Source of the DNA: Coriobacteriia bacterium | GTDB taxonomy: Bacteria > Actinomycetota > Coriobacteriia > Anaerosomatales > JAAXUF01 | Direction: 5' to 3' | Length of the DNA: 55,640 nt | Assembly: GCA_013334745.1 (NCBI GenBank) | Contig: JAAXWY010000011.1 | Coordinates: 1-55,640 of the forward strand | In this document: positions 1-55,640 of the stretch, piece by piece | How the letters are laid out: each line of letters begins with the position of its first letter | Numbering within the stretch: position 1 is the stretch's first letter | The notes under the pieces: model-generated | Databases searched by the model: none | Told to the model about the DNA's origin: nothing | The model's input: only the letters and a program-made list of their open reading frames with translations | Program-made: the position numbers and the translations under genes

Positions 1-1
1 T

Positions 2-559
2 CGCCAGTTCGGCGCCGACGAGTCGCTGGTTGCGGTTGTGCCGATTCCGGACGCGCTGCCCGCTGAAGATGTCGCCGCAGCCGAGCCGATTGCTGTCGTC
101 GAGATTGAGCCGGCACCCGACGTCGACCAAGTGGAGACCGACATCGTCGACTCCGTGGAGACCGCCGAGACCCCCGACTTCTCGGAGCTGCTCGACTCGC
201 TTGAGTCGGATGCAGCGCAGGTCGCCCCTTCAAGCATGACTCCGCCACCCCTCTACGAATCGATGCCCGATGCCGCGTTCGACTTCGATGAGGAGCTGCT
301 GCGCGAAGTCGCTCCGACGGTCGAGCCGGCGGGAGTCATCTCGACTGACTCCTTCCTCGATGACATCGGCGGTGGCGATATCGATTTCGACGGCGGCCTG
401 ACTGACGAGTTGTCGGCTCTTACGGGGGTGGGTCGACCGTCTCGACCGTCCGCGAGCGTCAATCGCATTCCCGAGAGTGGTACAGAGACACTGAGTAGGG
501 ATACGCGCGTGGATCGGGATACATTGCTCAAGATCATCGACGGTATCAAGAGTCTGTAG
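2..559 (+). CDS. Hypothetical highly acidic (D/E/A/P-rich) protein, 5'-partial. The frame is open to the window edge, and the listed start at 38 is a GTG.
   Basis: The reading frame continues without a stop from position 2. Composition is low-complexity acidic. The gene ends 15 nt upstream of the GTPase gene, so it is probably co-transcribed. No recognisable catalytic motifs. Confidence 0.4.
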   Translation, partial: RQFGADESLVAVVPIPDALPAEDVAAAEPIAVVEIEPAPDVDQVETDIVDSVETAETPDFSELLDSLESDAAQVAPSSMTPPPLYESMPDAAFDFDEELLREVAPTVEPAGVISTDSFLDDIGGGDIDFDGGLTDELSALTGVGRPSRPSASVNRIPESGTETLSRDTRVDRDTLLKIIDGIKSL

Positions 560-573
560 GGGAGTCGTCCAGG

Positions 574-1104
574 ATGCAGTCGGTCAAGGTCGTCATCACA
601 GGTCCGTTCAATGCGGGCAAGACGACGTTCATCAAGTCGGTGAGCGAGATCACGGTGCTTTCGACCGAGCGCCAGATCTCCGACGGATCCGCTGAGGGAT
701 CCGGCGAAACCACGGTCGCTATGGATTTCGGTCGTATCACGGTCTCGGATGACGTGGTGCTCTATCTCTTCGGCACGCCCGGGCAGTCGCGCTTCTCCTT
801 CATGTGGGAGACCCTCTCCGAAGGCATGCTCGGCTTCGTTCTCATCGTCGACGCGTCCGAGCCATCGACGCTCGAGGACGCGAAGGGGATGATCGACTTC
901 TTCAGAGAGATGTCGGATGTCCCCTTTGTTGTGGCCGCGAACAAGGTCGCCGCAGACGACACCGAGCAGATTCAGCAGGTTCGGGCCGACCTCGGCCTTG
1001 AGGATCGAGTTCCGCTTCTGCCCGTTGACGCGCGTAACCGGGACTCGGTGAAGGCCGTACTTCTCGGCCTGCTCTACGAGATCCTGGAGAGTATGGGCTC
1101 GTGA
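574..1104 (+). CDS. Small Ras/MglA-like GTPase of the actinobacterial conservon CvnD type, annotated in that family as an ATP/GTP-binding protein.
   Basis: P-loop GPFNAGKTT. Switch-II-like LFGTPGQ, comparable to TVPGQ in MglA. NKxD-like ANKVA. Length 176 aa. RBS-like GGGGAG lies upstream. Confidence 0.7.
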   Translation: MQSVKVVITGPFNAGKTTFIKSVSEITVLSTERQISDGSAEGSGETTVAMDFGRITVSDDVVLYLFGTPGQSRFSFMWETLSEGMLGFVLIVDASEPSTLEDAKGMIDFFREMSDVPFVVAANKVAADDTEQIQQVRADLGLEDRVPLLPVDARNRDSVKAVLLGLLYEILESMGS

Positions 1105-2357
1105 CCATGGATCCGCGGGTCCTCATACTCGGCGGCGCAACGGCACTACTGGTCATCGCGATCATCGCCACGATCTGGACGATGATCCGAGGCGGCGAAC
1201 GCTCCCACTTCGATGAGACCGCACCCCTGGCTTCAGAGGCGGAGTGGGCAGATGTGACCGCGCAAGGCGGCTCCGAATTCGACATGAGCCTCGCTGGCGT
1301 CGAGGTCACCATCGACCAGGACAGCCCGAATGCTGCGCTGTTCAGTCCGCTGCGCACGGGTGTCTGGATGCCCCCCGAGACCCCGGCGCCCGCGGAGCAC
1401 CTTCCGCCTGCGGCGCTGGATACGCGCATCGCCGCCTTCGAGGTCACCGCCGAGCGCGAACTGCGCGTACCTCAGGTGATCACGTCCGGCGAAGGCCCGA
1501 CCGAGCTGGATGCGCCGGTCGCGTACAGTGCGCCCGCTCCGGTGCTCCCGCCCATCATGCCTCCGAGTGTCACCGTGGCGACCACTCCGGAACCGCAGTC
1601 GGATGCACCTGTGGAGAGTCAGTCGCCTCTGACTCGGCTGCTCAGCGTTCCGGAGGTAGGGCGTGCCGACGCGGACCCCGTGCCGCAACCGGCCGGCGTC
1701 GCAACGTACGAGCCGGTTGCAGAGGATCCGGAGCCCCTCGAGGCGGTCGTCGCGGTGGCCGCGCCGAATCCGGAGCCTGTCGCGTGGGTGTCGCCGCTGG
1801 GCGCCCCCGACGCGGACGGCATCCTGGTTCTTCCCTTCGCACCTTCGGGCGACGCCTCCTTTGAACAAGTGGTGGCGGCGCCGGATCGCGTTGAGGTCGT
1901 TGAGCCGCGCACCCAGAGCGCAGACGAGGCGCTTGAGGATCGGGAGCAGCTTGTCTGGGAGCCCCCGACGGTCTCAGAGGTGGGCGCATCCCCGGCCGTG
2001 TCCGAATCGCCGAAGCCGCAACCGGAGCCGCAGCCGCAACCTGAGCCGCAGCCGTTGCTGGAGAACCCGGCGGTCCACTCCGCTGAGGATGATCTTCCTG
2101 CCCGCCCACGCGCCGTGGTGCATACGGTCGACCTCAGCGCTGCCCCACCCGCCGAGACCAAACTGGGTCCGTTGGCCGGCGCCTCGGCGGTTTCCACCGA
2201 AGGCCCGCCGTCCGACTATGAACTCGTGGCTCCGATCGAGATGTGGTTCGGCGACCATCGGGTTGGCGTGAAGGCCGGCACGGCGACTCACGATCGATTC
2301 AGACGATACGCGGACGCTCTGCTCGAGGACCTTCGGTCCGCAACGGATGACGCCTGA
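1101..2357 (+). CDS. Membrane-anchored Pro/Ala/Glu-rich protein with a single N-terminal TM helix and a long disordered region.
   Basis: GTGA overlap with the GTPase gene stop. TM segment LILGGATALLVIAIIATIWTMI near the N-terminus. Extended P/A/E-rich sequence including a (PQPE)n repeat. The ORF is uninterrupted for 418 aa. Confidence 0.5.
   Translation: MTMDPRVLILGGATALLVIAIIATIWTMIRGGERSHFDETAPLASEAEWADVTAQGGSEFDMSLAGVEVTIDQDSPNAALFSPLRTGVWMPPETPAPAEHLPPAALDTRIAAFEVTAERELRVPQVITSGEGPTELDAPVAYSAPAPVLPPIMPPSVTVATTPEPQSDAPVESQSPLTRLLSVPEVGRADADPVPQPAGVATYEPVAEDPEPLEAVVAVAAPNPEPVAWVSPLGAPDADGILVLPFAPSGDASFEQVVAAPDRVEVVEPRTQSADEALEDREQLVWEPPTVSEVGASPAVSESPKPQPEPQPQPEPQPLLENPAVHSAEDDLPARPRAVVHTVDLSAAPPAETKLGPLAGASAVSTEGPPSDYELVAPIEMWFGDHRVGVKAGTATHDRFRRYADALLEDLRSATDDA
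2011..2056 (+). repeat. Coding microsatellite-like repeat ccg-aag-ccg-caa-ccg-gag-ccg-cag... encoding PKPQPEPQPQPEPQP.
   Basis: Direct reading of the sequence: imperfect 6-nt repeat units (ccgcag/ccggag). Confidence 0.5.
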
Positions 2358-2366
2358 GGTGGTCAG

Positions 2367-2395
2367 GTGTCACCGGGCCTCAATCGTCGTATGAT
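2367..2395 (+). promoter_or_regulatory. Candidate sigma70-type promoter for the pilB operon: GTGTCA, a 17-nt spacer, then TATGAT.
   Basis: The -35-like GTGTCA is at 2367..2372. The -10 TATGAT is at 2390..2395, followed by GG. It lies about 65 nt upstream of the pilB ATG at 2460. Confidence 0.3.
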
Positions 2396-2459
2396 GGTTG
2401 CGCGCGCTGGGGGCTTCACGATCGAGTGCGCGTCTCCGCAGTCGTAGAAGAGGTCGTAG

Positions 2460-4133
2460 ATGGCGGAAGCGAGACAGCGGCTCGGCGCACTGCTCATGCG
2501 AGCAGGGATTGTCACCGAGAAGCAACTCAACGATGCGCTCGAAGTGCATCGCGCGACCGGCAGCCCGCTCGGGCGCATCCTTGTTGACCTTGGATACGCG
2601 ACCCAAGGCGCCATCCTGTCGGTCATGGCGCATCAGATCGGCATCGAGTACATCGATTTCGCCGAGGTGCGGCCTGAGCCTGCCGCCGTCTGTCTCGTCT
2701 CGCGTGAGATGGCGAGTCGCTACATCCTGATGCCGATTGAGATTCGCGACGATCATCTGGTCGTTGCGATGGCCGATCCGCAGAACGTCCTCGCGCTGGA
2801 TGACCTGCGCATAATCACGAACTACGAGATCAGGCCCGCGATCTCGACGAAGGACGATATCGTCGCAGCCATCGAGCAGTACTACCGAGAGGCAGAGTCC
2901 GAGGAAAGCGACCTGTTCCACGGCACGGACGAGCTGAGCAACGACGATCTCGCGGGATTGACCGAGGTCGAGAGCGAAGCGCCGGCGGTCAAGCTGGTGA
3001 ACTACATCATTCAGAAAGCGGTCGCCGACAGGGCTTCCGATATTCACATCGAGCCGCAGGAGCACGATCTTCGTGTTCGATTCCGCATCGACGGTGTGCT
3101 TCACGAAGCGATGCAGCCCGCACCGAAGTCGATCCAGACGTCGATCATCTCGCGGCTCAAGATCATGTCTGAGCTCGATATAGCCGAGTCGCGCAAACCG
3201 CAGGACGGGCACTGCGCGGTCGTGGTGTCAGGTCACACCGTCGACTTCCGTGTGTCCACTCTACCCACGGTCTACGGCGAGCGAGTCGTTCTCAGGATCC
3301 TTCGCAAGGACGCGATTCTGCTCGAGCTCAAGGACCTCGGGTTCTTGCCGTCGTCGCTTGATCGCTTCCAGTCGGCCTTCTCGAAACCCTACGGCACAGT
3401 TCTCGTGACCGGGCCCACGGGGTCGGGCAAGTCGACATCGCTCTATGCCGCCATCAACGTACTCAATGACCCGGCGAGGCACATCATCACAGCCGAGGAC
3501 CCCGTCGAGTATCGACTGCCCGGAGTCAATCAATGCCAGGTCAACTCCCGAGCCGGACTCACCTTCGCGCGAGCGCTGCGCTCCTTCCTGCGCTGCTCAC
3601 CCGACATCATCCTCATCGGTGAGATTCGCGATCAGGAGACGGCTCAAATCGCCATCGAGTCGGCGCTCACCGGTCACCTCGTGCTTTCAACACTCCACAC
3701 GAACGACTCGGCCGGCGCCGTCACCCGACTCATAGAGATGGGCGTCGAGCCGTTCCTGGTCTCATCTGCGGTTGACTGCGTTCTTGCCCAGCGCCTTGCG
3801 CGCAAGCTGTGCGGCGACTGCAAGCAGGAGTGGCGCCCGAAGTCGGAAGTGCTCATAGACGCGGGCTACGATGCCGATAATCTCCCGGAGGCCGTGTATC
3901 GCGCCGTCGGCTGCAAGAAGTGCGGCGGCACCGGTTACCGCGGCCGGATCGGTGTGCACGAAGTCCTCATGATGTCCGAGGAGATCAGTAAGCTGTGTGT
4001 TGAGGAGGCGACTTCTGAAGCCATTCGCGAAGTCGCGATCTCACAGGGCATGCGAACGTTGAGGCAAGACGGTCTTGAGAAGGTCCGCATGGGCCAGACG
4101 TCGATAGAAGAGGTCGTCCGGGTCATCGTATAG
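2460..4133 (+). CDS. pilB: Type IV pilus assembly (extension) ATPase PilB/GspE.
   Basis: N-terminal GspE_N-like domain. Walker A GPTGSGKST. Asp/His boxes. C-terminal tetracysteine CGDC...CKKCGG. Length 557 aa. Confidence 0.9.
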   Translation: MAEARQRLGALLMRAGIVTEKQLNDALEVHRATGSPLGRILVDLGYATQGAILSVMAHQIGIEYIDFAEVRPEPAAVCLVSREMASRYILMPIEIRDDHLVVAMADPQNVLALDDLRIITNYEIRPAISTKDDIVAAIEQYYREAESEESDLFHGTDELSNDDLAGLTEVESEAPAVKLVNYIIQKAVADRASDIHIEPQEHDLRVRFRIDGVLHEAMQPAPKSIQTSIISRLKIMSELDIAESRKPQDGHCAVVVSGHTVDFRVSTLPTVYGERVVLRILRKDAILLELKDLGFLPSSLDRFQSAFSKPYGTVLVTGPTGSGKSTSLYAAINVLNDPARHIITAEDPVEYRLPGVNQCQVNSRAGLTFARALRSFLRCSPDIILIGEIRDQETAQIAIESALTGHLVLSTLHTNDSAGAVTRLIEMGVEPFLVSSAVDCVLAQRLARKLCGDCKQEWRPKSEVLIDAGYDADNLPEAVYRAVGCKKCGGTGYRGRIGVHEVLMMSEEISKLCVEEATSEAIREVAISQGMRTLRQDGLEKVRMGQTSIEEVVRVIV

Positions 4134-4159
4134 CTCGGCAGCGAGCAGCTGTCGCAGGA

Positions 4160-5380
4160 TTGGGGGTCATCATGGCGACGTATGTGTACTCGGTTCGTGA
4201 CAAGGCCGGCAAGGTCGTCAAGGGCAAGCTCGAAGGCGACAGCAAAGAGGCCGTTCAGAATCGGCTGGCCCAGATGGGCTATATCATCCTCGAGCTCGAC
4301 ACGCAGGGCGGCTTCGCCGCCTTGAATGACATCCAGTTCGCTTCATCGGTCAAACCCAAGGAAGTCGCCATCTTCGCGCGGCAGTTCGCGACGATGATCA
4401 GCGCGGGCCTCTCGCTTACGAAGTGTCTCTCGATCCTGTCGGCCCAAACCGAAAGTGCGGCACTTCGGGTCGTCATCACGCAGATAGGCAAGGATGTCGA
4501 GGCCGGGCAGTCGCTGTCCGATGCCCTCGGCAAGCACCCAAAGGTGTTCCCGGCCATCTTCGTGAACATGGTTCGTGCAGGTGAGACGGGTGGTGTGCTC
4601 GACGAGGTGCTCAGCCGCCTCGCCGATCACCTCGAGTCCGAGCAGGCGCTCAAGAACAAGATCAAGTCGGCGATGACCTACCCGATTGCAATGGGCGGGC
4701 TTGTCCTCGTTGTCTTGGCGGCCATGATGATCTTCGTCGTGCCGACGTTCGAGAAGATGTTCACCGATATGGGCGGGAAGCTTCCGGCGATCACGCAGAT
4801 GCTCGTCGATGTATCCCACCTCGTGACGAGCGTGTGGGGAATCGCACTGGCCGTAGGCATCTTCGCCGCCGTTTCGCTGTTCAAGTGGTGGTCGGCCGGA
4901 CCGGGAAAGACAATATGGGACGGCGCGAAGCTCAACATGCCCGTATTCGGACCGCTGACCCGCAAGATCGCCCTCGCGAAGTTCACTCGGACCTTCGGCA
5001 CCTTGGTCTCAGCGGGCGTACCGATCCTCTCCGCGCTGGATATCGTCGCGGATACCTCGGGCAACGAAGTTGTCGCCAACGCCGTGAAGCACGCACGCAA
5101 TGCAATCAAGGAAGGCGAGACGATCGCGAAGCCGCTCTCCGAATCGAAGGTATTCCCGTCGATGCTCGTTCAGATGATCGCGGTCGGCGAGGAGACCGGT
5201 GCGCTCGACGCGATGCTCAACAAGATCGCCGACTTCTACGATGAAGAGGTCGCCGTCGCTACGGACGGTCTCACGTCACTCATCGAGCCGCTCATGATGG
5301 CGTCGCTCGGCGTGATCGTCGGCGGCATGGTCATCGCGCTGTACCTCCCGATGTTTCAGGTCATCACGCTCGTCAACTAG
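4160..5380 (+). CDS. pilC: Type IV pilus platform protein PilC/GspF.
   Basis: 406 aa polytopic protein with duplicated GspF-like domains. Located immediately downstream of pilB. Confidence 0.9.
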   Translation: MGVIMATYVYSVRDKAGKVVKGKLEGDSKEAVQNRLAQMGYIILELDTQGGFAALNDIQFASSVKPKEVAIFARQFATMISAGLSLTKCLSILSAQTESAALRVVITQIGKDVEAGQSLSDALGKHPKVFPAIFVNMVRAGETGGVLDEVLSRLADHLESEQALKNKIKSAMTYPIAMGGLVLVVLAAMMIFVVPTFEKMFTDMGGKLPAITQMLVDVSHLVTSVWGIALAVGIFAAVSLFKWWSAGPGKTIWDGAKLNMPVFGPLTRKIALAKFTRTFGTLVSAGVPILSALDIVADTSGNEVVANAVKHARNAIKEGETIAKPLSESKVFPSMLVQMIAVGEETGALDAMLNKIADFYDEEVAVATDGLTSLIEPLMMASLGVIVGGMVIALYLPMFQVITLVN

Positions 5381-5560
5381 TCGTTCAATTCAGCAGGACA
5401 GGCTGTCGACGCGTTGGTCGGCGCCTTGGATGACTGAGTTTGTGTTCATTGATCACAGGGAACACAACTCATATCGGATGTGTCGGGGGAGCGTCCTGAG
5501 AACTTGCTAAGAAAGTTCTAAAGTCCACGCTCGGGGCACCGATACACTACTTGTCAGGGT

Positions 5561-5579
5561 TGGGAGCAAAAGGCTCCCA
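5561..5579 (+). promoter_or_regulatory. Perfect 7-bp-stem hairpin TGGGAGC-aaaag-GCTCCCA, 35 nt upstream of the pilA1 start codon.
   Basis: The inverted repeat is visible directly in the sequence. It lies in the 233-nt pilC-pilA1 intergenic region. No U-tract follows. Confidence 0.3.
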
Positions 5580-5613
5580 CAATCCCCAGTAGGGGGGAAG
5601 GAGGTGCGGGGTC

Positions 5614-5961
5614 ATGAAGATGTTCCGTAAGGACGAGGGCTTCACACTCGTGGAACTCATGGTCGTCGTGCTCATTATCGGTATTCTTGTTGCTATCGCT
5701 ATTCCGGTCTTCAATGCTGCAAAGGCCAACGCCCAGAAGAAGTCGTGCTTCGCGAACCAGCGCACGATCGAGGGTGCGGCACAGACCTACGCCGCCGACA
5801 ACGACGGTACGCTTCCTGCAAGCCCGGCTGCGCTGACGCCGACCTACATCAAGGTCGCGCCGTTCTGCCCGGCTGACGCCTCGAAGGCCGCGTACTCGTT
5901 CGGTACGAGTGGCACCGTCGCTGCTTGCGGCTACGGGGATCCGGTTCACGGTCACTTCTAG
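5614..5961 (+). CDS. pilA: Type IVa major pilin (prepilin).
   Basis: Class III signal: MKMFRKDEG|FTLVELMVVV, with G at -1, F at +1 and E at +5. Hydrophobic alpha1 helix. C-terminal Cys pair (D-region). Strong RBS GGAGGTG. Length 115 aa. Confidence 0.85.
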   Translation: MKMFRKDEGFTLVELMVVVLIIGILVAIAIPVFNAAKANAQKKSCFANQRTIEGAAQTYAADNDGTLPASPAALTPTYIKVAPFCPADASKAAYSFGTSGTVAACGYGDPVHGHF

Positions 5962-5995
5962 GCCGACCGAGTTCCATCCAAGCACGAAGCCCTCA

Positions 5996-6020
5996 GGGCC
6001 GGCAGCTAAGCTGCCGGCCC
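5996..6020 (+). terminator. Strong GC-rich hairpin GGGCCGGCAGC-taa-GCTGCCGGCCC downstream of pilA1. A second, weaker CCGCC/GGCGG hairpin follows.
   Basis: Perfect 11-bp stem with a 3-nt loop beginning 35 nt after the pilA1 stop. A weak T follows, which is typical of high-GC intrinsic terminators. Confidence 0.5.
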
Positions 6021-6070
6021 TGTCGCATGCCCCGGGCCGCCTTTGGGGCGGCACTCGCGCGTTCACACGC

Positions 6071-6079
6071 TAGAATGGG
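6071..6079 (+). promoter_or_regulatory. Candidate -10 element TAGAATGGG upstream of pilD.
   Basis: TAnnnT -10 followed by a G-rich discriminator. The identical 9-mer recurs at 14009. Confidence 0.25.
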
Positions 6080-6123
6080 CGCGTACCCGCGACTTGGAGT
6101 GAATCCTGAACATCTTCTTCAAC

Positions 6124-6924
6124 ATGTGTGCCTTCGCGTTCGGGCTCATCTTCGGCTCGTTCGGCAACGTCGTGATCTGGCGGTTTCCGAGAGGCGAGTC
6201 ACTGTCGACACCCGGCTCGCATTGCCCCGTGTGCGACACCGCCATCGCCTGGTATGACAACGTCCCCGTTCTTTCGTGGATGCTGCTGCGCGGACGTTGC
6301 CGTGCGTGTGGGACGAAGATCTCTGCACGATATCCGGCAGTCGAGCTGCTGACCGGTGTTCTATGGCTTCTGGCGGCCATCCAGTTCGGCCCGACGGTCC
6401 AAGCTGGCTTCTGCGCCGCGTTCTTCTACCTTCTGGTGCTTCTGGCATTCATCGACTTGGACATAAAGCGTCTGCCCAACCCGCTTGTCGGGCTGCTCGC
6501 GCTCATCGGTGCGGTAGGCGTCGGGCTCTCACTCTTCGGTATCCCGGCGGCTCCGCTCATCGGTCCGGGCGGCGGGGTCTTGTCAAACCCGGCCGCGTTC
6601 GCTGTCGCGGGTTCGCTCTCGTCTGCAGGGCTCGTTCTGTTCATCGCACTTGCGTATCAGAAGGTGCGTGGCGTGGACGGATTCGGGATGGGAGACGTCA
6701 AACTGCTCGGGGCGATCGGTCTGTTCCTCGGCCCATATGCGCTGCTGACACTCTTCATCGGAAGCCTCATCGGGGCGGTGTATGGCTTGATCTCGGCTCG
6801 GACTTCACCGGATGGGCTGCGAAACACGTTTCCGTTCGGGCCTGCTCTGGCGGCCTCGGCCGTGATTGTGACGTTTGTCGGCGTGCCCCTCGTCGCTTGG
6901 TACCTGCACATCCTCACGTTCTAG
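6124..6924 (+). CDS. pilD: Prepilin peptidase and N-methyltransferase, A24 family.
   Basis: Zinc-binding CPVCDTAIAWYDNVPVLSWMLLRGRCRACG (C-x-x-C...C-x-x-C). Polytopic membrane protein. Length 266 aa. Confidence 0.85.
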   Translation: MCAFAFGLIFGSFGNVVIWRFPRGESLSTPGSHCPVCDTAIAWYDNVPVLSWMLLRGRCRACGTKISARYPAVELLTGVLWLLAAIQFGPTVQAGFCAAFFYLLVLLAFIDLDIKRLPNPLVGLLALIGAVGVGLSLFGIPAAPLIGPGGGVLSNPAAFAVAGSLSSAGLVLFIALAYQKVRGVDGFGMGDVKLLGAIGLFLGPYALLTLFIGSLIGAVYGLISARTSPDGLRNTFPFGPALAASAVIVTFVGVPLVAWYLHILTF

Positions 6925-6939
6925 GTGTGTGCGCTCGGT

Positions 6940-6953
6940 CACACGCGCGTGTG
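6940..6953. repeat. Perfect 14-bp palindrome CACACGCGCGTGTG immediately after pilD.
   Basis: Seen directly in the sequence. It could be a hairpin or a dimeric binding site in the pilD-pilA2 spacer. Confidence 0.3.
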
Positions 6954-7051
6954 CCTGGCTCCTCCAGACCTCTGTATCGCCTGACGATAATCGAGCCGTA
7001 ACATCTCGACGATCCGAGTCAGCGACGGAAGGAGATAGGAGGGTTGAACAC

Positions 7052-7411
7052 ATGCAGAAGTGCACAGCAGACGAGGGATTCACACTCCTCGAGATCATGG
7101 TCATCGTACTCATCGTCGGGATTCTTGTGGGGATCGCCATTCCGGTACTCGGCGCCGCCAAGGCCAACGCCCAGATGAAGTCGTGTTGGGCGAACCAGCG
7201 CTCCATCGAGGGCGCAGCGCAGACGTACGCGTCCGTGAACGGCGCAATGCCTGCCGGAGGTGCGGTTGACGGCGCAGGATGGGCGGTTCCCGTGTACATC
7301 GCTGAAGCGCCGATATGTCCGTGCGACGCCGCGATGAACCCGTATGAGATCGATGACCAGGGCACGGTAGTCAGTTGCTCGATGGGAGCGCCGGCCCACC
7401 AGCACTACTAA
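7052..7411 (+). CDS. Second type IVa pilin, paralog of pilA1.
   Basis: MQKCTADEG|FTLLEIMVIV, with G at -1, F at +1 and E at +5. RBS GGAGG is 8 nt upstream. Shares ANQR[ST]IEGAAQTYA and the C-terminal CPxD...HxH[FY] motifs with pilA1. Confidence 0.85.
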   Translation: MQKCTADEGFTLLEIMVIVLIVGILVGIAIPVLGAAKANAQMKSCWANQRSIEGAAQTYASVNGAMPAGGAVDGAGWAVPVYIAEAPICPCDAAMNPYEIDDQGTVVSCSMGAPAHQHY

Positions 7412-7659
7412 GTTCATTCACACGAGTGAAGGCCGCAGGGCTTTCGCACTACAGCCGAAGCCACGAAGTGACGATACTCTGCGCAGAAGCCCGGAAGCCA
7501 CCGACCCACGGTTCCGAGAAGATGCATGAGCGAGTCCGATTCGTGGCTTGGCTGTTTTCGGGGCTGGTGGGGACTTGACGAGCATGATTGCGATACACTC
7601 TGTGGTATCATTTCCACGGGTCATTCGTCACAGTAGTAGTCGTGGATTTGTTGTAGCAG

Positions 7660-8799
7660 TTGAGGGAGGACGCGTTGGCCCCGGTATCGTTCGGTGCCGC
7701 ACTACCGCCTGTCGGTCTGGACATCGGGACCGACTTCATCCGCGCCGCGCAGATCAAGGCCGGCGGTGCTTCGCATTCACTGACCGCGTACGGGATTGCG
7801 CCGATGCCTTTCGGTGCGGTCGTTGAAGGCGAAGTCGTGGATCCCGAAGCCGTTTCCGCGGCCATCAAGGAGTTGTGGCACCGCAGCGGCGTGCGCAACA
7901 AGTCGGTTGCTGTCGGGGTCTCGAACCAGAAGGTCGTCGTTCGCCTAGTCGACCTGCCGTACATGGAGCGCGCCGAACTCGCGGGTGCGATTCAGTACCA
8001 AGCCCAAGACTACATCCCGATTCCGATCGAGGAAGCGATCATCGACTTCCAGATCATCGGTGACTACATGACCCCGGCTGACGAGCACATGATGGAAGTT
8101 CTCCTCGTCGCGGCCCAGCGGGACATGATCGGCAACATCGTCTCCGCGGTCGAAGGCGCCGGTCTTCAGCTCGCGCAGGTCGACGTCACGGCATTCGCGC
8201 TGGTTCGCGCCCTGCTGGGGGCCACCCCTAAGTGGCTCTCCGAGGAGGCCGAGAACCCGGCTGAGGCCGTGGGTATCGTCCACATCAGTTCCGGGCTGAC
8301 GAACATCGCGGTCGTGGAGCGTGGGCTTCCGCGTTTCACTCGCGTGTCATCGCTTGCCGCAAACCAGTTCACGCAAGCGATTGCCAACGTCATGAATCTG
8401 ACGTTTGACGAAGCCGAGAACCTTAAGGCCAGGGCGGGGCTGCCCGATATCGATCAGCCGGCCGAGTCGCACCCGGATCTCGATGCCGCCACGCTCTCCG
8501 CGGTGCAGGATGCGCTCGAGCGCGAAGCGAACAAGTTCATCGCCGAGGTTCGCAGGTCATTTGACTACTATCTCACCCAGGCCGTGCAGGTTCGAAGCAT
8601 CGGTCGGATCTACCTCACAGGCACCGGGGCCGAGCTTCGGAACCTGCCCGTGTACCTCGGACGCGGTCTCCAGACCGAGGTCGTGCTGGGGGACGCGCTG
8701 GCCGGGTTGCAGATGAGCGGCTCAGTCGAGTCCTCCGTGCTGCCGGATCGCGCGGGCTGTGCTGCAGCGATCGGCTTGGCGCTGGGAGGGGTGGTGTAG
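7660..8799 (+). CDS. pilM: Type IV pilus assembly protein PilM, an actin-like ATPase fold protein.
   Basis: LDIGTDFIRAAQ N-terminal sugar-kinase/actin fold motif. The stop abuts the pilN ATG. The true start may be the TTG at 7675, which follows a GGGAGG RBS. Confidence 0.85.
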   Translation: MREDALAPVSFGAALPPVGLDIGTDFIRAAQIKAGGASHSLTAYGIAPMPFGAVVEGEVVDPEAVSAAIKELWHRSGVRNKSVAVGVSNQKVVVRLVDLPYMERAELAGAIQYQAQDYIPIPIEEAIIDFQIIGDYMTPADEHMMEVLLVAAQRDMIGNIVSAVEGAGLQLAQVDVTAFALVRALLGATPKWLSEEAENPAEAVGIVHISSGLTNIAVVERGLPRFTRVSSLAANQFTQAIANVMNLTFDEAENLKARAGLPDIDQPAESHPDLDAATLSAVQDALEREANKFIAEVRRSFDYYLTQAVQVRSIGRIYLTGTGAELRNLPVYLGRGLQTEVVLGDALAGLQMSGSVESSVLPDRAGCAAAIGLALGGVV

Positions 8800-9441
8800 A
8801 TGCTTCGCATCAACCTGCTCCCTCGGGAGGTACTTGATCGCCAGAGGTTCCAAGGCTGGTACAGGTACGTCTTCATCATCACGCTTGGTCTCGTGCTCAT
8901 CGTTCTGCTCGTTGCGGCCGGCCTCTACTTCTCCGTGCAGCAGAAGAGCGATGAGTTGCAGTCAGCCAAGGATCGAGCGCAGCAGTACGCCGAACAGGGC
9001 AAGGCGTTCGACGTGTTTGAGAAGAAGGAGCAGGAGCTCACCGACCGACAGGCGATCGTCCAGACGGCGTTGGCCGGTCGTTTCAACTTCGGTCGTGTGG
9101 TCGAAGAGGTGTCCCTCGTTCTTCCCGACGAGGTGTGGCTCGATTCAATGAGTGTCGACCAGGCCAACGGACTGTCGATGGTCGCCAACACGCCTCGGTC
9201 GAGCAGCCAAAGCATGAATGTCGCCTACAAGTCGGTCGCAAAGACGCTTGTGCGGCTCAATGAGCTTTCAGAGGTCACCGACGTGTGGCTCACGAATGCA
9301 GCGAATCAGACCTGGAAGAACTGGGATGTATCCAGTTCTATCGACACAGGCACACCCGTGGTTCAGTTCACGGCGTCGGCGAAGTTCTCGCAGAGCACGC
9401 CATCGACCTCGACAGTAGCCCCAACGGGGGGTGCTGAGTGA
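8800..9441 (+). CDS. pilN: Pilus assembly protein PilN, bitopic.
   Basis: MLRINLLPRE N-terminus, a single TM helix and a coiled-coil periplasmic region. Tandem with pilM. Confidence 0.8.
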   Translation: MLRINLLPREVLDRQRFQGWYRYVFIITLGLVLIVLLVAAGLYFSVQQKSDELQSAKDRAQQYAEQGKAFDVFEKKEQELTDRQAIVQTALAGRFNFGRVVEEVSLVLPDEVWLDSMSVDQANGLSMVANTPRSSSQSMNVAYKSVAKTLVRLNELSEVTDVWLTNAANQTWKNWDVSSSIDTGTPVVQFTASAKFSQSTPSTSTVAPTGGAE

Positions 9442-10052
9442 TGTCCATCTCTCCTCGTGATCGTCTGGTCATCACCATTGTCGCGGCCGTACTTGTACTC
9501 GTCGCCCTGATTGCAGCGCTTGTGTACCCGCAGTTTCAGCAGGTGCGCAAGCTCAACACGCAGGTCATTGAGGCTGAAGCACAGGCCGACGCCGCAAAGC
9601 TCCAACTCGAGCAGCGGCAGGGCTTCAAGGACCGCGCGATCGAAACCAACGCCAAGTGGCTTGGGCTCATGAATGAGGTTCCCGAGACGCCCGACCTGCC
9701 CTCGCTCATTATCGAGCTGCAGGACTCCGCATACGAGAGCGGCGTTCAGGTCATCAGCGTCACTCCGACACAGCCCACTCAGCTGACGGGGTATGCCGCA
9801 GTGCCGATCTCGATCGAGGTGCTTGGGACGTGGGCGGATACCGTCGACTACCTGCAGTCACTGATGAAGTTGGATCGCGGTGTCCGGGTCGTCGGTACGA
9901 ACGTGACTGTGGCCGGAAGCGGGGCACTGCCTGAGCGCCGAAACTCCAAGGTGCCTGCGTATGCGGTGAGCTCTGTGATTTCAATTGAGACGTATCTGAT
10001 CCCTGCCGCGGTCGAGACCGCGACTCCGTCCGCGACTTCGACTGCACAGTAG
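9438..10052 (+). CDS. pilO: Pilus assembly protein PilO.
   Basis: ATGA overlap with pilN. N-terminal TM helix plus coiled coil and a C-terminal ferredoxin-like region. Position in the operon. Confidence 0.8.
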   Translation: MMSISPRDRLVITIVAAVLVLVALIAALVYPQFQQVRKLNTQVIEAEAQADAAKLQLEQRQGFKDRAIETNAKWLGLMNEVPETPDLPSLIIELQDSAYESGVQVISVTPTQPTQLTGYAAVPISIEVLGTWADTVDYLQSLMKLDRGVRVVGTNVTVAGSGALPERRNSKVPAYAVSSVISIETYLIPAAVETATPSATSTAQ

Positions 10053-10062
10053 GGGAGGGAAC

Positions 10063-10680
10063 ATGGCCGACAACACGAATGGGCAGCCGCCGGTGGGACC
10101 AGATCAGAAGCCTGCCTCGGCGACTTCAGGCTTTCTCTCCTCCACCGCTGGCAAGCTCGTGGTCGGCGGTGTGCTGTTGTTCTTGGTGCTGATTGCGGTA
10201 GGCGCTCTCGCGTTCTTCTTCCTCTTCGGTTCCGCCGCTCAGAAGGTTGCTCCTAGCTCCTCGACCACCGCCACAGCTCCGTCCAACCCGGCGACCGAGG
10301 GCATCGTACCCACGGACCCGCCTGAGCAGCCGCTGGACGAGACATTCACCTTCCGCAACGTCTTTGCGCCCACGGTCACGCCCGCACAGTCGAGTACGGA
10401 CGCCGATTCCGGTAGCGGCGGCTCGAGTGGCGACACATCACCAACGGCGAGCGGCGCGACCGACACCCTCATCCTGAAGTCGATTCACACGGACTCGGGT
10501 GAGCGAGTCGCGACGTTCGAGTGGAACGGCGCGGTGTACGAGTGCCGTGAGGGCGACCAGGTCGCCCAATCGCCATGGGAGGTCGTGACCATCTACTCCG
10601 ATTCCGTCGTCATGTTGTACGGCGACAGTCGAATCACCCTCACCGTGGGCCAGGGCTACACCGGATCCTGGGACAAGTAG
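10063..10680 (+). CDS. PilP-like protein: TM anchor, an S/T/P-rich linker and a C-terminal beta-domain.
   Basis: The C-terminal domain LILKSIHTDSGERVATFEWNGAVYECREGDQV...VVTIYSDSVVMLYGDSRITLTVGQ resembles the PilP beta-sandwich pattern. Position directly after pilO. Confidence 0.5.
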   Translation: MADNTNGQPPVGPDQKPASATSGFLSSTAGKLVVGGVLLFLVLIAVGALAFFFLFGSAAQKVAPSSSTTATAPSNPATEGIVPTDPPEQPLDETFTFRNVFAPTVTPAQSSTDADSGSGGSSGDTSPTASGATDTLILKSIHTDSGERVATFEWNGAVYECREGDQVAQSPWEVVTIYSDSVVMLYGDSRITLTVGQGYTGSWDK

Positions 10681-10760
10681 CGCGTCCGGCCGCGTGGCCG
10701 AGCATGTCCGCCGGTCGCACCCGGCCGGCTTCGACCACCAAGTGAACGAAAGGCCCGGAT

Positions 10761-11912
10761 ATGCGTTACGAGACTGCAGGCGAATCCCATGGGCGGGCGC
10801 TCACCGCGATCGTCACTGATGTGCCCGCGGGAATCCCTATCGACACTGACGCCATAGACCGTGATCTTGCGCGCCGTCAAGGCGGCTACGGTCGAGGTGG
10901 CCGGCAGCGCATCGAGACCGATCGCGCGACGATCCTTTCGGGTGTTCGGTTCGGCAAGACCATTGGAAGCCCGGTTGCGCTGGCTGTGGCGAATCGGGAC
11001 TTTGAGAACTGGCTTGATGTCATGAGTACCTCAGGCGTGCGCCCTGACGGGATTCGCGAGACGCACCCACGTCCGGGACATGCCGACCTGGCAGGCGTGC
11101 TGAAGATCGGATCGGACGACGCCCGAGACATCCTTGAACGTGCGAGCGCGCGCGAGACGGCCGCGCGCGTCGCGGCGGGTGGTGTCGCGAAGGCGCTCCT
11201 GAGTGCCATGGGTGTGTCGGTGAGATCCTACGTCGAGGCTATCGGCGGGGTGGTCATGCCCCTGGTCGACGATCCATCGACAGTCGATCCCGAGGTCGTC
11301 GAGTCAAGCGCCGTTCGATGCCCGGACCCTGACGCCACGGAGTCCATGAAGGCACGCATAGACTCAGCCCGCGCTGATGGCGAGTCGCTGGGTGGGGTGT
11401 TCGTGGTGACCGCTACCGGGCTCGTCCCAGGCCTTGGATCGTACGCCGAGGCGATGCGTCGTCTCGATGCACGGCTTGCAGGTGCTGTGATCTCGATTCC
11501 TGCGATCAAGGGCGTCGAGTTCGGTCTGGGGTTTGCGGCCGCGGCGGTGCCCGGTAGCCAGGCCCATGACGAGATTCATCACGATGCCGAGAGCGGCTTT
11601 CATCGGCCAACGAACCGTGCCGGCGGACTCGAAGGCGGCATGACGAACGGTGAGCCGCTCGTCGTGCGCGCCGCGATGAAGCCGATTCCGACCTTGATGC
11701 GCCCTCTCGCGAGCGTGGATCTCGATAGCCTTGAGCCGGTGGACGCGAGCAAGGAGCGCAGCGACATCTGTGCGGTCCCGGCGGCGGCCGTCGTGGGTGA
11801 GGCCGAGGTCGCGATCGTGCTGGCAACCGCCTACATGGAGAAGTTCGGTGGGGACTGCCTTGAGGACATGCTCGTAGCGCGTGATGCCTACCTCTCCCGG
11901 ATCAGCCGATGA
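10761..11912 (+). CDS. aroC: Chorismate synthase.
   Basis: MRYETAGESHGRALTAIV N-terminus and a full-length 383 aa product. Confidence 0.9.
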   Translation: MRYETAGESHGRALTAIVTDVPAGIPIDTDAIDRDLARRQGGYGRGGRQRIETDRATILSGVRFGKTIGSPVALAVANRDFENWLDVMSTSGVRPDGIRETHPRPGHADLAGVLKIGSDDARDILERASARETAARVAAGGVAKALLSAMGVSVRSYVEAIGGVVMPLVDDPSTVDPEVVESSAVRCPDPDATESMKARIDSARADGESLGGVFVVTATGLVPGLGSYAEAMRRLDARLAGAVISIPAIKGVEFGLGFAAAAVPGSQAHDEIHHDAESGFHRPTNRAGGLEGGMTNGEPLVVRAAMKPIPTLMRPLASVDLDSLEPVDASKERSDICAVPAAAVVGEAEVAIVLATAYMEKFGGDCLEDMLVARDAYLSRISR

Positions 11913-13537
11913 GTCACGTATTCCTGATCGGGTTCATGGGCGCCGGCAAGTCGACGGTTGGTCCTCTCGTGGCTGAGCGACTGGGTCGGCCGTTCATCGA
12001 CCTGGACGAAGTAGTCGCGGGGCAGCAGGGCCGAGAAATCGTCGAGATCTTCGAGGGTGATGGCGAAGCGGCGTTTCGCGCCTTCGAGCTCGAGGCCCTT
12101 GGGTCGATCGCGGACCGTTGTGACTCAGTGGTCGCATGCGGGGGCGGTCTTGTCACGATGCCGACGTCTGTCACGCGCATGCGCAAGCTTGGAACCGTGG
12201 TCCATCTTGTTACGACTGCCGATGAGGCTCTCAAGCGAATTGCTGATCCGTCGACGCGACCACTTCTCGCGGGTGAGAACCCTGAGTTGGCCGCGCGGTC
12301 GTTGTTGGACTCAAGACGCGAACTCTACGCAGCCGCAGCGGACTACGAGGTCGACACTGTGGGTCGGCCTATTGCTGAGGTCGTGGATGAGGTGGTGCTG
12401 CGTGTTGCATCGGCGCCCCGGCGCGGCCGACCGGTTGTCGTCCCGGTCAAGGTCGGCGAGATGCCGTATGAGGTGGTCATCGGGCCGGGTGTCCTCGAGG
12501 ATGCTGGGGCGCTGCTGCGCATCGGTGCGCCAACGGCCGGGCGAATTGCGCTTGTCACTGACACGACGGTCGGAGACCTGTTCGGTCTTACGGTGGAGCG
12601 AAAGCTCATCGAAGAAGGCTACGCGGTTCATCCCCTCGCTGTAGCTCCGGGTGAAGACTCCAAGAACTGGGCCGTGGCTGGGGAGATCCTTGAGGCACTG
12701 GCGGAACTGCGCTTCGAGCGGACTGACTTCGTGGTCGCGCTCGGCGGCGGCGTAGTCGGCGACCTAGCCGGCTTTGTGGCGGCGACCTACCTGCGCGGGA
12801 TTGGCTTTGCTCAGGTTCCAACCACTCTGCTCGCGCAAGTCGACTCATCCGTTGGCGGCAAGACCGGTGTGGACCTCAAAGCCGGCAAGAACCTGGCAGG
12901 CGCCTTCAAACAGCCTACAATTGTGATAGCGGACACAAATACTCTGGAGTTGTTGCCGCAGAGCGAATGGCGCAGTGGAACCGCCGAAGTGGCGAAGAGC
13001 GCAGTTGTAGACGGTGAGGAGTTCTTCAGCTGGCTCGAGGCCGCCGCTGAGCGGTTCGTTTCCAGGGATGAACGGACGATTATCGAGGCAGTTTCTCGGT
13101 GCGTCAGGTTCAAGGCGAGCGTCGTATCTGCCGATGAAACCGAGGTAGGACCGCGCGAGTGTTTGAACTACGGACACACGCTCGGGCATGCGATCGAGAA
13201 GGTTGCCGGTTACGGCGCGGTTCCGCACGGGATCGCGGTCGCGGAGGGCATGCGATTTGCGGCGAGACTCTCGGTCGAGGTTTCGGGTGGGAGCAGGGAG
13301 TTCGTCGCGAGGCAGGATGCCATCCTCGATACCCTCGGATTGGGAGCGATGACAGAGGCGCTGGATCCGCAATTGGTGCTTGAGGCAATGCATTCCGACA
13401 AGAAGGCACGAGGTGGAACGGTGCGATTCGTACTGGTGGAAGCTCCAGGAACGTGGAGGTGCGAGCCGATCGCGGACGCCGTGATCGCCGAGCACCTCGA
13501 CGCTTGGTTGGAGTCGAAGGTCAGGAGGACGCCATGA
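11909..13537 (+). CDS. Bifunctional shikimate kinase and 3-dehydroquinate synthase (AroK-AroB fusion).
   Basis: N-terminal [16 protein letters not shown]-loop (AroK, about 165 aa) fused to a DHQ synthase domain ([11 protein letters not shown]..., metal-binding His residues). ATGA overlap with aroC. Confidence 0.85.
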
Positions 13538-13968
13538 CGCGCGTACTTGTGCTCAACGGGCCCAACCTGAACCTTCTTGGCACGCGTGAGCCTGAGGTTT
13601 ACGGCTCCACAAGCCTCGCCGGTATCGAGTCCGACTTGAACGACCTCGCTCGCGAACTCGGCGTCGAGGTCGCGTTCGTGCAGAGCAACCACGAGGGCGA
13701 GCTGATCGACGCGGTTCAGCAGGCGGAGGGCACGTTTTCCGCGATTGTGTTCAATCCCGGAGCGTTCACGCACTACTCGTACGCACTGCGCGATGCAGTC
13801 GCGGCGATAGCGATTCCGGTCGTAGAGGTTCATCTGTCCAACATTTCCGCCCGTGAGGACTTCCGGAGAGAGAGTGTTATCGCGCCGGTGTGCGCGGGTC
13901 AGGTCAGCGGGTTTGGTACCGCATCGTACGCACTTGGGTTGCGCGCGGCCGCCAAACTGGTGAGCTAG
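13534..13968 (+). CDS. aroQ: Type II 3-dehydroquinate dehydratase.
   Basis: [24 protein letters not shown] is the canonical AroQ N-terminus. ATGA overlap with the aroKB stop. RBS AGGAGG. Confidence 0.9.
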
Positions 13969-14008
13969 CGCGTGTGTGAAGGGCACGGCTACGCAGCGGT
14001 GTGCGGCG

Positions 14009-14017
14009 TAGAATGGG
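14009..14017 (+). promoter_or_regulatory. Candidate -10 element TAGAATGGG upstream of the modular pilin gene.
   Basis: The same 9-mer as at 6071. It lies about 20 nt upstream of the ATG at 14035. Confidence 0.25.
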
Positions 14018-14034
14018 TAGAGGGAAGTGGCACG

Positions 14035-16062
14035 ATGATGGGGCTGAAGCGGTTCATGAAGAGTGACACTGGCTTCACTGTGGTGGAGTTCGTTATCGCT
14101 GCGGTGATTCTCTTCATGGTGTCCACGAGTGTGATGGGCGTGATCGCCTACGCCGGCACCGCGAATGCAGCGAACGCGATGCGGCAGAGCGGGCTTGAAC
14201 TTGCGAATCTCCGTATGGAACAGGCGCGCAACCTGTCGTACTCGAAACTTGGGACCGCGAGCGGCATTCCGACGGGCACCATCGAAACGCCTGAGATCGT
14301 CACGGTTCCCACAGCCGCCGGAGACCGCAGTTTCACGGTGGTTACCGACGTGGGTTGGGTGTGGGATGCTGACGGGTACTCGACCGACAAGAAGGTCACC
14401 ATCACTGTCTCGTGGACGTACCCGCGAGAGGCCAGTGTGACCCTGGAGTCGGCAGTCGTCGGAGAGGCCACCGGCAACACGGGCGACGTGTACGTCTACG
14501 TCGTGGACTCTGACACCAGCGACCCCGTACCGGGCGCCACTATCACGATCAAGCCGACCGCTTCGCCGACCGTCTCGGCGACGACTGGCTCGGCAGGTTA
14601 TGTACGTTGGGGAAAGGTGCCCACAGGCTCTATCGTCATAACGGGTACCTGCTCGACTCACTACCTTGATATGTCACCCGTCTCGGGCGCTACTGTGATT
14701 GCGAACCAGAAGAATATCTGGACCGTCCAGGGCGTTCGAGCAAGCAGCGGCACAGTTCACGTCACCGACAACTCGGGAAATCCGTTGCCCGGAGTTGCCG
14801 TGACAATCACGGGCCCGGCCGGATCAGCTGACTGGAGCTGTCCATCGGGAACCGGTACGGCCGTCTCGGATGAGAATGGTGACGCGTTTTTTGAGAAGTT
14901 GCGCAAAGGGACGTACACCGTCAGCGGCACCCTCAGCGGGTACAGCAAGAAGACGCCGGTGGACAACCTTGTCGTCGTCGCGGGTGGTAGCGCCTACACG
15001 AGTTCGCTTGTCATGAACCGCCTGACCACCCTGAAGGTCACGGTCAAGGACGCCAGCAACAACGCGATTCAAGGCGCTACTTGTACCGCGACAGGCGTCA
15101 CCTTCGGCGCTACGACCGATTCTCTCGGCCAGGCCACCAGCAACGACATGGGGGCCATCGGCACGAACAGGTCCTATACGGTCAGCGTCGCCAAGGCGGG
15201 ATACATCACCAACACGGGTACCGTCACGATGAGCCAGTACACCCAAGGTGAGGTCACCGTAGTCCTCTCGCCGCAGCCACCGACTACGATTCGGGTCACC
15301 GTCACCGATACCAGCGGAGTACCCATATCGGGCGCGACGTGCTCGGCGACGGGAGGGACGACGGTCGTATTCGCGTCGCTGACCGATGCGAACGGCGTCG
15401 CAACGAGCAATAACATGGGTGCCATCGGTACGGGCAAGACATATACCGTGACGGCCGCGAAGACGGGCTGGACGAGCAAGACGGGGACAGTGACCCTGAG
15501 CGAATACACGCAGGGGACGCTCACTATCCAGCTCTCGCCACCGGCACCGACCACGATCAAGGTGACCGTCACCAACAACACCGGGACGGCTCAGAAGGTC
15601 GTCGGTGCCACCATCACCGCCACCGGCCCGTCAACCGTGACGTTCCCGGCCGTCACCGACTCCAACGGCCAGGCGACCAGCAACAACATGGGTGCAATCG
15701 GCACGAACAAGACGTACACGGTGCGGTCGGTAAAGAGTGGATGGGTCACCACGACGGGCAACGTCACGCTTTCCGAGTACACGCAGGGAACGCTGACGAT
15801 CAAGATGCGCGCCACCCTTGAAGTGCTCTACAACGGCACGTACCCCCGTACGATCTACGTCTACACGAGCAGCACCCCGGGTGCGACCCATGCGTACACT
15901 CAGATAGCTCAGTCCGCCACGATTCCCGCCTCGTTCAATCTCCCGAGCGGCACCTACTGGGTGAGTCGACGTACCCCGTACGGCGGATCCGGTGCAGTGC
16001 CTCAGCCGCAGGTCGTGACGGACGGCGCGCTCAAGGCCGTCACGGCCCAGTCGAGCTGGTAG
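14035..16062 (+). CDS. Large modular type IV pilin-like protein, about 675 aa. A prepilin N-terminus is followed by five Ig-like/carboxypeptidase-regulatory-like beta-sandwich repeats.
   Basis: MMGLKRFMKSDTG|FTVVEFVIAAV, with G at -1, F at +1 and E at +5. RBS GAGGGAAG. Three well-conserved ~87-aa tandem repeats, preceded by two more divergent ones. S/T/G-rich composition. Confidence 0.75.
   Translation: MMGLKRFMKSDTGFTVVEFVIAAVILFMVSTSVMGVIAYAGTANAANAMRQSGLELANLRMEQARNLSYSKLGTASGIPTGTIETPEIVTVPTAAGDRSFTVVTDVGWVWDADGYSTDKKVTITVSWTYPREASVTLESAVVGEATGNTGDVYVYVVDSDTSDPVPGATITIKPTASPTVSATTGSAGYVRWGKVPTGSIVITGTCSTHYLDMSPVSGATVIANQKNIWTVQGVRASSGTVHVTDNSGNPLPGVAVTITGPAGSADWSCPSGTGTAVSDENGDAFFEKLRKGTYTVSGTLSGYSKKTPVDNLVVVAGGSAYTSSLVMNRLTTLKVTVKDASNNAIQGATCTATGVTFGATTDSLGQATSNDMGAIGTNRSYTVSVAKAGYITNTGTVTMSQYTQGEVTVVLSPQPPTTIRVTVTDTSGVPISGATCSATGGTTVVFASLTDANGVATSNNMGAIGTGKTYTVTAAKTGWTSKTGTVTLSEYTQGTLTIQLSPPAPTTIKVTVTNNTGTAQKVVGATITATGPSTVTFPAVTDSNGQATSNNMGAIGTNKTYTVRSVKSGWVTTTGNVTLSEYTQGTLTIKMRATLEVLYNGTYPRTIYVYTSSTPGATHAYTQIAQSATIPASFNLPSGTYWVSRRTPYGGSGAVPQPQVVTDGALKAVTAQSSW
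15031..15813 (+). repeat. Three tandem ~261-nt coding repeats. Each contains ...(I/L)(K/R)VTV(K/T)D...GATC(T/S)ATG...SNNMGAIGT(N/G)(K/R)(T/S)YTV...SEYTQGTLTI...
   Basis: Direct comparison of translated segments. The DNA copies are diverged to roughly 70% identity, so the duplication is not recent. Confidence 0.7.
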
Positions 16063-16071
16063 GCGAGGACA

Positions 16072-16728
16072 ATGCGATTCCTCGATGATGACAGCGGTCT
16101 GACCCTTACGGAGTTCTTGATCGTCGCGATGCTGATCTCTGTGATCATCACGGCGTCGTACTTCATGTTCAATGCCGCCGCCTCGATGACTGATCAGACG
16201 ACGGCGCGCGCCTACGCACAGGACGAGGCACAGCGCGCGGTCGACCGGATGACGCGCGATCTGCGGCAGTCGATGCAGGACACGAGCGACAACAACGGCG
16301 TTGTGCGGATCGCCGAGGCGAGCCAACTGAAGTTCTCAGCGGATGTCAATGCGGACATGAAGCCGGAGATGATCCGCTATTACATCGAGGGGAACTCGCT
16401 GAAGCGCACGGTGGCGCTCCCGACAACCTCTGAGGTTCCCTATAGCTACGGGAGTCCGGGTGCGCCCACGATACTGATCAAGAAGCTGGGAACGTCGGCT
16501 GGAACGATGTTCTGCTATCACAGCGTCGACCGCAACACGACCGTCTATTGCGGGCCCATCAAGCATGGATTCAACGTGGTCACCACGACCGACCCGTTTA
16601 ACACGACACCCAAGATCTCCATGATCGGAGTGAAGTTGGACACGGTGGGCGAATCCGGCTCCAAGACAGTCACTGTCACCAGCCGGGTGATGGTTCGCAT
16701 CCGCACAGTAGAGAATCGGGTTGATTAG
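16072..16728 (+). CDS. Minor pilin or pseudopilin with a prepilin-type N-terminal cleavage/methylation domain.
   Basis: MRFLDDDSG|LTLTEFLIVAMLISVII, with G at -1 and E at +5. Length 218 aa. Located 9 nt after the modular pilin stop. Confidence 0.7.
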   Translation: MRFLDDDSGLTLTEFLIVAMLISVIITASYFMFNAAASMTDQTTARAYAQDEAQRAVDRMTRDLRQSMQDTSDNNGVVRIAEASQLKFSADVNADMKPEMIRYYIEGNSLKRTVALPTTSEVPYSYGSPGAPTILIKKLGTSAGTMFCYHSVDRNTTVYCGPIKHGFNVVTTTDPFNTTPKISMIGVKLDTVGESGSKTVTVTSRVMVRIRTVENRVD

Positions 16729-16729
16729 C

Positions 16730-18073
16730 ATGAAGGCGCAGACTCGCTTCGATCGTTTGCGGAGCGCGGCCTCTGACGACAGAGGCATGGCGCTCGCGGT
16801 TGTCCTCATCATGTCGGCAGTGCTCTTCCTGCTGGCCACGACGCTGCTGATGGTGGTCTCGTACCGCGGCAATCAAACCGTCTCGGGCGAGAAGCACAAT
16901 CAGGCGATGCACGTCGCCGAGGCCGGGATCAACGAGTACATGTATCAGCTCAGTGTCGACTACGGCTACTGGCAGACCCACGAGACCCTCGGGCCTGTGA
17001 ACACGGAGGACGGACAGTGGCTCGTCACCCGGAGCCAGAACTCGTCGGACGTGGTCATCCTCACATCAGTCGGGACGCTGAACGACGGTACCGAGCGTAC
17101 CGTGCGTGCATCCGTCAGCTTCCCGAGCTGGGCGAAGTACATCGTCTGCGTCGATCAGGGTCCGTACAGCATCGGCGCCGGCGCCACGTTCTACGGCGAC
17201 GTCCACTGCAATGAGGGTATCAGCAACTCCGGGGTGATTACGGGTAGGGCCACAGCCGGGCTGGGGGCAAACTGCACCTGGGGTACGTCGGCGGCCGCAA
17301 ACTATCCTGGTGGCTATAAGAACAACTACAAGAACATCGACTTCAGCCAGCTCACCTACGACCTCGCTCAGATGAAGTCTACGGCGCAGGCCGAGTCGAC
17401 GTACAAGGCCGCTTCAGGCTTCCTTGGCTACCAAGCGGTGATCAATGGTGCCACGGTGACCATCACCAAGATCCAGGCGATAAACAAGAACCTGCCAAGA
17501 ACCGGCTACCCGAGCGACCCGCTGCTTGGTGCGATCACCACCACCGGCACAGCCGAGGTCTACGCGATTCCGCACAGCGGCGTCTTCTTCTTCGACGACA
17601 ACGTGTGGGTCACGGGGAACTACTCCGCGTCGGTCACGTTCGCCACGAGCAAGAACGTTTACTGCCCGGGCAACATCACCCCCACGACGAGCGGTGCCAA
17701 TGTGACGTGTGGGCTTGTCGCACAGCTGCAGGTGCTGTTCCCGTGGTGGTACCAGACGATGCCCGACGACCAGATGGTCCAGGCTGCGTGTTTGTCGCAG
17801 ACGGCCGGTGTCGGCCCCGAGGCGCCATCAGGGTTGAAGAAGTACAACACGACGACCAAGGCGTGGACCGACACGCTGACACTCGGTTCCTCTGACTACA
17901 AGAACTCCGTCACGCTCAAGGGCGCACGTGCCATGGTTCAGATGATCGGATTCTCGTCGGGCTACACAATCCGAAACTTCGACCGCGATCCGGTGCTGGC
18001 GAACAACCCGCCGCCGCTCTACCCCAAGCTGACCGGCGAGAGCCTGCAGATCGACACGTGGCAGGAGCTCTAG
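16730..18073 (+). CDS. PilX_N-like pilus assembly/minor pilin protein with a C-terminal S/T/G/N-rich beta-rich domain.
   Basis: The N-terminus ...ERGMALAVVLIMSAVLFLLATTLLMVV...HNQAMHVAEAGINE matches the PilX N-terminal pattern (G, then a hydrophobic helix, then ...AEAG...). There is no E at +5. The ATG is 1 nt after the previous stop. Confidence 0.6.
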   Translation: MKAQTRFDRLRSAASDDRGMALAVVLIMSAVLFLLATTLLMVVSYRGNQTVSGEKHNQAMHVAEAGINEYMYQLSVDYGYWQTHETLGPVNTEDGQWLVTRSQNSSDVVILTSVGTLNDGTERTVRASVSFPSWAKYIVCVDQGPYSIGAGATFYGDVHCNEGISNSGVITGRATAGLGANCTWGTSAAANYPGGYKNNYKNIDFSQLTYDLAQMKSTAQAESTYKAASGFLGYQAVINGATVTITKIQAINKNLPRTGYPSDPLLGAITTTGTAEVYAIPHSGVFFFDDNVWVTGNYSASVTFATSKNVYCPGNITPTTSGANVTCGLVAQLQVLFPWWYQTMPDDQMVQAACLSQTAGVGPEAPSGLKKYNTTTKAWTDTLTLGSSDYKNSVTLKGARAMVQMIGFSSGYTIRNFDRDPVLANNPPPLYPKLTGESLQIDTWQEL

Positions 18074-18092
18074 GTCGTATCGGTCGCGCCGT

Positions 18093-18102
18093 GGCGTAGA
18101 AT
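18093..18102 (+). promoter_or_regulatory. Candidate -10 element GGCGTAGAAT about 9 nt upstream of the pepQ GTG. This would make the mRNA leaderless or short-leader.
   Basis: TAGAAT at 18097..18102. The ORF GTG is at 18111 and an internal ATG is at 18138. Confidence 0.25.
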
Positions 18103-18110
18103 CTCGGCAG

Positions 18111-19229
18111 GTGCCACGGCGGCGAAGGGGCGGCTTGATGGTCGCGGTTGATGCTCGACTTGAGGCTTTGCGGGTGCTGATGCACGATGCAGCGCTCGGC
18201 GCGATGGTCGTGTGGTCGGTACCCAACGTGTCTTATCTCACGGGGTTCATCGGCGTATGGGACGAGGAACCGGCCGCGTTGCTCGCGGTAACCGACTCGG
18301 AATCCGTTGTATTCACCGACTCCCGGTATCTAGAGTCCGCACGGGCGGCTGCGCTCGAAGGCCCGTGGGACGTTCGCCTCGTCGTCGACGATCAGTGGAG
18401 TGAGGCGCTGGCTGTCGCTGTCGGCGCCGGCGCGACGCGTGTCGCCGTCGAATCAACGATGCCGTATGCGACCGTGGAGGGCGCCCGCGAGCGCTTCGAA
18501 GGCGACATCGTACCGACGGCGGGACTGGTTGAACGACTCCGCGCCTCGAAGGACGCCAACGAGATCGAGCTCATCGGGCAGGCCCAGGCGATCACGGACG
18601 CGGCGTTTGATCACGTGCTCGGCTTCGTGAGGCCCGGGATGACCGAGCGTGAGGTGGCGCTCGAGCTTGAGTTCCACATGCGCGCCACGGGCTCGGATGG
18701 GATAGCGTTTCCACCCATCGTCGCAAGCGGCCCGAACTCAGCGCTCCCTCATGCGCATCCGAGTGCACGGGAGATCGTGGCAGGCGACTTCCTCAAGATG
18801 GACTTCGGTGCCCGCGTTGGCGGCTACTGTGCCGACATGACGCGAACCGTGGTGGTTGGTACTGCGAGCGCGCGTCAGCGGGAGATCTACCAAGCGGTGC
18901 TGGCTGCCAACGCTGCGGGGCTGGCAGCCGTTGCCGAGGGTGTGGCCTGTGCGGGAGTGGATAAGGCAGCGCGTGATGTGCTTGCCGCGGCAGGGTATGG
19001 CGACTACTTCGGGCACGGGCTCGGGCACGGACTTGGCCTCGAGATCCATGAGCAGCCGTCGGTTGGCGCCCGGAGTACTCACACGCTTGCGGTAGGCAAC
19101 GTCGTCACCATCGAACCCGGTGCCTACCTGCCTGGTTTCGGCGGTGTTAGAATCGAGGACTTGGTGGTGGTCGACGCGGGCGGAGCGCGCGTGCTGACCA
19201 CCTCGACGAAGGATCTTATCGAACTGTGA
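18111..19229 (+). CDS. Xaa-Pro aminopeptidase or dipeptidase, M24B family.
   Basis: Creatinase-N-like N-terminal half. C-terminal pita-bread fold with the metal ligands D...D...H...E...E (DFGARVGGYCADMTRT, HGLGHGLG, IEPG). Conserved aroQ-pepQ-efp synteny. Confidence 0.85.
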   Translation: MPRRRRGGLMVAVDARLEALRVLMHDAALGAMVVWSVPNVSYLTGFIGVWDEEPAALLAVTDSESVVFTDSRYLESARAAALEGPWDVRLVVDDQWSEALAVAVGAGATRVAVESTMPYATVEGARERFEGDIVPTAGLVERLRASKDANEIELIGQAQAITDAAFDHVLGFVRPGMTEREVALELEFHMRATGSDGIAFPPIVASGPNSALPHAHPSAREIVAGDFLKMDFGARVGGYCADMTRTVVVGTASARQREIYQAVLAANAAGLAAVAEGVACAGVDKAARDVLAAAGYGDYFGHGLGHGLGLEIHEQPSVGARSTHTLAVGNVVTIEPGAYLPGFGGVRIEDLVVVDAGGARVLTTSTKDLIEL

Positions 19230-19274
19230 TACCCGCCCAGACGCGTGGGCCGACCGATTAGGGAGACAGAACTC

Positions 19275-19835
19275 ATGCCGGTTACGACCGCCAACTTCAA
19301 GAACGGTATGTGCATCGTCCACGAAGGCAAGCGCTGGGTCATCATCGAGTTCCAGCACGTCAAGCCGGGCAAGGGTGGCGCGTTCGTTCGCACCAAGCTC
19401 AAGGAGCTCCAGAGCGGACGCGTGGTCGACTACACGTTCCGCGCCGGCGAGAAGTTCGACGACGTTCGCATCGAGAACAAGAAGATGCAGTACCTCTACA
19501 ACGATGGCGAGACGTTCTACTTCATGGACAACACCTCGTACGAGCAGATCGAGCTCGATGCGGACTTCGTCGGCGAGCAGGCCAAGTGGCTCAAGGACAA
19601 CGACGAGGTCGAGATCATGACCGCGGATGGCGAGTACATGGGGGTCGAGCCGCCGATGTTCGTCGAGCTCGAGGTCACCGAGACTGACCCCGGCTTCAAG
19701 GGCGACACGGTTCAGGGTGGCACCAAGCCTGCCACGCTTGAGACCGGCGCGGTCGTTCAGGTCCCGATGTTCATCAACACGGGCGAGAAGCTGCGGATCG
19801 ACACGCGCGACGGGCGCTACATCACCCGGGTCTAG
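19275..19835 (+). CDS. efp: Elongation factor P.
   Basis: MPVTTANFKNGMCIVHEGKRWVIIEFQHVKPGKGGAFVRTKLK, including the conserved KPGKG loop. RBS GGGAGA. The ORF-track start at 19245 is probably an upstream over-extension. Confidence 0.9.
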   Translation: MPVTTANFKNGMCIVHEGKRWVIIEFQHVKPGKGGAFVRTKLKELQSGRVVDYTFRAGEKFDDVRIENKKMQYLYNDGETFYFMDNTSYEQIELDADFVGEQAKWLKDNDEVEIMTADGEYMGVEPPMFVELEVTETDPGFKGDTVQGGTKPATLETGAVVQVPMFINTGEKLRIDTRDGRYITRV

Positions 19836-20884
19836 TGCCTGCAGCGAATAGCCGCATCGATTTCATCGACTTCGGTAAGGGTCTGTCGATCCTGAGCGTC
19901 GTGTTGTTCCACTATGCCGACGCGTCGGTCGTGGGGCGCTATTCCGCGCTGTTCGGATTCGGGGCGGCGGGTGTGCACGTATTCTTGGTGCTCGCTGGTT
20001 TCGGGCTGTCGTTGTCGCCCCATTCATCGTCTCCGAGCGCGTTCTACCGTCGACGGTTCGTCAAGATTCTGGTCCCGTACTACGTGTTCGTGACAATCGC
20101 CTTTCTCGTGAACCAGGTCCACGCGTACTACCGACATGACGGTGTGTACGCCTATCTCGGCCATCTGTTCTGGTTCAAGATGTTCGACGGGCACATCATC
20201 GGTAGCTTCGGCGGCCAACTCTGGTTCGTCTCGACGATTCTCGCGTTCTACCTGCTGTTTCCGCTGCTTCAGACGGCCCAACTGAGACTCGGGGACGCCC
20301 GTTTCCTGGCGCTCGCCACGGTAGCGTCGGTCGCGTTCTGGATCGGTGTGACGGCGCTCGGCCTCCAAAACGACCACGCGGTGCAACGCTTCTTCCCTCA
20401 GTACCTCTGGGAGTTCTGCGCAGGGATGGTGCTGGCCTCGCTCTATCTGCGCCGCGGCGTCCTGGCGTGGGAGCTGCCGTCGTGGGTGCTCGGGTTCGCG
20501 GTGGTTGCCGGCTATTACGGCGCGGTCGCGGTCTCACAACTGGTGCCGGCGGCAACCCACATGTTCGATGACGTGCCGACGCTGGTCGGATTCGGTGCGG
20601 CCGTCGTGCTTGCCGAGCGAGCGTCGAAGCGGTGGTGGCCGCGACTCCACCGCGCCATGATGGCGCTAGGAGCGGTCTCATTCGAGCTGTTTCTCGTGCA
20701 CATGCTGGTGAAGACGGCGCTCCGGCCCTTGCTCCCGTATGGATCGTCGCTCCCGCTCGCCGTGGTGTGGCTGATCGGGTCGATCGGCGCATCGATAGCG
20801 GTCGCGGTGGTGTTCCGACGGCTTACGCAGCCCATCGTCAGGGCAGCGGAACGCATGCACTCGCCGGCTGCCCCGACCGGGTAG
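19835..20884 (+). CDS. Acyltransferase family 3 (OatA/OafA-like) integral membrane protein.
   Basis: About 10 predicted TM helices. The N-terminal IDFIDFGKGLSILSVVLFHY motif is typical of acyltransferase_3. TAGTG overlap with efp. Confidence 0.7.
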   Translation: MPAANSRIDFIDFGKGLSILSVVLFHYADASVVGRYSALFGFGAAGVHVFLVLAGFGLSLSPHSSSPSAFYRRRFVKILVPYYVFVTIAFLVNQVHAYYRHDGVYAYLGHLFWFKMFDGHIIGSFGGQLWFVSTILAFYLLFPLLQTAQLRLGDARFLALATVASVAFWIGVTALGLQNDHAVQRFFPQYLWEFCAGMVLASLYLRRGVLAWELPSWVLGFAVVAGYYGAVAVSQLVPAATHMFDDVPTLVGFGAAVVLAERASKRWWPRLHRAMMALGAVSFELFLVHMLVKTALRPLLPYGSSLPLAVVWLIGSIGASIAVAVVFRRLTQPIVRAAERMHSPAAPTG

Positions 20885-21024
20885 CGGCTCGGCCCATATG
20901 GCCTCGTGTGCGTCGCCGTGTCTCCACAGGTCGTATATACTTGTCGTTCCACTCGAGCCCGACCGGCGCGCCTGCCAGGATTTCCGCGCCGGCTGATAGT
21001 TGACTGCACCCACAAGGAGGGGCG

Positions 21025-22878
21025 ATGCGACCGGTCCGAATCACCGACACGACGCTGCGCGATGCGCACCAGTCGTTGTGGGCGACGCGCATGGAGGTCG
21101 GCGATATGCTGCCGATCCTGCCGAAGATGGACTCTGTCGGCTTCTGGTCGCTCGAGGTGTGGGGCGGCGCGACGTTCGACTCGTGCCTGCGGTTCATGGA
21201 CGAGAATCCCTGGGAGCGACTGCGCACCATCAAGCAGCACTGCCCGCGCACGCCTTTGCAGATGCTGCTCCGTGGTCAGAATCTCGTCGGCTATCACCAC
21301 TACTCGGATGAGATCGTCACGCGTTTCGTGAACGCCAGCAAGCGCAACGGCGTCGATGTATTCCGCGTCTTCGATGCGCTCAACGACATCCGCAACGTCA
21401 AGACCTCAGCCGAGGCGATACGCGAGTGCGGAGGGCTTTTCGAAGGCGCCATCTCGTATACGGTGAGCCCGGTGCACACCCTCGACGCCTACCTCGAGTA
21501 CGCTCAGGAGCTCAAGGAACTCGGCGCCGACACCATCTGCATCAAGGACATGGCGGGCATGCTTACGCCGTTCCGCACCGAGAAGATGGTGCTCGCGCTC
21601 AAGAAGGAGATCGGCCTGCCGGTCCACGTGCATTGCCACTACATCGGCGGTATGGCGCCGATGAACTATGTGAAAGCGGCCGAGGCGGGCGCGGACATTG
21701 TCGACACCGCAGTGGTCGCCCTCGCGTTCGGCAACAGCCAGCCGGCGGTCGAGACCATCGTCGCCGCGCTCATGGAGTCCCCGTACGACACCGGTCTCGA
21801 CCTCGACCTACTCTTCGAGATTGCCGAGTACTGGGAGGCTGTCCGCAAGAAGAAGCATCTCAAGCGCGGCATCACCACGCTGCTCTCGATGGAGGTCTTC
21901 AGCCATCAGGTTCCTGGCGGCATGATGAGCAACCTGGTCAGCCAGCTCGAGATACAGAAGGCGCTCGACCGGCTCCCCGACGTCATGGCGGAGATTCCGC
22001 GCGTGCGTGCCGAGGTCGGCTATCCGCCCCTCGTCACCCCGCTGTCGCAGATCGTCGGCACGCAGGCGGTCATGAACGTGCTCACCGGAAAGCGCTGGAA
22101 CGTCATCCCGCAGGAGATGCGTGACTACGTCCGCGGCTACTACGGTAAGGCACCGGGGTCGATGGATCCCGAGATCGTGGCGAAGGTGCTCGGCAACCTC
22201 GAGCCGCTCGCTCTCGATATCGCTCCCGGTTCGCTCGTGACCACCACCTACGCCGAAGTCGAAGCCGAGATCGGCGATCTCGCCAAGAGCGAAGAGGACG
22301 TACTGATGTACGCACTCTTCCCCAACGAGGCGCGTACGTACTTGTCAGCACACAAGGATGGCGCCGAGAAGGCCGTCTTCCTCATGAGTGAAGAACTGCA
22401 CACCGTCAAGGAGGCCGATTCCGTGGACGTCAACCAGATCCGAGAGCTCATCAAGGTCGTGGAGGCCTCAGACATCTCCGAGATCGTCATCGAAGAGGGC
22501 GACATGAAGGTGTCGGTGCGCAAGGGCGGCTTCGCTGCTGCTGCTCCGGTCGCCGTCGCTGCAACCAGCGCCCCGGCAGCCGTCACGCCGGAGTCCGCAG
22601 CCGTCGCAGCACCTGCAGCGGGCGAGCGCCCGGCGAGCTGGAAGACCGTCACCGCGCCGATGGTCGGCACGTTCTACGAGGCGGGATCGCCCGGTTCGGC
22701 AGCGTTCGTCTCCGCAGGTGACTCCTTCGCGGAGGGTGCGACGCTGTGCATCCTCGAGGCGATGAAGCTCATGAACGAGATCGTGGCCGAGGAGGCCGGT
22801 GTGGTGCGCGAGGTCGCCGTCTCGAACGGTGCGGCCGTCGAGTACGGCACGGTGCTGTTCTACTACGAGCCCGCCTAA
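21025..22878 (+). CDS. Biotin-dependent carboxyltransferase subunit with a C-terminal biotinyl domain (pyruvate carboxylase subunit B / oxaloacetate decarboxylase alpha-like).
   Basis: N-terminal RITDTTLRDAHQSL TIM-barrel carboxyltransferase (5S-type) domain. C-terminal biotin attachment motif LEAMKLMNEI. Length 617 aa. Confidence 0.85.
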   Translation: MRPVRITDTTLRDAHQSLWATRMEVGDMLPILPKMDSVGFWSLEVWGGATFDSCLRFMDENPWERLRTIKQHCPRTPLQMLLRGQNLVGYHHYSDEIVTRFVNASKRNGVDVFRVFDALNDIRNVKTSAEAIRECGGLFEGAISYTVSPVHTLDAYLEYAQELKELGADTICIKDMAGMLTPFRTEKMVLALKKEIGLPVHVHCHYIGGMAPMNYVKAAEAGADIVDTAVVALAFGNSQPAVETIVAALMESPYDTGLDLDLLFEIAEYWEAVRKKKHLKRGITTLLSMEVFSHQVPGGMMSNLVSQLEIQKALDRLPDVMAEIPRVRAEVGYPPLVTPLSQIVGTQAVMNVLTGKRWNVIPQEMRDYVRGYYGKAPGSMDPEIVAKVLGNLEPLALDIAPGSLVTTTYAEVEAEIGDLAKSEEDVLMYALFPNEARTYLSAHKDGAEKAVFLMSEELHTVKEADSVDVNQIRELIKVVEASDISEIVIEEGDMKVSVRKGGFAAAAPVAVAATSAPAAVTPESAAVAAPAAGERPASWKTVTAPMVGTFYEAGSPGSAAFVSAGDSFAEGATLCILEAMKLMNEIVAEEAGVVREVAVSNGAAVEYGTVLFYYEPA

Positions 22879-22896
22879 CCGACCCGGAGGTCTTCC

Positions 22897-24246
22897 GTGT
22901 TCGATCGTATTCTCATCGCGAATCGCGGCGAAGTCGCGCTGCGCGTCATCAGGGCCGCCAAAGAGATGGGCGTCGAGACGGTCGCCGTATACTCGGAGGC
23001 CGATCGCGATTCACTTCACGCCCGCATGGCCGATCACTCGGTCTGTATCGGTCCGGCCTCATCGGCGCTGTCCTACCTCAGCATGCCCAACATCATCTCG
23101 GCAGCGCTCACCACGGGCGCCCAGGCCGTTCACCCGGGTTACGGTTTCCTCGCCGAGAACTCGGCGTTCGCACGCGCGTGTGCCGATTCCGGGCTCGTGT
23201 TCATCGGGCCATCGCCCGACGCCATCGACCGGATGGGTGACAAGTCGGTCGCCCGCGACACGATGATGCAGGCGGGTGTGCCCACTGTTCCCGGTTCCGA
23301 CGGCATCGTCGAGAACTACGAGGACGCGCTGCGCTTCGCCGAGCAGGTCGGTTTCCCTGTGCTCATCAAGGCGAGTGCGGGCGGTGGCGGCAAAGGCATG
23401 CGAGTCGCTCACGATCCCGATGAGCTCAAGGTGAACCTCACTGCGGCCAAGACCGAGGCCGCTGCAGCGTTCGGCAATGACGAGGTCTACATCGAGAAGT
23501 ACCTGCTGCGACCGCGCCACGTCGAGATGCAGATCCTCGCGGACTCCCACGGCAACGCGGTCCACCTCTACGAGCGTGACTGCTCGATTCAGCGCCGCCA
23601 CCAGAAACTCGTCGAGGAAGCGCCGAGCCCGGCTGTCACGCCGGAGCTGCGCGAGGCGATGGGCGAGGCCGCAATGAAGGCCGTTCGCGCCGTCGGCTAC
23701 CAGAACGCCGGAACGATCGAGTTCCTGCTCGATACCGACGGGCGCTTCTACTTCATGGAGATGAACACGCGCGTTCAGGTCGAGCATCCTATCTCCGAGC
23801 AGATCACCGGTGTCGACATCATCAAGGAGCAGATTCGCATCGCCGCGGGTGAGCCGATGCGTCATACCACGCAGGATGCGATTGTGAAGCGCGGCCATGC
23901 GATCGAGTTCCGCATCAACGCCGAGGACCCGGCACACAACTTCCGCCCGCACCCCGGCACAATCTCGGTGTTCAATCCGCCGGGCGGCTTCGGGGTGCGC
24001 ATCGATTCGCACGTCTACTCGGGGTACTCGGTGCCGCCGACATACGACTCGTTGCTCGGCAAGCTCATCGTGTGGGGTGAGACGCGCGATGAGGCTGTTG
24101 CGCGGGCACGCCGCGCGCTCGACGAGTTCATCGTGATCGGTATCCCGACCACGATCCCGTTCCATCAGGCGGTCGTGGAGAACGCCGCATTCCAGCGAGG
24201 CGAAGTCTATACTGACTTCGTCGAGACCGAGATGAGCGGCGACTAG
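22897..24246 (+). CDS. Biotin carboxylase subunit (AccC/PycA-type).
   Basis: MFDRILIANRGEVALRVIRAAKEMG N-terminus, ATP-grasp domain and a complete 449 aa product. Confidence 0.9.
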   Translation: MFDRILIANRGEVALRVIRAAKEMGVETVAVYSEADRDSLHARMADHSVCIGPASSALSYLSMPNIISAALTTGAQAVHPGYGFLAENSAFARACADSGLVFIGPSPDAIDRMGDKSVARDTMMQAGVPTVPGSDGIVENYEDALRFAEQVGFPVLIKASAGGGGKGMRVAHDPDELKVNLTAAKTEAAAAFGNDEVYIEKYLLRPRHVEMQILADSHGNAVHLYERDCSIQRRHQKLVEEAPSPAVTPELREAMGEAAMKAVRAVGYQNAGTIEFLLDTDGRFYFMEMNTRVQVEHPISEQITGVDIIKEQIRIAAGEPMRHTTQDAIVKRGHAIEFRINAEDPAHNFRPHPGTISVFNPPGGFGVRIDSHVYSGYSVPPTYDSLLGKLIVWGETRDEAVARARRALDEFIVIGIPTTIPFHQAVVENAAFQRGEVYTDFVETEMSGD

Positions 24247-24276
24247 CCGCCACTACAGCGAAGGAGTGTGACGGGC

Positions 24277-24627
24277 ATGTCAGATGAGCTCCGTCTTGAG
24301 GGTCTCGGCGTCGCGCCGAGCGTGCTCGACACCATCGTGACCGTGGCCGCCGAGGGCGTCGAGGGTATCGCCGGCGTCGGTGCACCCGGTCTCGCGGGTC
24401 TCGTGCAGAAGGGTGCCCGCAAGGGCGCATCGCGCGCTGTCGACGTCGCCGTCGATGACGAAGGCGCCATCAGCGCGACCGTGCACGTGCAGGTGCTCTA
24501 CGGACACAAGCTCAAGGATGTCGCCAACTGCGTTCAAACCGCGGTTGCCGACGCCGTTACCAGCCAGGTTGGCGCCAAGGTGGCTGCCGTCGACGTGTAC
24601 GTCGACGGCATCGTCTTCGCCGAGTAG
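24277..24627 (+). CDS. Asp23/Gls24 family envelope stress response protein.
   Basis: About 117 aa with the Asp23-like GV/A-rich pattern ([19 protein letters not shown]...). RBS GAAGGAG. The conserved Asp23-nusB adjacency is present. Confidence 0.75.
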
Positions 24628-24634
24628 GAGTCGG

Positions 24635-25066
24635 ATGCTCGAACGCAGCAGATCACGCCGTATGGCCATGCAGATCCTCTACCAACGTGAGATCACGGGG
24701 GAGGGTGTGGGTGCGATTCTCGGTACGCAGAGCTACTCGACCGAAGAGGGCGAGCCCGATGACTTCTGCAAAGAGATGGTACGAGGCGTCGAAGAGCATC
24801 TCGTTGAGATCGACTCGACCCTGAGCGAGGTATCCGAGAACTGGGCCGTTTCGCGCATGCCGTTGGTCGATCGCAGCATCCTGCGGCTCGCGACGTACGA
24901 GGTCCTCTTCGCCGATGACATCCCGCCCAGCGTGGCGATCAACGAGGCGATCGAACTCGCCAAGGTCTACGGCGGCGAAGACTCGTCGAAGTTCGTGAAC
25001 GGGGTTCTCGGCAAGATCGCCGAGCGCCATGCCACACATGTCGAGAAGGAACCCGCCAATGAGTGA
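24635..25066 (+). CDS. nusB: Transcription antitermination factor NusB.
   Basis: Arg-rich N-terminus [14 protein letters not shown] and a C-terminal ...NGVLGKIA. The start was chosen after the Asp23 stop; the longer ORF-track start at 24380 overlaps Asp23 out of frame. Confidence 0.85.
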
Positions 25067-25433
25067 CGAGTCCTACAGCTTCTCCACCGCGCGTACGCGC
25101 TTGGATGAAATCGTCTCTCAGGTGCGCAAGAAGGACACCTCGCTCGAGAAGAGCCTAGATCTGCTCGAGGAGGGTGTCCGTTTGGCGAACGCCTGCACCG
25201 AGATGATCGACCACGCGGACTGGAGCGTGGGTGGCGTCGGGGACGACGCGGCAGGAGAATCCGTTGGCGACGGTGAAGTGTCGGAAGGTGCCGTTGCGTC
25301 AACGGACCCGGTGGCCGAGGGCATCTCGGGTGATACGGTCGCTGACGACGCTTCGGTGCAGGTCGAGACAGACGACGCCGAACCGAGCGACTCGGACGCG
25401 TCCGATGAAGCCGGCGAATCGGTCGACGAGTAA
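25059..25433 (+). CDS. xseB: Exodeoxyribonuclease VII small subunit with a long acidic C-terminal tail.
   Basis: [16 protein letters not shown]...[23 protein letters not shown] matches the XseB helical hairpin pattern. ATGA overlap with nusB. An extra ~60-aa D/E/G/S-rich tail is present. Confidence 0.7.
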
Positions 25434-25473
25434 GAGACAACCGCACGATCAGAGTGCGCGAAACCTGGAAGTG

Positions 25474-27435
25474 ATGAACCGCGTGCCAGAACGAATCCTC
25501 GATTCCATAGAGGCACCGTGTGACGTGAAGGGCCTCTCACAGGCCGAGCTCGCGCAACTCGCCGACGAGATTCGCACCGAGCTCGTGACCACGGTCTCGC
25601 AGACCGGCGGTCACCTGGCGCCCAACCTGGGAGCTGTCGAACTCACTCTGGGCATCCATCGTGCGCTTGACTGCCCGAAGGACCGAATCATCTTCGACGT
25701 GGGGCATCAGTCCTACGTCCACAAGCTGCTGACTGGCCGGCGCGAACGCTTCTCGACCCTCCGCCAGTACGGCGGTGTGTGCGGGTTCCCCAAGAGAAGC
25801 GAGAGCCCCTACGATGCCTTCGACACGGGCCACGCCTCCGATTCGCTCTCGGTCGCACTCGGCTTGGCGCAGGCGCGTGACGCCCGCGGCGGTGACGAAA
25901 CGGTGCTCGTCGTGATCGGTGATGGCTCCATGACCGGTGGCATGGCGTTCGAGGCGCTCAACCACATCGGGCATCTGGGTGCCAAGGTCGTCATCGTCTT
26001 GAACGACAATGAGATGTCGATCTCCGAGAACGTAGGCGCACTGGCCAGTTATCTCGCGCGTGTTCGTCTCGACCCGCGCTACAACCGCCTGCGTGACGGC
26101 GTCGAGAACAAGCTCGCATCGACGACGATCGGTCGCGCAATGGTCGATCTTGGCGAGGCCGTTAAGGGATCGTTCAAGCAGCTCGTCGTGCCCGGCATGC
26201 TCTTCGAGGAACTCGGGCTGAAGTACGTCGGGCCGATCGACGGGCACGATGTCGAGCAGGTCCAAGAGGCTGTCGAGCGGGCGAGGACGTCAGACGGGCC
26301 GGTCATCATCCACGCGGTGACGCGCAAGGGCGCGGGTTACGTGCACGCCGAGGACTCTCCGGACGCATTCCACGGCATCGCGCCGTTCTCGATTGAGACG
26401 GGCAAAGCGCACAGCAAGCCCGGGGCGCCGATTAGTTTCACGGAGGCGTTCTCGGACTCGATAGTTGCCGAGGCGGCGCGTGACGACCGCATCGTCGCGA
26501 TCACCGCTGCGATGCCGTCAGGCACCGGCCTCGATCGATTCGCTGCGACGTACCCGGACCGCTTCTACGACGTCGGCATTGCCGAGCAGCACGCGGTCGG
26601 CATGGCTGCCGGCCTTGCACTGGGCGGCATGATTCCCGTGGTCGCGGTGTACTCGACGTTCGCGCAGCGCGCCTACGACCAGATGATGATGGATGTCGCT
26701 TTGCAGAACCTGCACGTCGTGTTCTGCCTCGACAGGGCGGGGCTGGTGGGCGAGGACGGCCCCACACATCACGGCGTGTTCGATCTCACCTATCTTCGTT
26801 CGATCCCCAACATGATGGTCCTCGCTCCGGCCGATGAGGTCGAGCTTGCTGAGGCGCTTCGAACCGCCATCGCAGCTGATGGCCCGGTTGCGCTGCGTTA
26901 CCCACGCGGAGCCGGCAGTGGACTCGAGATGCCGCAGCAGCCGGTGGCGTGGGACGCGGCGCAAGCCCAGATTCGGCGTAAGGGTACTGACGTCGCGCTG
27001 CTCGCGGTCGGCCGCATGGTCGCCACCGCTGAGGATGCCGCGGACGTGCTGGCCGCACAGGGTATCTCGGCGAGTGTCATCAACGCCCGCTGGGTCAAAC
27101 CGCTCGACTACGAGACGGTATCGTGGGCGGCGAAGAGCCATCGGCTGCTGGTTACGATCGAAGAGAACACGGCTGTTGGCGGGTTTGGCTCCGGTGTTCT
27201 CGAGGCGCTGGCTGACATGGATGTTCAGGTTCCCGTCCTGCGGCTTGCCGTCCCCGATTGCTTCGTGACGCATGGTGCGATGGCGAAGCTTCTCGCGGAT
27301 GTCGGACTGACCGCAGAGGGTGTATGTGGTGCTGTGCTCGGACGGCTGAGCGGTTTCACTTCGGAAGAGTCCGCCACCGCACACGCTGAGGGAGACGTGC
27401 ATGACACGGCGCCGCATCGACGCACTACTGGTTGA
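25474..27435 (+). CDS. dxs: 1-deoxy-D-xylulose-5-phosphate synthase.
   Basis: TPP-binding GDGSMTGGMAFEALNHIG. Transketolase-like pyrimidine-binding and C-terminal domains. The start MNRVPERILDSIEAPCDVKGL is canonical; the upstream in-frame extension to 25231 is a shadow. Confidence 0.9.
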   Translation: MNRVPERILDSIEAPCDVKGLSQAELAQLADEIRTELVTTVSQTGGHLAPNLGAVELTLGIHRALDCPKDRIIFDVGHQSYVHKLLTGRRERFSTLRQYGGVCGFPKRSESPYDAFDTGHASDSLSVALGLAQARDARGGDETVLVVIGDGSMTGGMAFEALNHIGHLGAKVVIVLNDNEMSISENVGALASYLARVRLDPRYNRLRDGVENKLASTTIGRAMVDLGEAVKGSFKQLVVPGMLFEELGLKYVGPIDGHDVEQVQEAVERARTSDGPVIIHAVTRKGAGYVHAEDSPDAFHGIAPFSIETGKAHSKPGAPISFTEAFSDSIVAEAARDDRIVAITAAMPSGTGLDRFAATYPDRFYDVGIAEQHAVGMAAGLALGGMIPVVAVYSTFAQRAYDQMMMDVALQNLHVVFCLDRAGLVGEDGPTHHGVFDLTYLRSIPNMMVLAPADEVELAEALRTAIAADGPVALRYPRGAGSGLEMPQQPVAWDAAQAQIRRKGTDVALLAVGRMVATAEDAADVLAAQGISASVINARWVKPLDYETVSWAAKSHRLLVTIEENTAVGGFGSGVLEALADMDVQVPVLRLAVPDCFVTHGAMAKLLADVGLTAEGVCGAVLGRLSGFTSEESATAHAEGDVHDTAPHRRTTG

Positions 27436-28195
27436 TCGCGGCTTCTTCGCGTCGCGCGAGCGTGCCCGTGCAGCGGTGCTCGCGGGTGAGGTGCGCGTCG
27501 CAGGCGAGGTTGTGAACAAGGCCGGGCACTCGGTCGATGAGGACGCCATTATCGAAGTCGCCGAGCGGCGTCGATTCGTCTCACGTGGCGGCGAGAAGCT
27601 CGATGGAGCGCTCACGACCTTCGGTCTCGACGTTGCGGGAGTGCGCGCCGTGGACGTGGGAGCATCCACAGGCGGCTTCACCGACTGTCTTCTCCAGCGG
27701 GGGGCCGCGAGCGTCGTCGCCGTTGACGTTGGCTACGGACAGCTCGCTTGGTCACTACGCAGCGACCCCAGGGTCACGGTGTTCGAGCGCCTCAACATAC
27801 GCGCCGCAGACCCGGATGTGCTCGGTGCGCCGTTTGAACTCGTAGTCATCGATGTCTCGTTCATATCGCTGCGCGTCGTCATGCCACATCTCCTCGCCCT
27901 CATGGCCCCGCAGAGCGATCTCGTAGCGCTGGTAAAGCCTCAGTTCGAAGCCGGTAAGGGGCGTGTGGGAAAACGGGGCGTGGTCAAGGACGCGGGCGTA
28001 CACCAAGACGTTCTGGAGGCGGCGGTCGCAACCGCTCGCGAGGGCGGTCTGGTAGTCCGAGATCTGACGTATTCGCCCATCAAGGGTCCGGAAGGTAACA
28101 TCGAGTTCTGGATGTGGGCGGCGCGATCGGGCGATCCGGCGGGTTCGAGTGCCGAGTCGGTCGTTCAAGCGGCTCACGACGAACTGGGAGGCTGA
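27401..28195 (+). CDS. tlyA: TlyA family rRNA 2'-O-methyltransferase / putative hemolysin.
   Basis: S4-like N-terminal domain (RIDALLVDRGFFASRERA). FtsJ-like methyltransferase fold with the VDVGASTGGFTD motif. Confidence 0.85.
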   Translation: MTRRRIDALLVDRGFFASRERARAAVLAGEVRVAGEVVNKAGHSVDEDAIIEVAERRRFVSRGGEKLDGALTTFGLDVAGVRAVDVGASTGGFTDCLLQRGAASVVAVDVGYGQLAWSLRSDPRVTVFERLNIRAADPDVLGAPFELVVIDVSFISLRVVMPHLLALMAPQSDLVALVKPQFEAGKGRVGKRGVVKDAGVHQDVLEAAVATAREGGLVVRDLTYSPIKGPEGNIEFWMWAARSGDPAGSSAESVVQAAHDELGG

Positions 28196-28197
28196 GC

Positions 28198-29046
28198 GTG
28201 CGGGTTCTGCTCGTACCGAACATACAGAACGCGGCAGCGGTGGGCGCCACCGTTGAGCTTGCAACGTGGCTGATCGCCGAGGGGTTCTCTCCTGTCCTTG
28301 CCACCGAGGACGCGCGCGGCGTTGGGCTGGCCGATCTGGGTGTCGCACCTGCCGATATCGGAGAACCGGTCCTCGTAGTCGCCCTCGGCGGGGACGGCAC
28401 CATTCTCAAGGCGGTGCATCTCCTCGGCGCGGTCGAAGTGCCTGTCATCGGCATCAAGTTCGGCAGGCTCGGGTTCTTGTCGGGCGCACCGGCCGGATCG
28501 ATGCGTGAAGCGGTGAGCACGGCGCTTGCAGGCGAGGCTCGGATCGAGCGTCGCGCGACGCTGCTCGCCGAGGTCGTCATGGATGGCCGTCCCGTGGGCA
28601 GGTACCGCGCGCTCAACGAGATCGTCGTCTCCCGTGGGGCGTCAGCACGTGTCATCGCGTTGGACCTGGGGATCGACGGTCACCCGATCGCCCGGTTCCG
28701 GGCCGACGGCATCATCGTGTCGACAGCTACAGGCTCGACGGCGTACGCGCTGTCCGCAGGTGGGCCCATCGTCGCCCCTGGCTTCGATGGCATGGTGGTG
28801 GTGCCGGTCGCCGCACACACACTGAAGGCCCGGCCCATCGTCACCGGCAGTCACGAAGTCGTCGAGATCTCCTTGCCCGACCCTTCACGCTCGGACGCAT
28901 GCCTCATCGTTGACGGCGGACTCGTGCCGTGTCGCCAGACGATCGACAGCGTGACCGTCACGCGCGGCAGCCACGACGTGCTGCTCGTCAAGCTGGACGG
29001 TCGCCACTTCTACGGCACCGTCGCCGACGAGTTCTTCGGGGGCTGA
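28198..29046 (+). CDS. nadK: NAD kinase.
   Basis: GGDGT motif (VVALGGDGTILKAV) and the NE/D short motif. GTG start after a GGGAGG RBS. Conserved tlyA-ppnK-recN synteny. Confidence 0.85.
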   Translation: MRVLLVPNIQNAAAVGATVELATWLIAEGFSPVLATEDARGVGLADLGVAPADIGEPVLVVALGGDGTILKAVHLLGAVEVPVIGIKFGRLGFLSGAPAGSMREAVSTALAGEARIERRATLLAEVVMDGRPVGRYRALNEIVVSRGASARVIALDLGIDGHPIARFRADGIIVSTATGSTAYALSAGGPIVAPGFDGMVVVPVAAHTLKARPIVTGSHEVVEISLPDPSRSDACLIVDGGLVPCRQTIDSVTVTRGSHDVLLVKLDGRHFYGTVADEFFGG

Positions 29047-29047
29047 C

Positions 29048-30679
29048 GTGCTCGACGAGCTGCACGTCCGCGACCTCGCACTCATCCGGGAAGCGTGGCT
29101 CGAGTTCGGGCCGGGCATGACCGTGCTCAGCGGCGAGACCGGCGCGGGCAAGACCGCCCTGCTCGGCGCGCTCAAGCTTCTGTTGGGAGAACGCGCGGAT
29201 TCGGGAGCGGTTCGCGACGGCGCGCCTGAGGCCACCGTCGAAGGTCGCTTCCGTGCGGGCGAACGCGAGTTGATCGCGCGCCGGCGGGTGAGCGCGGACG
29301 GGCGTAGCAGGTGCACCCTGGACGATGAGATGGCGACGGTGGGCGCGCTTGCCGAGCGCATCGGCCCACTCGTCGATCTGCACGGCCAGCATGAGCACCA
29401 GGCTCTCCTGTCGCCCGCCACCCACGTGGGATACCTGGACCGCAGGGCGGGGGAGTCGGCTCGAGTCGCGCTGGAGGAGTATCGGACGGCGCGGGAGGCG
29501 CATCGCGCAGCCATCACCAGCCGAGATGAACTTGCCGTGCGCATGGCCGAGGCCGCCAAGAACGCCGACTACCTGCGATTCGTGGCCGAGGAGATCGGCC
29601 GGGTCGATCCGGTGCCGGGCGAAGACGCTGCGCTTGAGGCGCGACTTCCGGCGCTGCAGCACGGGGAGCGCCTCGCGGAGGCAGCGGGTGAAGCCACGCG
29701 CATACTCCGCGCTGACGGGGGCGCACTCGACTCCGTCGCGCGCGCTCAGGCGACGCTGCTCAAGACCGTAGGCGTCGACCCGGCCCTCGATGCGCTTGCA
29801 GCGCGTTTGGGCGAGGTCTCGGCACTTACCGACGACGTTTCGGCCGAGCTGCGATCGTATCGGGATGGCATCGAGCATGATGCGGACGCACTCGATCGAG
29901 TGCTCGCGCGCCTGTCGGCGCTCAGCGGCCTCACTCGCAAGTACGGGCCAACGCTCGACGATGTGATTGCGGCTCGCGACGCGGCTGACGAAGCGCTCGC
30001 AGCGGCCGACGCCGGAGACGAGGCGCGACTGGCGGCCGACGCGGCCGTGGGTGCGGCGCAAGCACAGCTTCAGGCGGCAGCCGACCGGCTGACGGCTGTC
30101 CGCGAAGAGGCGGTGCCGGGGTTCGTTGCCGCGCTGGCCGACGCCGTGGCCGAGTTGGCGATGGATGGTACGCGCTTCGAGGTCGACATCGCCGCGCTGC
30201 CGTTTGACGCGTGGACGGCGGACGGGCCCCATCGGGTCGAGTTCCTCTACGCACCCGCTGCCGCGCAGAAGTGCCGTCCTTTGTCGCGTATCGCCTCGGG
30301 AGGCGAGATTTCGCGCGTGATGTTGGCACTCAAGGGTGTCTTGGGCGCAGCTGACTCGGTCGAGACGCTGGTGTTTGATGAGGTCGACGCGGGAATTGGT
30401 GGCGCCACGGCGACAGCGGTCGGTCGACGCCTCGCGCAACTTGGACGGGGTCGACAGGTCATCGTGGTCACCCACCTGGCGCAGGTGGCCGTCTTCGCCG
30501 ACGCGCATCTGGTCGTCAGCAAGGAGATGGACGGCGGGGACGCGGCTACAACGGTCACGCGAGTCGACGGCGGGGGACGTGTGGCCGAGATCGCGCGCAT
30601 GCTGTCAGGCAACGACTCCGATGCCGGGCTCGCACACGCCGAGGAGCTGCTCCAAAGCGTCGAGCACCCCGCGCGGTAG
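29048..30679 (+). CDS. recN: DNA repair protein RecN.
   Basis: N-terminal Walker A GETGAGKT, long coiled-coil and a C-terminal SMC-like signature. Length 543 aa. Confidence 0.9.
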   Translation: MLDELHVRDLALIREAWLEFGPGMTVLSGETGAGKTALLGALKLLLGERADSGAVRDGAPEATVEGRFRAGERELIARRRVSADGRSRCTLDDEMATVGALAERIGPLVDLHGQHEHQALLSPATHVGYLDRRAGESARVALEEYRTAREAHRAAITSRDELAVRMAEAAKNADYLRFVAEEIGRVDPVPGEDAALEARLPALQHGERLAEAAGEATRILRADGGALDSVARAQATLLKTVGVDPALDALAARLGEVSALTDDVSAELRSYRDGIEHDADALDRVLARLSALSGLTRKYGPTLDDVIAARDAADEALAAADAGDEARLAADAAVGAAQAQLQAAADRLTAVREEAVPGFVAALADAVAELAMDGTRFEVDIAALPFDAWTADGPHRVEFLYAPAAAQKCRPLSRIASGGEISRVMLALKGVLGAADSVETLVFDEVDAGIGGATATAVGRRLAQLGRGRQVIVVTHLAQVAVFADAHLVVSKEMDGGDAATTVTRVDGGGRVAEIARMLSGNDSDAGLAHAEELLQSVEHPAR

Positions 30680-30805
30680 GGCTCCGTGCTCGGCCTGCGA
30701 AGCACGAATCCGTGCCTGTCCTGTGGTAGCATTCGCACGTGGTGAGCCCGCTCGCTTCACCGTGAGCGAAACGTCGCTGACCCGCCGACAACGACCGGGA
30801 GTCGC

Positions 30806-31927
30806 ATGCGCCATCAGGGCATCGCACGCATCGACAGGCGAACCAAGGACCTCACCAAGCGCCTCGGTTCGGACGATGTCGCCATCATCGATCACGTCGA
30901 CATGGACCGAGTGAGCGCCGAGGGTCTTATCGAGACCGGCGTCGAAGTCGTGGTCAACGTCGCACCGTCGATCTCGGGTGCATATCCCAATGTGGGCCCG
31001 CTGCTCTTGACGCGCGCCGGCGTGACGCTGATCGACGCTGTTGGGCCCGCCGTGATGGAGCGAATCCGCGAAGGCGATTCTGTAGTCGTGATCGGTGATG
31101 ACATCCTCAAGGACGGAGAGGTCATCGCCACCGGCACCCGACTGTCGACGTCTGACATCGAGGCGAAGATGGAGGCCGCCAAGGCAGGTCTCGGCGACCA
31201 GCTCGATCGGTTCGCACGAAACACGCTCGAGTACCTCGAACGTGAGCAGTCGATCCTGACCGACGACATGTGGGTACCTCGCACGCGGCACGCGATCGAA
31301 GGTCGCCACGTACTCGTCGCGGTACGTGGGTACGACTTCAAGGCGGATCTGCAGGCGCTTCGGCCCTATGTGAGAGAGATGCGCCCGGTACTCATAGGCG
31401 TGGACGGTGGGGCCGACGCGATCATCGAGGCGGGATTCAAGCCCGACATCATCGTCGGCGACATGGATTCCGTGACCGATGCCGCTCTGTCGAGCGGAGC
31501 GGAGCTGATCGTGCATGCGTACCCGGACGGTAGGGCACCGGGCATGGAGCGGCTGGAGGAGCTTGGGCTGCAAGGCGTCGCGTGGCCTCTTGCCGCGACG
31601 AGCGAGGACTTGGCGCTGCTGCTGGCCTGGGAGTCGGGTGCCGACCTGATCGTCGCGGTTGGGACTCACGCGAACCTTGTGGAGTACCTCGACAAGGGAC
31701 GGAAGGGTATGGCGTCGACCTTCCTCGTCCGACTCAAGGTCGGTCCGAAGCTCGTCGACGCGAAGGGCGTCAACAAGCTCTACCGCGCCTCGGCGAGCCC
31801 GTCGCAGCTCATGCCAATCGTACTGGCCGCTTTGGTCGTGGTGACCGCGGTCATCGTCATCTCGCCCGCCGCTCGGTCGTTCATCGAACTGATCATCCTT
31901 CGTATCCGCGCCTGGTTTGGCGCCTGA
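30806..31927 (+). CDS. SteA-like (Rv1697 family) putative cytokinetic ring protein.
   Basis: Conserved recN-steA-steB-pyrG synteny of Actinobacteria. Soluble N-terminal domain plus a C-terminal TM helix. The assignment is mostly by context. Confidence 0.6.
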   Translation: MRHQGIARIDRRTKDLTKRLGSDDVAIIDHVDMDRVSAEGLIETGVEVVVNVAPSISGAYPNVGPLLLTRAGVTLIDAVGPAVMERIREGDSVVVIGDDILKDGEVIATGTRLSTSDIEAKMEAAKAGLGDQLDRFARNTLEYLEREQSILTDDMWVPRTRHAIEGRHVLVAVRGYDFKADLQALRPYVREMRPVLIGVDGGADAIIEAGFKPDIIVGDMDSVTDAALSSGAELIVHAYPDGRAPGMERLEELGLQGVAWPLAATSEDLALLLAWESGADLIVAVGTHANLVEYLDKGRKGMASTFLVRLKVGPKLVDAKGVNKLYRASASPSQLMPIVLAALVVVTAVIVISPAARSFIELIILRIRAWFGA

Positions 31928-31954
31928 CCCCCTTCGTCGTAGGAGCTGCGCCCG

Positions 31955-32803
31955 ATGTACAACCTCCGCTACCACATCGTCTCACTCGTCGCCGTGTTCC
32001 TTGCGCTCGCGATCGGTCTCGTTCTCGGCGGGCTCGTCGTCCAGCAGGGCAGCTTCTCGCGCCAGCAGGATGCGCTCGTCTCGGGATTGCAGCGTGACTT
32101 CCGCAAGCTGAAGAACGAGAACTCGAGGCTGAAGAAGGAAGTTGCCCTCCAGAACAGCTACTCCGAGCAGATCACGAGCGCTTGGGCCAAGAACCGACTC
32201 AAGGGTCACGCAGTCGTGATACTCACGAGTGGCGCGGAGAAGGAGGGCGCTGCGGCTGCAGCGGCCGACGTGAGAACCGCGGGCGGTACGCCTGTCACCG
32301 TGACGATTTTGAAGCGCGAGTTCGGACTCAACGACGAGAAGGTCGTCTCCGCGCTGCGATCCGTGGTCGCGACCGACGCCGACCTGCGTCCATCCCTGCC
32401 GGCGTCACTCGCTGCGGAGTGGACGACACCTGATGAGCCACGACCGATGACGGATGCGCTCGTAAAGGCGGGTGCGATCAAGGTGGCCGGGTTCAAGGGC
32501 TCGAAGGTGGCGACCGACCTCGTCAGCGTCGCCGCGTTCCTCAAGGAACCCGACGCTGTCGCTCTCGACATCGGCCGAGCCTACGCGGACTCCGGCTACT
32601 ACGCGATCGGGGCCCAGACCCCGACGAGTGGTACGGGAGTGGCAGCGGCAGCAGTCGCACGTCGACTCTCCGCGTTCGACACCCTTGGGACGCAACCCGG
32701 CCGCTTCACCCTTGTGGCGTTGCTGAGTGGCGGGGAGCAGGGGTACTTCGGGCTCAGCGCGAACACGATCAAGCCGTTCCCGGCCTTGCCCGACGACCAG
32801 TAG
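31955..32803 (+). CDS. SteB/MctB-like (Rv1698 family; annotated as copper transporter in some genomes).
   Basis: N-terminus MYNLRYHIVSLVAVFLALAIGLVLGG... closely resembles the MctB N-terminal TM/coiled-coil region. Position between steA and pyrG. Confidence 0.65.
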   Translation: MYNLRYHIVSLVAVFLALAIGLVLGGLVVQQGSFSRQQDALVSGLQRDFRKLKNENSRLKKEVALQNSYSEQITSAWAKNRLKGHAVVILTSGAEKEGAAAAAADVRTAGGTPVTVTILKREFGLNDEKVVSALRSVVATDADLRPSLPASLAAEWTTPDEPRPMTDALVKAGAIKVAGFKGSKVATDLVSVAAFLKEPDAVALDIGRAYADSGYYAIGAQTPTSGTGVAAAAVARRLSAFDTLGTQPGRFTLVALLSGGEQGYFGLSANTIKPFPALPDDQ

Positions 32804-32810
32804 CGAGCGT

Positions 32811-33518
32811 CTAGGCGGACCGGTCGTCGCTCACGCCGGCGTGATGCCGCTCGGATGCGAGTTTGGCCAGCGCGAGTGACACGTGCACGAACTGGCGGCC
32901 CCGGTGCACAAACCCCGACACGTCCCGGCCTGTCGCGGCGTGCGCCATCGTGGTCGGCACCTCCAACAGACGGAAGCCTGCACGAAGTGCCCGAACGGTG
33001 AGTCCGACCTCGACGCCGTAGCCGCTGAGGAAGGGCCGGGTTCGCGCCAGGCATTCGCCGGTGATCGCGCGCTGACCCGACAGGGGAGCGTTTGCCGTGA
33101 ACGGGCCGCCGTAGCGCACGATGCCCCACCGGGCGAGCCGCATCACGAAGCCGAAGCCCGCCTTGCCTTCGGGGCGAGGGAACGTGGCGATCGTCATGTC
33201 GGCTTCGCCCGCGACGATCGGTCCGAGCAGGGCGGCACCCTGACTCGCCGTCTCGCCGAGGTCGCCATCGAGCAAGAGCACGATGTCCGCATTCTCGACG
33301 CGCTTGGCTCCCGCTTCAAGCGCTCCGCCCTTGCCGGCGTTGCCGAACATGCGGACGACCTTGGCGCCGGCCCGCTCGGCGAGGATGGCGGTGTCATCCT
33401 CACTTCCATCGTCGACGACCACGACTCGCGTCACGCCATCGATCGCCAGTGCGGCCTCCACCGTGGCAGCGATCCGCTCGGCCTCGTCGTGTGCGGGTAT
33501 GAGGACTGCGATGTCCAC
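32811..33518 (-). CDS. Family 2 glycosyltransferase (dolichyl/polyprenyl-phosphate sugar synthase-like).
   Basis: VLIPAHDEAERI, VVDDGSEDDT, FGNAGKGGAL and the LLDGDL (DxD) motif. Length 235 aa. Confidence 0.8.
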   Translation of the reverse strand: MDIAVLIPAHDEAERIAATVEAALAIDGVTRVVVVDDGSEDDTAILAERAGAKVVRMFGNAGKGGALEAGAKRVENADIVLLLDGDLGETASQGAALLGPIVAGEADMTIATFPRPEGKAGFGFVMRLARWGIVRYGGPFTANAPLSGQRAITGECLARTRPFLSGYGVEVGLTVRALRAGFRLLEVPTTMAHAATGRDVSGFVHRGRQFVHVSLALAKLASERHHAGVSDDRSA

Positions 33519-33519
33519 C

Positions 33520-35118
33520 TTATGCTCCTCGTCCGAACCGGCGGGCGATCGTGCGTCTCGCCAGCGTCATACCGCTGGCGACCTCGGCCACGCCGAGGAT
33601 GCGTCCGACACCGAAAGCGATGCCGAGGCCAACGATTCCGCCGAGCGTGACTTGAATCAGTGCCCCGCCGGGGTTGCCCGCCAGACCCGGGGACGCCCAG
33701 GTGATCGCCCATGCTGCGGCTCCACCAATGGCTGATGCGAACGCCATGCGCGCGAACGTCCAGGTCACACCACTCGAGTCGAAGCCGCCGATCCGCCTAC
33801 GAAGCAGCAGCCCGAGTGTCACGGAGATGCAGAAGTATGCGGCGACGTCAGCCATGGGGATGCCGTTGATGCCGATGCCGGCCCACTCACCGACGCCGGT
33901 CGACAGCACCACGTAGAGCGTGATCTGCACGCCGATCGTGAGCGCAAGGTTCACCCACATGGGTGTCTTCGTGTCCTTCAACGAGTAGAACGTGCGCAGC
34001 AGGAACATCGTGAGCGCGTAGAAGATCAGCCCGGCTGCCCACCAGCGCAGTGCGCCCGCGACGAGCGGGATGTCCTCGGCTGTGAAGGCGCCGACTCGGT
34101 ACAGCGTCACGAGCGGCACCGCGAGCGCCACCATCACCGCTGAGGCTGGCAACATCATCACGCCGGTTGCACGTAACCCGCGCGCAAAGGTCTGCTTGAA
34201 GGCGACCATGTCGGTCTTGCCGGCCGAGTCGGAAAGCTCGGTGAACACGGCGGTGGCCAGTGCCACAGCTAGGATGCCGTAAGGGAGCTGGTAGAAGACC
34301 CACGCGTAGGTGAGGACCGAGACGCCCTTCTCGGACACGGCCAGCGCCGAGGAGTTGCGAAACGACACCGCGACGAGGTTGGTGACCACGTAGATGAACG
34401 TCGGGATCGCGAGGCGCAGCATACGTCGCACCGCAGGGTCGCGAAGACCCAGCCCCGCCGAGTACTTCCAGCCTGACTTAAACACCGCCGGAACCTGCAC
34501 CGCGAACATGACGAAGACGGCGAGCGTGGTCCCGAGCGCGAGGACGATCGCTGCCGGGCCGGCTGCGGTCGCCTGTCCCGACACGTCGCCACCGAGCGCC
34601 ACGAACGCAAGCATCGCACCGATGGCCACGACGTTGTTGAACACGGGTCCAACAGCCGGCCAGAAGTACTGCCTGCGGGAGTTGAGCAGGCCCGAGATGA
34701 TGGAGCCGGCGCCGTACAGGACGACCTGCAGGGCGAAGAAGCGGAAGAAGAACGTGGCCGCGGGCACGACCTTGGCGGCCTCCTGCGGAGACATCCGGAA
34801 CGTCTGCGTCCAGATGAACGGTTCGGGGAAGATCGTGCCGATGACGCCGATGACGCCAAGGCACAGGAGCGCGAGGTTGAAGACGCGACTCGAAAACGCC
34901 CACGCCGCGTCGTCGCCCGTCTGCTCGCGCAGTTCCATGAACATCGGGATGAAGAGCGACGAGATTATGCCGCCTGCTACGAGCTCGAAGATCATGTTGG
35001 GGATGTTGTTGGCGACGCTGTACGCAGACATCAGGCCCGTCGCTCCGAGCGCGAAGGCGGTGGCCCAGATGCGTAGGAAGCCCGTGATGCGTGAGAGCAT
35101 CGTGAGTGTCGACATCAT
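33520..35118 (-). CDS. murJ: MurJ/MviN family lipid-linked oligosaccharide flippase.
   Basis: N-terminal LSRITGFLRIWATAFALG MurJ signature (SRxLGFxR). 14 predicted TM helices. Length 532 aa with no C-terminal pseudokinase extension. Confidence 0.75.
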   Translation of the reverse strand: MMSTLTMLSRITGFLRIWATAFALGATGLMSAYSVANNIPNMIFELVAGGIISSLFIPMFMELREQTGDDAAWAFSSRVFNLALLCLGVIGVIGTIFPEPFIWTQTFRMSPQEAAKVVPAATFFFRFFALQVVLYGAGSIISGLLNSRRQYFWPAVGPVFNNVVAIGAMLAFVALGGDVSGQATAAGPAAIVLALGTTLAVFVMFAVQVPAVFKSGWKYSAGLGLRDPAVRRMLRLAIPTFIYVVTNLVAVSFRNSSALAVSEKGVSVLTYAWVFYQLPYGILAVALATAVFTELSDSAGKTDMVAFKQTFARGLRATGVMMLPASAVMVALAVPLVTLYRVGAFTAEDIPLVAGALRWWAAGLIFYALTMFLLRTFYSLKDTKTPMWVNLALTIGVQITLYVVLSTGVGEWAGIGINGIPMADVAAYFCISVTLGLLLRRRIGGFDSSGVTWTFARMAFASAIGGAAAWAITWASPGLAGNPGGALIQVTLGGIVGLGIAFGVGRILGVAEVASGMTLARRTIARRFGRGA

Positions 35119-35382
35119 CGCTGTCGATCTGGCGATGGACGGCTTGCTGATGGTGCGCGCCTCCGGGTTCGGCGGCCGAGAAGGCCGCGTCTGAATGGAT
35201 CGGCCGCTTCACACCGGCCAGCACAAGTGTACCCGAGCGGCTCGCGGCGCACCCTGCAGTATTCGCTATACTGACCTCGGGCACAGTTGCCCGGACGCGG
35301 CGCGCCCGCACCGGATCACCCCTAGTCGAACCGAGGCGGCGAACGCGACACACTCGTGTCAGTGCAGCCGCATGGAGCGGGA

Positions 35383-37713
35383 ATGAAGCGAGTCTGGCCG
35401 ATAGTCGCCATATTCGCCGCCGTTATGGTGGCGTGCGTAGCCGCCCCTCCTCTCACCACCACCGCAGCAGCCGCAACCGCAGCGCAATCCAAGGATCGAA
35501 CCGTCTATCTGGTCATCGCGCCGTATCTGACCTGGGCCGATGTCACAGCGACGTCGACCCCCTCCCTGTGGCGCATCGCCGAGCAAGGCGCGGTCGCCAG
35601 CGTCAACGCCCGGAGTCGTGTCCGGAAGTCGGGCACAGGGGCGACAGCGCTCGAGGGTGCGCTCGCGATCTCGTCAGGCGTCTGGGCGCTACCCGATTGG
35701 GCGGCTCCTGCTGCGTTCAACGCGAGCGAGACGGTCGCCGGTGGTACCGCAGCAGAGTCGTACCGGCGCACAGTCGGGGACTCGACCGACGATGCCGACA
35801 TCGTGTTCTTGGGGCTGCCGATCATCGAGCGTGCCAATCGCAAAGGATCGGTCGACGTGCAGCTGGGTACGCTCGGCGAGACGATCACCTCTGCGGGCGG
35901 TGTGACTGCGGCCATCGGGAACTCCGATACCGGGTACAGCGATGCGCCCGAGTTTCAGCGACCCGCGGCCGTCGCGTCGATGGATGCATCGGGGCTCGTC
36001 GCATTCGGCGACGTGTCGGCGGCGCTGCTTGCGACGTCGACCGCGGCTCCGTACGCGCGAGGGACCGACCCCATGCGCTTCGCGAACGCGCTTGCGAGCG
36101 CACTTCAGCGAGTTGAGGCGCACGGCGGACCCGCACTGGTGGTGCTCGATGCGGGCGACCTCGCTCGCGCCCGCGACTTCTCGTGGCAGGTGGATCCGAC
36201 GGTCGCCGCGCGCCAGCGCGCAGAGGCGGTCGCAGCGCTCGACCACGTTGTCGGCCTAGCGGTAGACGCCCGTGGTCCCGATGACGTGGTCATCGTCGCG
36301 TCACAGGCCCTCTTCGCCGACCCAAGCGGAGATGCAGAGGGTTTCGGTCCGCTGCTCGTGCTCGGCGAAGGCTTCGAAGGCTTCGCCACAGCGTCATCGA
36401 CGCACCGGATGGGGCTGGTGACCAACATTGACATCACTGCGACCGTGCTTGAGGCGCTCCGGCTCGAGCGCCCCGTACAGGTGCTTGGCAGTCCCATCAA
36501 CACACTGAGCACCGACAAAGATGCGTCTTCGCGTATCGCCTACTTGAGTCGGCAGTCGGACGTTCTTGTCGCGATCAATCAGGTGAAGCCTGCGGTCTCT
36601 CGCACGATGGTGGTGCTGGCCGTTCTCGCATTCGCGTTGACCCTGGCTCTCGCGCTCCTTGCATCCCCAACGCCGGGCACGGTCACGGTGCTTGCGATGA
36701 CGGCCCGAGGAGCGCTGCTGCTGGCGCTGGCGATTCCATGTGCGGTCTGGCTCGCCGCGATCGTGCTCCCGGCGCCTGGCTCGGGTGCCGCAGCCGGGGC
36801 CGCGATCGCGCTTGGCACCGTCGCGCTCGCCGCGCCGCTCTTCGCGTTGTCGCGTCGGCTTCCCATTCGTGCGCCGGTGGCCGTGCTGTGCCTCCTTACG
36901 TCACTCACGCTGCTGGCCGAGCAGTTCGTCGGGGCACCCCTCTCGCTCCTGTCGGCACTCAGCTACTCGGCGCTACTCGGCGCGCGCTACTACGGTATCG
37001 GCAACGAGACCGCGGCGATCGTGTTCGGTTCGCTGGTCGTCGGTTGCGCGCTACTCATCGACGCGTGGCCACGGGCCCGCTGGGTGGAGATGCTGCGATC
37101 CTGGGGCGTCGCTGTGCTCGGAGTCGTGTTCGTGGGCGTCGCCGTCGCGCCGGCTCTGGGTGCCAACGTCGGTGTCGCCATCTGGGGAACCGCGGGCTTC
37201 GCGCTTGCTGCGCTGCTGTTGAGGGGCGTCCGTCTGACTCCGGGGCGCGTCGGGCTGATCATCGTGGGTGCGGTGATGGTCGTGGGTGTGTTCGCCGCGG
37301 TCGACGTGTTCGGCGGTGGAGCGCAGACGCACCTCGCACGAGCGCTTGAAGGTGCGGACAGGGGTGGTGTTGGAACGCTGTGGACGATCATCGTGCGTAA
37401 GGCCGGCGCGAACGCGCGGGTGCTTGGCAGTACCGAACTGACGTGGATCCTCGTATCGGCCGCAGCGCTCGGCGCCTTGGTACGGTGGCGCCGACCCGCC
37501 GTGTGGACCAGTCTTCGCTCCGCCAACGCGGCCCTGTTTGCCGTGGCGACCGCAGCGATTGGCGCGGGCATCGTCGCCTTCTTCACTGAAGACTCCGGAA
37601 TCGTCATCCCGTCCTACATGGCCCTGTACGTCGGGGGCGCGTTCGCGTGGATGTTGTTGGCCCGTTTGGGCGACATCGAGGCGGTGAACCGCGATGACTC
37701 CGATCGTCAGTGA
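35383..37713 (+). CDS. Large exported/polytopic membrane protein: signal-anchor, ~420-aa extracytoplasmic domain, then ~10 TM helices.
   Basis: N-terminal signal/TM (MKRVWPIVAIFAAVMVACVAAPP) with RBS-like spacing. The C-terminal half is strongly hydrophobic. Divergently transcribed from the murJ-like gene. No identifiable catalytic motif. Confidence 0.5.
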   Translation: MKRVWPIVAIFAAVMVACVAAPPLTTTAAAATAAQSKDRTVYLVIAPYLTWADVTATSTPSLWRIAEQGAVASVNARSRVRKSGTGATALEGALAISSGVWALPDWAAPAAFNASETVAGGTAAESYRRTVGDSTDDADIVFLGLPIIERANRKGSVDVQLGTLGETITSAGGVTAAIGNSDTGYSDAPEFQRPAAVASMDASGLVAFGDVSAALLATSTAAPYARGTDPMRFANALASALQRVEAHGGPALVVLDAGDLARARDFSWQVDPTVAARQRAEAVAALDHVVGLAVDARGPDDVVIVASQALFADPSGDAEGFGPLLVLGEGFEGFATASSTHRMGLVTNIDITATVLEALRLERPVQVLGSPINTLSTDKDASSRIAYLSRQSDVLVAINQVKPAVSRTMVVLAVLAFALTLALALLASPTPGTVTVLAMTARGALLLALAIPCAVWLAAIVLPAPGSGAAAGAAIALGTVALAAPLFALSRRLPIRAPVAVLCLLTSLTLLAEQFVGAPLSLLSALSYSALLGARYYGIGNETAAIVFGSLVVGCALLIDAWPRARWVEMLRSWGVAVLGVVFVGVAVAPALGANVGVAIWGTAGFALAALLLRGVRLTPGRVGLIIVGAVMVVGVFAAVDVFGGGAQTHLARALEGADRGGVGTLWTIIVRKAGANARVLGSTELTWILVSAAALGALVRWRRPAVWTSLRSANAALFAVATAAIGAGIVAFFTEDSGIVIPSYMALYVGGAFAWMLLARLGDIEAVNRDDSDRQ

Positions 37714-38686
37714 CGTGGTCGCAGTTGCGTTCGCGCTGCTCGGCGCGGTCGTTATCCCTTGGGTCGGGATGAGCATGTTCGTGCCGACACTCGAGGCTGA
37801 CATGACGTCCGGTGTCACCAACTACCGTGGCCGGCGGGTCGTGCTGGGTCTGGGTGTCGTCTGGGTCATGTGGGCCGTGGGCATGTCCGTTGCTGCGGGT
37901 GCGCTCGACACCGCAGCATTCATCTGGGCGTCGTGGGGTCCTATGCCCACCGGTGGTTCGTTCATGGTGTTCGCTCCCACTGTGCTCGTGCTCGGCGCCT
38001 TTGCCTTCGGCTTCATCGACGACTCGTTCGGAACGTCTGCCGAGCGCGGTTTCCGTGGACACCTCGCGGCGCTCACGCGGGGGCGCCTCACCACCGGCGG
38101 TCTCAAGCTGCTGGGGATCGGACTCTTGTCAGCCGCAGCCGCGCTGACGGATTCGATGCGCATCGTTCAAAGTCACGGCCTACCCCTGGCACTTGTTCGT
38201 TGGGTTGCCGCGACATTCGCTATCGCCCTGACGGCGAATCTGCTGAACCTCATGGATCTGCGTCCCGGTCGGGCGCTCAAGGTGTACTCGGCTCTGGTCG
38301 GGATGATTGCGTTGACCGCGCTGCTCAGTTCAGGTGCGTTGCGCATCCCCGCACTGCTGCTCGTGATCATGCTTGGACCCGTCATCGCGGTCTGGCGGTT
38401 CGATGTCGGCGAGCGTGCGATGCTGGGCGACGCCGGAGCGAATGCGGCAGGGGTGCTTGCCGGCTGGACCGCGGTGACGCTCTTCACGTCGACATCCAAC
38501 GTCGCCATCTATGCAACGCTCATGTTGCTGCTCAATCTCGCCTCCGAGAAAGTCTCCTTCTCGGCGGTGATCGAGGGTAGCGCGGCACTTCGATGGCTCG
38601 ATTCGCTTGGCAGGAAAGCGCCGGATTCGGGCACAGACACAACATCGGATGAAACCGGTCGCTCAATCGCAACCGGAGAGAAGTAG
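37694..38686 (+). CDS. Divergent MraY/WecA-like (GT4 family polyprenyl-phosphate glycosyl-1-phosphate transferase-like) membrane protein.
   Basis: GFIDDSFG...GLKLLGI resembles the MraY DDxxD...KLLGQ region. ANLLNLMDLRPG is a degenerate NAxNxxDGxDG. 20-nt overlap with the preceding gene. About 9 TM helices. Confidence 0.45.
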   Translation: MTPIVSDVVAVAFALLGAVVIPWVGMSMFVPTLEADMTSGVTNYRGRRVVLGLGVVWVMWAVGMSVAAGALDTAAFIWASWGPMPTGGSFMVFAPTVLVLGAFAFGFIDDSFGTSAERGFRGHLAALTRGRLTTGGLKLLGIGLLSAAAALTDSMRIVQSHGLPLALVRWVAATFAIALTANLLNLMDLRPGRALKVYSALVGMIALTALLSSGALRIPALLLVIMLGPVIAVWRFDVGERAMLGDAGANAAGVLAGWTAVTLFTSTSNVAIYATLMLLLNLASEKVSFSAVIEGSAALRWLDSLGRKAPDSGTDTTSDETGRSIATGEK

Positions 38687-38740
38687 AATCACCTACGGGT
38701 CGGGTCAACACGCGTCGGCTAAAGGAGCTGGGACACACAC

Positions 38741-40351
<1,611 letters not shown>

Positions 40352-40371
40352 GCGCAGATGAGGGCCGGGCG

Positions 40372-41493
40372 ATGAGCGACGAACGTCTGCTGTCGACCTT
40401 CCTCGACCTCGTGCGCATCGATTCGCCCTCGGGTTCCGAGCGCGTTGCAGCCGAGTACTGCCGAGACGCGCTCGAAGCGGCGGGCTGCCGCGTGTGGTTC
40501 GATGACGCCGCCGAGAAGACCGGCTCGGATGTGGGCAACCTCATCGCGCTGTTGCCGGGCGAACTTCCGGGAACGCTGGCTCTGAGCGCGCATCTCGATG
40601 TGGTCGAGCCCTGTCGTGGCATCGAGCCGGTGGTCACCGAGGGCATCGTGCACTCCGCGGGTCCGACGGTGCTGGGTGCAGACGACCGGGCGGGACTCGC
40701 TGCGGCCATCGAAGTGGTTCGTCGGGTCGCCGAGTCCGGTGCTCCAGGACCGACACTGCGCATCATCTTCACGGTGCAGGAGGAGGTCGGCCTGCATGGT
40801 GCCAAGCACCTGCGGCCTGAGGACGTGGCGTGTGATCTGTGTCTCGTGCTTGATGCCGACGGCGCTCCCGGCGGCATCGTTGTCGGCGCCCCGACGCATT
40901 ACACCTTCACGGCGCGGTTCCTCGGCCGAGCATGCCACGCCGGCGTTGCCCCCGAGGCCGGCGTCAGCGCCATCACCATGGCGGCGCACGCCATCGCGAG
41001 CATGGAGCTTGGCCGGCTCGACGAACGCACCACCGCCAACGTCGGGTCGATCCGCGGTGGCCGCGCGACAAACGTCGTCACCGCGCAGTGCGACATCACC
41101 GGGGAGTGCCGCTCCCTCGACAGCGACCGCGTCGAGCAGGTCAAAGCGGATATGGATCGCGCGATGCGTGATGCGGCCGAGCGCTTCGGCGGGCAGGTCG
41201 AGCTCGACTGGAACCTCGAGTACGAGGGTTTCGTGCAGCCCGAGGAGGGTCGTGAGATGTCGGTGGTCGTATCGGCGATGTGCGATGCGGGTCTTGCGCC
41301 GTGGACGTACCTGACCGGCGGCGGATCGGACGCTAACGTTCTCGCCGCGATGGGCATCCCCACACTCGCCTTGGCGTGCGGCATGTCGGGCGTTCATGGC
41401 ACTGCCGAGCAGATCGAGGTCGCGGACCTGAATGCGCTTGCGAGGGTCTGCGTCGCCGCCGCCGTTCGGCTTGGCGAATCGGGTGTGTCGTGA
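40372..41493 (+). CDS. M20/M42-type metallopeptidase (peptidase T-like).
   Basis: HLDVV...GADDRAGLAAAIEVV metal-binding pattern, EE catalytic pair (VQEEVGLHGA) and C-terminal His. Length 373 aa. Confidence 0.65.
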   Translation: MSDERLLSTFLDLVRIDSPSGSERVAAEYCRDALEAAGCRVWFDDAAEKTGSDVGNLIALLPGELPGTLALSAHLDVVEPCRGIEPVVTEGIVHSAGPTVLGADDRAGLAAAIEVVRRVAESGAPGPTLRIIFTVQEEVGLHGAKHLRPEDVACDLCLVLDADGAPGGIVVGAPTHYTFTARFLGRACHAGVAPEAGVSAITMAAHAIASMELGRLDERTTANVGSIRGGRATNVVTAQCDITGECRSLDSDRVEQVKADMDRAMRDAAERFGGQVELDWNLEYEGFVQPEEGREMSVVVSAMCDAGLAPWTYLTGGGSDANVLAAMGIPTLALACGMSGVHGTAEQIEVADLNALARVCVAAAVRLGESGVS

Positions 41494-42590
41494 GACTCGT
41501 CTGGGGCTCGGTGAGTGCGGTCGTCTCCGATGGGGGGGCGGTGCAGCGTCTCAGCGTGTCGCTTGATGACGGCTCGGGCGGCAGCGCGATCAACTACCCC
41601 GACCTCTCGGGCACCTGCGCGACGGGCGACCGCGTGCTCCTCAACACGACCGCCGTCGATCTGGCGCTGGGCACCGGTGGCACCCATTTCGTCGTTGCTC
41701 GCGAAGGCGCTGGAAGGGGAGTCGCGCTCGACTCGGGTAGCGGCGGCCACGTCATGAAGCTGCGCTATACGCCGCTGCAGCGTGACGTTCTGGCCGTCGA
41801 GTCCCAAGAGAGTCCGTTTCACGAAGTGATGGCGGCCGCGAGGTCCGTGGACGGGATGCCCGTGGTCTGTTGCGGGCTCCACAGTCAGGTTCCGCTCGTG
41901 GCTGCTGCGATCAAGCAGGCGGATCCCGCGCTGCGGGTCGCGTACTGCATGACCGATCAGGCCGCCCTGCCCATGGCGCTCTCCGGCATCGTCGCGCAGG
42001 CGGTGGAGGCGGGCCTTATCGACGAGACGATCAGCTGCGGCCAGGCGTTCGGAGGCGGGCTTGAGGCTATCAACCTGCACTCCGCGCTGCTGGCCGCGCG
42101 CCACGTCGCATTCGCCGACATCGCCGTCGTCGCAATCGGGCCGGGCGTCGTGGGTACGGCGACACCGTTCGGGCATGGCGGGATCGGGCAGGGAGAAGCG
42201 CTCAACGCGGCCGCCGCGGTCGGCGGTACCCCGATCGCGTGTCTACGGCTCTCGTTTGCAGACGAACGCGAACGGCATCGCGTCGTGAGTCACCACAGCA
42301 TCGCCGCGCTGACGCGCGTCGCGATGACGCGCTGCCTGGTCGCGGTCCCCACGTTGCCCGGCGAACTCGCGGGGCGGGTTGACGCAGCGCTGCAGGCTGC
42401 CGGCATCTGGGGCACGCACGAACGAGCGGACGCACGGGCCGGAACACAGGACGCTCCCAATCTTCGCGGCCTGACGGTAACGACGATGCGGCGCGGCTTC
42501 GCAGACGATCCTGCATTCTATTTCGCAGCCTATGCCGCCGGAGAGGTGGCCGCACGCTCGGCAAGGCCGAAAATATCGGATAATCACTGA
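41490..42590 (+). CDS. Hypothetical protein, possibly DUF3866-like.
   Basis: GTGA overlap with the peptidase stop. Gly/Ala-rich, 366 aa. No recognisable catalytic motif. The longer ORF-track start at 41376 overlaps the peptidase. Confidence 0.45.
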   Translation: MRLVWGSVSAVVSDGGAVQRLSVSLDDGSGGSAINYPDLSGTCATGDRVLLNTTAVDLALGTGGTHFVVAREGAGRGVALDSGSGGHVMKLRYTPLQRDVLAVESQESPFHEVMAAARSVDGMPVVCCGLHSQVPLVAAAIKQADPALRVAYCMTDQAALPMALSGIVAQAVEAGLIDETISCGQAFGGGLEAINLHSALLAARHVAFADIAVVAIGPGVVGTATPFGHGGIGQGEALNAAAAVGGTPIACLRLSFADERERHRVVSHHSIAALTRVAMTRCLVAVPTLPGELAGRVDAALQAAGIWGTHERADARAGTQDAPNLRGLTVTTMRRGFADDPAFYFAAYAAGEVAARSARPKISDNH

Positions 42591-42741
42591 GGCCCGCGCT
42601 TAGAGTATGCAGTTTGAGTGCTATTGCATTCATTTCGGGGGCGTGTAGACTGGTCGAGGCTTGACACCCGAAAGCGGGTATCTAGCCCTTGCGTCGCCAA
42701 GACGCCGGTACACGAAACCAACTGTGAAAGGGAGTGCGATC

Positions 42742-43857
42742 GTGATCGTCGGAGTCCCCAAGGAGATCAAGAACAACGAGTTCCGTGTCGGCATGACGCC
42801 CGCCGGCGTCGCCGAGTTCGTGGCGCACGGTCACACCGTGCTCGTTCAGGCTTCAGCCGGCGAGGGCTCCTCGTTTCCGGACGCGGAGTACGTTGCCGCC
42901 GGTGCCAAGATGATCGCAACCGCCGATGAGGTCTTTGCAGCTGCCGACATGATCGTGAAGGTCAAGGAGCCTCAGGCCGTCGAGATCGAGAAGCTGCGTG
43001 AGGGCCAGATCCTCTACACCTACCTGCACCTCGCCCCTGACTACGAGCAGACGATGGGCCTGATCGGCTCCAAGGCCGTCTGCATCGCCTACGAGACCGT
43101 CGAGCTTCCCAACCGTTCACTTCCGCTGCTCGCCCCGATGTCCGAGGTTGCCGGTCGTATGGCGGCTCAGGTGGGCGCGACCTACCTGCAGAAGCCGTTC
43201 GGCGGGCGTGGCGTACTCATGGGCGGCGTCCCAGGCACGCACCCCGCGAAGGTCGTCGTTCTCGGCGGTGGCGTCGTGGGCACGAACGCCGCATACGTCG
43301 CCATGGGTATGGGCGCCGACGTCACCATCATGGATATCAACCTCGATCGCCTGCGCTACCTCGATGAGATCTGGGGCAACCGCATCCGTACCGTGTACTC
43401 GAGCAAGCACAATGTCGAGCAGGAAGTCTACGCTGCCGACCTCGTCATCGGTGCAGTACTGCTGCCGGGCGCCAAGACCCCGTTCCTGGTGACCAAGGAC
43501 ATGCTCCCGAAGATGAAGCCAGGTGCCGTGCTCGTCGACGTCTCCGTCGACCAAGGCGGTTGCATCGAGACCACGCACGCGACGACGCACGCCGACCCCA
43601 CGTACTTTGTTGACGGTGTGCTGCACTACGGAGTGGCCAACATGCCGGGTGCTGTGCCAAACACCTCCACGATGGCGCTCACGAACGCCACGCTGCGTTA
43701 CGGACTCGCCATCGCCGACAAGGGCTGGAAGCAGGCGGTCAAGGATGACGCTGCACTGGCCAAGGGCGTCAACGTTCTCGGTGGCAAGGTCGTCTACAAG
43801 GAGGTTGCCGAGGTCCACGGCCTCGAGTACACCCCGCTGGAGTCGCTGCTCGCGTAG
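42742..43857 (+). CDS. ald: Alanine dehydrogenase.
   Basis: [24 protein letters not shown]-terminus. NAD-binding [23 protein letters not shown]. The upstream ORF-track extension was not used. Confidence 0.9.
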
Positions 43858-43887
43858 TCCCGCTCACAGAAGAGATCCAAACTAATC

Positions 43888-43917
43888 GAGACCGTCCCGT
43901 TTCAACGGGGCGGTCTC
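43888..43917 (+). terminator. Hairpin GAGACCGTCCCG-tttcaa-CGGGGCGGTCTC downstream of ald.
   Basis: 12-bp stem with one mismatch and a 6-nt loop, 30 nt after the ald stop. A weak T follows. Confidence 0.45.
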
Positions 43918-43936
43918 GTCGTATGCTAGACGTGTC

Positions 43937-46180
43937 GTGGGCTTTCGAACGGGTATGAATTCCTTCATGGTCGCGCAGGGCGCGGCCCAGTCGGAGGGGG
44001 TAGCGGTGTTCCTGTTCCAGATGCTCTTCGCGGTAACGGCGGTGTTCATCGGATTCGTCGTGTCGCTGTGGCTGATCGGCTTCCGCGTCATCCGCAATGA
44101 CCGCGTGGCGATCGTCGAGAAGTGGTGGAGCCCCAAGGGTTCACTCAAGGATGCGATCATCGCCCTGGGCGGCCAAGCAGGCTACCAGCCCGATGTGCTA
44201 CGAGGCGGCATCCACTTCCGCACGCCACTCATGTACCGCGTTCACGTGATGCCGCTCGTCACCATCACGCAGGGCAAGATCGGGTACGTCTTCGCGCGTG
44301 ACGGCGTCCCGCTACCTCCGGGTCAGACACTCGGCGCGGTCATACCGGGCAACACATTCCAAGACGTCAAGGCGTTCATCGAGGGTGGCGGTCATCGAGG
44401 TCCGCAGCGGCAGATTCTGCGAGAGGGAACCTACGCGTTCAACCTCGCGCAGTTCGTGATCATCACCGAGGGTCAGATCTACTACCTGCCGATGGGCACC
44501 ACCGCCCAGGAACAGGCGACCATTCAGATGATGGCCCAGCACCTCTCATCGGTGGACGGCTTCAACCCGATCGTCATCAAGGGTGCTGACGACAAGACGG
44601 GCATTGTGACGGTCAACGACGGTCCGTCGCTGCCCATGGGCGACATCATCGCCCCCAACGTGGGCGATCAGCAGGGCGATCCCAACTACCACAACAACTT
44701 CCAGAACCCCGAGGCGTTCCTCGCCGGCGGCGGTTTCCGTGGTCGTCAGTATCAGGTGCTCACAGAGGGCACGTACTTCGTCAACCGACTGTTCGCCACC
44801 GTCGAACTCATCAACAAGATCGTTGTTCCTGTGGGCTACACGGGTGTCGTGGTGTCGTACTACGGGCCTAAGGGCGTGGACACCTCCGGCGAGGAGTACC
44901 GCCACGGCGAGTTGGTCGCGATGGGCAACCGCGGCGTCTGGAGCGAAGCCCTCATGCCGGGCAAGTACGCGTTCAACACGTACGCAGGCTCCATCAGCAT
45001 GGTTCCCACGACCAACATCATCCTCAAGTGGATCCTCGGCCAGAGTGGTGAGCACAACTACGACGAGAATCTCGCCGAGGTGAGCCTGATCACCAAGGAC
45101 GCCTTCGAGCCGCTGCTGCCACTCTCGGTGGTTATCCACATCGACTACAAGAAGGCGCCGCTCGTCATCCAGCGCTTCGGCGATATCAAGATGCTTGTCA
45201 ACCAGACGCTCGACCCGATGGTCTCGGCGTACTTCAAGAACATCGGCCAGACCATGACGCTTATCCAGCTCCTCCAGCAGCGCGCCGACATCCAGGCCCG
45301 TTCGAGTACCGAGATGAAGGCCAAGTTCGAGCACTACAACCTCGAGCTTGAAGAGGTGCTCATCGGCACGCCGCATTCGCAGCCGGGCGACGACAAGATC
45401 GAGCAGATCCTCATGCAGCTTCGTGACCGGCAGGTCGCGGTCGAGAAGCTCGAGACCTACGAGAAGCAGCGCGTGGCCGCCGATAAGGAGCGCGAACTGA
45501 AGGAGGCGACGGCCGTCGCCGAGCAGCAGACGATCCTTACGCAGTCCGAGATCAACATCAGGATTCAGGAGAACTCCGGTCGCGCCGAGCTGCAGCGCGC
45601 CACGCAAGACGCCGAGCGCGTGAAGACGCTGGCAGCAGCCGACTCTGAGCGCGTGAAGTTGCTTGCCGACGGCGATGCAACGCGTGTCAGGCTTATCGCG
45701 CAGGCCGATGCTGAGAAGGAGGCGCGCGTCGGTATCGGGCGCGCTATCGCGATCGAAGAGCAGGTGCGCGCCTACGGCGGGCCGCAGCTCCAGCTCATCC
45801 AAGAGGTCATGGGCAAGCTGGCCACGGCGATCGAGACGGCGAAGATCCCGATCGTTCCCTCCACGTACGTCCAGATGGGCGATAGCGGTGGTGAGGGCGA
45901 CGGTGGGGGCGCCAACGCGTTCAACCTGCTGATGACGCTGCTCGCCACCGATAAGCTCAGCTCGGCGGACAACCCACTCGCTCCGGCTGACCCGGAGCAG
46001 GCAGAGTCGGTGAGAGCGATCAAGGCGGCGATTCGGGAGCAGTTGGCGACGGCAGAGCCCGCAGCGGCACCCACACCGGCACCCGCACCGGCGCCGAAGC
46101 CGGCGCCTGAGGCGCCCGAGATCGTCGATCCGACGCCGAAGCCATCGGTAGAGGTCCCGCCGGAGGGCTCCGCTCAGTAG
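43937..46180 (+). CDS. Flotillin/SPFH (band 7) family-like membrane protein, enlarged to 747 aa, with an internal duplication and a Pro-rich C-terminal tail.
   Basis: N-terminal hairpin TM (VAVFLFQMLFAVTAVFIGFVVSLWLIGF). SPFH-like core. EA-rich coiled coil (AELQRATQDAERVKTLAAADSERVKLLADGDATRVRLIAQADAEKEARV). Duplicated EGGGxRGxQxQ(I/V)LxEGTY segment. APTPAPAPAPKPAPEAPE tail. Confidence 0.6.
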   Translation: MGFRTGMNSFMVAQGAAQSEGVAVFLFQMLFAVTAVFIGFVVSLWLIGFRVIRNDRVAIVEKWWSPKGSLKDAIIALGGQAGYQPDVLRGGIHFRTPLMYRVHVMPLVTITQGKIGYVFARDGVPLPPGQTLGAVIPGNTFQDVKAFIEGGGHRGPQRQILREGTYAFNLAQFVIITEGQIYYLPMGTTAQEQATIQMMAQHLSSVDGFNPIVIKGADDKTGIVTVNDGPSLPMGDIIAPNVGDQQGDPNYHNNFQNPEAFLAGGGFRGRQYQVLTEGTYFVNRLFATVELINKIVVPVGYTGVVVSYYGPKGVDTSGEEYRHGELVAMGNRGVWSEALMPGKYAFNTYAGSISMVPTTNIILKWILGQSGEHNYDENLAEVSLITKDAFEPLLPLSVVIHIDYKKAPLVIQRFGDIKMLVNQTLDPMVSAYFKNIGQTMTLIQLLQQRADIQARSSTEMKAKFEHYNLELEEVLIGTPHSQPGDDKIEQILMQLRDRQVAVEKLETYEKQRVAADKERELKEATAVAEQQTILTQSEINIRIQENSGRAELQRATQDAERVKTLAAADSERVKLLADGDATRVRLIAQADAEKEARVGIGRAIAIEEQVRAYGGPQLQLIQEVMGKLATAIETAKIPIVPSTYVQMGDSGGEGDGGGANAFNLLMTLLATDKLSSADNPLAPADPEQAESVRAIKAAIREQLATAEPAAAPTPAPAPAPKPAPEAPEIVDPTPKPSVEVPPEGSAQ

Positions 46181-46201
46181 CCGCGCACCTATACTGGGTC
46201 C

Positions 46202-47110
46202 GTGAAAAGTCTCATCGCAGAGTACCTCGGTCACCTCTCGGTCGAACGAGGCGCGTCCCAACATACGATCGCCGCCTACGGGCGCGACCTTTCCGAGTAC
46301 GACGCCGTCTTGGCGAGCAGGGGCGTGAGCGAGCCGGACTCGGTATCACGCGACGACGTCACGGCCTTCATTGCTTCCCTCAGGGAGCGCGGACTGTCGC
46401 CTTCGTCGGTCGAGCGTAAGGTTTCAGCGGTCAAGGGGTTTCACAAGTTCCTCGTGCGTGAGGGTGTGACTGAGAATCACCCCACAGCGCGACTCCCTCT
46501 GCCCAAAGTCCCAGAGCGCCTGCCCGACGTGCTCTCCATCGAAGACGTAGACAGGTTGCTGGGCCAGCCCTTTCCCGACTCACCCGCAGGCTCAAGAGAC
46601 CGGGCCATGCTCGAGACGCTGTACGGTTGCGGGCTGCGAGTCAGCGAACTGACAGGTCTCGACTTGACCGACCTCGACCTGTCGGCCGGACTCGTACGCG
46701 TCTTCGGTAAGGGCGGCAAGGAGCGGGTCGTCCCCGTCGCCGGCATGGCAAGTCACGCGCTGGACGCGTACGTGGCTCACGGACGGTCGTCCTTACGTCC
46801 GAAGGCATCACTGGGTGGCAGCGGTGCGTCTGCGGTATTCCTCAATGTGCGCGGTGGGCGTCTGTCGCGAGGCGGCGTGTTCCATATCGTGAAGACCTAC
46901 GGGGCGCGCGTCGGGATCGAGTCGCTGCATCCCCACACCCTTCGGCACTCCTTCGCTACGCACATGCTTGAGGGTGGTGCCGATCTGCGGGCACTGCAGG
47001 AGATGCTCGGGCATGCGGACATCTCGACCACGCAGGTCTACACGCATGTGGACCGTCGTCACGTGCGGGAGGAGTACCTCTCCACACACCCCAGGGCACG
47101 TGTTCGCTGA
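46202..47110 (+). CDS. xerD: Tyrosine recombinase XerD.
   Basis: N-terminal SAM-like domain ([19 protein letters not shown]). Catalytic R...HxxR...Y present in [12 protein letters not shown]...TQVYTHV. Confidence 0.9.
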
Positions 47111-47206
47111 GCTCGCGATTCGCTCCATAATTGGTCCGCCAACTGACGGCGGTTGGACTACAATCAGGGGAGTGGGTAGTCCCCAAACTAGAGGAGGGAG
47201 ATCTCC

Positions 47207-48277
47207 GTGAGATCGAAGTGGGTCAAGCTCGTAGCGGTGATGCTCGTGATTGGTCTGATTGCGGCGTTCGCCGGCGGATGTGCCAAGGCGCCGGAGCCGA
47301 CGACTCCTGCACCGGCCGAGAAGCCGAAGACCGACGTGAAGGCCGCAATGGTCACCGACGTCGGTGGTCTGGGCGACAAGTCCTTCAACGACCTCTCGTA
47401 TGCCGGTCTGCAGCGCGCTGAGACGGAGCTCGGTACCGAGATCAAGGTCCTCGAGTCCAAGGAGCCGACGGACTACGAGAACAACCTCAACCAGCTGGCG
47501 ACCGCCGGCTACGGTCCGATCTTCGCGGTCGGGTTCCTCATGACCGATACGGTCAACAAGATCGCCCCGCAGTTCGCTGACGTCACCTTCGGCGGCATCG
47601 ACATCTTCTTCGAGAAGCCGGGCGCCAACGTGGTCGGCCTGAACTTCAAGGAGCAGGAGGCCGGCTATCTCGCAGGCGTCGTCGCGGGCAAGCTGACCAC
47701 CATGAAGGACGTCGATCCTCGTATCAACGACAAGAAGGTCGTCGGCTTCGTCGGTGGCATGGAGATTCCGCCGGTCCAGAAGTTCGAGGCCGGCTTCATC
47801 GCGGGCGTCAAGTCCGTCGATCCCACCGTTGAGGTCAAGAGCGTCTACACCGGCACGTTCACCGACGCCCAGAAGGGCATCGAGGCCGGTAAGAGCCTCA
47901 TCGAGGGTGGCGCCGATATCATCTTCGCCGCCGCCGGCTCGACCGGTAACGGTTCGGCCAAGGCGTGCCAGGACAACAAGGCGCTGTTCATCGGCGTCGA
48001 CGCTGACCAGTTCAACACCATCCCGGGCATCGGCGACACGATCATCACGTCTGCCGTAAAGCGCGTCGACAACGCCGTCTTCTCGACGGTCAAGGAAGCT
48101 GTCGATGGCGCGGTCAAGGGCGGGGAGAACAAGGTCTTCGGTCTCGCCGAGGACGGCGTCGGTCTCGCCCCGTTCCACGACTGGGATGCCAAGATGCCGG
48201 CTGAGGTCAAGGACGCCGTTGCCAAGGCGACCGCAGACATCAAGGCCGGTACGGTCACGGTTCCTGAGACCAAGTAA
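47207..48277 (+). CDS. BMP family (PnrA-like) ABC transporter substrate-binding lipoprotein.
   Basis: Lipobox LIAAFAGGC. BMP/Med-family fold motifs (VTDVGGLGDKSFND). Precedes the ABC ATPase and two permeases. Confidence 0.85.
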   Translation: MRSKWVKLVAVMLVIGLIAAFAGGCAKAPEPTTPAPAEKPKTDVKAAMVTDVGGLGDKSFNDLSYAGLQRAETELGTEIKVLESKEPTDYENNLNQLATAGYGPIFAVGFLMTDTVNKIAPQFADVTFGGIDIFFEKPGANVVGLNFKEQEAGYLAGVVAGKLTTMKDVDPRINDKKVVGFVGGMEIPPVQKFEAGFIAGVKSVDPTVEVKSVYTGTFTDAQKGIEAGKSLIEGGADIIFAAAGSTGNGSAKACQDNKALFIGVDADQFNTIPGIGDTIITSAVKRVDNAVFSTVKEAVDGAVKGGENKVFGLAEDGVGLAPFHDWDAKMPAEVKDAVAKATADIKAGTVTVPETK

Positions 48278-48379
48278 TACCGCACCAGTTTCACGATGAT
48301 CTGATCCTGATCGGTCGGCCGCCTCGGCGAGTGCCATGCGCGCGCCGGGGCGGCCGATTCGTGCCTGACGGGAGAAACG

Positions 48380-49984
48380 ATGACCACCGAGCCCGGTCTC
48401 GAGTCCGACGCGGTGCCCAGCAAGGCTCCACTGCCCCCGGTGCTCGAGTTGCGGGGGATCACGAAGCGGTTTCCTGGCGTGCTCGCCAACGAGGATGTCT
48501 CGGTGAGCGTCTCGCCCGGTGAAGTCGTCGCGTTGCTCGGCGAGAACGGTGCCGGCAAGTCGACCCTCATGAACGTCGCGTACGGGCTGCTCGCGGCAGA
48601 CGCCGGCGAGATCGCGGTTGACGGCAAAGTCGTGCAGATTCGCATGCCGCGCGATGCCATCAACCTTCGGATCGGCATGGTGCATCAGCACTTCATGCTG
48701 GTAGAGCCGCTGACCGTGACCGAGAATATCGTGCTTGGCATGGAGCCGGTGCGTAAGGGCTTCGGCGCAATCGATCGCGCCACCGCCCGCGCGAAGGTTG
48801 TCCAGATCTCGGAGCGCTACGGCCTCAAGGTCGACCCCGACGCTCGGGTGATGGACCTTTCGGTGGGAATGCAGCAGCGCGTCGAGATCCTGAAGGCGCT
48901 CTACCGGGACGCACGCATCCTCATCCTCGATGAGCCGACTGCGGTGCTCACGCCGCAAGAGGTCAGTGAGCTGTTCGAGATCGTTCGTGAGCTCGTCGCC
49001 GAGGGCCTTGCGGTGGTCATCATCACCCACAAGCTTGACGAGGTCATGGCGTTCTCGGACAAGATCGTCGTCATGCGCATGGGGCGCGTCGTCGGCGAGA
49101 CGACCCCCTCGCAATCAACCGAACAGAGTCTCGCGAGGATGATGGTCGGTCGCGAGGTCGTACTCCGAGTTGAGAAGCAGCCCTCCACACCCGGTGATGT
49201 GCGGCTCGAGGTGCGAGACCTAAACGTACTCGACGATCGCAAGCTCGAGGCGCTCAAGGGCGTGTCCCTGCAGGTCCGCTCGGGTGAGATCGTTGGGATT
49301 GCGGGGGTCGATGGCAACGGGCAGGGCGAGCTGGTCGAGGCAATAGTCGGACTACGGCGTCCCACATCCGGCACGGTCACGCTCAACGGCAAAGACATCA
49401 CCCATGCGCCGCCTGATGCGACCATCGCGGCAGGGGTCTCGCATGTTCCCGCCGATAGGCACCGCCGCGGACTGGTTCTCGACTTCGATCTGGTCGAGAA
49501 CATGATTCTGGGCGATCACGATCGCGCACCGTTCGCGAAGTTCGGCATCCTCGATCGCGCTGCCATGCAGCGCGTCGCTGCCGAGCGCATCGCGGAGTAC
49601 GACGTGCGTACCCCAAGCGAGCACGTGCTTGCGGCGAACCTTTCCGGCGGCAACCAGCAGAAGCTCGTGCTCGCACGCGAACTCGGACGCGACCCCGAGC
49701 TGCTCATCGCCGCACAGCCAACACGCGGTCTTGATGTAGGCGCCATCGAGTTCGTTCACCGCCGCATTCTCGCCGAGCGCGACGCCGGCAAGGGTGTGCT
49801 GCTTGTGAGCATGGAACTCGAGGAGATCGAGTCGCTGTCCGATCGGATCCTCGTCATGTACGAAGGCCGCGTCGTCGCTGAGTTCGCTGGTGGCGCCGTG
49901 AGCAAAGAGGAGTTGGGCGTCTACATGACAGGTGGCTCTTCCACTCGGGCCGCACAGGTCGAGGGGGGTGGCGGCGATGAGTGA
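48380..49984 (+). CDS. ABC transporter ATP-binding protein with duplicated nucleotide-binding domains, sugar/nucleoside type.
   Basis: Two Walker A sites (GENGAGKST and GVDGNGQGEL-type), two LSGGNQQK-like signature motifs. Length 534 aa. Confidence 0.9.
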   Translation: MTTEPGLESDAVPSKAPLPPVLELRGITKRFPGVLANEDVSVSVSPGEVVALLGENGAGKSTLMNVAYGLLAADAGEIAVDGKVVQIRMPRDAINLRIGMVHQHFMLVEPLTVTENIVLGMEPVRKGFGAIDRATARAKVVQISERYGLKVDPDARVMDLSVGMQQRVEILKALYRDARILILDEPTAVLTPQEVSELFEIVRELVAEGLAVVIITHKLDEVMAFSDKIVVMRMGRVVGETTPSQSTEQSLARMMVGREVVLRVEKQPSTPGDVRLEVRDLNVLDDRKLEALKGVSLQVRSGEIVGIAGVDGNGQGELVEAIVGLRRPTSGTVTLNGKDITHAPPDATIAAGVSHVPADRHRRGLVLDFDLVENMILGDHDRAPFAKFGILDRAAMQRVAAERIAEYDVRTPSEHVLAANLSGGNQQKLVLARELGRDPELLIAAQPTRGLDVGAIEFVHRRILAERDAGKGVLLVSMELEEIESLSDRILVMYEGRVVAEFAGGAVSKEELGVYMTGGSSTRAAQVEGGGGDE

Positions 49985-51104
49985 CGAAGGCAAGCTGACG
50001 CCCCAACAAGAGCTTGACGCCGAGAAGCGCTTCGCGCTCGAGCAAGAAGCCGCCCGTCGAGCGATTCGGGTGGCGACCCCGTTCATCTCGGTGTTCATCG
50101 CCCTGCTTGTAGGGTCGCTTGTGATCCTTGCGTCGGGCGAGAGCCCGGTCGCCGCCTACTCGGCTATGTTCTCGGGCGCGTTCGGCGGATGGCGACAGAT
50201 CGGCGAGACCCTCCTACGGGCGACTCCGCTGGTGTTCACGGGTCTTGCGGTCTCCTACGGCTTCCGCGCCGGGCTCTTCAACATCGGGGCCGAGGGTCAA
50301 CTGTTCCTTGGTGGACTCGCCGCCGCGTTCGTGGGCTTGGCCGTCGCCGGGCTGCCGATTCTCGTCTCGTTGCCGATCGTGCTGTTCGCAGCGTTTCTGG
50401 CGGGCGCAGCTTGGGCGTTCATCCCGGCACTCATGAAGGCACGGCTGGGGGCGCATGAGGTCATCACGACGATGATGTTCACCTACATCGGGCGGTACCT
50501 GGTGTCGTTCCTCGTCAACGGACCGCTGCGCGCAGAGGGCAGCATCCCGCAGACGACCGAGCTGCCCGTCACCAGCCAGCTTCCGCGCATCTCCGACCTG
50601 CTGCCGTTCCTTGGTTCGAGCCGGGCCCATACGGGCATTCTTCTCGGCGTGGTTGCGGCACTCGTGGTGTGGCTTGTGCTCAAGTACACAGTCATGGGCT
50701 ATGAGGCGCGCGCGGTCGGGTTCAACCCCGCGGCTGCCCAGACCGCCGGTATCTCTGTCGCTCGCACGACGATCACCTCGCTGTGTATCTCAGGTGGGCT
50801 GGCGGGACTCGCGGGTGCTGCCGAGGTCATGGGGGTGCACTATCGCTTGTTCGACCAGTTCTCATCGGGGTTCGGCTTCACAGGTATCGCGGTCGCGTTG
50901 CTTGCGAAGAACAACCCGTTCGGCGTCATCGCCGCCGCGATCCTTTTCGGTTCGCTGTCCGCGGGCGCCGGCACGATGCAGCTCGAAGCCGAGGTCTCGC
51001 AGAAGGTCATCGCGATCATCCAGGGAACCATCATCTTCCTTGTCGGCGCCGAAACCATCGTGACGTGGGCGGTCGCCCGGGTTCGCAGGAAGGGGGGTGA
51101 GTGA
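49977..51104 (+). CDS. ABC transporter permease.
   Basis: ATGA overlap with the ATPase gene. Polytopic protein with a branched-chain/sugar-type permease pattern. Confidence 0.85.
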   Translation: MSDEGKLTPQQELDAEKRFALEQEAARRAIRVATPFISVFIALLVGSLVILASGESPVAAYSAMFSGAFGGWRQIGETLLRATPLVFTGLAVSYGFRAGLFNIGAEGQLFLGGLAAAFVGLAVAGLPILVSLPIVLFAAFLAGAAWAFIPALMKARLGAHEVITTMMFTYIGRYLVSFLVNGPLRAEGSIPQTTELPVTSQLPRISDLLPFLGSSRAHTGILLGVVAALVVWLVLKYTVMGYEARAVGFNPAAAQTAGISVARTTITSLCISGGLAGLAGAAEVMGVHYRLFDQFSSGFGFTGIAVALLAKNNPFGVIAAAILFGSLSAGAGTMQLEAEVSQKVIAIIQGTIIFLVGAETIVTWAVARVRRKGGE

Positions 51105-52050
51105 CGTGTTGGCCGAGATCCTCACTCCCGAACTGTTCGCTTCAGCCGTACGGCTTGCGACACCGATTGCACTCGCGGCCGTCGGTGCGTCGATTTGTGA
51201 GCGCTCCGGCGTGACCAACATCGCGATGGAAGGGCTCATGCTCGTCGCGGCGTTCGCCGGTGTTGCGGCGACCCTGTTCACCGGTAACGCCTGGATAGGC
51301 GTCGTTGCGGCCGTCTGCGCGTCCCTCGTCTTCGCCTCACTCCACGCATGGGCGTCAATCAATCTCCGTTCCGACCAGATCATCTCAGCCACGGCGGTCA
51401 ACATACTTGCACTCGGTATCACCGGATTCCTTATGGAGACGGTGTTCGGCCACCCGGGAACCACCGATCCGGTCAAGACGATCCAACCGCTGTACGTGGT
51501 TCCGCCCGATGCGCCGGTGATCTGGCGCTGGCTCGGCACGGTGCTCTTTGGCTATACGCCGCTGGTGTACGTGGGCATGGGGCTGGCCGTATACCTCACG
51601 TGGGCGCTGTACCGAACGCGGTGGGGCCTGCGGCTCCGTGCGCTTGGAGAGCATCCACGCGCGGCCGACACCGTCGGTGTCAACGTGTTGCGTGGTCGCT
51701 GGTTCGCCGTGCTGATTTCGGGTGCGATGGCCGGCCTTGCGGGCGCAAACCTCACGCTTGAGCAGGTGGGATCGTTCACCGAGAACATGACGAACGGTCG
51801 TGGGTTCATCGCGCTGGCGGCCAACATCTTCGGCCGCTGGACTCCCGGAGGGGCGTATCTCGCGTCGCTGTTGTTCGGCTTCGCCGATGCGCTTCAACTC
51901 AAACTGCAACTGTTCAGCGATATCATCAAGATCCCGTCACAGTTCTTCCTGATGCTGCCCTACCTGCTGACCGTCATCGTTCTGGCGGGTGTCGTGGGCA
52001 AGGCGGTTGCACCTGCCGCCGTGGGCAAGCCGTACAAGGAAAAGGGCTAG
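51097..52050 (+). CDS. ABC transporter permease, second subunit.
   Basis: GTGA overlap with the preceding permease. Polytopic, 317 aa. Confidence 0.85.
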   Translation: MSDVLAEILTPELFASAVRLATPIALAAVGASICERSGVTNIAMEGLMLVAAFAGVAATLFTGNAWIGVVAAVCASLVFASLHAWASINLRSDQIISATAVNILALGITGFLMETVFGHPGTTDPVKTIQPLYVVPPDAPVIWRWLGTVLFGYTPLVYVGMGLAVYLTWALYRTRWGLRLRALGEHPRAADTVGVNVLRGRWFAVLISGAMAGLAGANLTLEQVGSFTENMTNGRGFIALAANIFGRWTPGGAYLASLLFGFADALQLKLQLFSDIIKIPSQFFLMLPYLLTVIVLAGVVGKAVAPAAVGKPYKEKG

Positions 52051-52077
52051 CGACTCACTTCTGCATCGTCACGCTAC

Positions 52078-52105
52078 GAGGGGCACCGGGTGACCGGTGC
52101 CCCTC
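52078..52105. terminator. Bidirectional intrinsic terminator GAGGGGCACCGG-gtga-CCGGTGCCCCTC between convergent genes.
   Basis: Perfect 12-bp stem with a 4-nt loop, followed by TTGTGTGTGG. Located in the 81-nt gap between the + strand permease and the - strand DUF4349 gene. Confidence 0.6.
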
Positions 52106-52131
52106 TTGTGTGTGGCGGTGATGCGGGACGC

Positions 52132-53169
52132 TCAGGCCTGCGGCGAGTCGTCCGTGTGCTCTGCCGGGAGCGCTGCTTCTTGTGCGGCGTAGTCGTCTGC
52201 CGATGCGGCGGCGTGTCGCCTGCGACGACCACGAACCATCGCTCGGATCGCGAGGAACAGAAGCACGCCGAGCACGATGAGCGGCAGCATTGCGAGCAGG
52301 ACCGTGATGAGCCCCCGCGTGACGGCAGCACCGCCGCGCACGCCGTCACGGATCGCGGCCGCGAAGCCCCATCCGCCGGCGGCGGGGCTGACCAGTGCGC
52401 CCGGCTGCGACAGGGTGACGGTCAGGGTTGCGAGTGCTGCCTGGCGCTCGAGGTAGTCGATCTGCGCGCGCATCGACTCGATGTCGCCCCGAACGCGCGC
52501 CAGCTCCTGCTCGATGGCGAGCATCTCGGAGACCTTGGTGGCCTTGGTGAAGAAGGCGCGAAGTCGAGTCTCCTCAGCCTCGAGGTTCTTCAGGCGCGCC
52601 TTGAGGTCGACGTGCTGCTGCGTGACGTCATCCTGGCTCGATGTCTGCGAGGTGACCTTGCCCAAGGCGCCGATCTCACGCTCGGCGGCGGGTAGCTTGT
52701 CCGACGGCACTCGCAGAGTGATCGACGCGCCGCCGGGTGTGGGCGCTACGTAGTCGCCAGACGACGCCATCGGATAGGGCTCGGGGGTGACGACCGTTTC
52801 GCTGCCCGAGTAGACCGACAGGTTGGCGATCTGGGCACCGTGCTTGGTGGCGATCGCGCGGACCGACTCGACGGCTTCCTCGAGGTTCTTGACCTCGATT
52901 CCGATACCCGCGTTCGTGATCACGAGCATGTCACCTGTAGGGGACGGCTCGGTAGTGCTACTGACGGCTAGTTCGTCGGCGACCGGCGCGCCACCCACAT
53001 CTGACTTGGCTGCCCCGGGGTCGTAGCTTGGGGAGACGGCGGCCCCGCCGGTTCCGACGTCCATTGCCGTTCGTGTCGAGGCCCCGCCGCAGCCGGCGAG
53101 AGCGAGCAGCGAGACTACAAGAACAATTGAACAGAGCGAGCGAACGGTGAGCGTCGTACGTGATCTCAT
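52132..53169 (-). CDS. DUF4349-like secreted lipoprotein.
   Basis: MRSRTTLTVRSLCSIVLVVSLLALAGCGG lipobox. C-terminal coiled-coil plus TM, as in DUF4349 proteins. RBS GGAGGTG lies 6 nt before the ATG at 53169. Confidence 0.55.
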   Translation of the reverse strand: MRSRTTLTVRSLCSIVLVVSLLALAGCGGASTRTAMDVGTGGAAVSPSYDPGAAKSDVGGAPVADELAVSSTTEPSPTGDMLVITNAGIGIEVKNLEEAVESVRAIATKHGAQIANLSVYSGSETVVTPEPYPMASSGDYVAPTPGGASITLRVPSDKLPAAEREIGALGKVTSQTSSQDDVTQQHVDLKARLKNLEAEETRLRAFFTKATKVSEMLAIEQELARVRGDIESMRAQIDYLERQAALATLTVTLSQPGALVSPAAGGWGFAAAIRDGVRGGAAVTRGLITVLLAMLPLIVLGVLLFLAIRAMVRGRRRRHAAASADDYAAQEAALPAEHTDDSPQA

Positions 53170-53272
53170 CACGAACACCTCCATCGTCGTGCGCATCGCC
53201 GCAGGAAAACGACGAGCGCCCTACCGCAGTCGCGCGGAAGGACGCTCGGCAAACAGAACAGGCACGGGAGGA

Positions 53273-53425
53273 CTAGGACTCCAGGGAGACCTTCTCCTCG
53301 TTCCTGCCCTCGGCCTTCTTCAGCGCACTCGCTGCATAGGCACCCAGTGCGATGCCGATGATCGCGAGCATGAAGAACCCGAGGATCAGAACGTTGACTA
53401 CAGCTCCAGCCCAGTTAGCGGTCAT
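53273..53425 (-). CDS. Small (50 aa) single-TM membrane protein.
   Basis: MTANWAGAVVNVLILGFFMLAIIGIALGAYAASALKKAEGRNEEKVSLES. RBS GGAGGTG lies 9 nt upstream. It could also be non-coding. Confidence 0.3.
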   Translation of the reverse strand: MTANWAGAVVNVLILGFFMLAIIGIALGAYAASALKKAEGRNEEKVSLES

Positions 53426-53816
53426 GTGACCGTCCACCTCCGAGTCGCCGATACGATTCGCCCCGATTCTACGCGTACTCTCAGTCGCTCGGCAAACTGC
53501 GCGTGGAGATTGCGTGCCTATTCGGTTGTCATCCCAGCAATCCATCCACTCGAACACTCAGACGCGAAGACACGGACGGTGGTTCACGGGCCCTTTCCGA
53601 AGCAACAATCTGGCGGATCGATGGCGGTCACACGCACGCGTCGAGTGTCGGCGGGAGAACCGGGTGTTAGCTCGGTGTGGACAAATGGGTACATGTGTCA
53701 CAGATTCCCATGAAAGGCTTGCGAAGTGGGATAGAGTGGCATAGGATGGCGTGCAGAGGGGGGCAGTGGCACGCAGTGTCTCCCTAGGACATGCGAGAGG
53801 GCGGGAGGTGACACGG

Positions 53817-54251
53817 ATGTTTCTCGGGGACTACCAGCACACGATGGACGCGAAGGGCCGTGTCTCGCTGCCGTCCAAGTTCCGTGCACAGCTCACCGGC
53901 AAGCTCGTCGTAGCCAAGGGCTTCGAAGGCTGTCTCGCCGTCTACTCGACCGATGAGTACGACCGCTACGTGGGTGCACTCATGGCCAAGCAGGACTTCG
54001 ACGAGGAAGTCCGGCGCCTTCGTCGCAAGCTCACTTCCGGCGCGCAGGAGGTCGAGTTGGACTCTGCGGGCCGCATCTCGCTCACTCAGCAGCTCCGCGA
54101 TTACGCGGGGCTGAAGAAGGACGTCGCCGTCACCGGCAACGGGAACCGGATCGAGATCTGGGACTCAGAGCGGTGGGCCACCTACATAGGCGACGACGGG
54201 GGTTCGATCGAGGACCTCGCGAGCAAGCTGGCGACCGCCGGCCTGCTCTAG
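53817..54251 (+). CDS. mraZ: Division/cell wall cluster transcriptional regulator MraZ.
   Basis: MFLGDYQHTMDAKGRVSLPSKFR is the canonical MraZ start and the DxxxR motifs are duplicated. RBS GGGAGGTG. Confidence 0.9.
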   Translation: MFLGDYQHTMDAKGRVSLPSKFRAQLTGKLVVAKGFEGCLAVYSTDEYDRYVGALMAKQDFDEEVRRLRRKLTSGAQEVELDSAGRISLTQQLRDYAGLKKDVAVTGNGNRIEIWDSERWATYIGDDGGSIEDLASKLATAGLL

Positions 54252-54254
54252 GGC

Positions 54255-55211
54255 TTGAAAATGGAATATCGGCACACCCCAGTTTTGCTGGCCGAGGTCA
54301 CGCAGCAACTTTCGCCGCAACCCGGTTCGATAGTCTGTGACTGCACCTTAGGCGGGGCAGGACACGCGAAGCGGCTTCAAGAACTCGTGGCCCCCGGCGG
54401 ACTACTCGTCGGGATTGACCAAGATGACGCAGCACTTGCCGCAGCAGCATCCACACTACGCCTCGGCCAGCATGAACTTTCAGAGAGCACGATCCTGCTC
54501 AAGGGCAACTTCAGCGAGCTCGATCGTTTGCTCCCGCAGGCGGGCATTCCGTACATCGATGGATTTCTCTTCGATCTCGGAGTCAGCTCGCATCAACTGG
54601 ACGTCCCTGAGCGCGGGTTCTCCTATCGGGAGGACGCGCCTCTGGACATGCGGATGGATCCGGGTCGTCAGACCCAAACCGCAGCTGAGGTCATCGCAGC
54701 CTACTCCGAAGCCGACCTCGCCCGGATACTTCGCGACTTTGGTGAGGAAAGGTGGGCCACGCGCATCGCAGCATTCATCGTAGCCGCGCGGGCCCACCAT
54801 CCCATCGAAACCACGTCGCAGCTCGTCGACATCATCAAGTCGGCGATACCGGCTGCGGCTCGCCGCGAGGGCGGTCACCCCGCGAAGCGCACCTTCCAAG
54901 CGCTCCGCATCGAAGTGAACGGTGAACTCGACGTCCTCGCGACCTCGCTTGAAGCAGCCGTTCGCTGGCTGTCGCACGGGGGGCGGATAGCGGTCATCAG
55001 CTACCACTCGCTTGAGGATCGCATCGTCAAGCAGGCGTTCCAGAATCTCGCACGGGGGTGCGTTTGTCCGCCAGACCTCCCGGTCTGCACCTGCGGGCAC
55101 GAGCCGGTACTCCGAGTTCTCACGCGCCGGGCGATCCTGCCAAGCGCTGAGGAGATTGAAACGAATCCGCGGTCCAGGAGCGCGAAGCTCAGGGTCGCCG
55201 AGAAGATCTGA
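54255..55211 (+). CDS. rsmH: 16S rRNA (cytosine1402-N4)-methyltransferase RsmH.
   Basis: HTPVLLAEV...DCTLGGAGHA SAM-binding motif. Follows mraZ. Confidence 0.9.
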   Translation: MKMEYRHTPVLLAEVTQQLSPQPGSIVCDCTLGGAGHAKRLQELVAPGGLLVGIDQDDAALAAAASTLRLGQHELSESTILLKGNFSELDRLLPQAGIPYIDGFLFDLGVSSHQLDVPERGFSYREDAPLDMRMDPGRQTQTAAEVIAAYSEADLARILRDFGEERWATRIAAFIVAARAHHPIETTSQLVDIIKSAIPAAARREGGHPAKRTFQALRIEVNGELDVLATSLEAAVRWLSHGGRIAVISYHSLEDRIVKQAFQNLARGCVCPPDLPVCTCGHEPVLRVLTRRAILPSAEEIETNPRSRSAKLRVAEKI

Positions 55212-55264
55212 TGGAAGCATCGCCTATCGGGGGCGGGCACGAGAGATGAGAGGGGGCGCGAAAC

Positions 55265-55640
55265 CATGGGTCTGCCTGCGCTGAAGCACGACACGCACCG
55301 GGCACAGCCTCGTGGACCGCGCCTCAGAGTCGTGAAGTCGCGACCGTCGTCGAAGAAGTCCACGCGCTCGCGTGCGAACGCCAATGAAGCAGCCGCTCAG
55401 GCCTTCGTGTTCTTCGCCGTGGTGGTTGTAATCGTCGCTGCGCTCGGATTCGGTCGCATCTGGCTATCGGTGCGGGCCGCGCAAGCCTCGATGGACTCCA
55501 CGCGGCTTCGCAGCGAGATCAAGCTCGAGCAGTACGAGGGTGACATGCTCGAGGTTCAGCAGAGTGCACTTGCCACTCCGTCGCGCATCCAGGCGCTTGC
55601 CGGAGGGGCGATGGGCATGCGGCCGGCGAAGTCCGTCGCA
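55265..55640 (+). CDS. FtsL-like septum formation protein, 3'-partial.
   Basis: The ORF runs off the window. Basic N-terminus, a single TM helix (FVFFAVVVVIVAALGF) and the start of a coiled coil. Position after rsmH. Confidence 0.5.

Follow-up and report, generated by a model that had tools for sequence, protein, structure and literature searches.

What is the role of four genes, seemingly devoted to the cell envelope, which separate steB from pyrG in a member of the Coriobacteriia? The genes reside in a contig of a Coriobacteriia MAG (JAAXWY010000011.1), analysed over its full length of 55,640 nucleotides and called here the window. They encode a family 2 glycosyltransferase (GT2), a MurJ-family flippase, a large membrane protein (BIG), and a phosphotransferase-like protein (PNPT-like). 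In Mycobacteriales pyrG comes directly after steB (Rv1697-Rv1699). The four genes are part of an old, widespread and uncharacterised envelope gene set, which travels with steA and steB. With a probability of about 0.5, they form an assembly line for an envelope glycan linked to a lipid carrier, and represent in Coriobacteriia an ancient gene set genetically tied to SteA and SteB.

The arrangement of the locus given in a preliminary description was confirmed, for the four genes as for the flanks, by open reading frames and profile HMMs. On the plus strand, steA (30806..31927; NF040608, 498 bits, cutoff 150; PF12555 and PF04263) is followed by steB (31955..32803), a member of the MctB/Rv1698 family (PF11382, E 4.1e-26). 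The GT2 gene (32811..33518, minus strand; 235 aa; PF00535, E 6.9e-16) converges on steB, at a distance of 7 nt. The murJ gene (33520..35118, minus strand; 532 aa) encodes a protein of the MurJ/MVF family, MOP superfamily (PF03023, E 2.5e-78); 1 nt separates its stop codon from the GT2 start codon, and the two do not overlap. BIG (35383..37713, plus strand; database protein P0121) measures 776 aa from an ATG with GGAG 8 nt ahead, essentially the 777 aa initially reported; an alternative GTG start at 35356 yields 785 aa. BIG shares a 20-nt overlap with the PNPT-like gene (37694..38686, plus strand; 330 aa). The divergent intergenic region between murJ and BIG (35119..35382), delimited by sequence reading, presumably carries both promoters; neither a sigma-70 consensus site nor an Rfam family was found in it. 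Farther downstream, pyrG (38741..40351, plus strand; NF003792, 861 bits) encodes CTP synthase, and is viewed as a conserved flank, not as a proposed component of the pathway. All four module ORFs have a coding-type composition (GC3 0.74-0.85). The GC content across 32-39 kb (0.62-0.68) matches that of the flanks, so base composition gives no sign of a recent insertion in this interval.

The genes had been described as inserted between steB and pyrG. Comparison of the steB-pyrG synteny argues against this, as both Actinomycetota and Clostridia have the module, or its PNPT-like core, behind steA-steB; hence the absence from Mycobacterium and Corynebacterium is better read as loss. At least 594 species genomes carry the PNPT-like gene. 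It is accompanied by steA in 77 of 87 loci of Actinomycetota and Clostridia, and by steB in 73, and pyrG comes after the module in most actinobacterial loci. Gene order is the same in relatives in which BIG is only 40-46% identical. GT2-BIG fusions occur in the proteins P0170, P0392 and P0403, and the GT2 domain of P0170 shares 53% identity with the window GT2. BIG and MurJ form single ORFs in two independent Eggerthellales MAGs (L018/L019), and a protein of 2394 aa, P0323, has the order MurJ-BIG-GT2-BIG. Because BIG is fused elsewhere to GT2, to MurJ or to both, the four genes form one functional unit, in line with the initial proposal.

The PNPT-like protein, marked by the signature NLxDLRPGR, has the predicted fold of MraY, WecA and DPAGT1. 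It had been called a degenerate GT4-like transferase, GT4 denoting Pfam Glycos_transf_4 (PF00953, the MraY/WecA phosphotransferases), not CAZy GT4. Membership in a transferase family holds at both family and fold level. PF00953 is matched by 28 of 61 members of the PNPT-like family; the window protein lies under Pfam detection, its relatives reaching 24.7 bits where the gathering score is 27, and has no match in NCBIfam. Its AF2 model has a pLDDT of 91.6, and the top 26 Foldseek matches in the PDB are all MraY or DPAGT1 (probability 1.00, TM ~0.5). The term degenerate does not apply: this is a tightly constrained subfamily, featuring about 42 invariant positions (among them D109, D110, N182, N185, D188, G245 and D246, the catalytic Asp included). 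Invariant DD, N..N..D and GD motifs are shared with WecA, MraY and DPAGT1. In contrast to these enzymes, the proteins carry invariant motifs of their own (NYxG, GFRGH, GRLTTGGLK, SExxSFS), and the second Asp of the canonical NxxNxxDGxDGL is replaced, DLRPGR taking the place of DGxDGL. The altered nucleotide loop suggests a donor other than the standard UDP-HexNAc. With the second Asp replaced, the protein may use another donor than WecA and MraY do, or even catalyse another type of reaction, a point which weighs against the glycan pathway.

BIG is made of an N-terminal anchor helix, an ectodomain of the alkaline-phosphatase (AP) superfamily spanning residues ~40-380, and a membrane domain of 11 helices (381-775). 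Residues R535, N541, P590, G593, H650 and D737 are conserved in 100% of 123 diverse BIG proteins, D641, R672 and K673 in 98-99%. In the topology predicted by the positive-inside rule (1 + 11 helices), these residues all sit in outward loops, and every invariant polar residue of the membrane domain lies on the outer face; the same topology is compatible with a GT2 fused either ahead of the anchor helix or behind the C-terminus. Other features of the protein speak against the glycan pathway. No match was seen for the fold of the membrane domain, conservation does not extend to the nucleophile and metal ligands canonical in the AP superfamily, and Eggerthellales fusions miss most of the ectodomain. 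Because of the last two features the ectodomain may be non-catalytic, as in PbgA/YejM.

A polyprenyl-phosphate-linked glycan pathway, as originally suggested, is the most economical reading of these parts. For this pathway we infer the chemical steps, the identity of sugar and acceptor, and a functional connection to SteAB. At the cytoplasmic face, the PNPT-like protein would load polyprenyl phosphate with a phospho-sugar, or some related phospho-group, taken from a nucleotide-activated donor, the small soluble GT2 would add or supply a second sugar, and the MurJ-family protein would flip the lipid-linked product. BIG would then take over in the outer leaflet: by means of the invariant Arg, Lys, His, Asp and Asn residues of its outward loops, and assisted by the AP-fold ectodomain, it would hand the flipped (phospho)glycan on to an extracytoplasmic acceptor, for instance peptidoglycan or a membrane glycolipid. 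Against this pathway, not every cluster encodes the flipping and outer-face steps, since in Clostridia-type loci MurJ is missing within 10 kb, and BIG was found in only one.

The gene set may extend beyond pyrG. A gene for a DUF3866 protein (41376..42590, plus strand; PF12982, E 1.3e-112) is a probable further member of the cluster; as it matches Pfam from residue 71 onward, its true start is perhaps farther downstream. DUF3866 genes were found no farther than 10 kb from the PNPT-like gene in 15 of 17 Coriobacteriia-type, 17 of 20 Clostridia-type and 7 of 12 minimal loci, and in none of 38 actinomycete MurJ+GT4-type loci. The C. difficile cluster cdr20291_1053-1057, which includes DUF3866, is essential and without assigned function; its knock-down makes cells short, swollen and chaining, a phenotype similar to that of teichoic acid (envelope-polymer) knock-downs in the same study (PMC12157513). 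Its products (pyrophosphokinase-like, 373 aa; exported, 291 aa; GT2, 230 aa; 'glycosyl transferase family', 274 aa; DUF3866, 355 aa) agree in order and size with Peptostreptococcaceae loci, as the Romboutsia locus retrieved with the window PNPT-like protein (373/289/230/274/363 aa). Judged by order, size and annotation, cdr20291_1053-1057 is apparently the counterpart of the window gene set. The window has homologues of all five genes, but differs in the addition of MurJ and BIG, in the inversion of GT2-MurJ, and in the presence of pyrG and a PepT-like peptidase gene ahead of DUF3866.

The window MurJ (E 5e-27 to E. coli MurJ) scores 280.5 bits against the NCBI equivalog TIGR01695 (cutoff 235.55), a threshold passed also by the L001 orthologue, and might on this basis serve the cell as its housekeeping flippase for lipid II. 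The module would then take part in peptidoglycan synthesis and septal remodelling, BIG being a partner or regulator of MurJ, and the PNPT-like protein and GT2 making or modifying a lipid-linked precursor or signal, related to peptidoglycan and sensed by SteAB. The small size of related genomes (1.8-2.5 Mb), in which two MurJ paralogues are less expected, the direct BIG-MurJ fusions in Eggerthellales, and the control exerted by SteAB on the peptidoglycan hydrolases RipA and RipC (PMC6705760, PMC12977500) agree with such a role. We nevertheless hold it possible but unlikely. Equivalents of E. coli R18 and R24 are kept in the module MurJs, the window MurJ included; in the latter those of R52, R53, D269 and R270 are replaced, and 53 of 53 module MurJs lack R52 and R270 equivalents (F/Y and a non-basic residue are found instead) and are acidic at position 53. 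The Geodermatophilus module MurJ remains under the cutoff (151.6 bits), and not only Clostridia-type but also Solirubrobacterales-type loci lack MurJ. Both MurJ genes of C. difficile have locus tags outside 1053-1057 (PMC12157513). Finally, as lipid II is already provided for by MraY and MurG, a dedicated PNPT and glycosyltransferase are the signature of a separate glycan. The last suggestion of the preliminary description, protein (pilin) O-glycosylation, found nothing in its support beyond the presence of type IV pilus/T2SS genes (T2SSE, T2SSF) at 2460-5380 of the window. These lie 27 kb off, outside the conserved synteny, no oligosaccharyltransferase family (PglB, PglL/Wzy_C) was detected in BIG, and the module is linked to steAB and pyrG in organisms of two phyla, all of which makes this role extremely improbable.

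Two other schemes depend on the GT2, in which the DxD motif (LLLDGDL, D84/D86) can be read from the translation. If the enzyme were DPM-synthase-like, as first described, it would make a polyprenyl-monophosphate sugar in a three-component system of the Gtr/Ppm kind; the MurJ-family protein would flip this sugar, the BIG membrane domain would decorate an extracytoplasmic polymer in a GT-C-like manner, and the PNPT-like protein would make the acceptor or act apart. The best NCBIfam match is indeed the dolichyl-phosphate hexosyltransferase AglJ, and PpgS is matched too; fusion of GT2 to a polytopic membrane protein recalls Ppm1 of M. tuberculosis, a D1-D2 fusion, and acidic residues are conserved at the outer helix ends of BIG (D513 in the consensus, D641, D737). 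Yet this scheme seems quite unlikely, as all NCBIfam matches are far under the equivalog cutoff (AglJ, 86 bits against 325), and solved-structure sequence matches at E <= 0.001 are glucosyl- and mannosyl-3-phosphoglycerate synthases only (GpgS/MpgS, E 2e-11 to 4e-6), with no DPMS, GtrB or ArnC chain. No hydrophobic membrane segment was seen in the 235-aa translation, and none of the GT-C families in Pfam matches BIG. A GT-B enzyme (PF00534/PF13439), of a class not known to make polyprenyl-P-sugars, stands in the place of GT2 in most Actinomycetota. The GT2 thus resembles glucosyl-3-phosphoglycerate synthases more than DPM synthase. This likeness, and GpgS as second-best NCBIfam match, would suit a lipoteichoic-acid-like pathway, in which GT2 glycosylates 3-phosphoglycerate, and BIG is an LtaS-like polymerase or transferase, its AP-fold domain moving phospho-linked units to a membrane anchor. 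The BIG ectodomain matches LtaS, LtaP, EptA and cofactor-independent phosphoglycerate mutase, and a BIG homologue is labelled 'phosphoglyceromutase' in one UniRef entry. The lipoteichoic acid of C. difficile contains GlcNAc-(1->2)-glyceric acid, and no biosynthetic genes are known to be assigned to it; the matching C. difficile cluster is, as said, an essential one. A pathway of this type is still very unlikely: the GpgS score is 65 bits against a cutoff of 262, the catalytic Thr and metal ligands of LtaS/EptA are not conserved in BIG, whose domains stand in the opposite order to those of LtaS, some lineages have mostly deleted the ectodomain, the PNPT and the flippase are left without a role, and glycerate-containing polymers are known in few of the lineages carrying the module.

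The glycan assembly line can be compared to several known systems. GpgS and its small GT-A kin, soluble and endowed with DxD, are akin to the GT2, which is shorter (235 aa vs ~325 aa) and has relatives fused to membrane proteins. The order of domains in LtaS/LtaP, EptA/MCR-1, BcsG and PbgA/YejM is reversed in BIG, in which anchor and ectodomain precede the 11 helices, and the invariant residues are located in membrane-domain loops; the non-enzymatic PbgA is closest in spirit to BIG, whose ectodomain is dispensable in some lineages.

SteA, cytoplasmic and thiamine-pyrophosphokinase-like, is a putative nucleotide-binding protein, and SteB is its membrane-anchored extracytoplasmic partner. C. glutamicum SteA has a nucleotide pocket and is stabilised by GDP/UDP (PMC12977500). 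The pocket, conserved and of nucleotide/carbohydrate type, has no assigned ligand, and a text search of two SteAB papers retrieved no terms for the glycan genes. The steA-steB pair directly upstream of the window module is the same which governs RipA/RipC in Mycobacteriales, where steB directly adjoins pyrG.

The logic of the parts is that of pathways served by MurJ/Wzx-type flippases, as C. difficile PS-II with MurJ1, or the Wzx/Wzy O-antigen and teichoic-acid routes. All share an initiator of MraY/WecA fold, a cytoplasmic glycosyltransferase, a flippase of the MOP superfamily and a polytopic outer-face enzyme, and C. difficile provides the precedent of a MurJ paralogue given to a wall polymer, not to lipid II (PMC12157513). 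No Wzy, WaaL or LCP family could be detected. In contrast to these pathways, the outer-face protein belongs to an unannotated family of new architecture, the initiator has a changed nucleotide loop, and the genes are linked to steAB instead of belonging to a polysaccharide island.

GT2 (32811-33518, 235 aa) and MurJ (33520-35118, 532 aa) are encoded on the minus strand between steB and pyrG. The membrane protein BIG (35383-37713, 776 aa) and the PNPT-like protein (37694-38686, 330 aa), which belongs to a MraY/WecA-fold subfamily marked by the motif NLxDLRPGR, are encoded on the plus strand by ORFs that overlap by 20 nt. The BIG ATG is preceded by GGAG; initiation at a GTG at 35356 would give a 785-aa product. 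Genes recN, steA and steB lie upstream, pyrG downstream, and a DUF3866 protein is encoded two genes past pyrG (41376-42590). The four ORFs had been placed correctly in the preliminary description, and their composition is of the coding type (GC3 0.74-0.85). The GC content of the region shows no break relative to the flanks. GT2 and MurJ account for two of just 4 minus-strand genes among the 46 called in the window. As nearly all the rest is read from the plus strand, the GT2-MurJ pair (32811-35118) is a local inversion; its counterparts in other Actinomycetota are co-directional with steAB. Scanning the module region and the window for promoters, terminators, Rfam families and tRNAs yielded nothing informative, and neither tRNA/tmRNA genes nor Rfam families at gathering threshold were found in the 55.6 kb.

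Other genes of the window include a 747-aa SPFH/Band 7 protein (43937-46180), devoid of NCBIfam matches, whose sole recognisable part is the central domain (residues 331-509), and a 696-aa protein carrying CarboxypepD_reg, Big_1 and SpaA-type Ig-like repeats (13972-16062), probably of the surface or adhesin type. Shikimate kinase is fused to 3-dehydroquinate synthase in an ORF of 542 aa (11909-13537), and a dxs ORF is located at 25231-27435. Translated from its first start codon, the latter has about 90 surplus N-terminal residues ahead of the TIGR00204 match, and the true start is thus probably further downstream. The window is a whole contig (55,640 bp) from a Coriobacteriia MAG, and two of its proteins are present in the database as HGB10_04765 and HGB10_04770.

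That the four genes make a functional module, as had been proposed, is supported by conserved gene order and by the fusion of BIG to GT2, MurJ, or both, in other genomes. The order recN, steA, steB, GT2 and MurJ (both reversed), BIG, PNPT-like, pyrG is shared by a complete 2.5-Mb genome, in which BIG is 46% identical to the window protein, by another genome with a 40% identical BIG, and by about a dozen more Coriobacteriia MAGs. GT2 is joined to the BIG N-terminus in three database homologues (P0170, P0392, P0403); the GT2 portion of P0170 shares 53% identity with the window GT2, and the rest of that protein aligns over the full length of BIG. Two independent MAGs from Coriobacteriaceae and Eggerthellales encode BIG and MurJ as a single ORF of some 1200 aa (loci L018, 353-3925, and L019, 6150-9785, both on the minus strand); in these the BIG ectodomain is mostly deleted, profile positions 68-276 being missing. 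More complex proteins carry two paralogous BIG copies, as MurJ-BIG-GT2-BIG (P0323, 2394 aa) or BIG-GT2-BIG (P0310 and P0322, about 1790 aa). In the lineage of GT2-BIG fusions, two loci have no MurJ; a 301-aa protein without Pfam match, encoded between the PNPT-like gene and pyrG (L002, 6063-6968; L003, 11734-12639), might serve as a substitute flippase or be some other enzyme.

The distribution of the module has been surveyed with the PNPT-like alignment as query, in one genome per species. At least 594 matching stretches encode a relative of this protein. The gene is accompanied by steA in 77 of 87 loci (80 fetched, plus those analyzed earlier), and most exceptions are truncated contigs. Loci of the Coriobacteriia type are arranged as in the window. 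Other Actinomycetota (Nonomuraea, Streptosporangium, Kribbella, Geodermatophilus, Cellulosimicrobium and others) feature the order steA, steB, PNPT-like, MurJ, pyrG, with a GT4-type GT-B gene and BIG as optional members between MurJ and pyrG; Solirubrobacterales and similar microorganisms have steA, steB, PNPT-like and pyrG. In Clostridia (Romboutsia, Peptostreptococcus, Terrisporobacter, Syntrophomonas, Desulfoscipio) the order is spoIVB, spo0A, pcnA-like, steA, steB, GT2, PNPT-like, DUF3866, NUDIX. DUF3866 is linked to the PNPT-like gene in the Coriobacteriia, Clostridia, and minimal or basal Actinomycetota types, never in actinomycete loci with MurJ and the GT4-type gene. In the window steA, steB, the small GT2, the PNPT-like gene and DUF3866 all lie within 12 kb, and the same five genes are again found together in 17-19 Clostridia-type and 15-17 Coriobacteriia-type loci.

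The module is therefore not a cassette inserted between steB and pyrG, as the linkage of the PNPT-like gene to steA holds in several lineages. The absence of a compositional break and the synteny conserved across classes lead us to reject a recent horizontal insertion. Given how widespread the linkage is, loss best explains why pyrG directly follows steB in Mycobacterium and Corynebacterium. In three loci from Coriobacteriia or uncultured MAGs (L014, L016, L017; two from isolates labelled Lab288) GT2, MurJ, BIG, PNPT-like and pyrG follow one another, and neither steA nor steB is found upstream within the sequence fetched. The module can thus occur without steAB beside it, unless steAB has been relocated in these microorganisms.

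The PNPT-like protein of the window matches no Pfam (even at E <= 10), NCBIfam or PDB sequence, also when searched as a profile. Its relatives number thousands in the protein database; some reach 24.7-24.8 bits for PF00953, under the gathering score of 27, and 28 of 61 family members match PF00953 at E <= 0.01. The AF2 model (pLDDT 91.6, pTM 0.89) predicts a polytopic MraY-type fold; the top 26 PDB matches found by Foldseek are all MraY or DPAGT1 (probability 1.00, TM 0.47-0.53). About 42 positions are invariant in the family, including D109-D110, N182, N185, D188 and G245-D246. The family is thus under strong constraint, and the transferase is not degenerate. D109-D110 and D246, which by motif reading would be the catalytic aspartates of the DD and GDxGS-type motifs, are conserved together with G245 in sets of 61 and of 17 sequences, Geodermatophilus and L002 members included. 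The canonical NxxNxxDGxDGL loop is replaced: N182, N185 and D188 are kept and followed by L-R-P-G-R, DLRPGR being invariant, so that the second Asp position of DGxDGL is an invariant Pro. Retained aspartates and a changed nucleotide loop suggest that the donor is probably unusual.

GT2 matches PF00535 (E 6.9e-16; 59.1 bits, gathering score 23.3), and its translation features the motifs DDGS and DGD (LLLDGDL), the latter supplying the DxD element. It had been described as DPM-synthase-like, which does not fit best. All sequence matches to solved structures are glucosyl- or mannosyl-3-phosphoglycerate synthases (E 2e-11 to 4e-6), and no DPM synthase or GtrB chain is found among them. The best NCBIfam matches are far under the cutoffs: AglJ (86 bits; cutoff 325), glucosyl-3-phosphoglycerate synthase (65; 262) and PpgS (47; 370). 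Inspection of the 235-aa translation reveals no hydrophobic segment.

The window MurJ is recognised by PF03023 (E 2.5e-78, 264 bits) and TIGR01695 (280.5 bits, equivalog cutoff 235.55). Coriobacteriia members score over this cutoff; the module MurJ of Geodermatophilus, at just 151.6 bits, is under it. An alignment with E. coli MurJ shows that the window protein retains R18 and R24 (its own R10 and R16), and that D25, D39, R52, R53, D269 and R270 are replaced by I, S, F, E, W and V, respectively. The 53 module-linked MurJs compared, of the Coriobacteriia and other actinobacterial types, retain R18 and R24, with F or Y at position 52, E or D at position 53 and no basic residue at position 270, the alignment being surer near 52 than near 270. 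The common signature indicates that these proteins form one specialised clade. A precedent for MurJ paralogues dedicated to a polymer is found in C. difficile, where MurJ1 and MurJ2 have been assigned, respectively, to the wall polymer PS-II and to lipid II (PMC12157513).

BIG has no family match; Pfam, NCBIfam and PDB searches with BIG and the PNPT-like protein, as single sequences and as profiles, gave only weak sulfatase-type matches, nothing usable. An exhaustive profile search collected 6524 cluster representatives at E <= 1e-3, which makes BIG a large unannotated family, represented by neither a Pfam nor an NCBIfam model. It had been compared to Rv3909. This is unsupported, as DUF6049 (the Rv3909-like family) is matched neither by the window protein at E <= 10, nor by 54 relatives at E <= 1, nor by distant relatives, Geodermatophilus included, at E <= 0.1. 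In the model (pLDDT 89.9, pTM 0.89) an N-terminal anchor helix is followed by an alpha/beta ectodomain, which has the core fold of the alkaline phosphatase superfamily, and by 11 more membrane helices. Residues (near-)universal in 123 diverse members are R535, G538, N541, P590, G593, D641, H650, R672, K673, D737, T340 and D350. By positive-inside analysis of the model helices, all conserved membrane-domain residues are on the outer face, and the topology deduced is N-in, ectodomain out, C-in, in agreement with the layouts of the fusions. By sequence comparison, the nucleophile (Ser/Thr/formylglycine) and the metal-binding Asp/His set usual in the superfamily seem not to be conserved in the ectodomain. 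The positions after strands 1 and 2 vary; D182, R193, D259, R262, D287, T340, R342 and D350 are the sole near-universal polar residues. A 793-aa BIG homologue is encoded divergently upstream of steA in a Bacillota MAG (L059, 4786-7167, minus strand), which indicates that BIG is not confined to Actinomycetota. Its counterpart in C. difficile might be CDR20291_1124, an essential membrane protein of 723 aa.

SteAB is described in papers of 2019 and 2026 as a transmembrane regulator of RipC/RipA (PMC6705760, PMC12977500), and in Clostridia steAB has been located downstream of spo0A in the same studies. SteA has a conserved pocket that resembles a phosphonucleotide site and is predicted to bind carbohydrate, and GDP and UDP stabilise the C. 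glutamicum protein (PMC12977500). A text search of both papers found no mention of pyrG, MurJ, flippase or glycosyltransferase; likewise, the linkage was not found described in the literature searched on steAB neighbours and MurJ paralogues beside pyrG, in the lipocone paper, or in the paper on the C. difficile glycolipid glycosyltransferase. The C. difficile genes cdr20291_1053-1057, listed as essential with function unassigned, encode in this order proteins of 373, 291, 230, 274 and 355 aa, annotated respectively as pyrophosphokinase, exported protein, family 2 glycosyltransferase, "glycosyl transferase family protein" and DUF3866; upon knock-down, cells are short, swollen, phase-bright and chaining (PMC12157513). 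Sizes and order match the Romboutsia locus (373/289/230/274/363 aa), from which, rather than from sequence comparison, we infer orthology.

The best-supported reading of the module is a lipid-carrier-linked glycan pathway of four steps, whose chemistry is predicted from the folds, fusions, linkage and topology established for its proteins. The PNPT-like enzyme would prime polyprenyl phosphate at the inner face of the membrane. A second sugar would then be added or supplied by GT2; its addition is favoured over synthesis of a polyprenyl-P-sugar by the presence of a GT-B enzyme in the equivalent place in most Actinomycetes. The product may be flipped by the MurJ-clade protein, and handled at the outer leaflet by BIG through its invariant Arg/Lys/His/Asp/Asn loops, a make-up typical of enzymes gripping lipid pyrophosphate, with the alkaline-phosphatase-fold domain in an accessory, possibly non-catalytic, part. 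The linkage to steAB, the orphan pocket of SteA and the phenotype of the C. difficile knock-downs suggest a role for the product in maturation of the septal wall.

Alternative readings have been weighed against this pathway. A role in peptidoglycan synthesis, or on lipid II, is unlikely, if worth keeping in mind. The window MurJ scores as an equivalog; the module MurJs, from which R270 is absent, do not carry the full set of central-cavity arginines R18, R24 and R270, essential in E. coli and B. cenocepacia (PMC4790310). Proteins over the MurJ cutoff can therefore be without arginines needed by characterised lipid II flippases, which calls for caution in automatic annotation. A Gtr-like scheme in which BIG would be the GT-C enzyme accommodates a GT2 fused to a polytopic protein. 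It is improbable, as GT2 has neither an equivalog match to the polyprenyl-phosphate glycosyltransferases (DPM synthase, GtrB, AglJ, PpgS) nor post-catalytic membrane or interface helices. Still less probable is a glycosyl-phosphoglycerate, LTA-like polymer, to which the sequence matches of GT2 to solved structures and the BIG ectodomain fold could point. Lipid-headgroup transferases of the LtaS/EptA type have an N-terminal membrane domain and a C-terminal catalytic domain with a Thr nucleophile; in BIG, in contrast, the order is anchor, alkaline phosphatase domain, 11 membrane helices, and no nucleophile is identifiable. Glycosylation of pilins can practically be set aside. Genes for a type IV pilus/T2SS ATPase (T2SSE) and platform protein (T2SSF) do reside in the window (2460-5380), and are probably the source of the pilin context invoked in the preliminary description, but they are 27 kb from the module and outside its conserved synteny. 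The observation made in that description stands, and its interpretation does in part: the module is retained, the terms inserted, degenerate and DPM-synthase-like are not.

In mycobacteria, SteAB is under active study for its part in cell division and drug tolerance, and the nucleotide- or carbohydrate-type pocket of SteA has no known ligand. The essential five-gene C. difficile cluster is a candidate drug target. BIG (about 6500 cluster representatives) is physically joined to MurJ and a glycosyltransferase in many genomes. The present result connects these three loose ends. Tentatively, and with more doubt than confidence, SteA/SteB may be viewed not as originally a RipA regulator but as the arm that senses or organises an ancient envelope pathway of Gram-positives, so far undescribed, in which the non-canonical NLxDLRPGR MraY-like enzyme, a small GT-A, a specialised MurJ and the new outer-face family BIG would build a septum-associated lipid-linked glycan or phosphoglycan. 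The SteA pocket would read the state of the pathway, the essentiality of cdr20291_1053-1057 would reflect it, and Mycobacteriales would have kept SteAB only, after replacing the glycan. If there is one pathway, standard assays of lipid intermediates and glycopolymers could test what SteA binds, what the C. difficile genes do, and on which substrate the divergent MurJ clade acts.

The kind of system is familiar, as it comprises an initiating transferase, a glycosyltransferase, a MOP flippase and an outer-face enzyme. New here are the linkage to SteAB, not found described, the distinct PNPT subfamily, the divergent MurJ clade, and an unannotated enzyme-like family with a new architecture.
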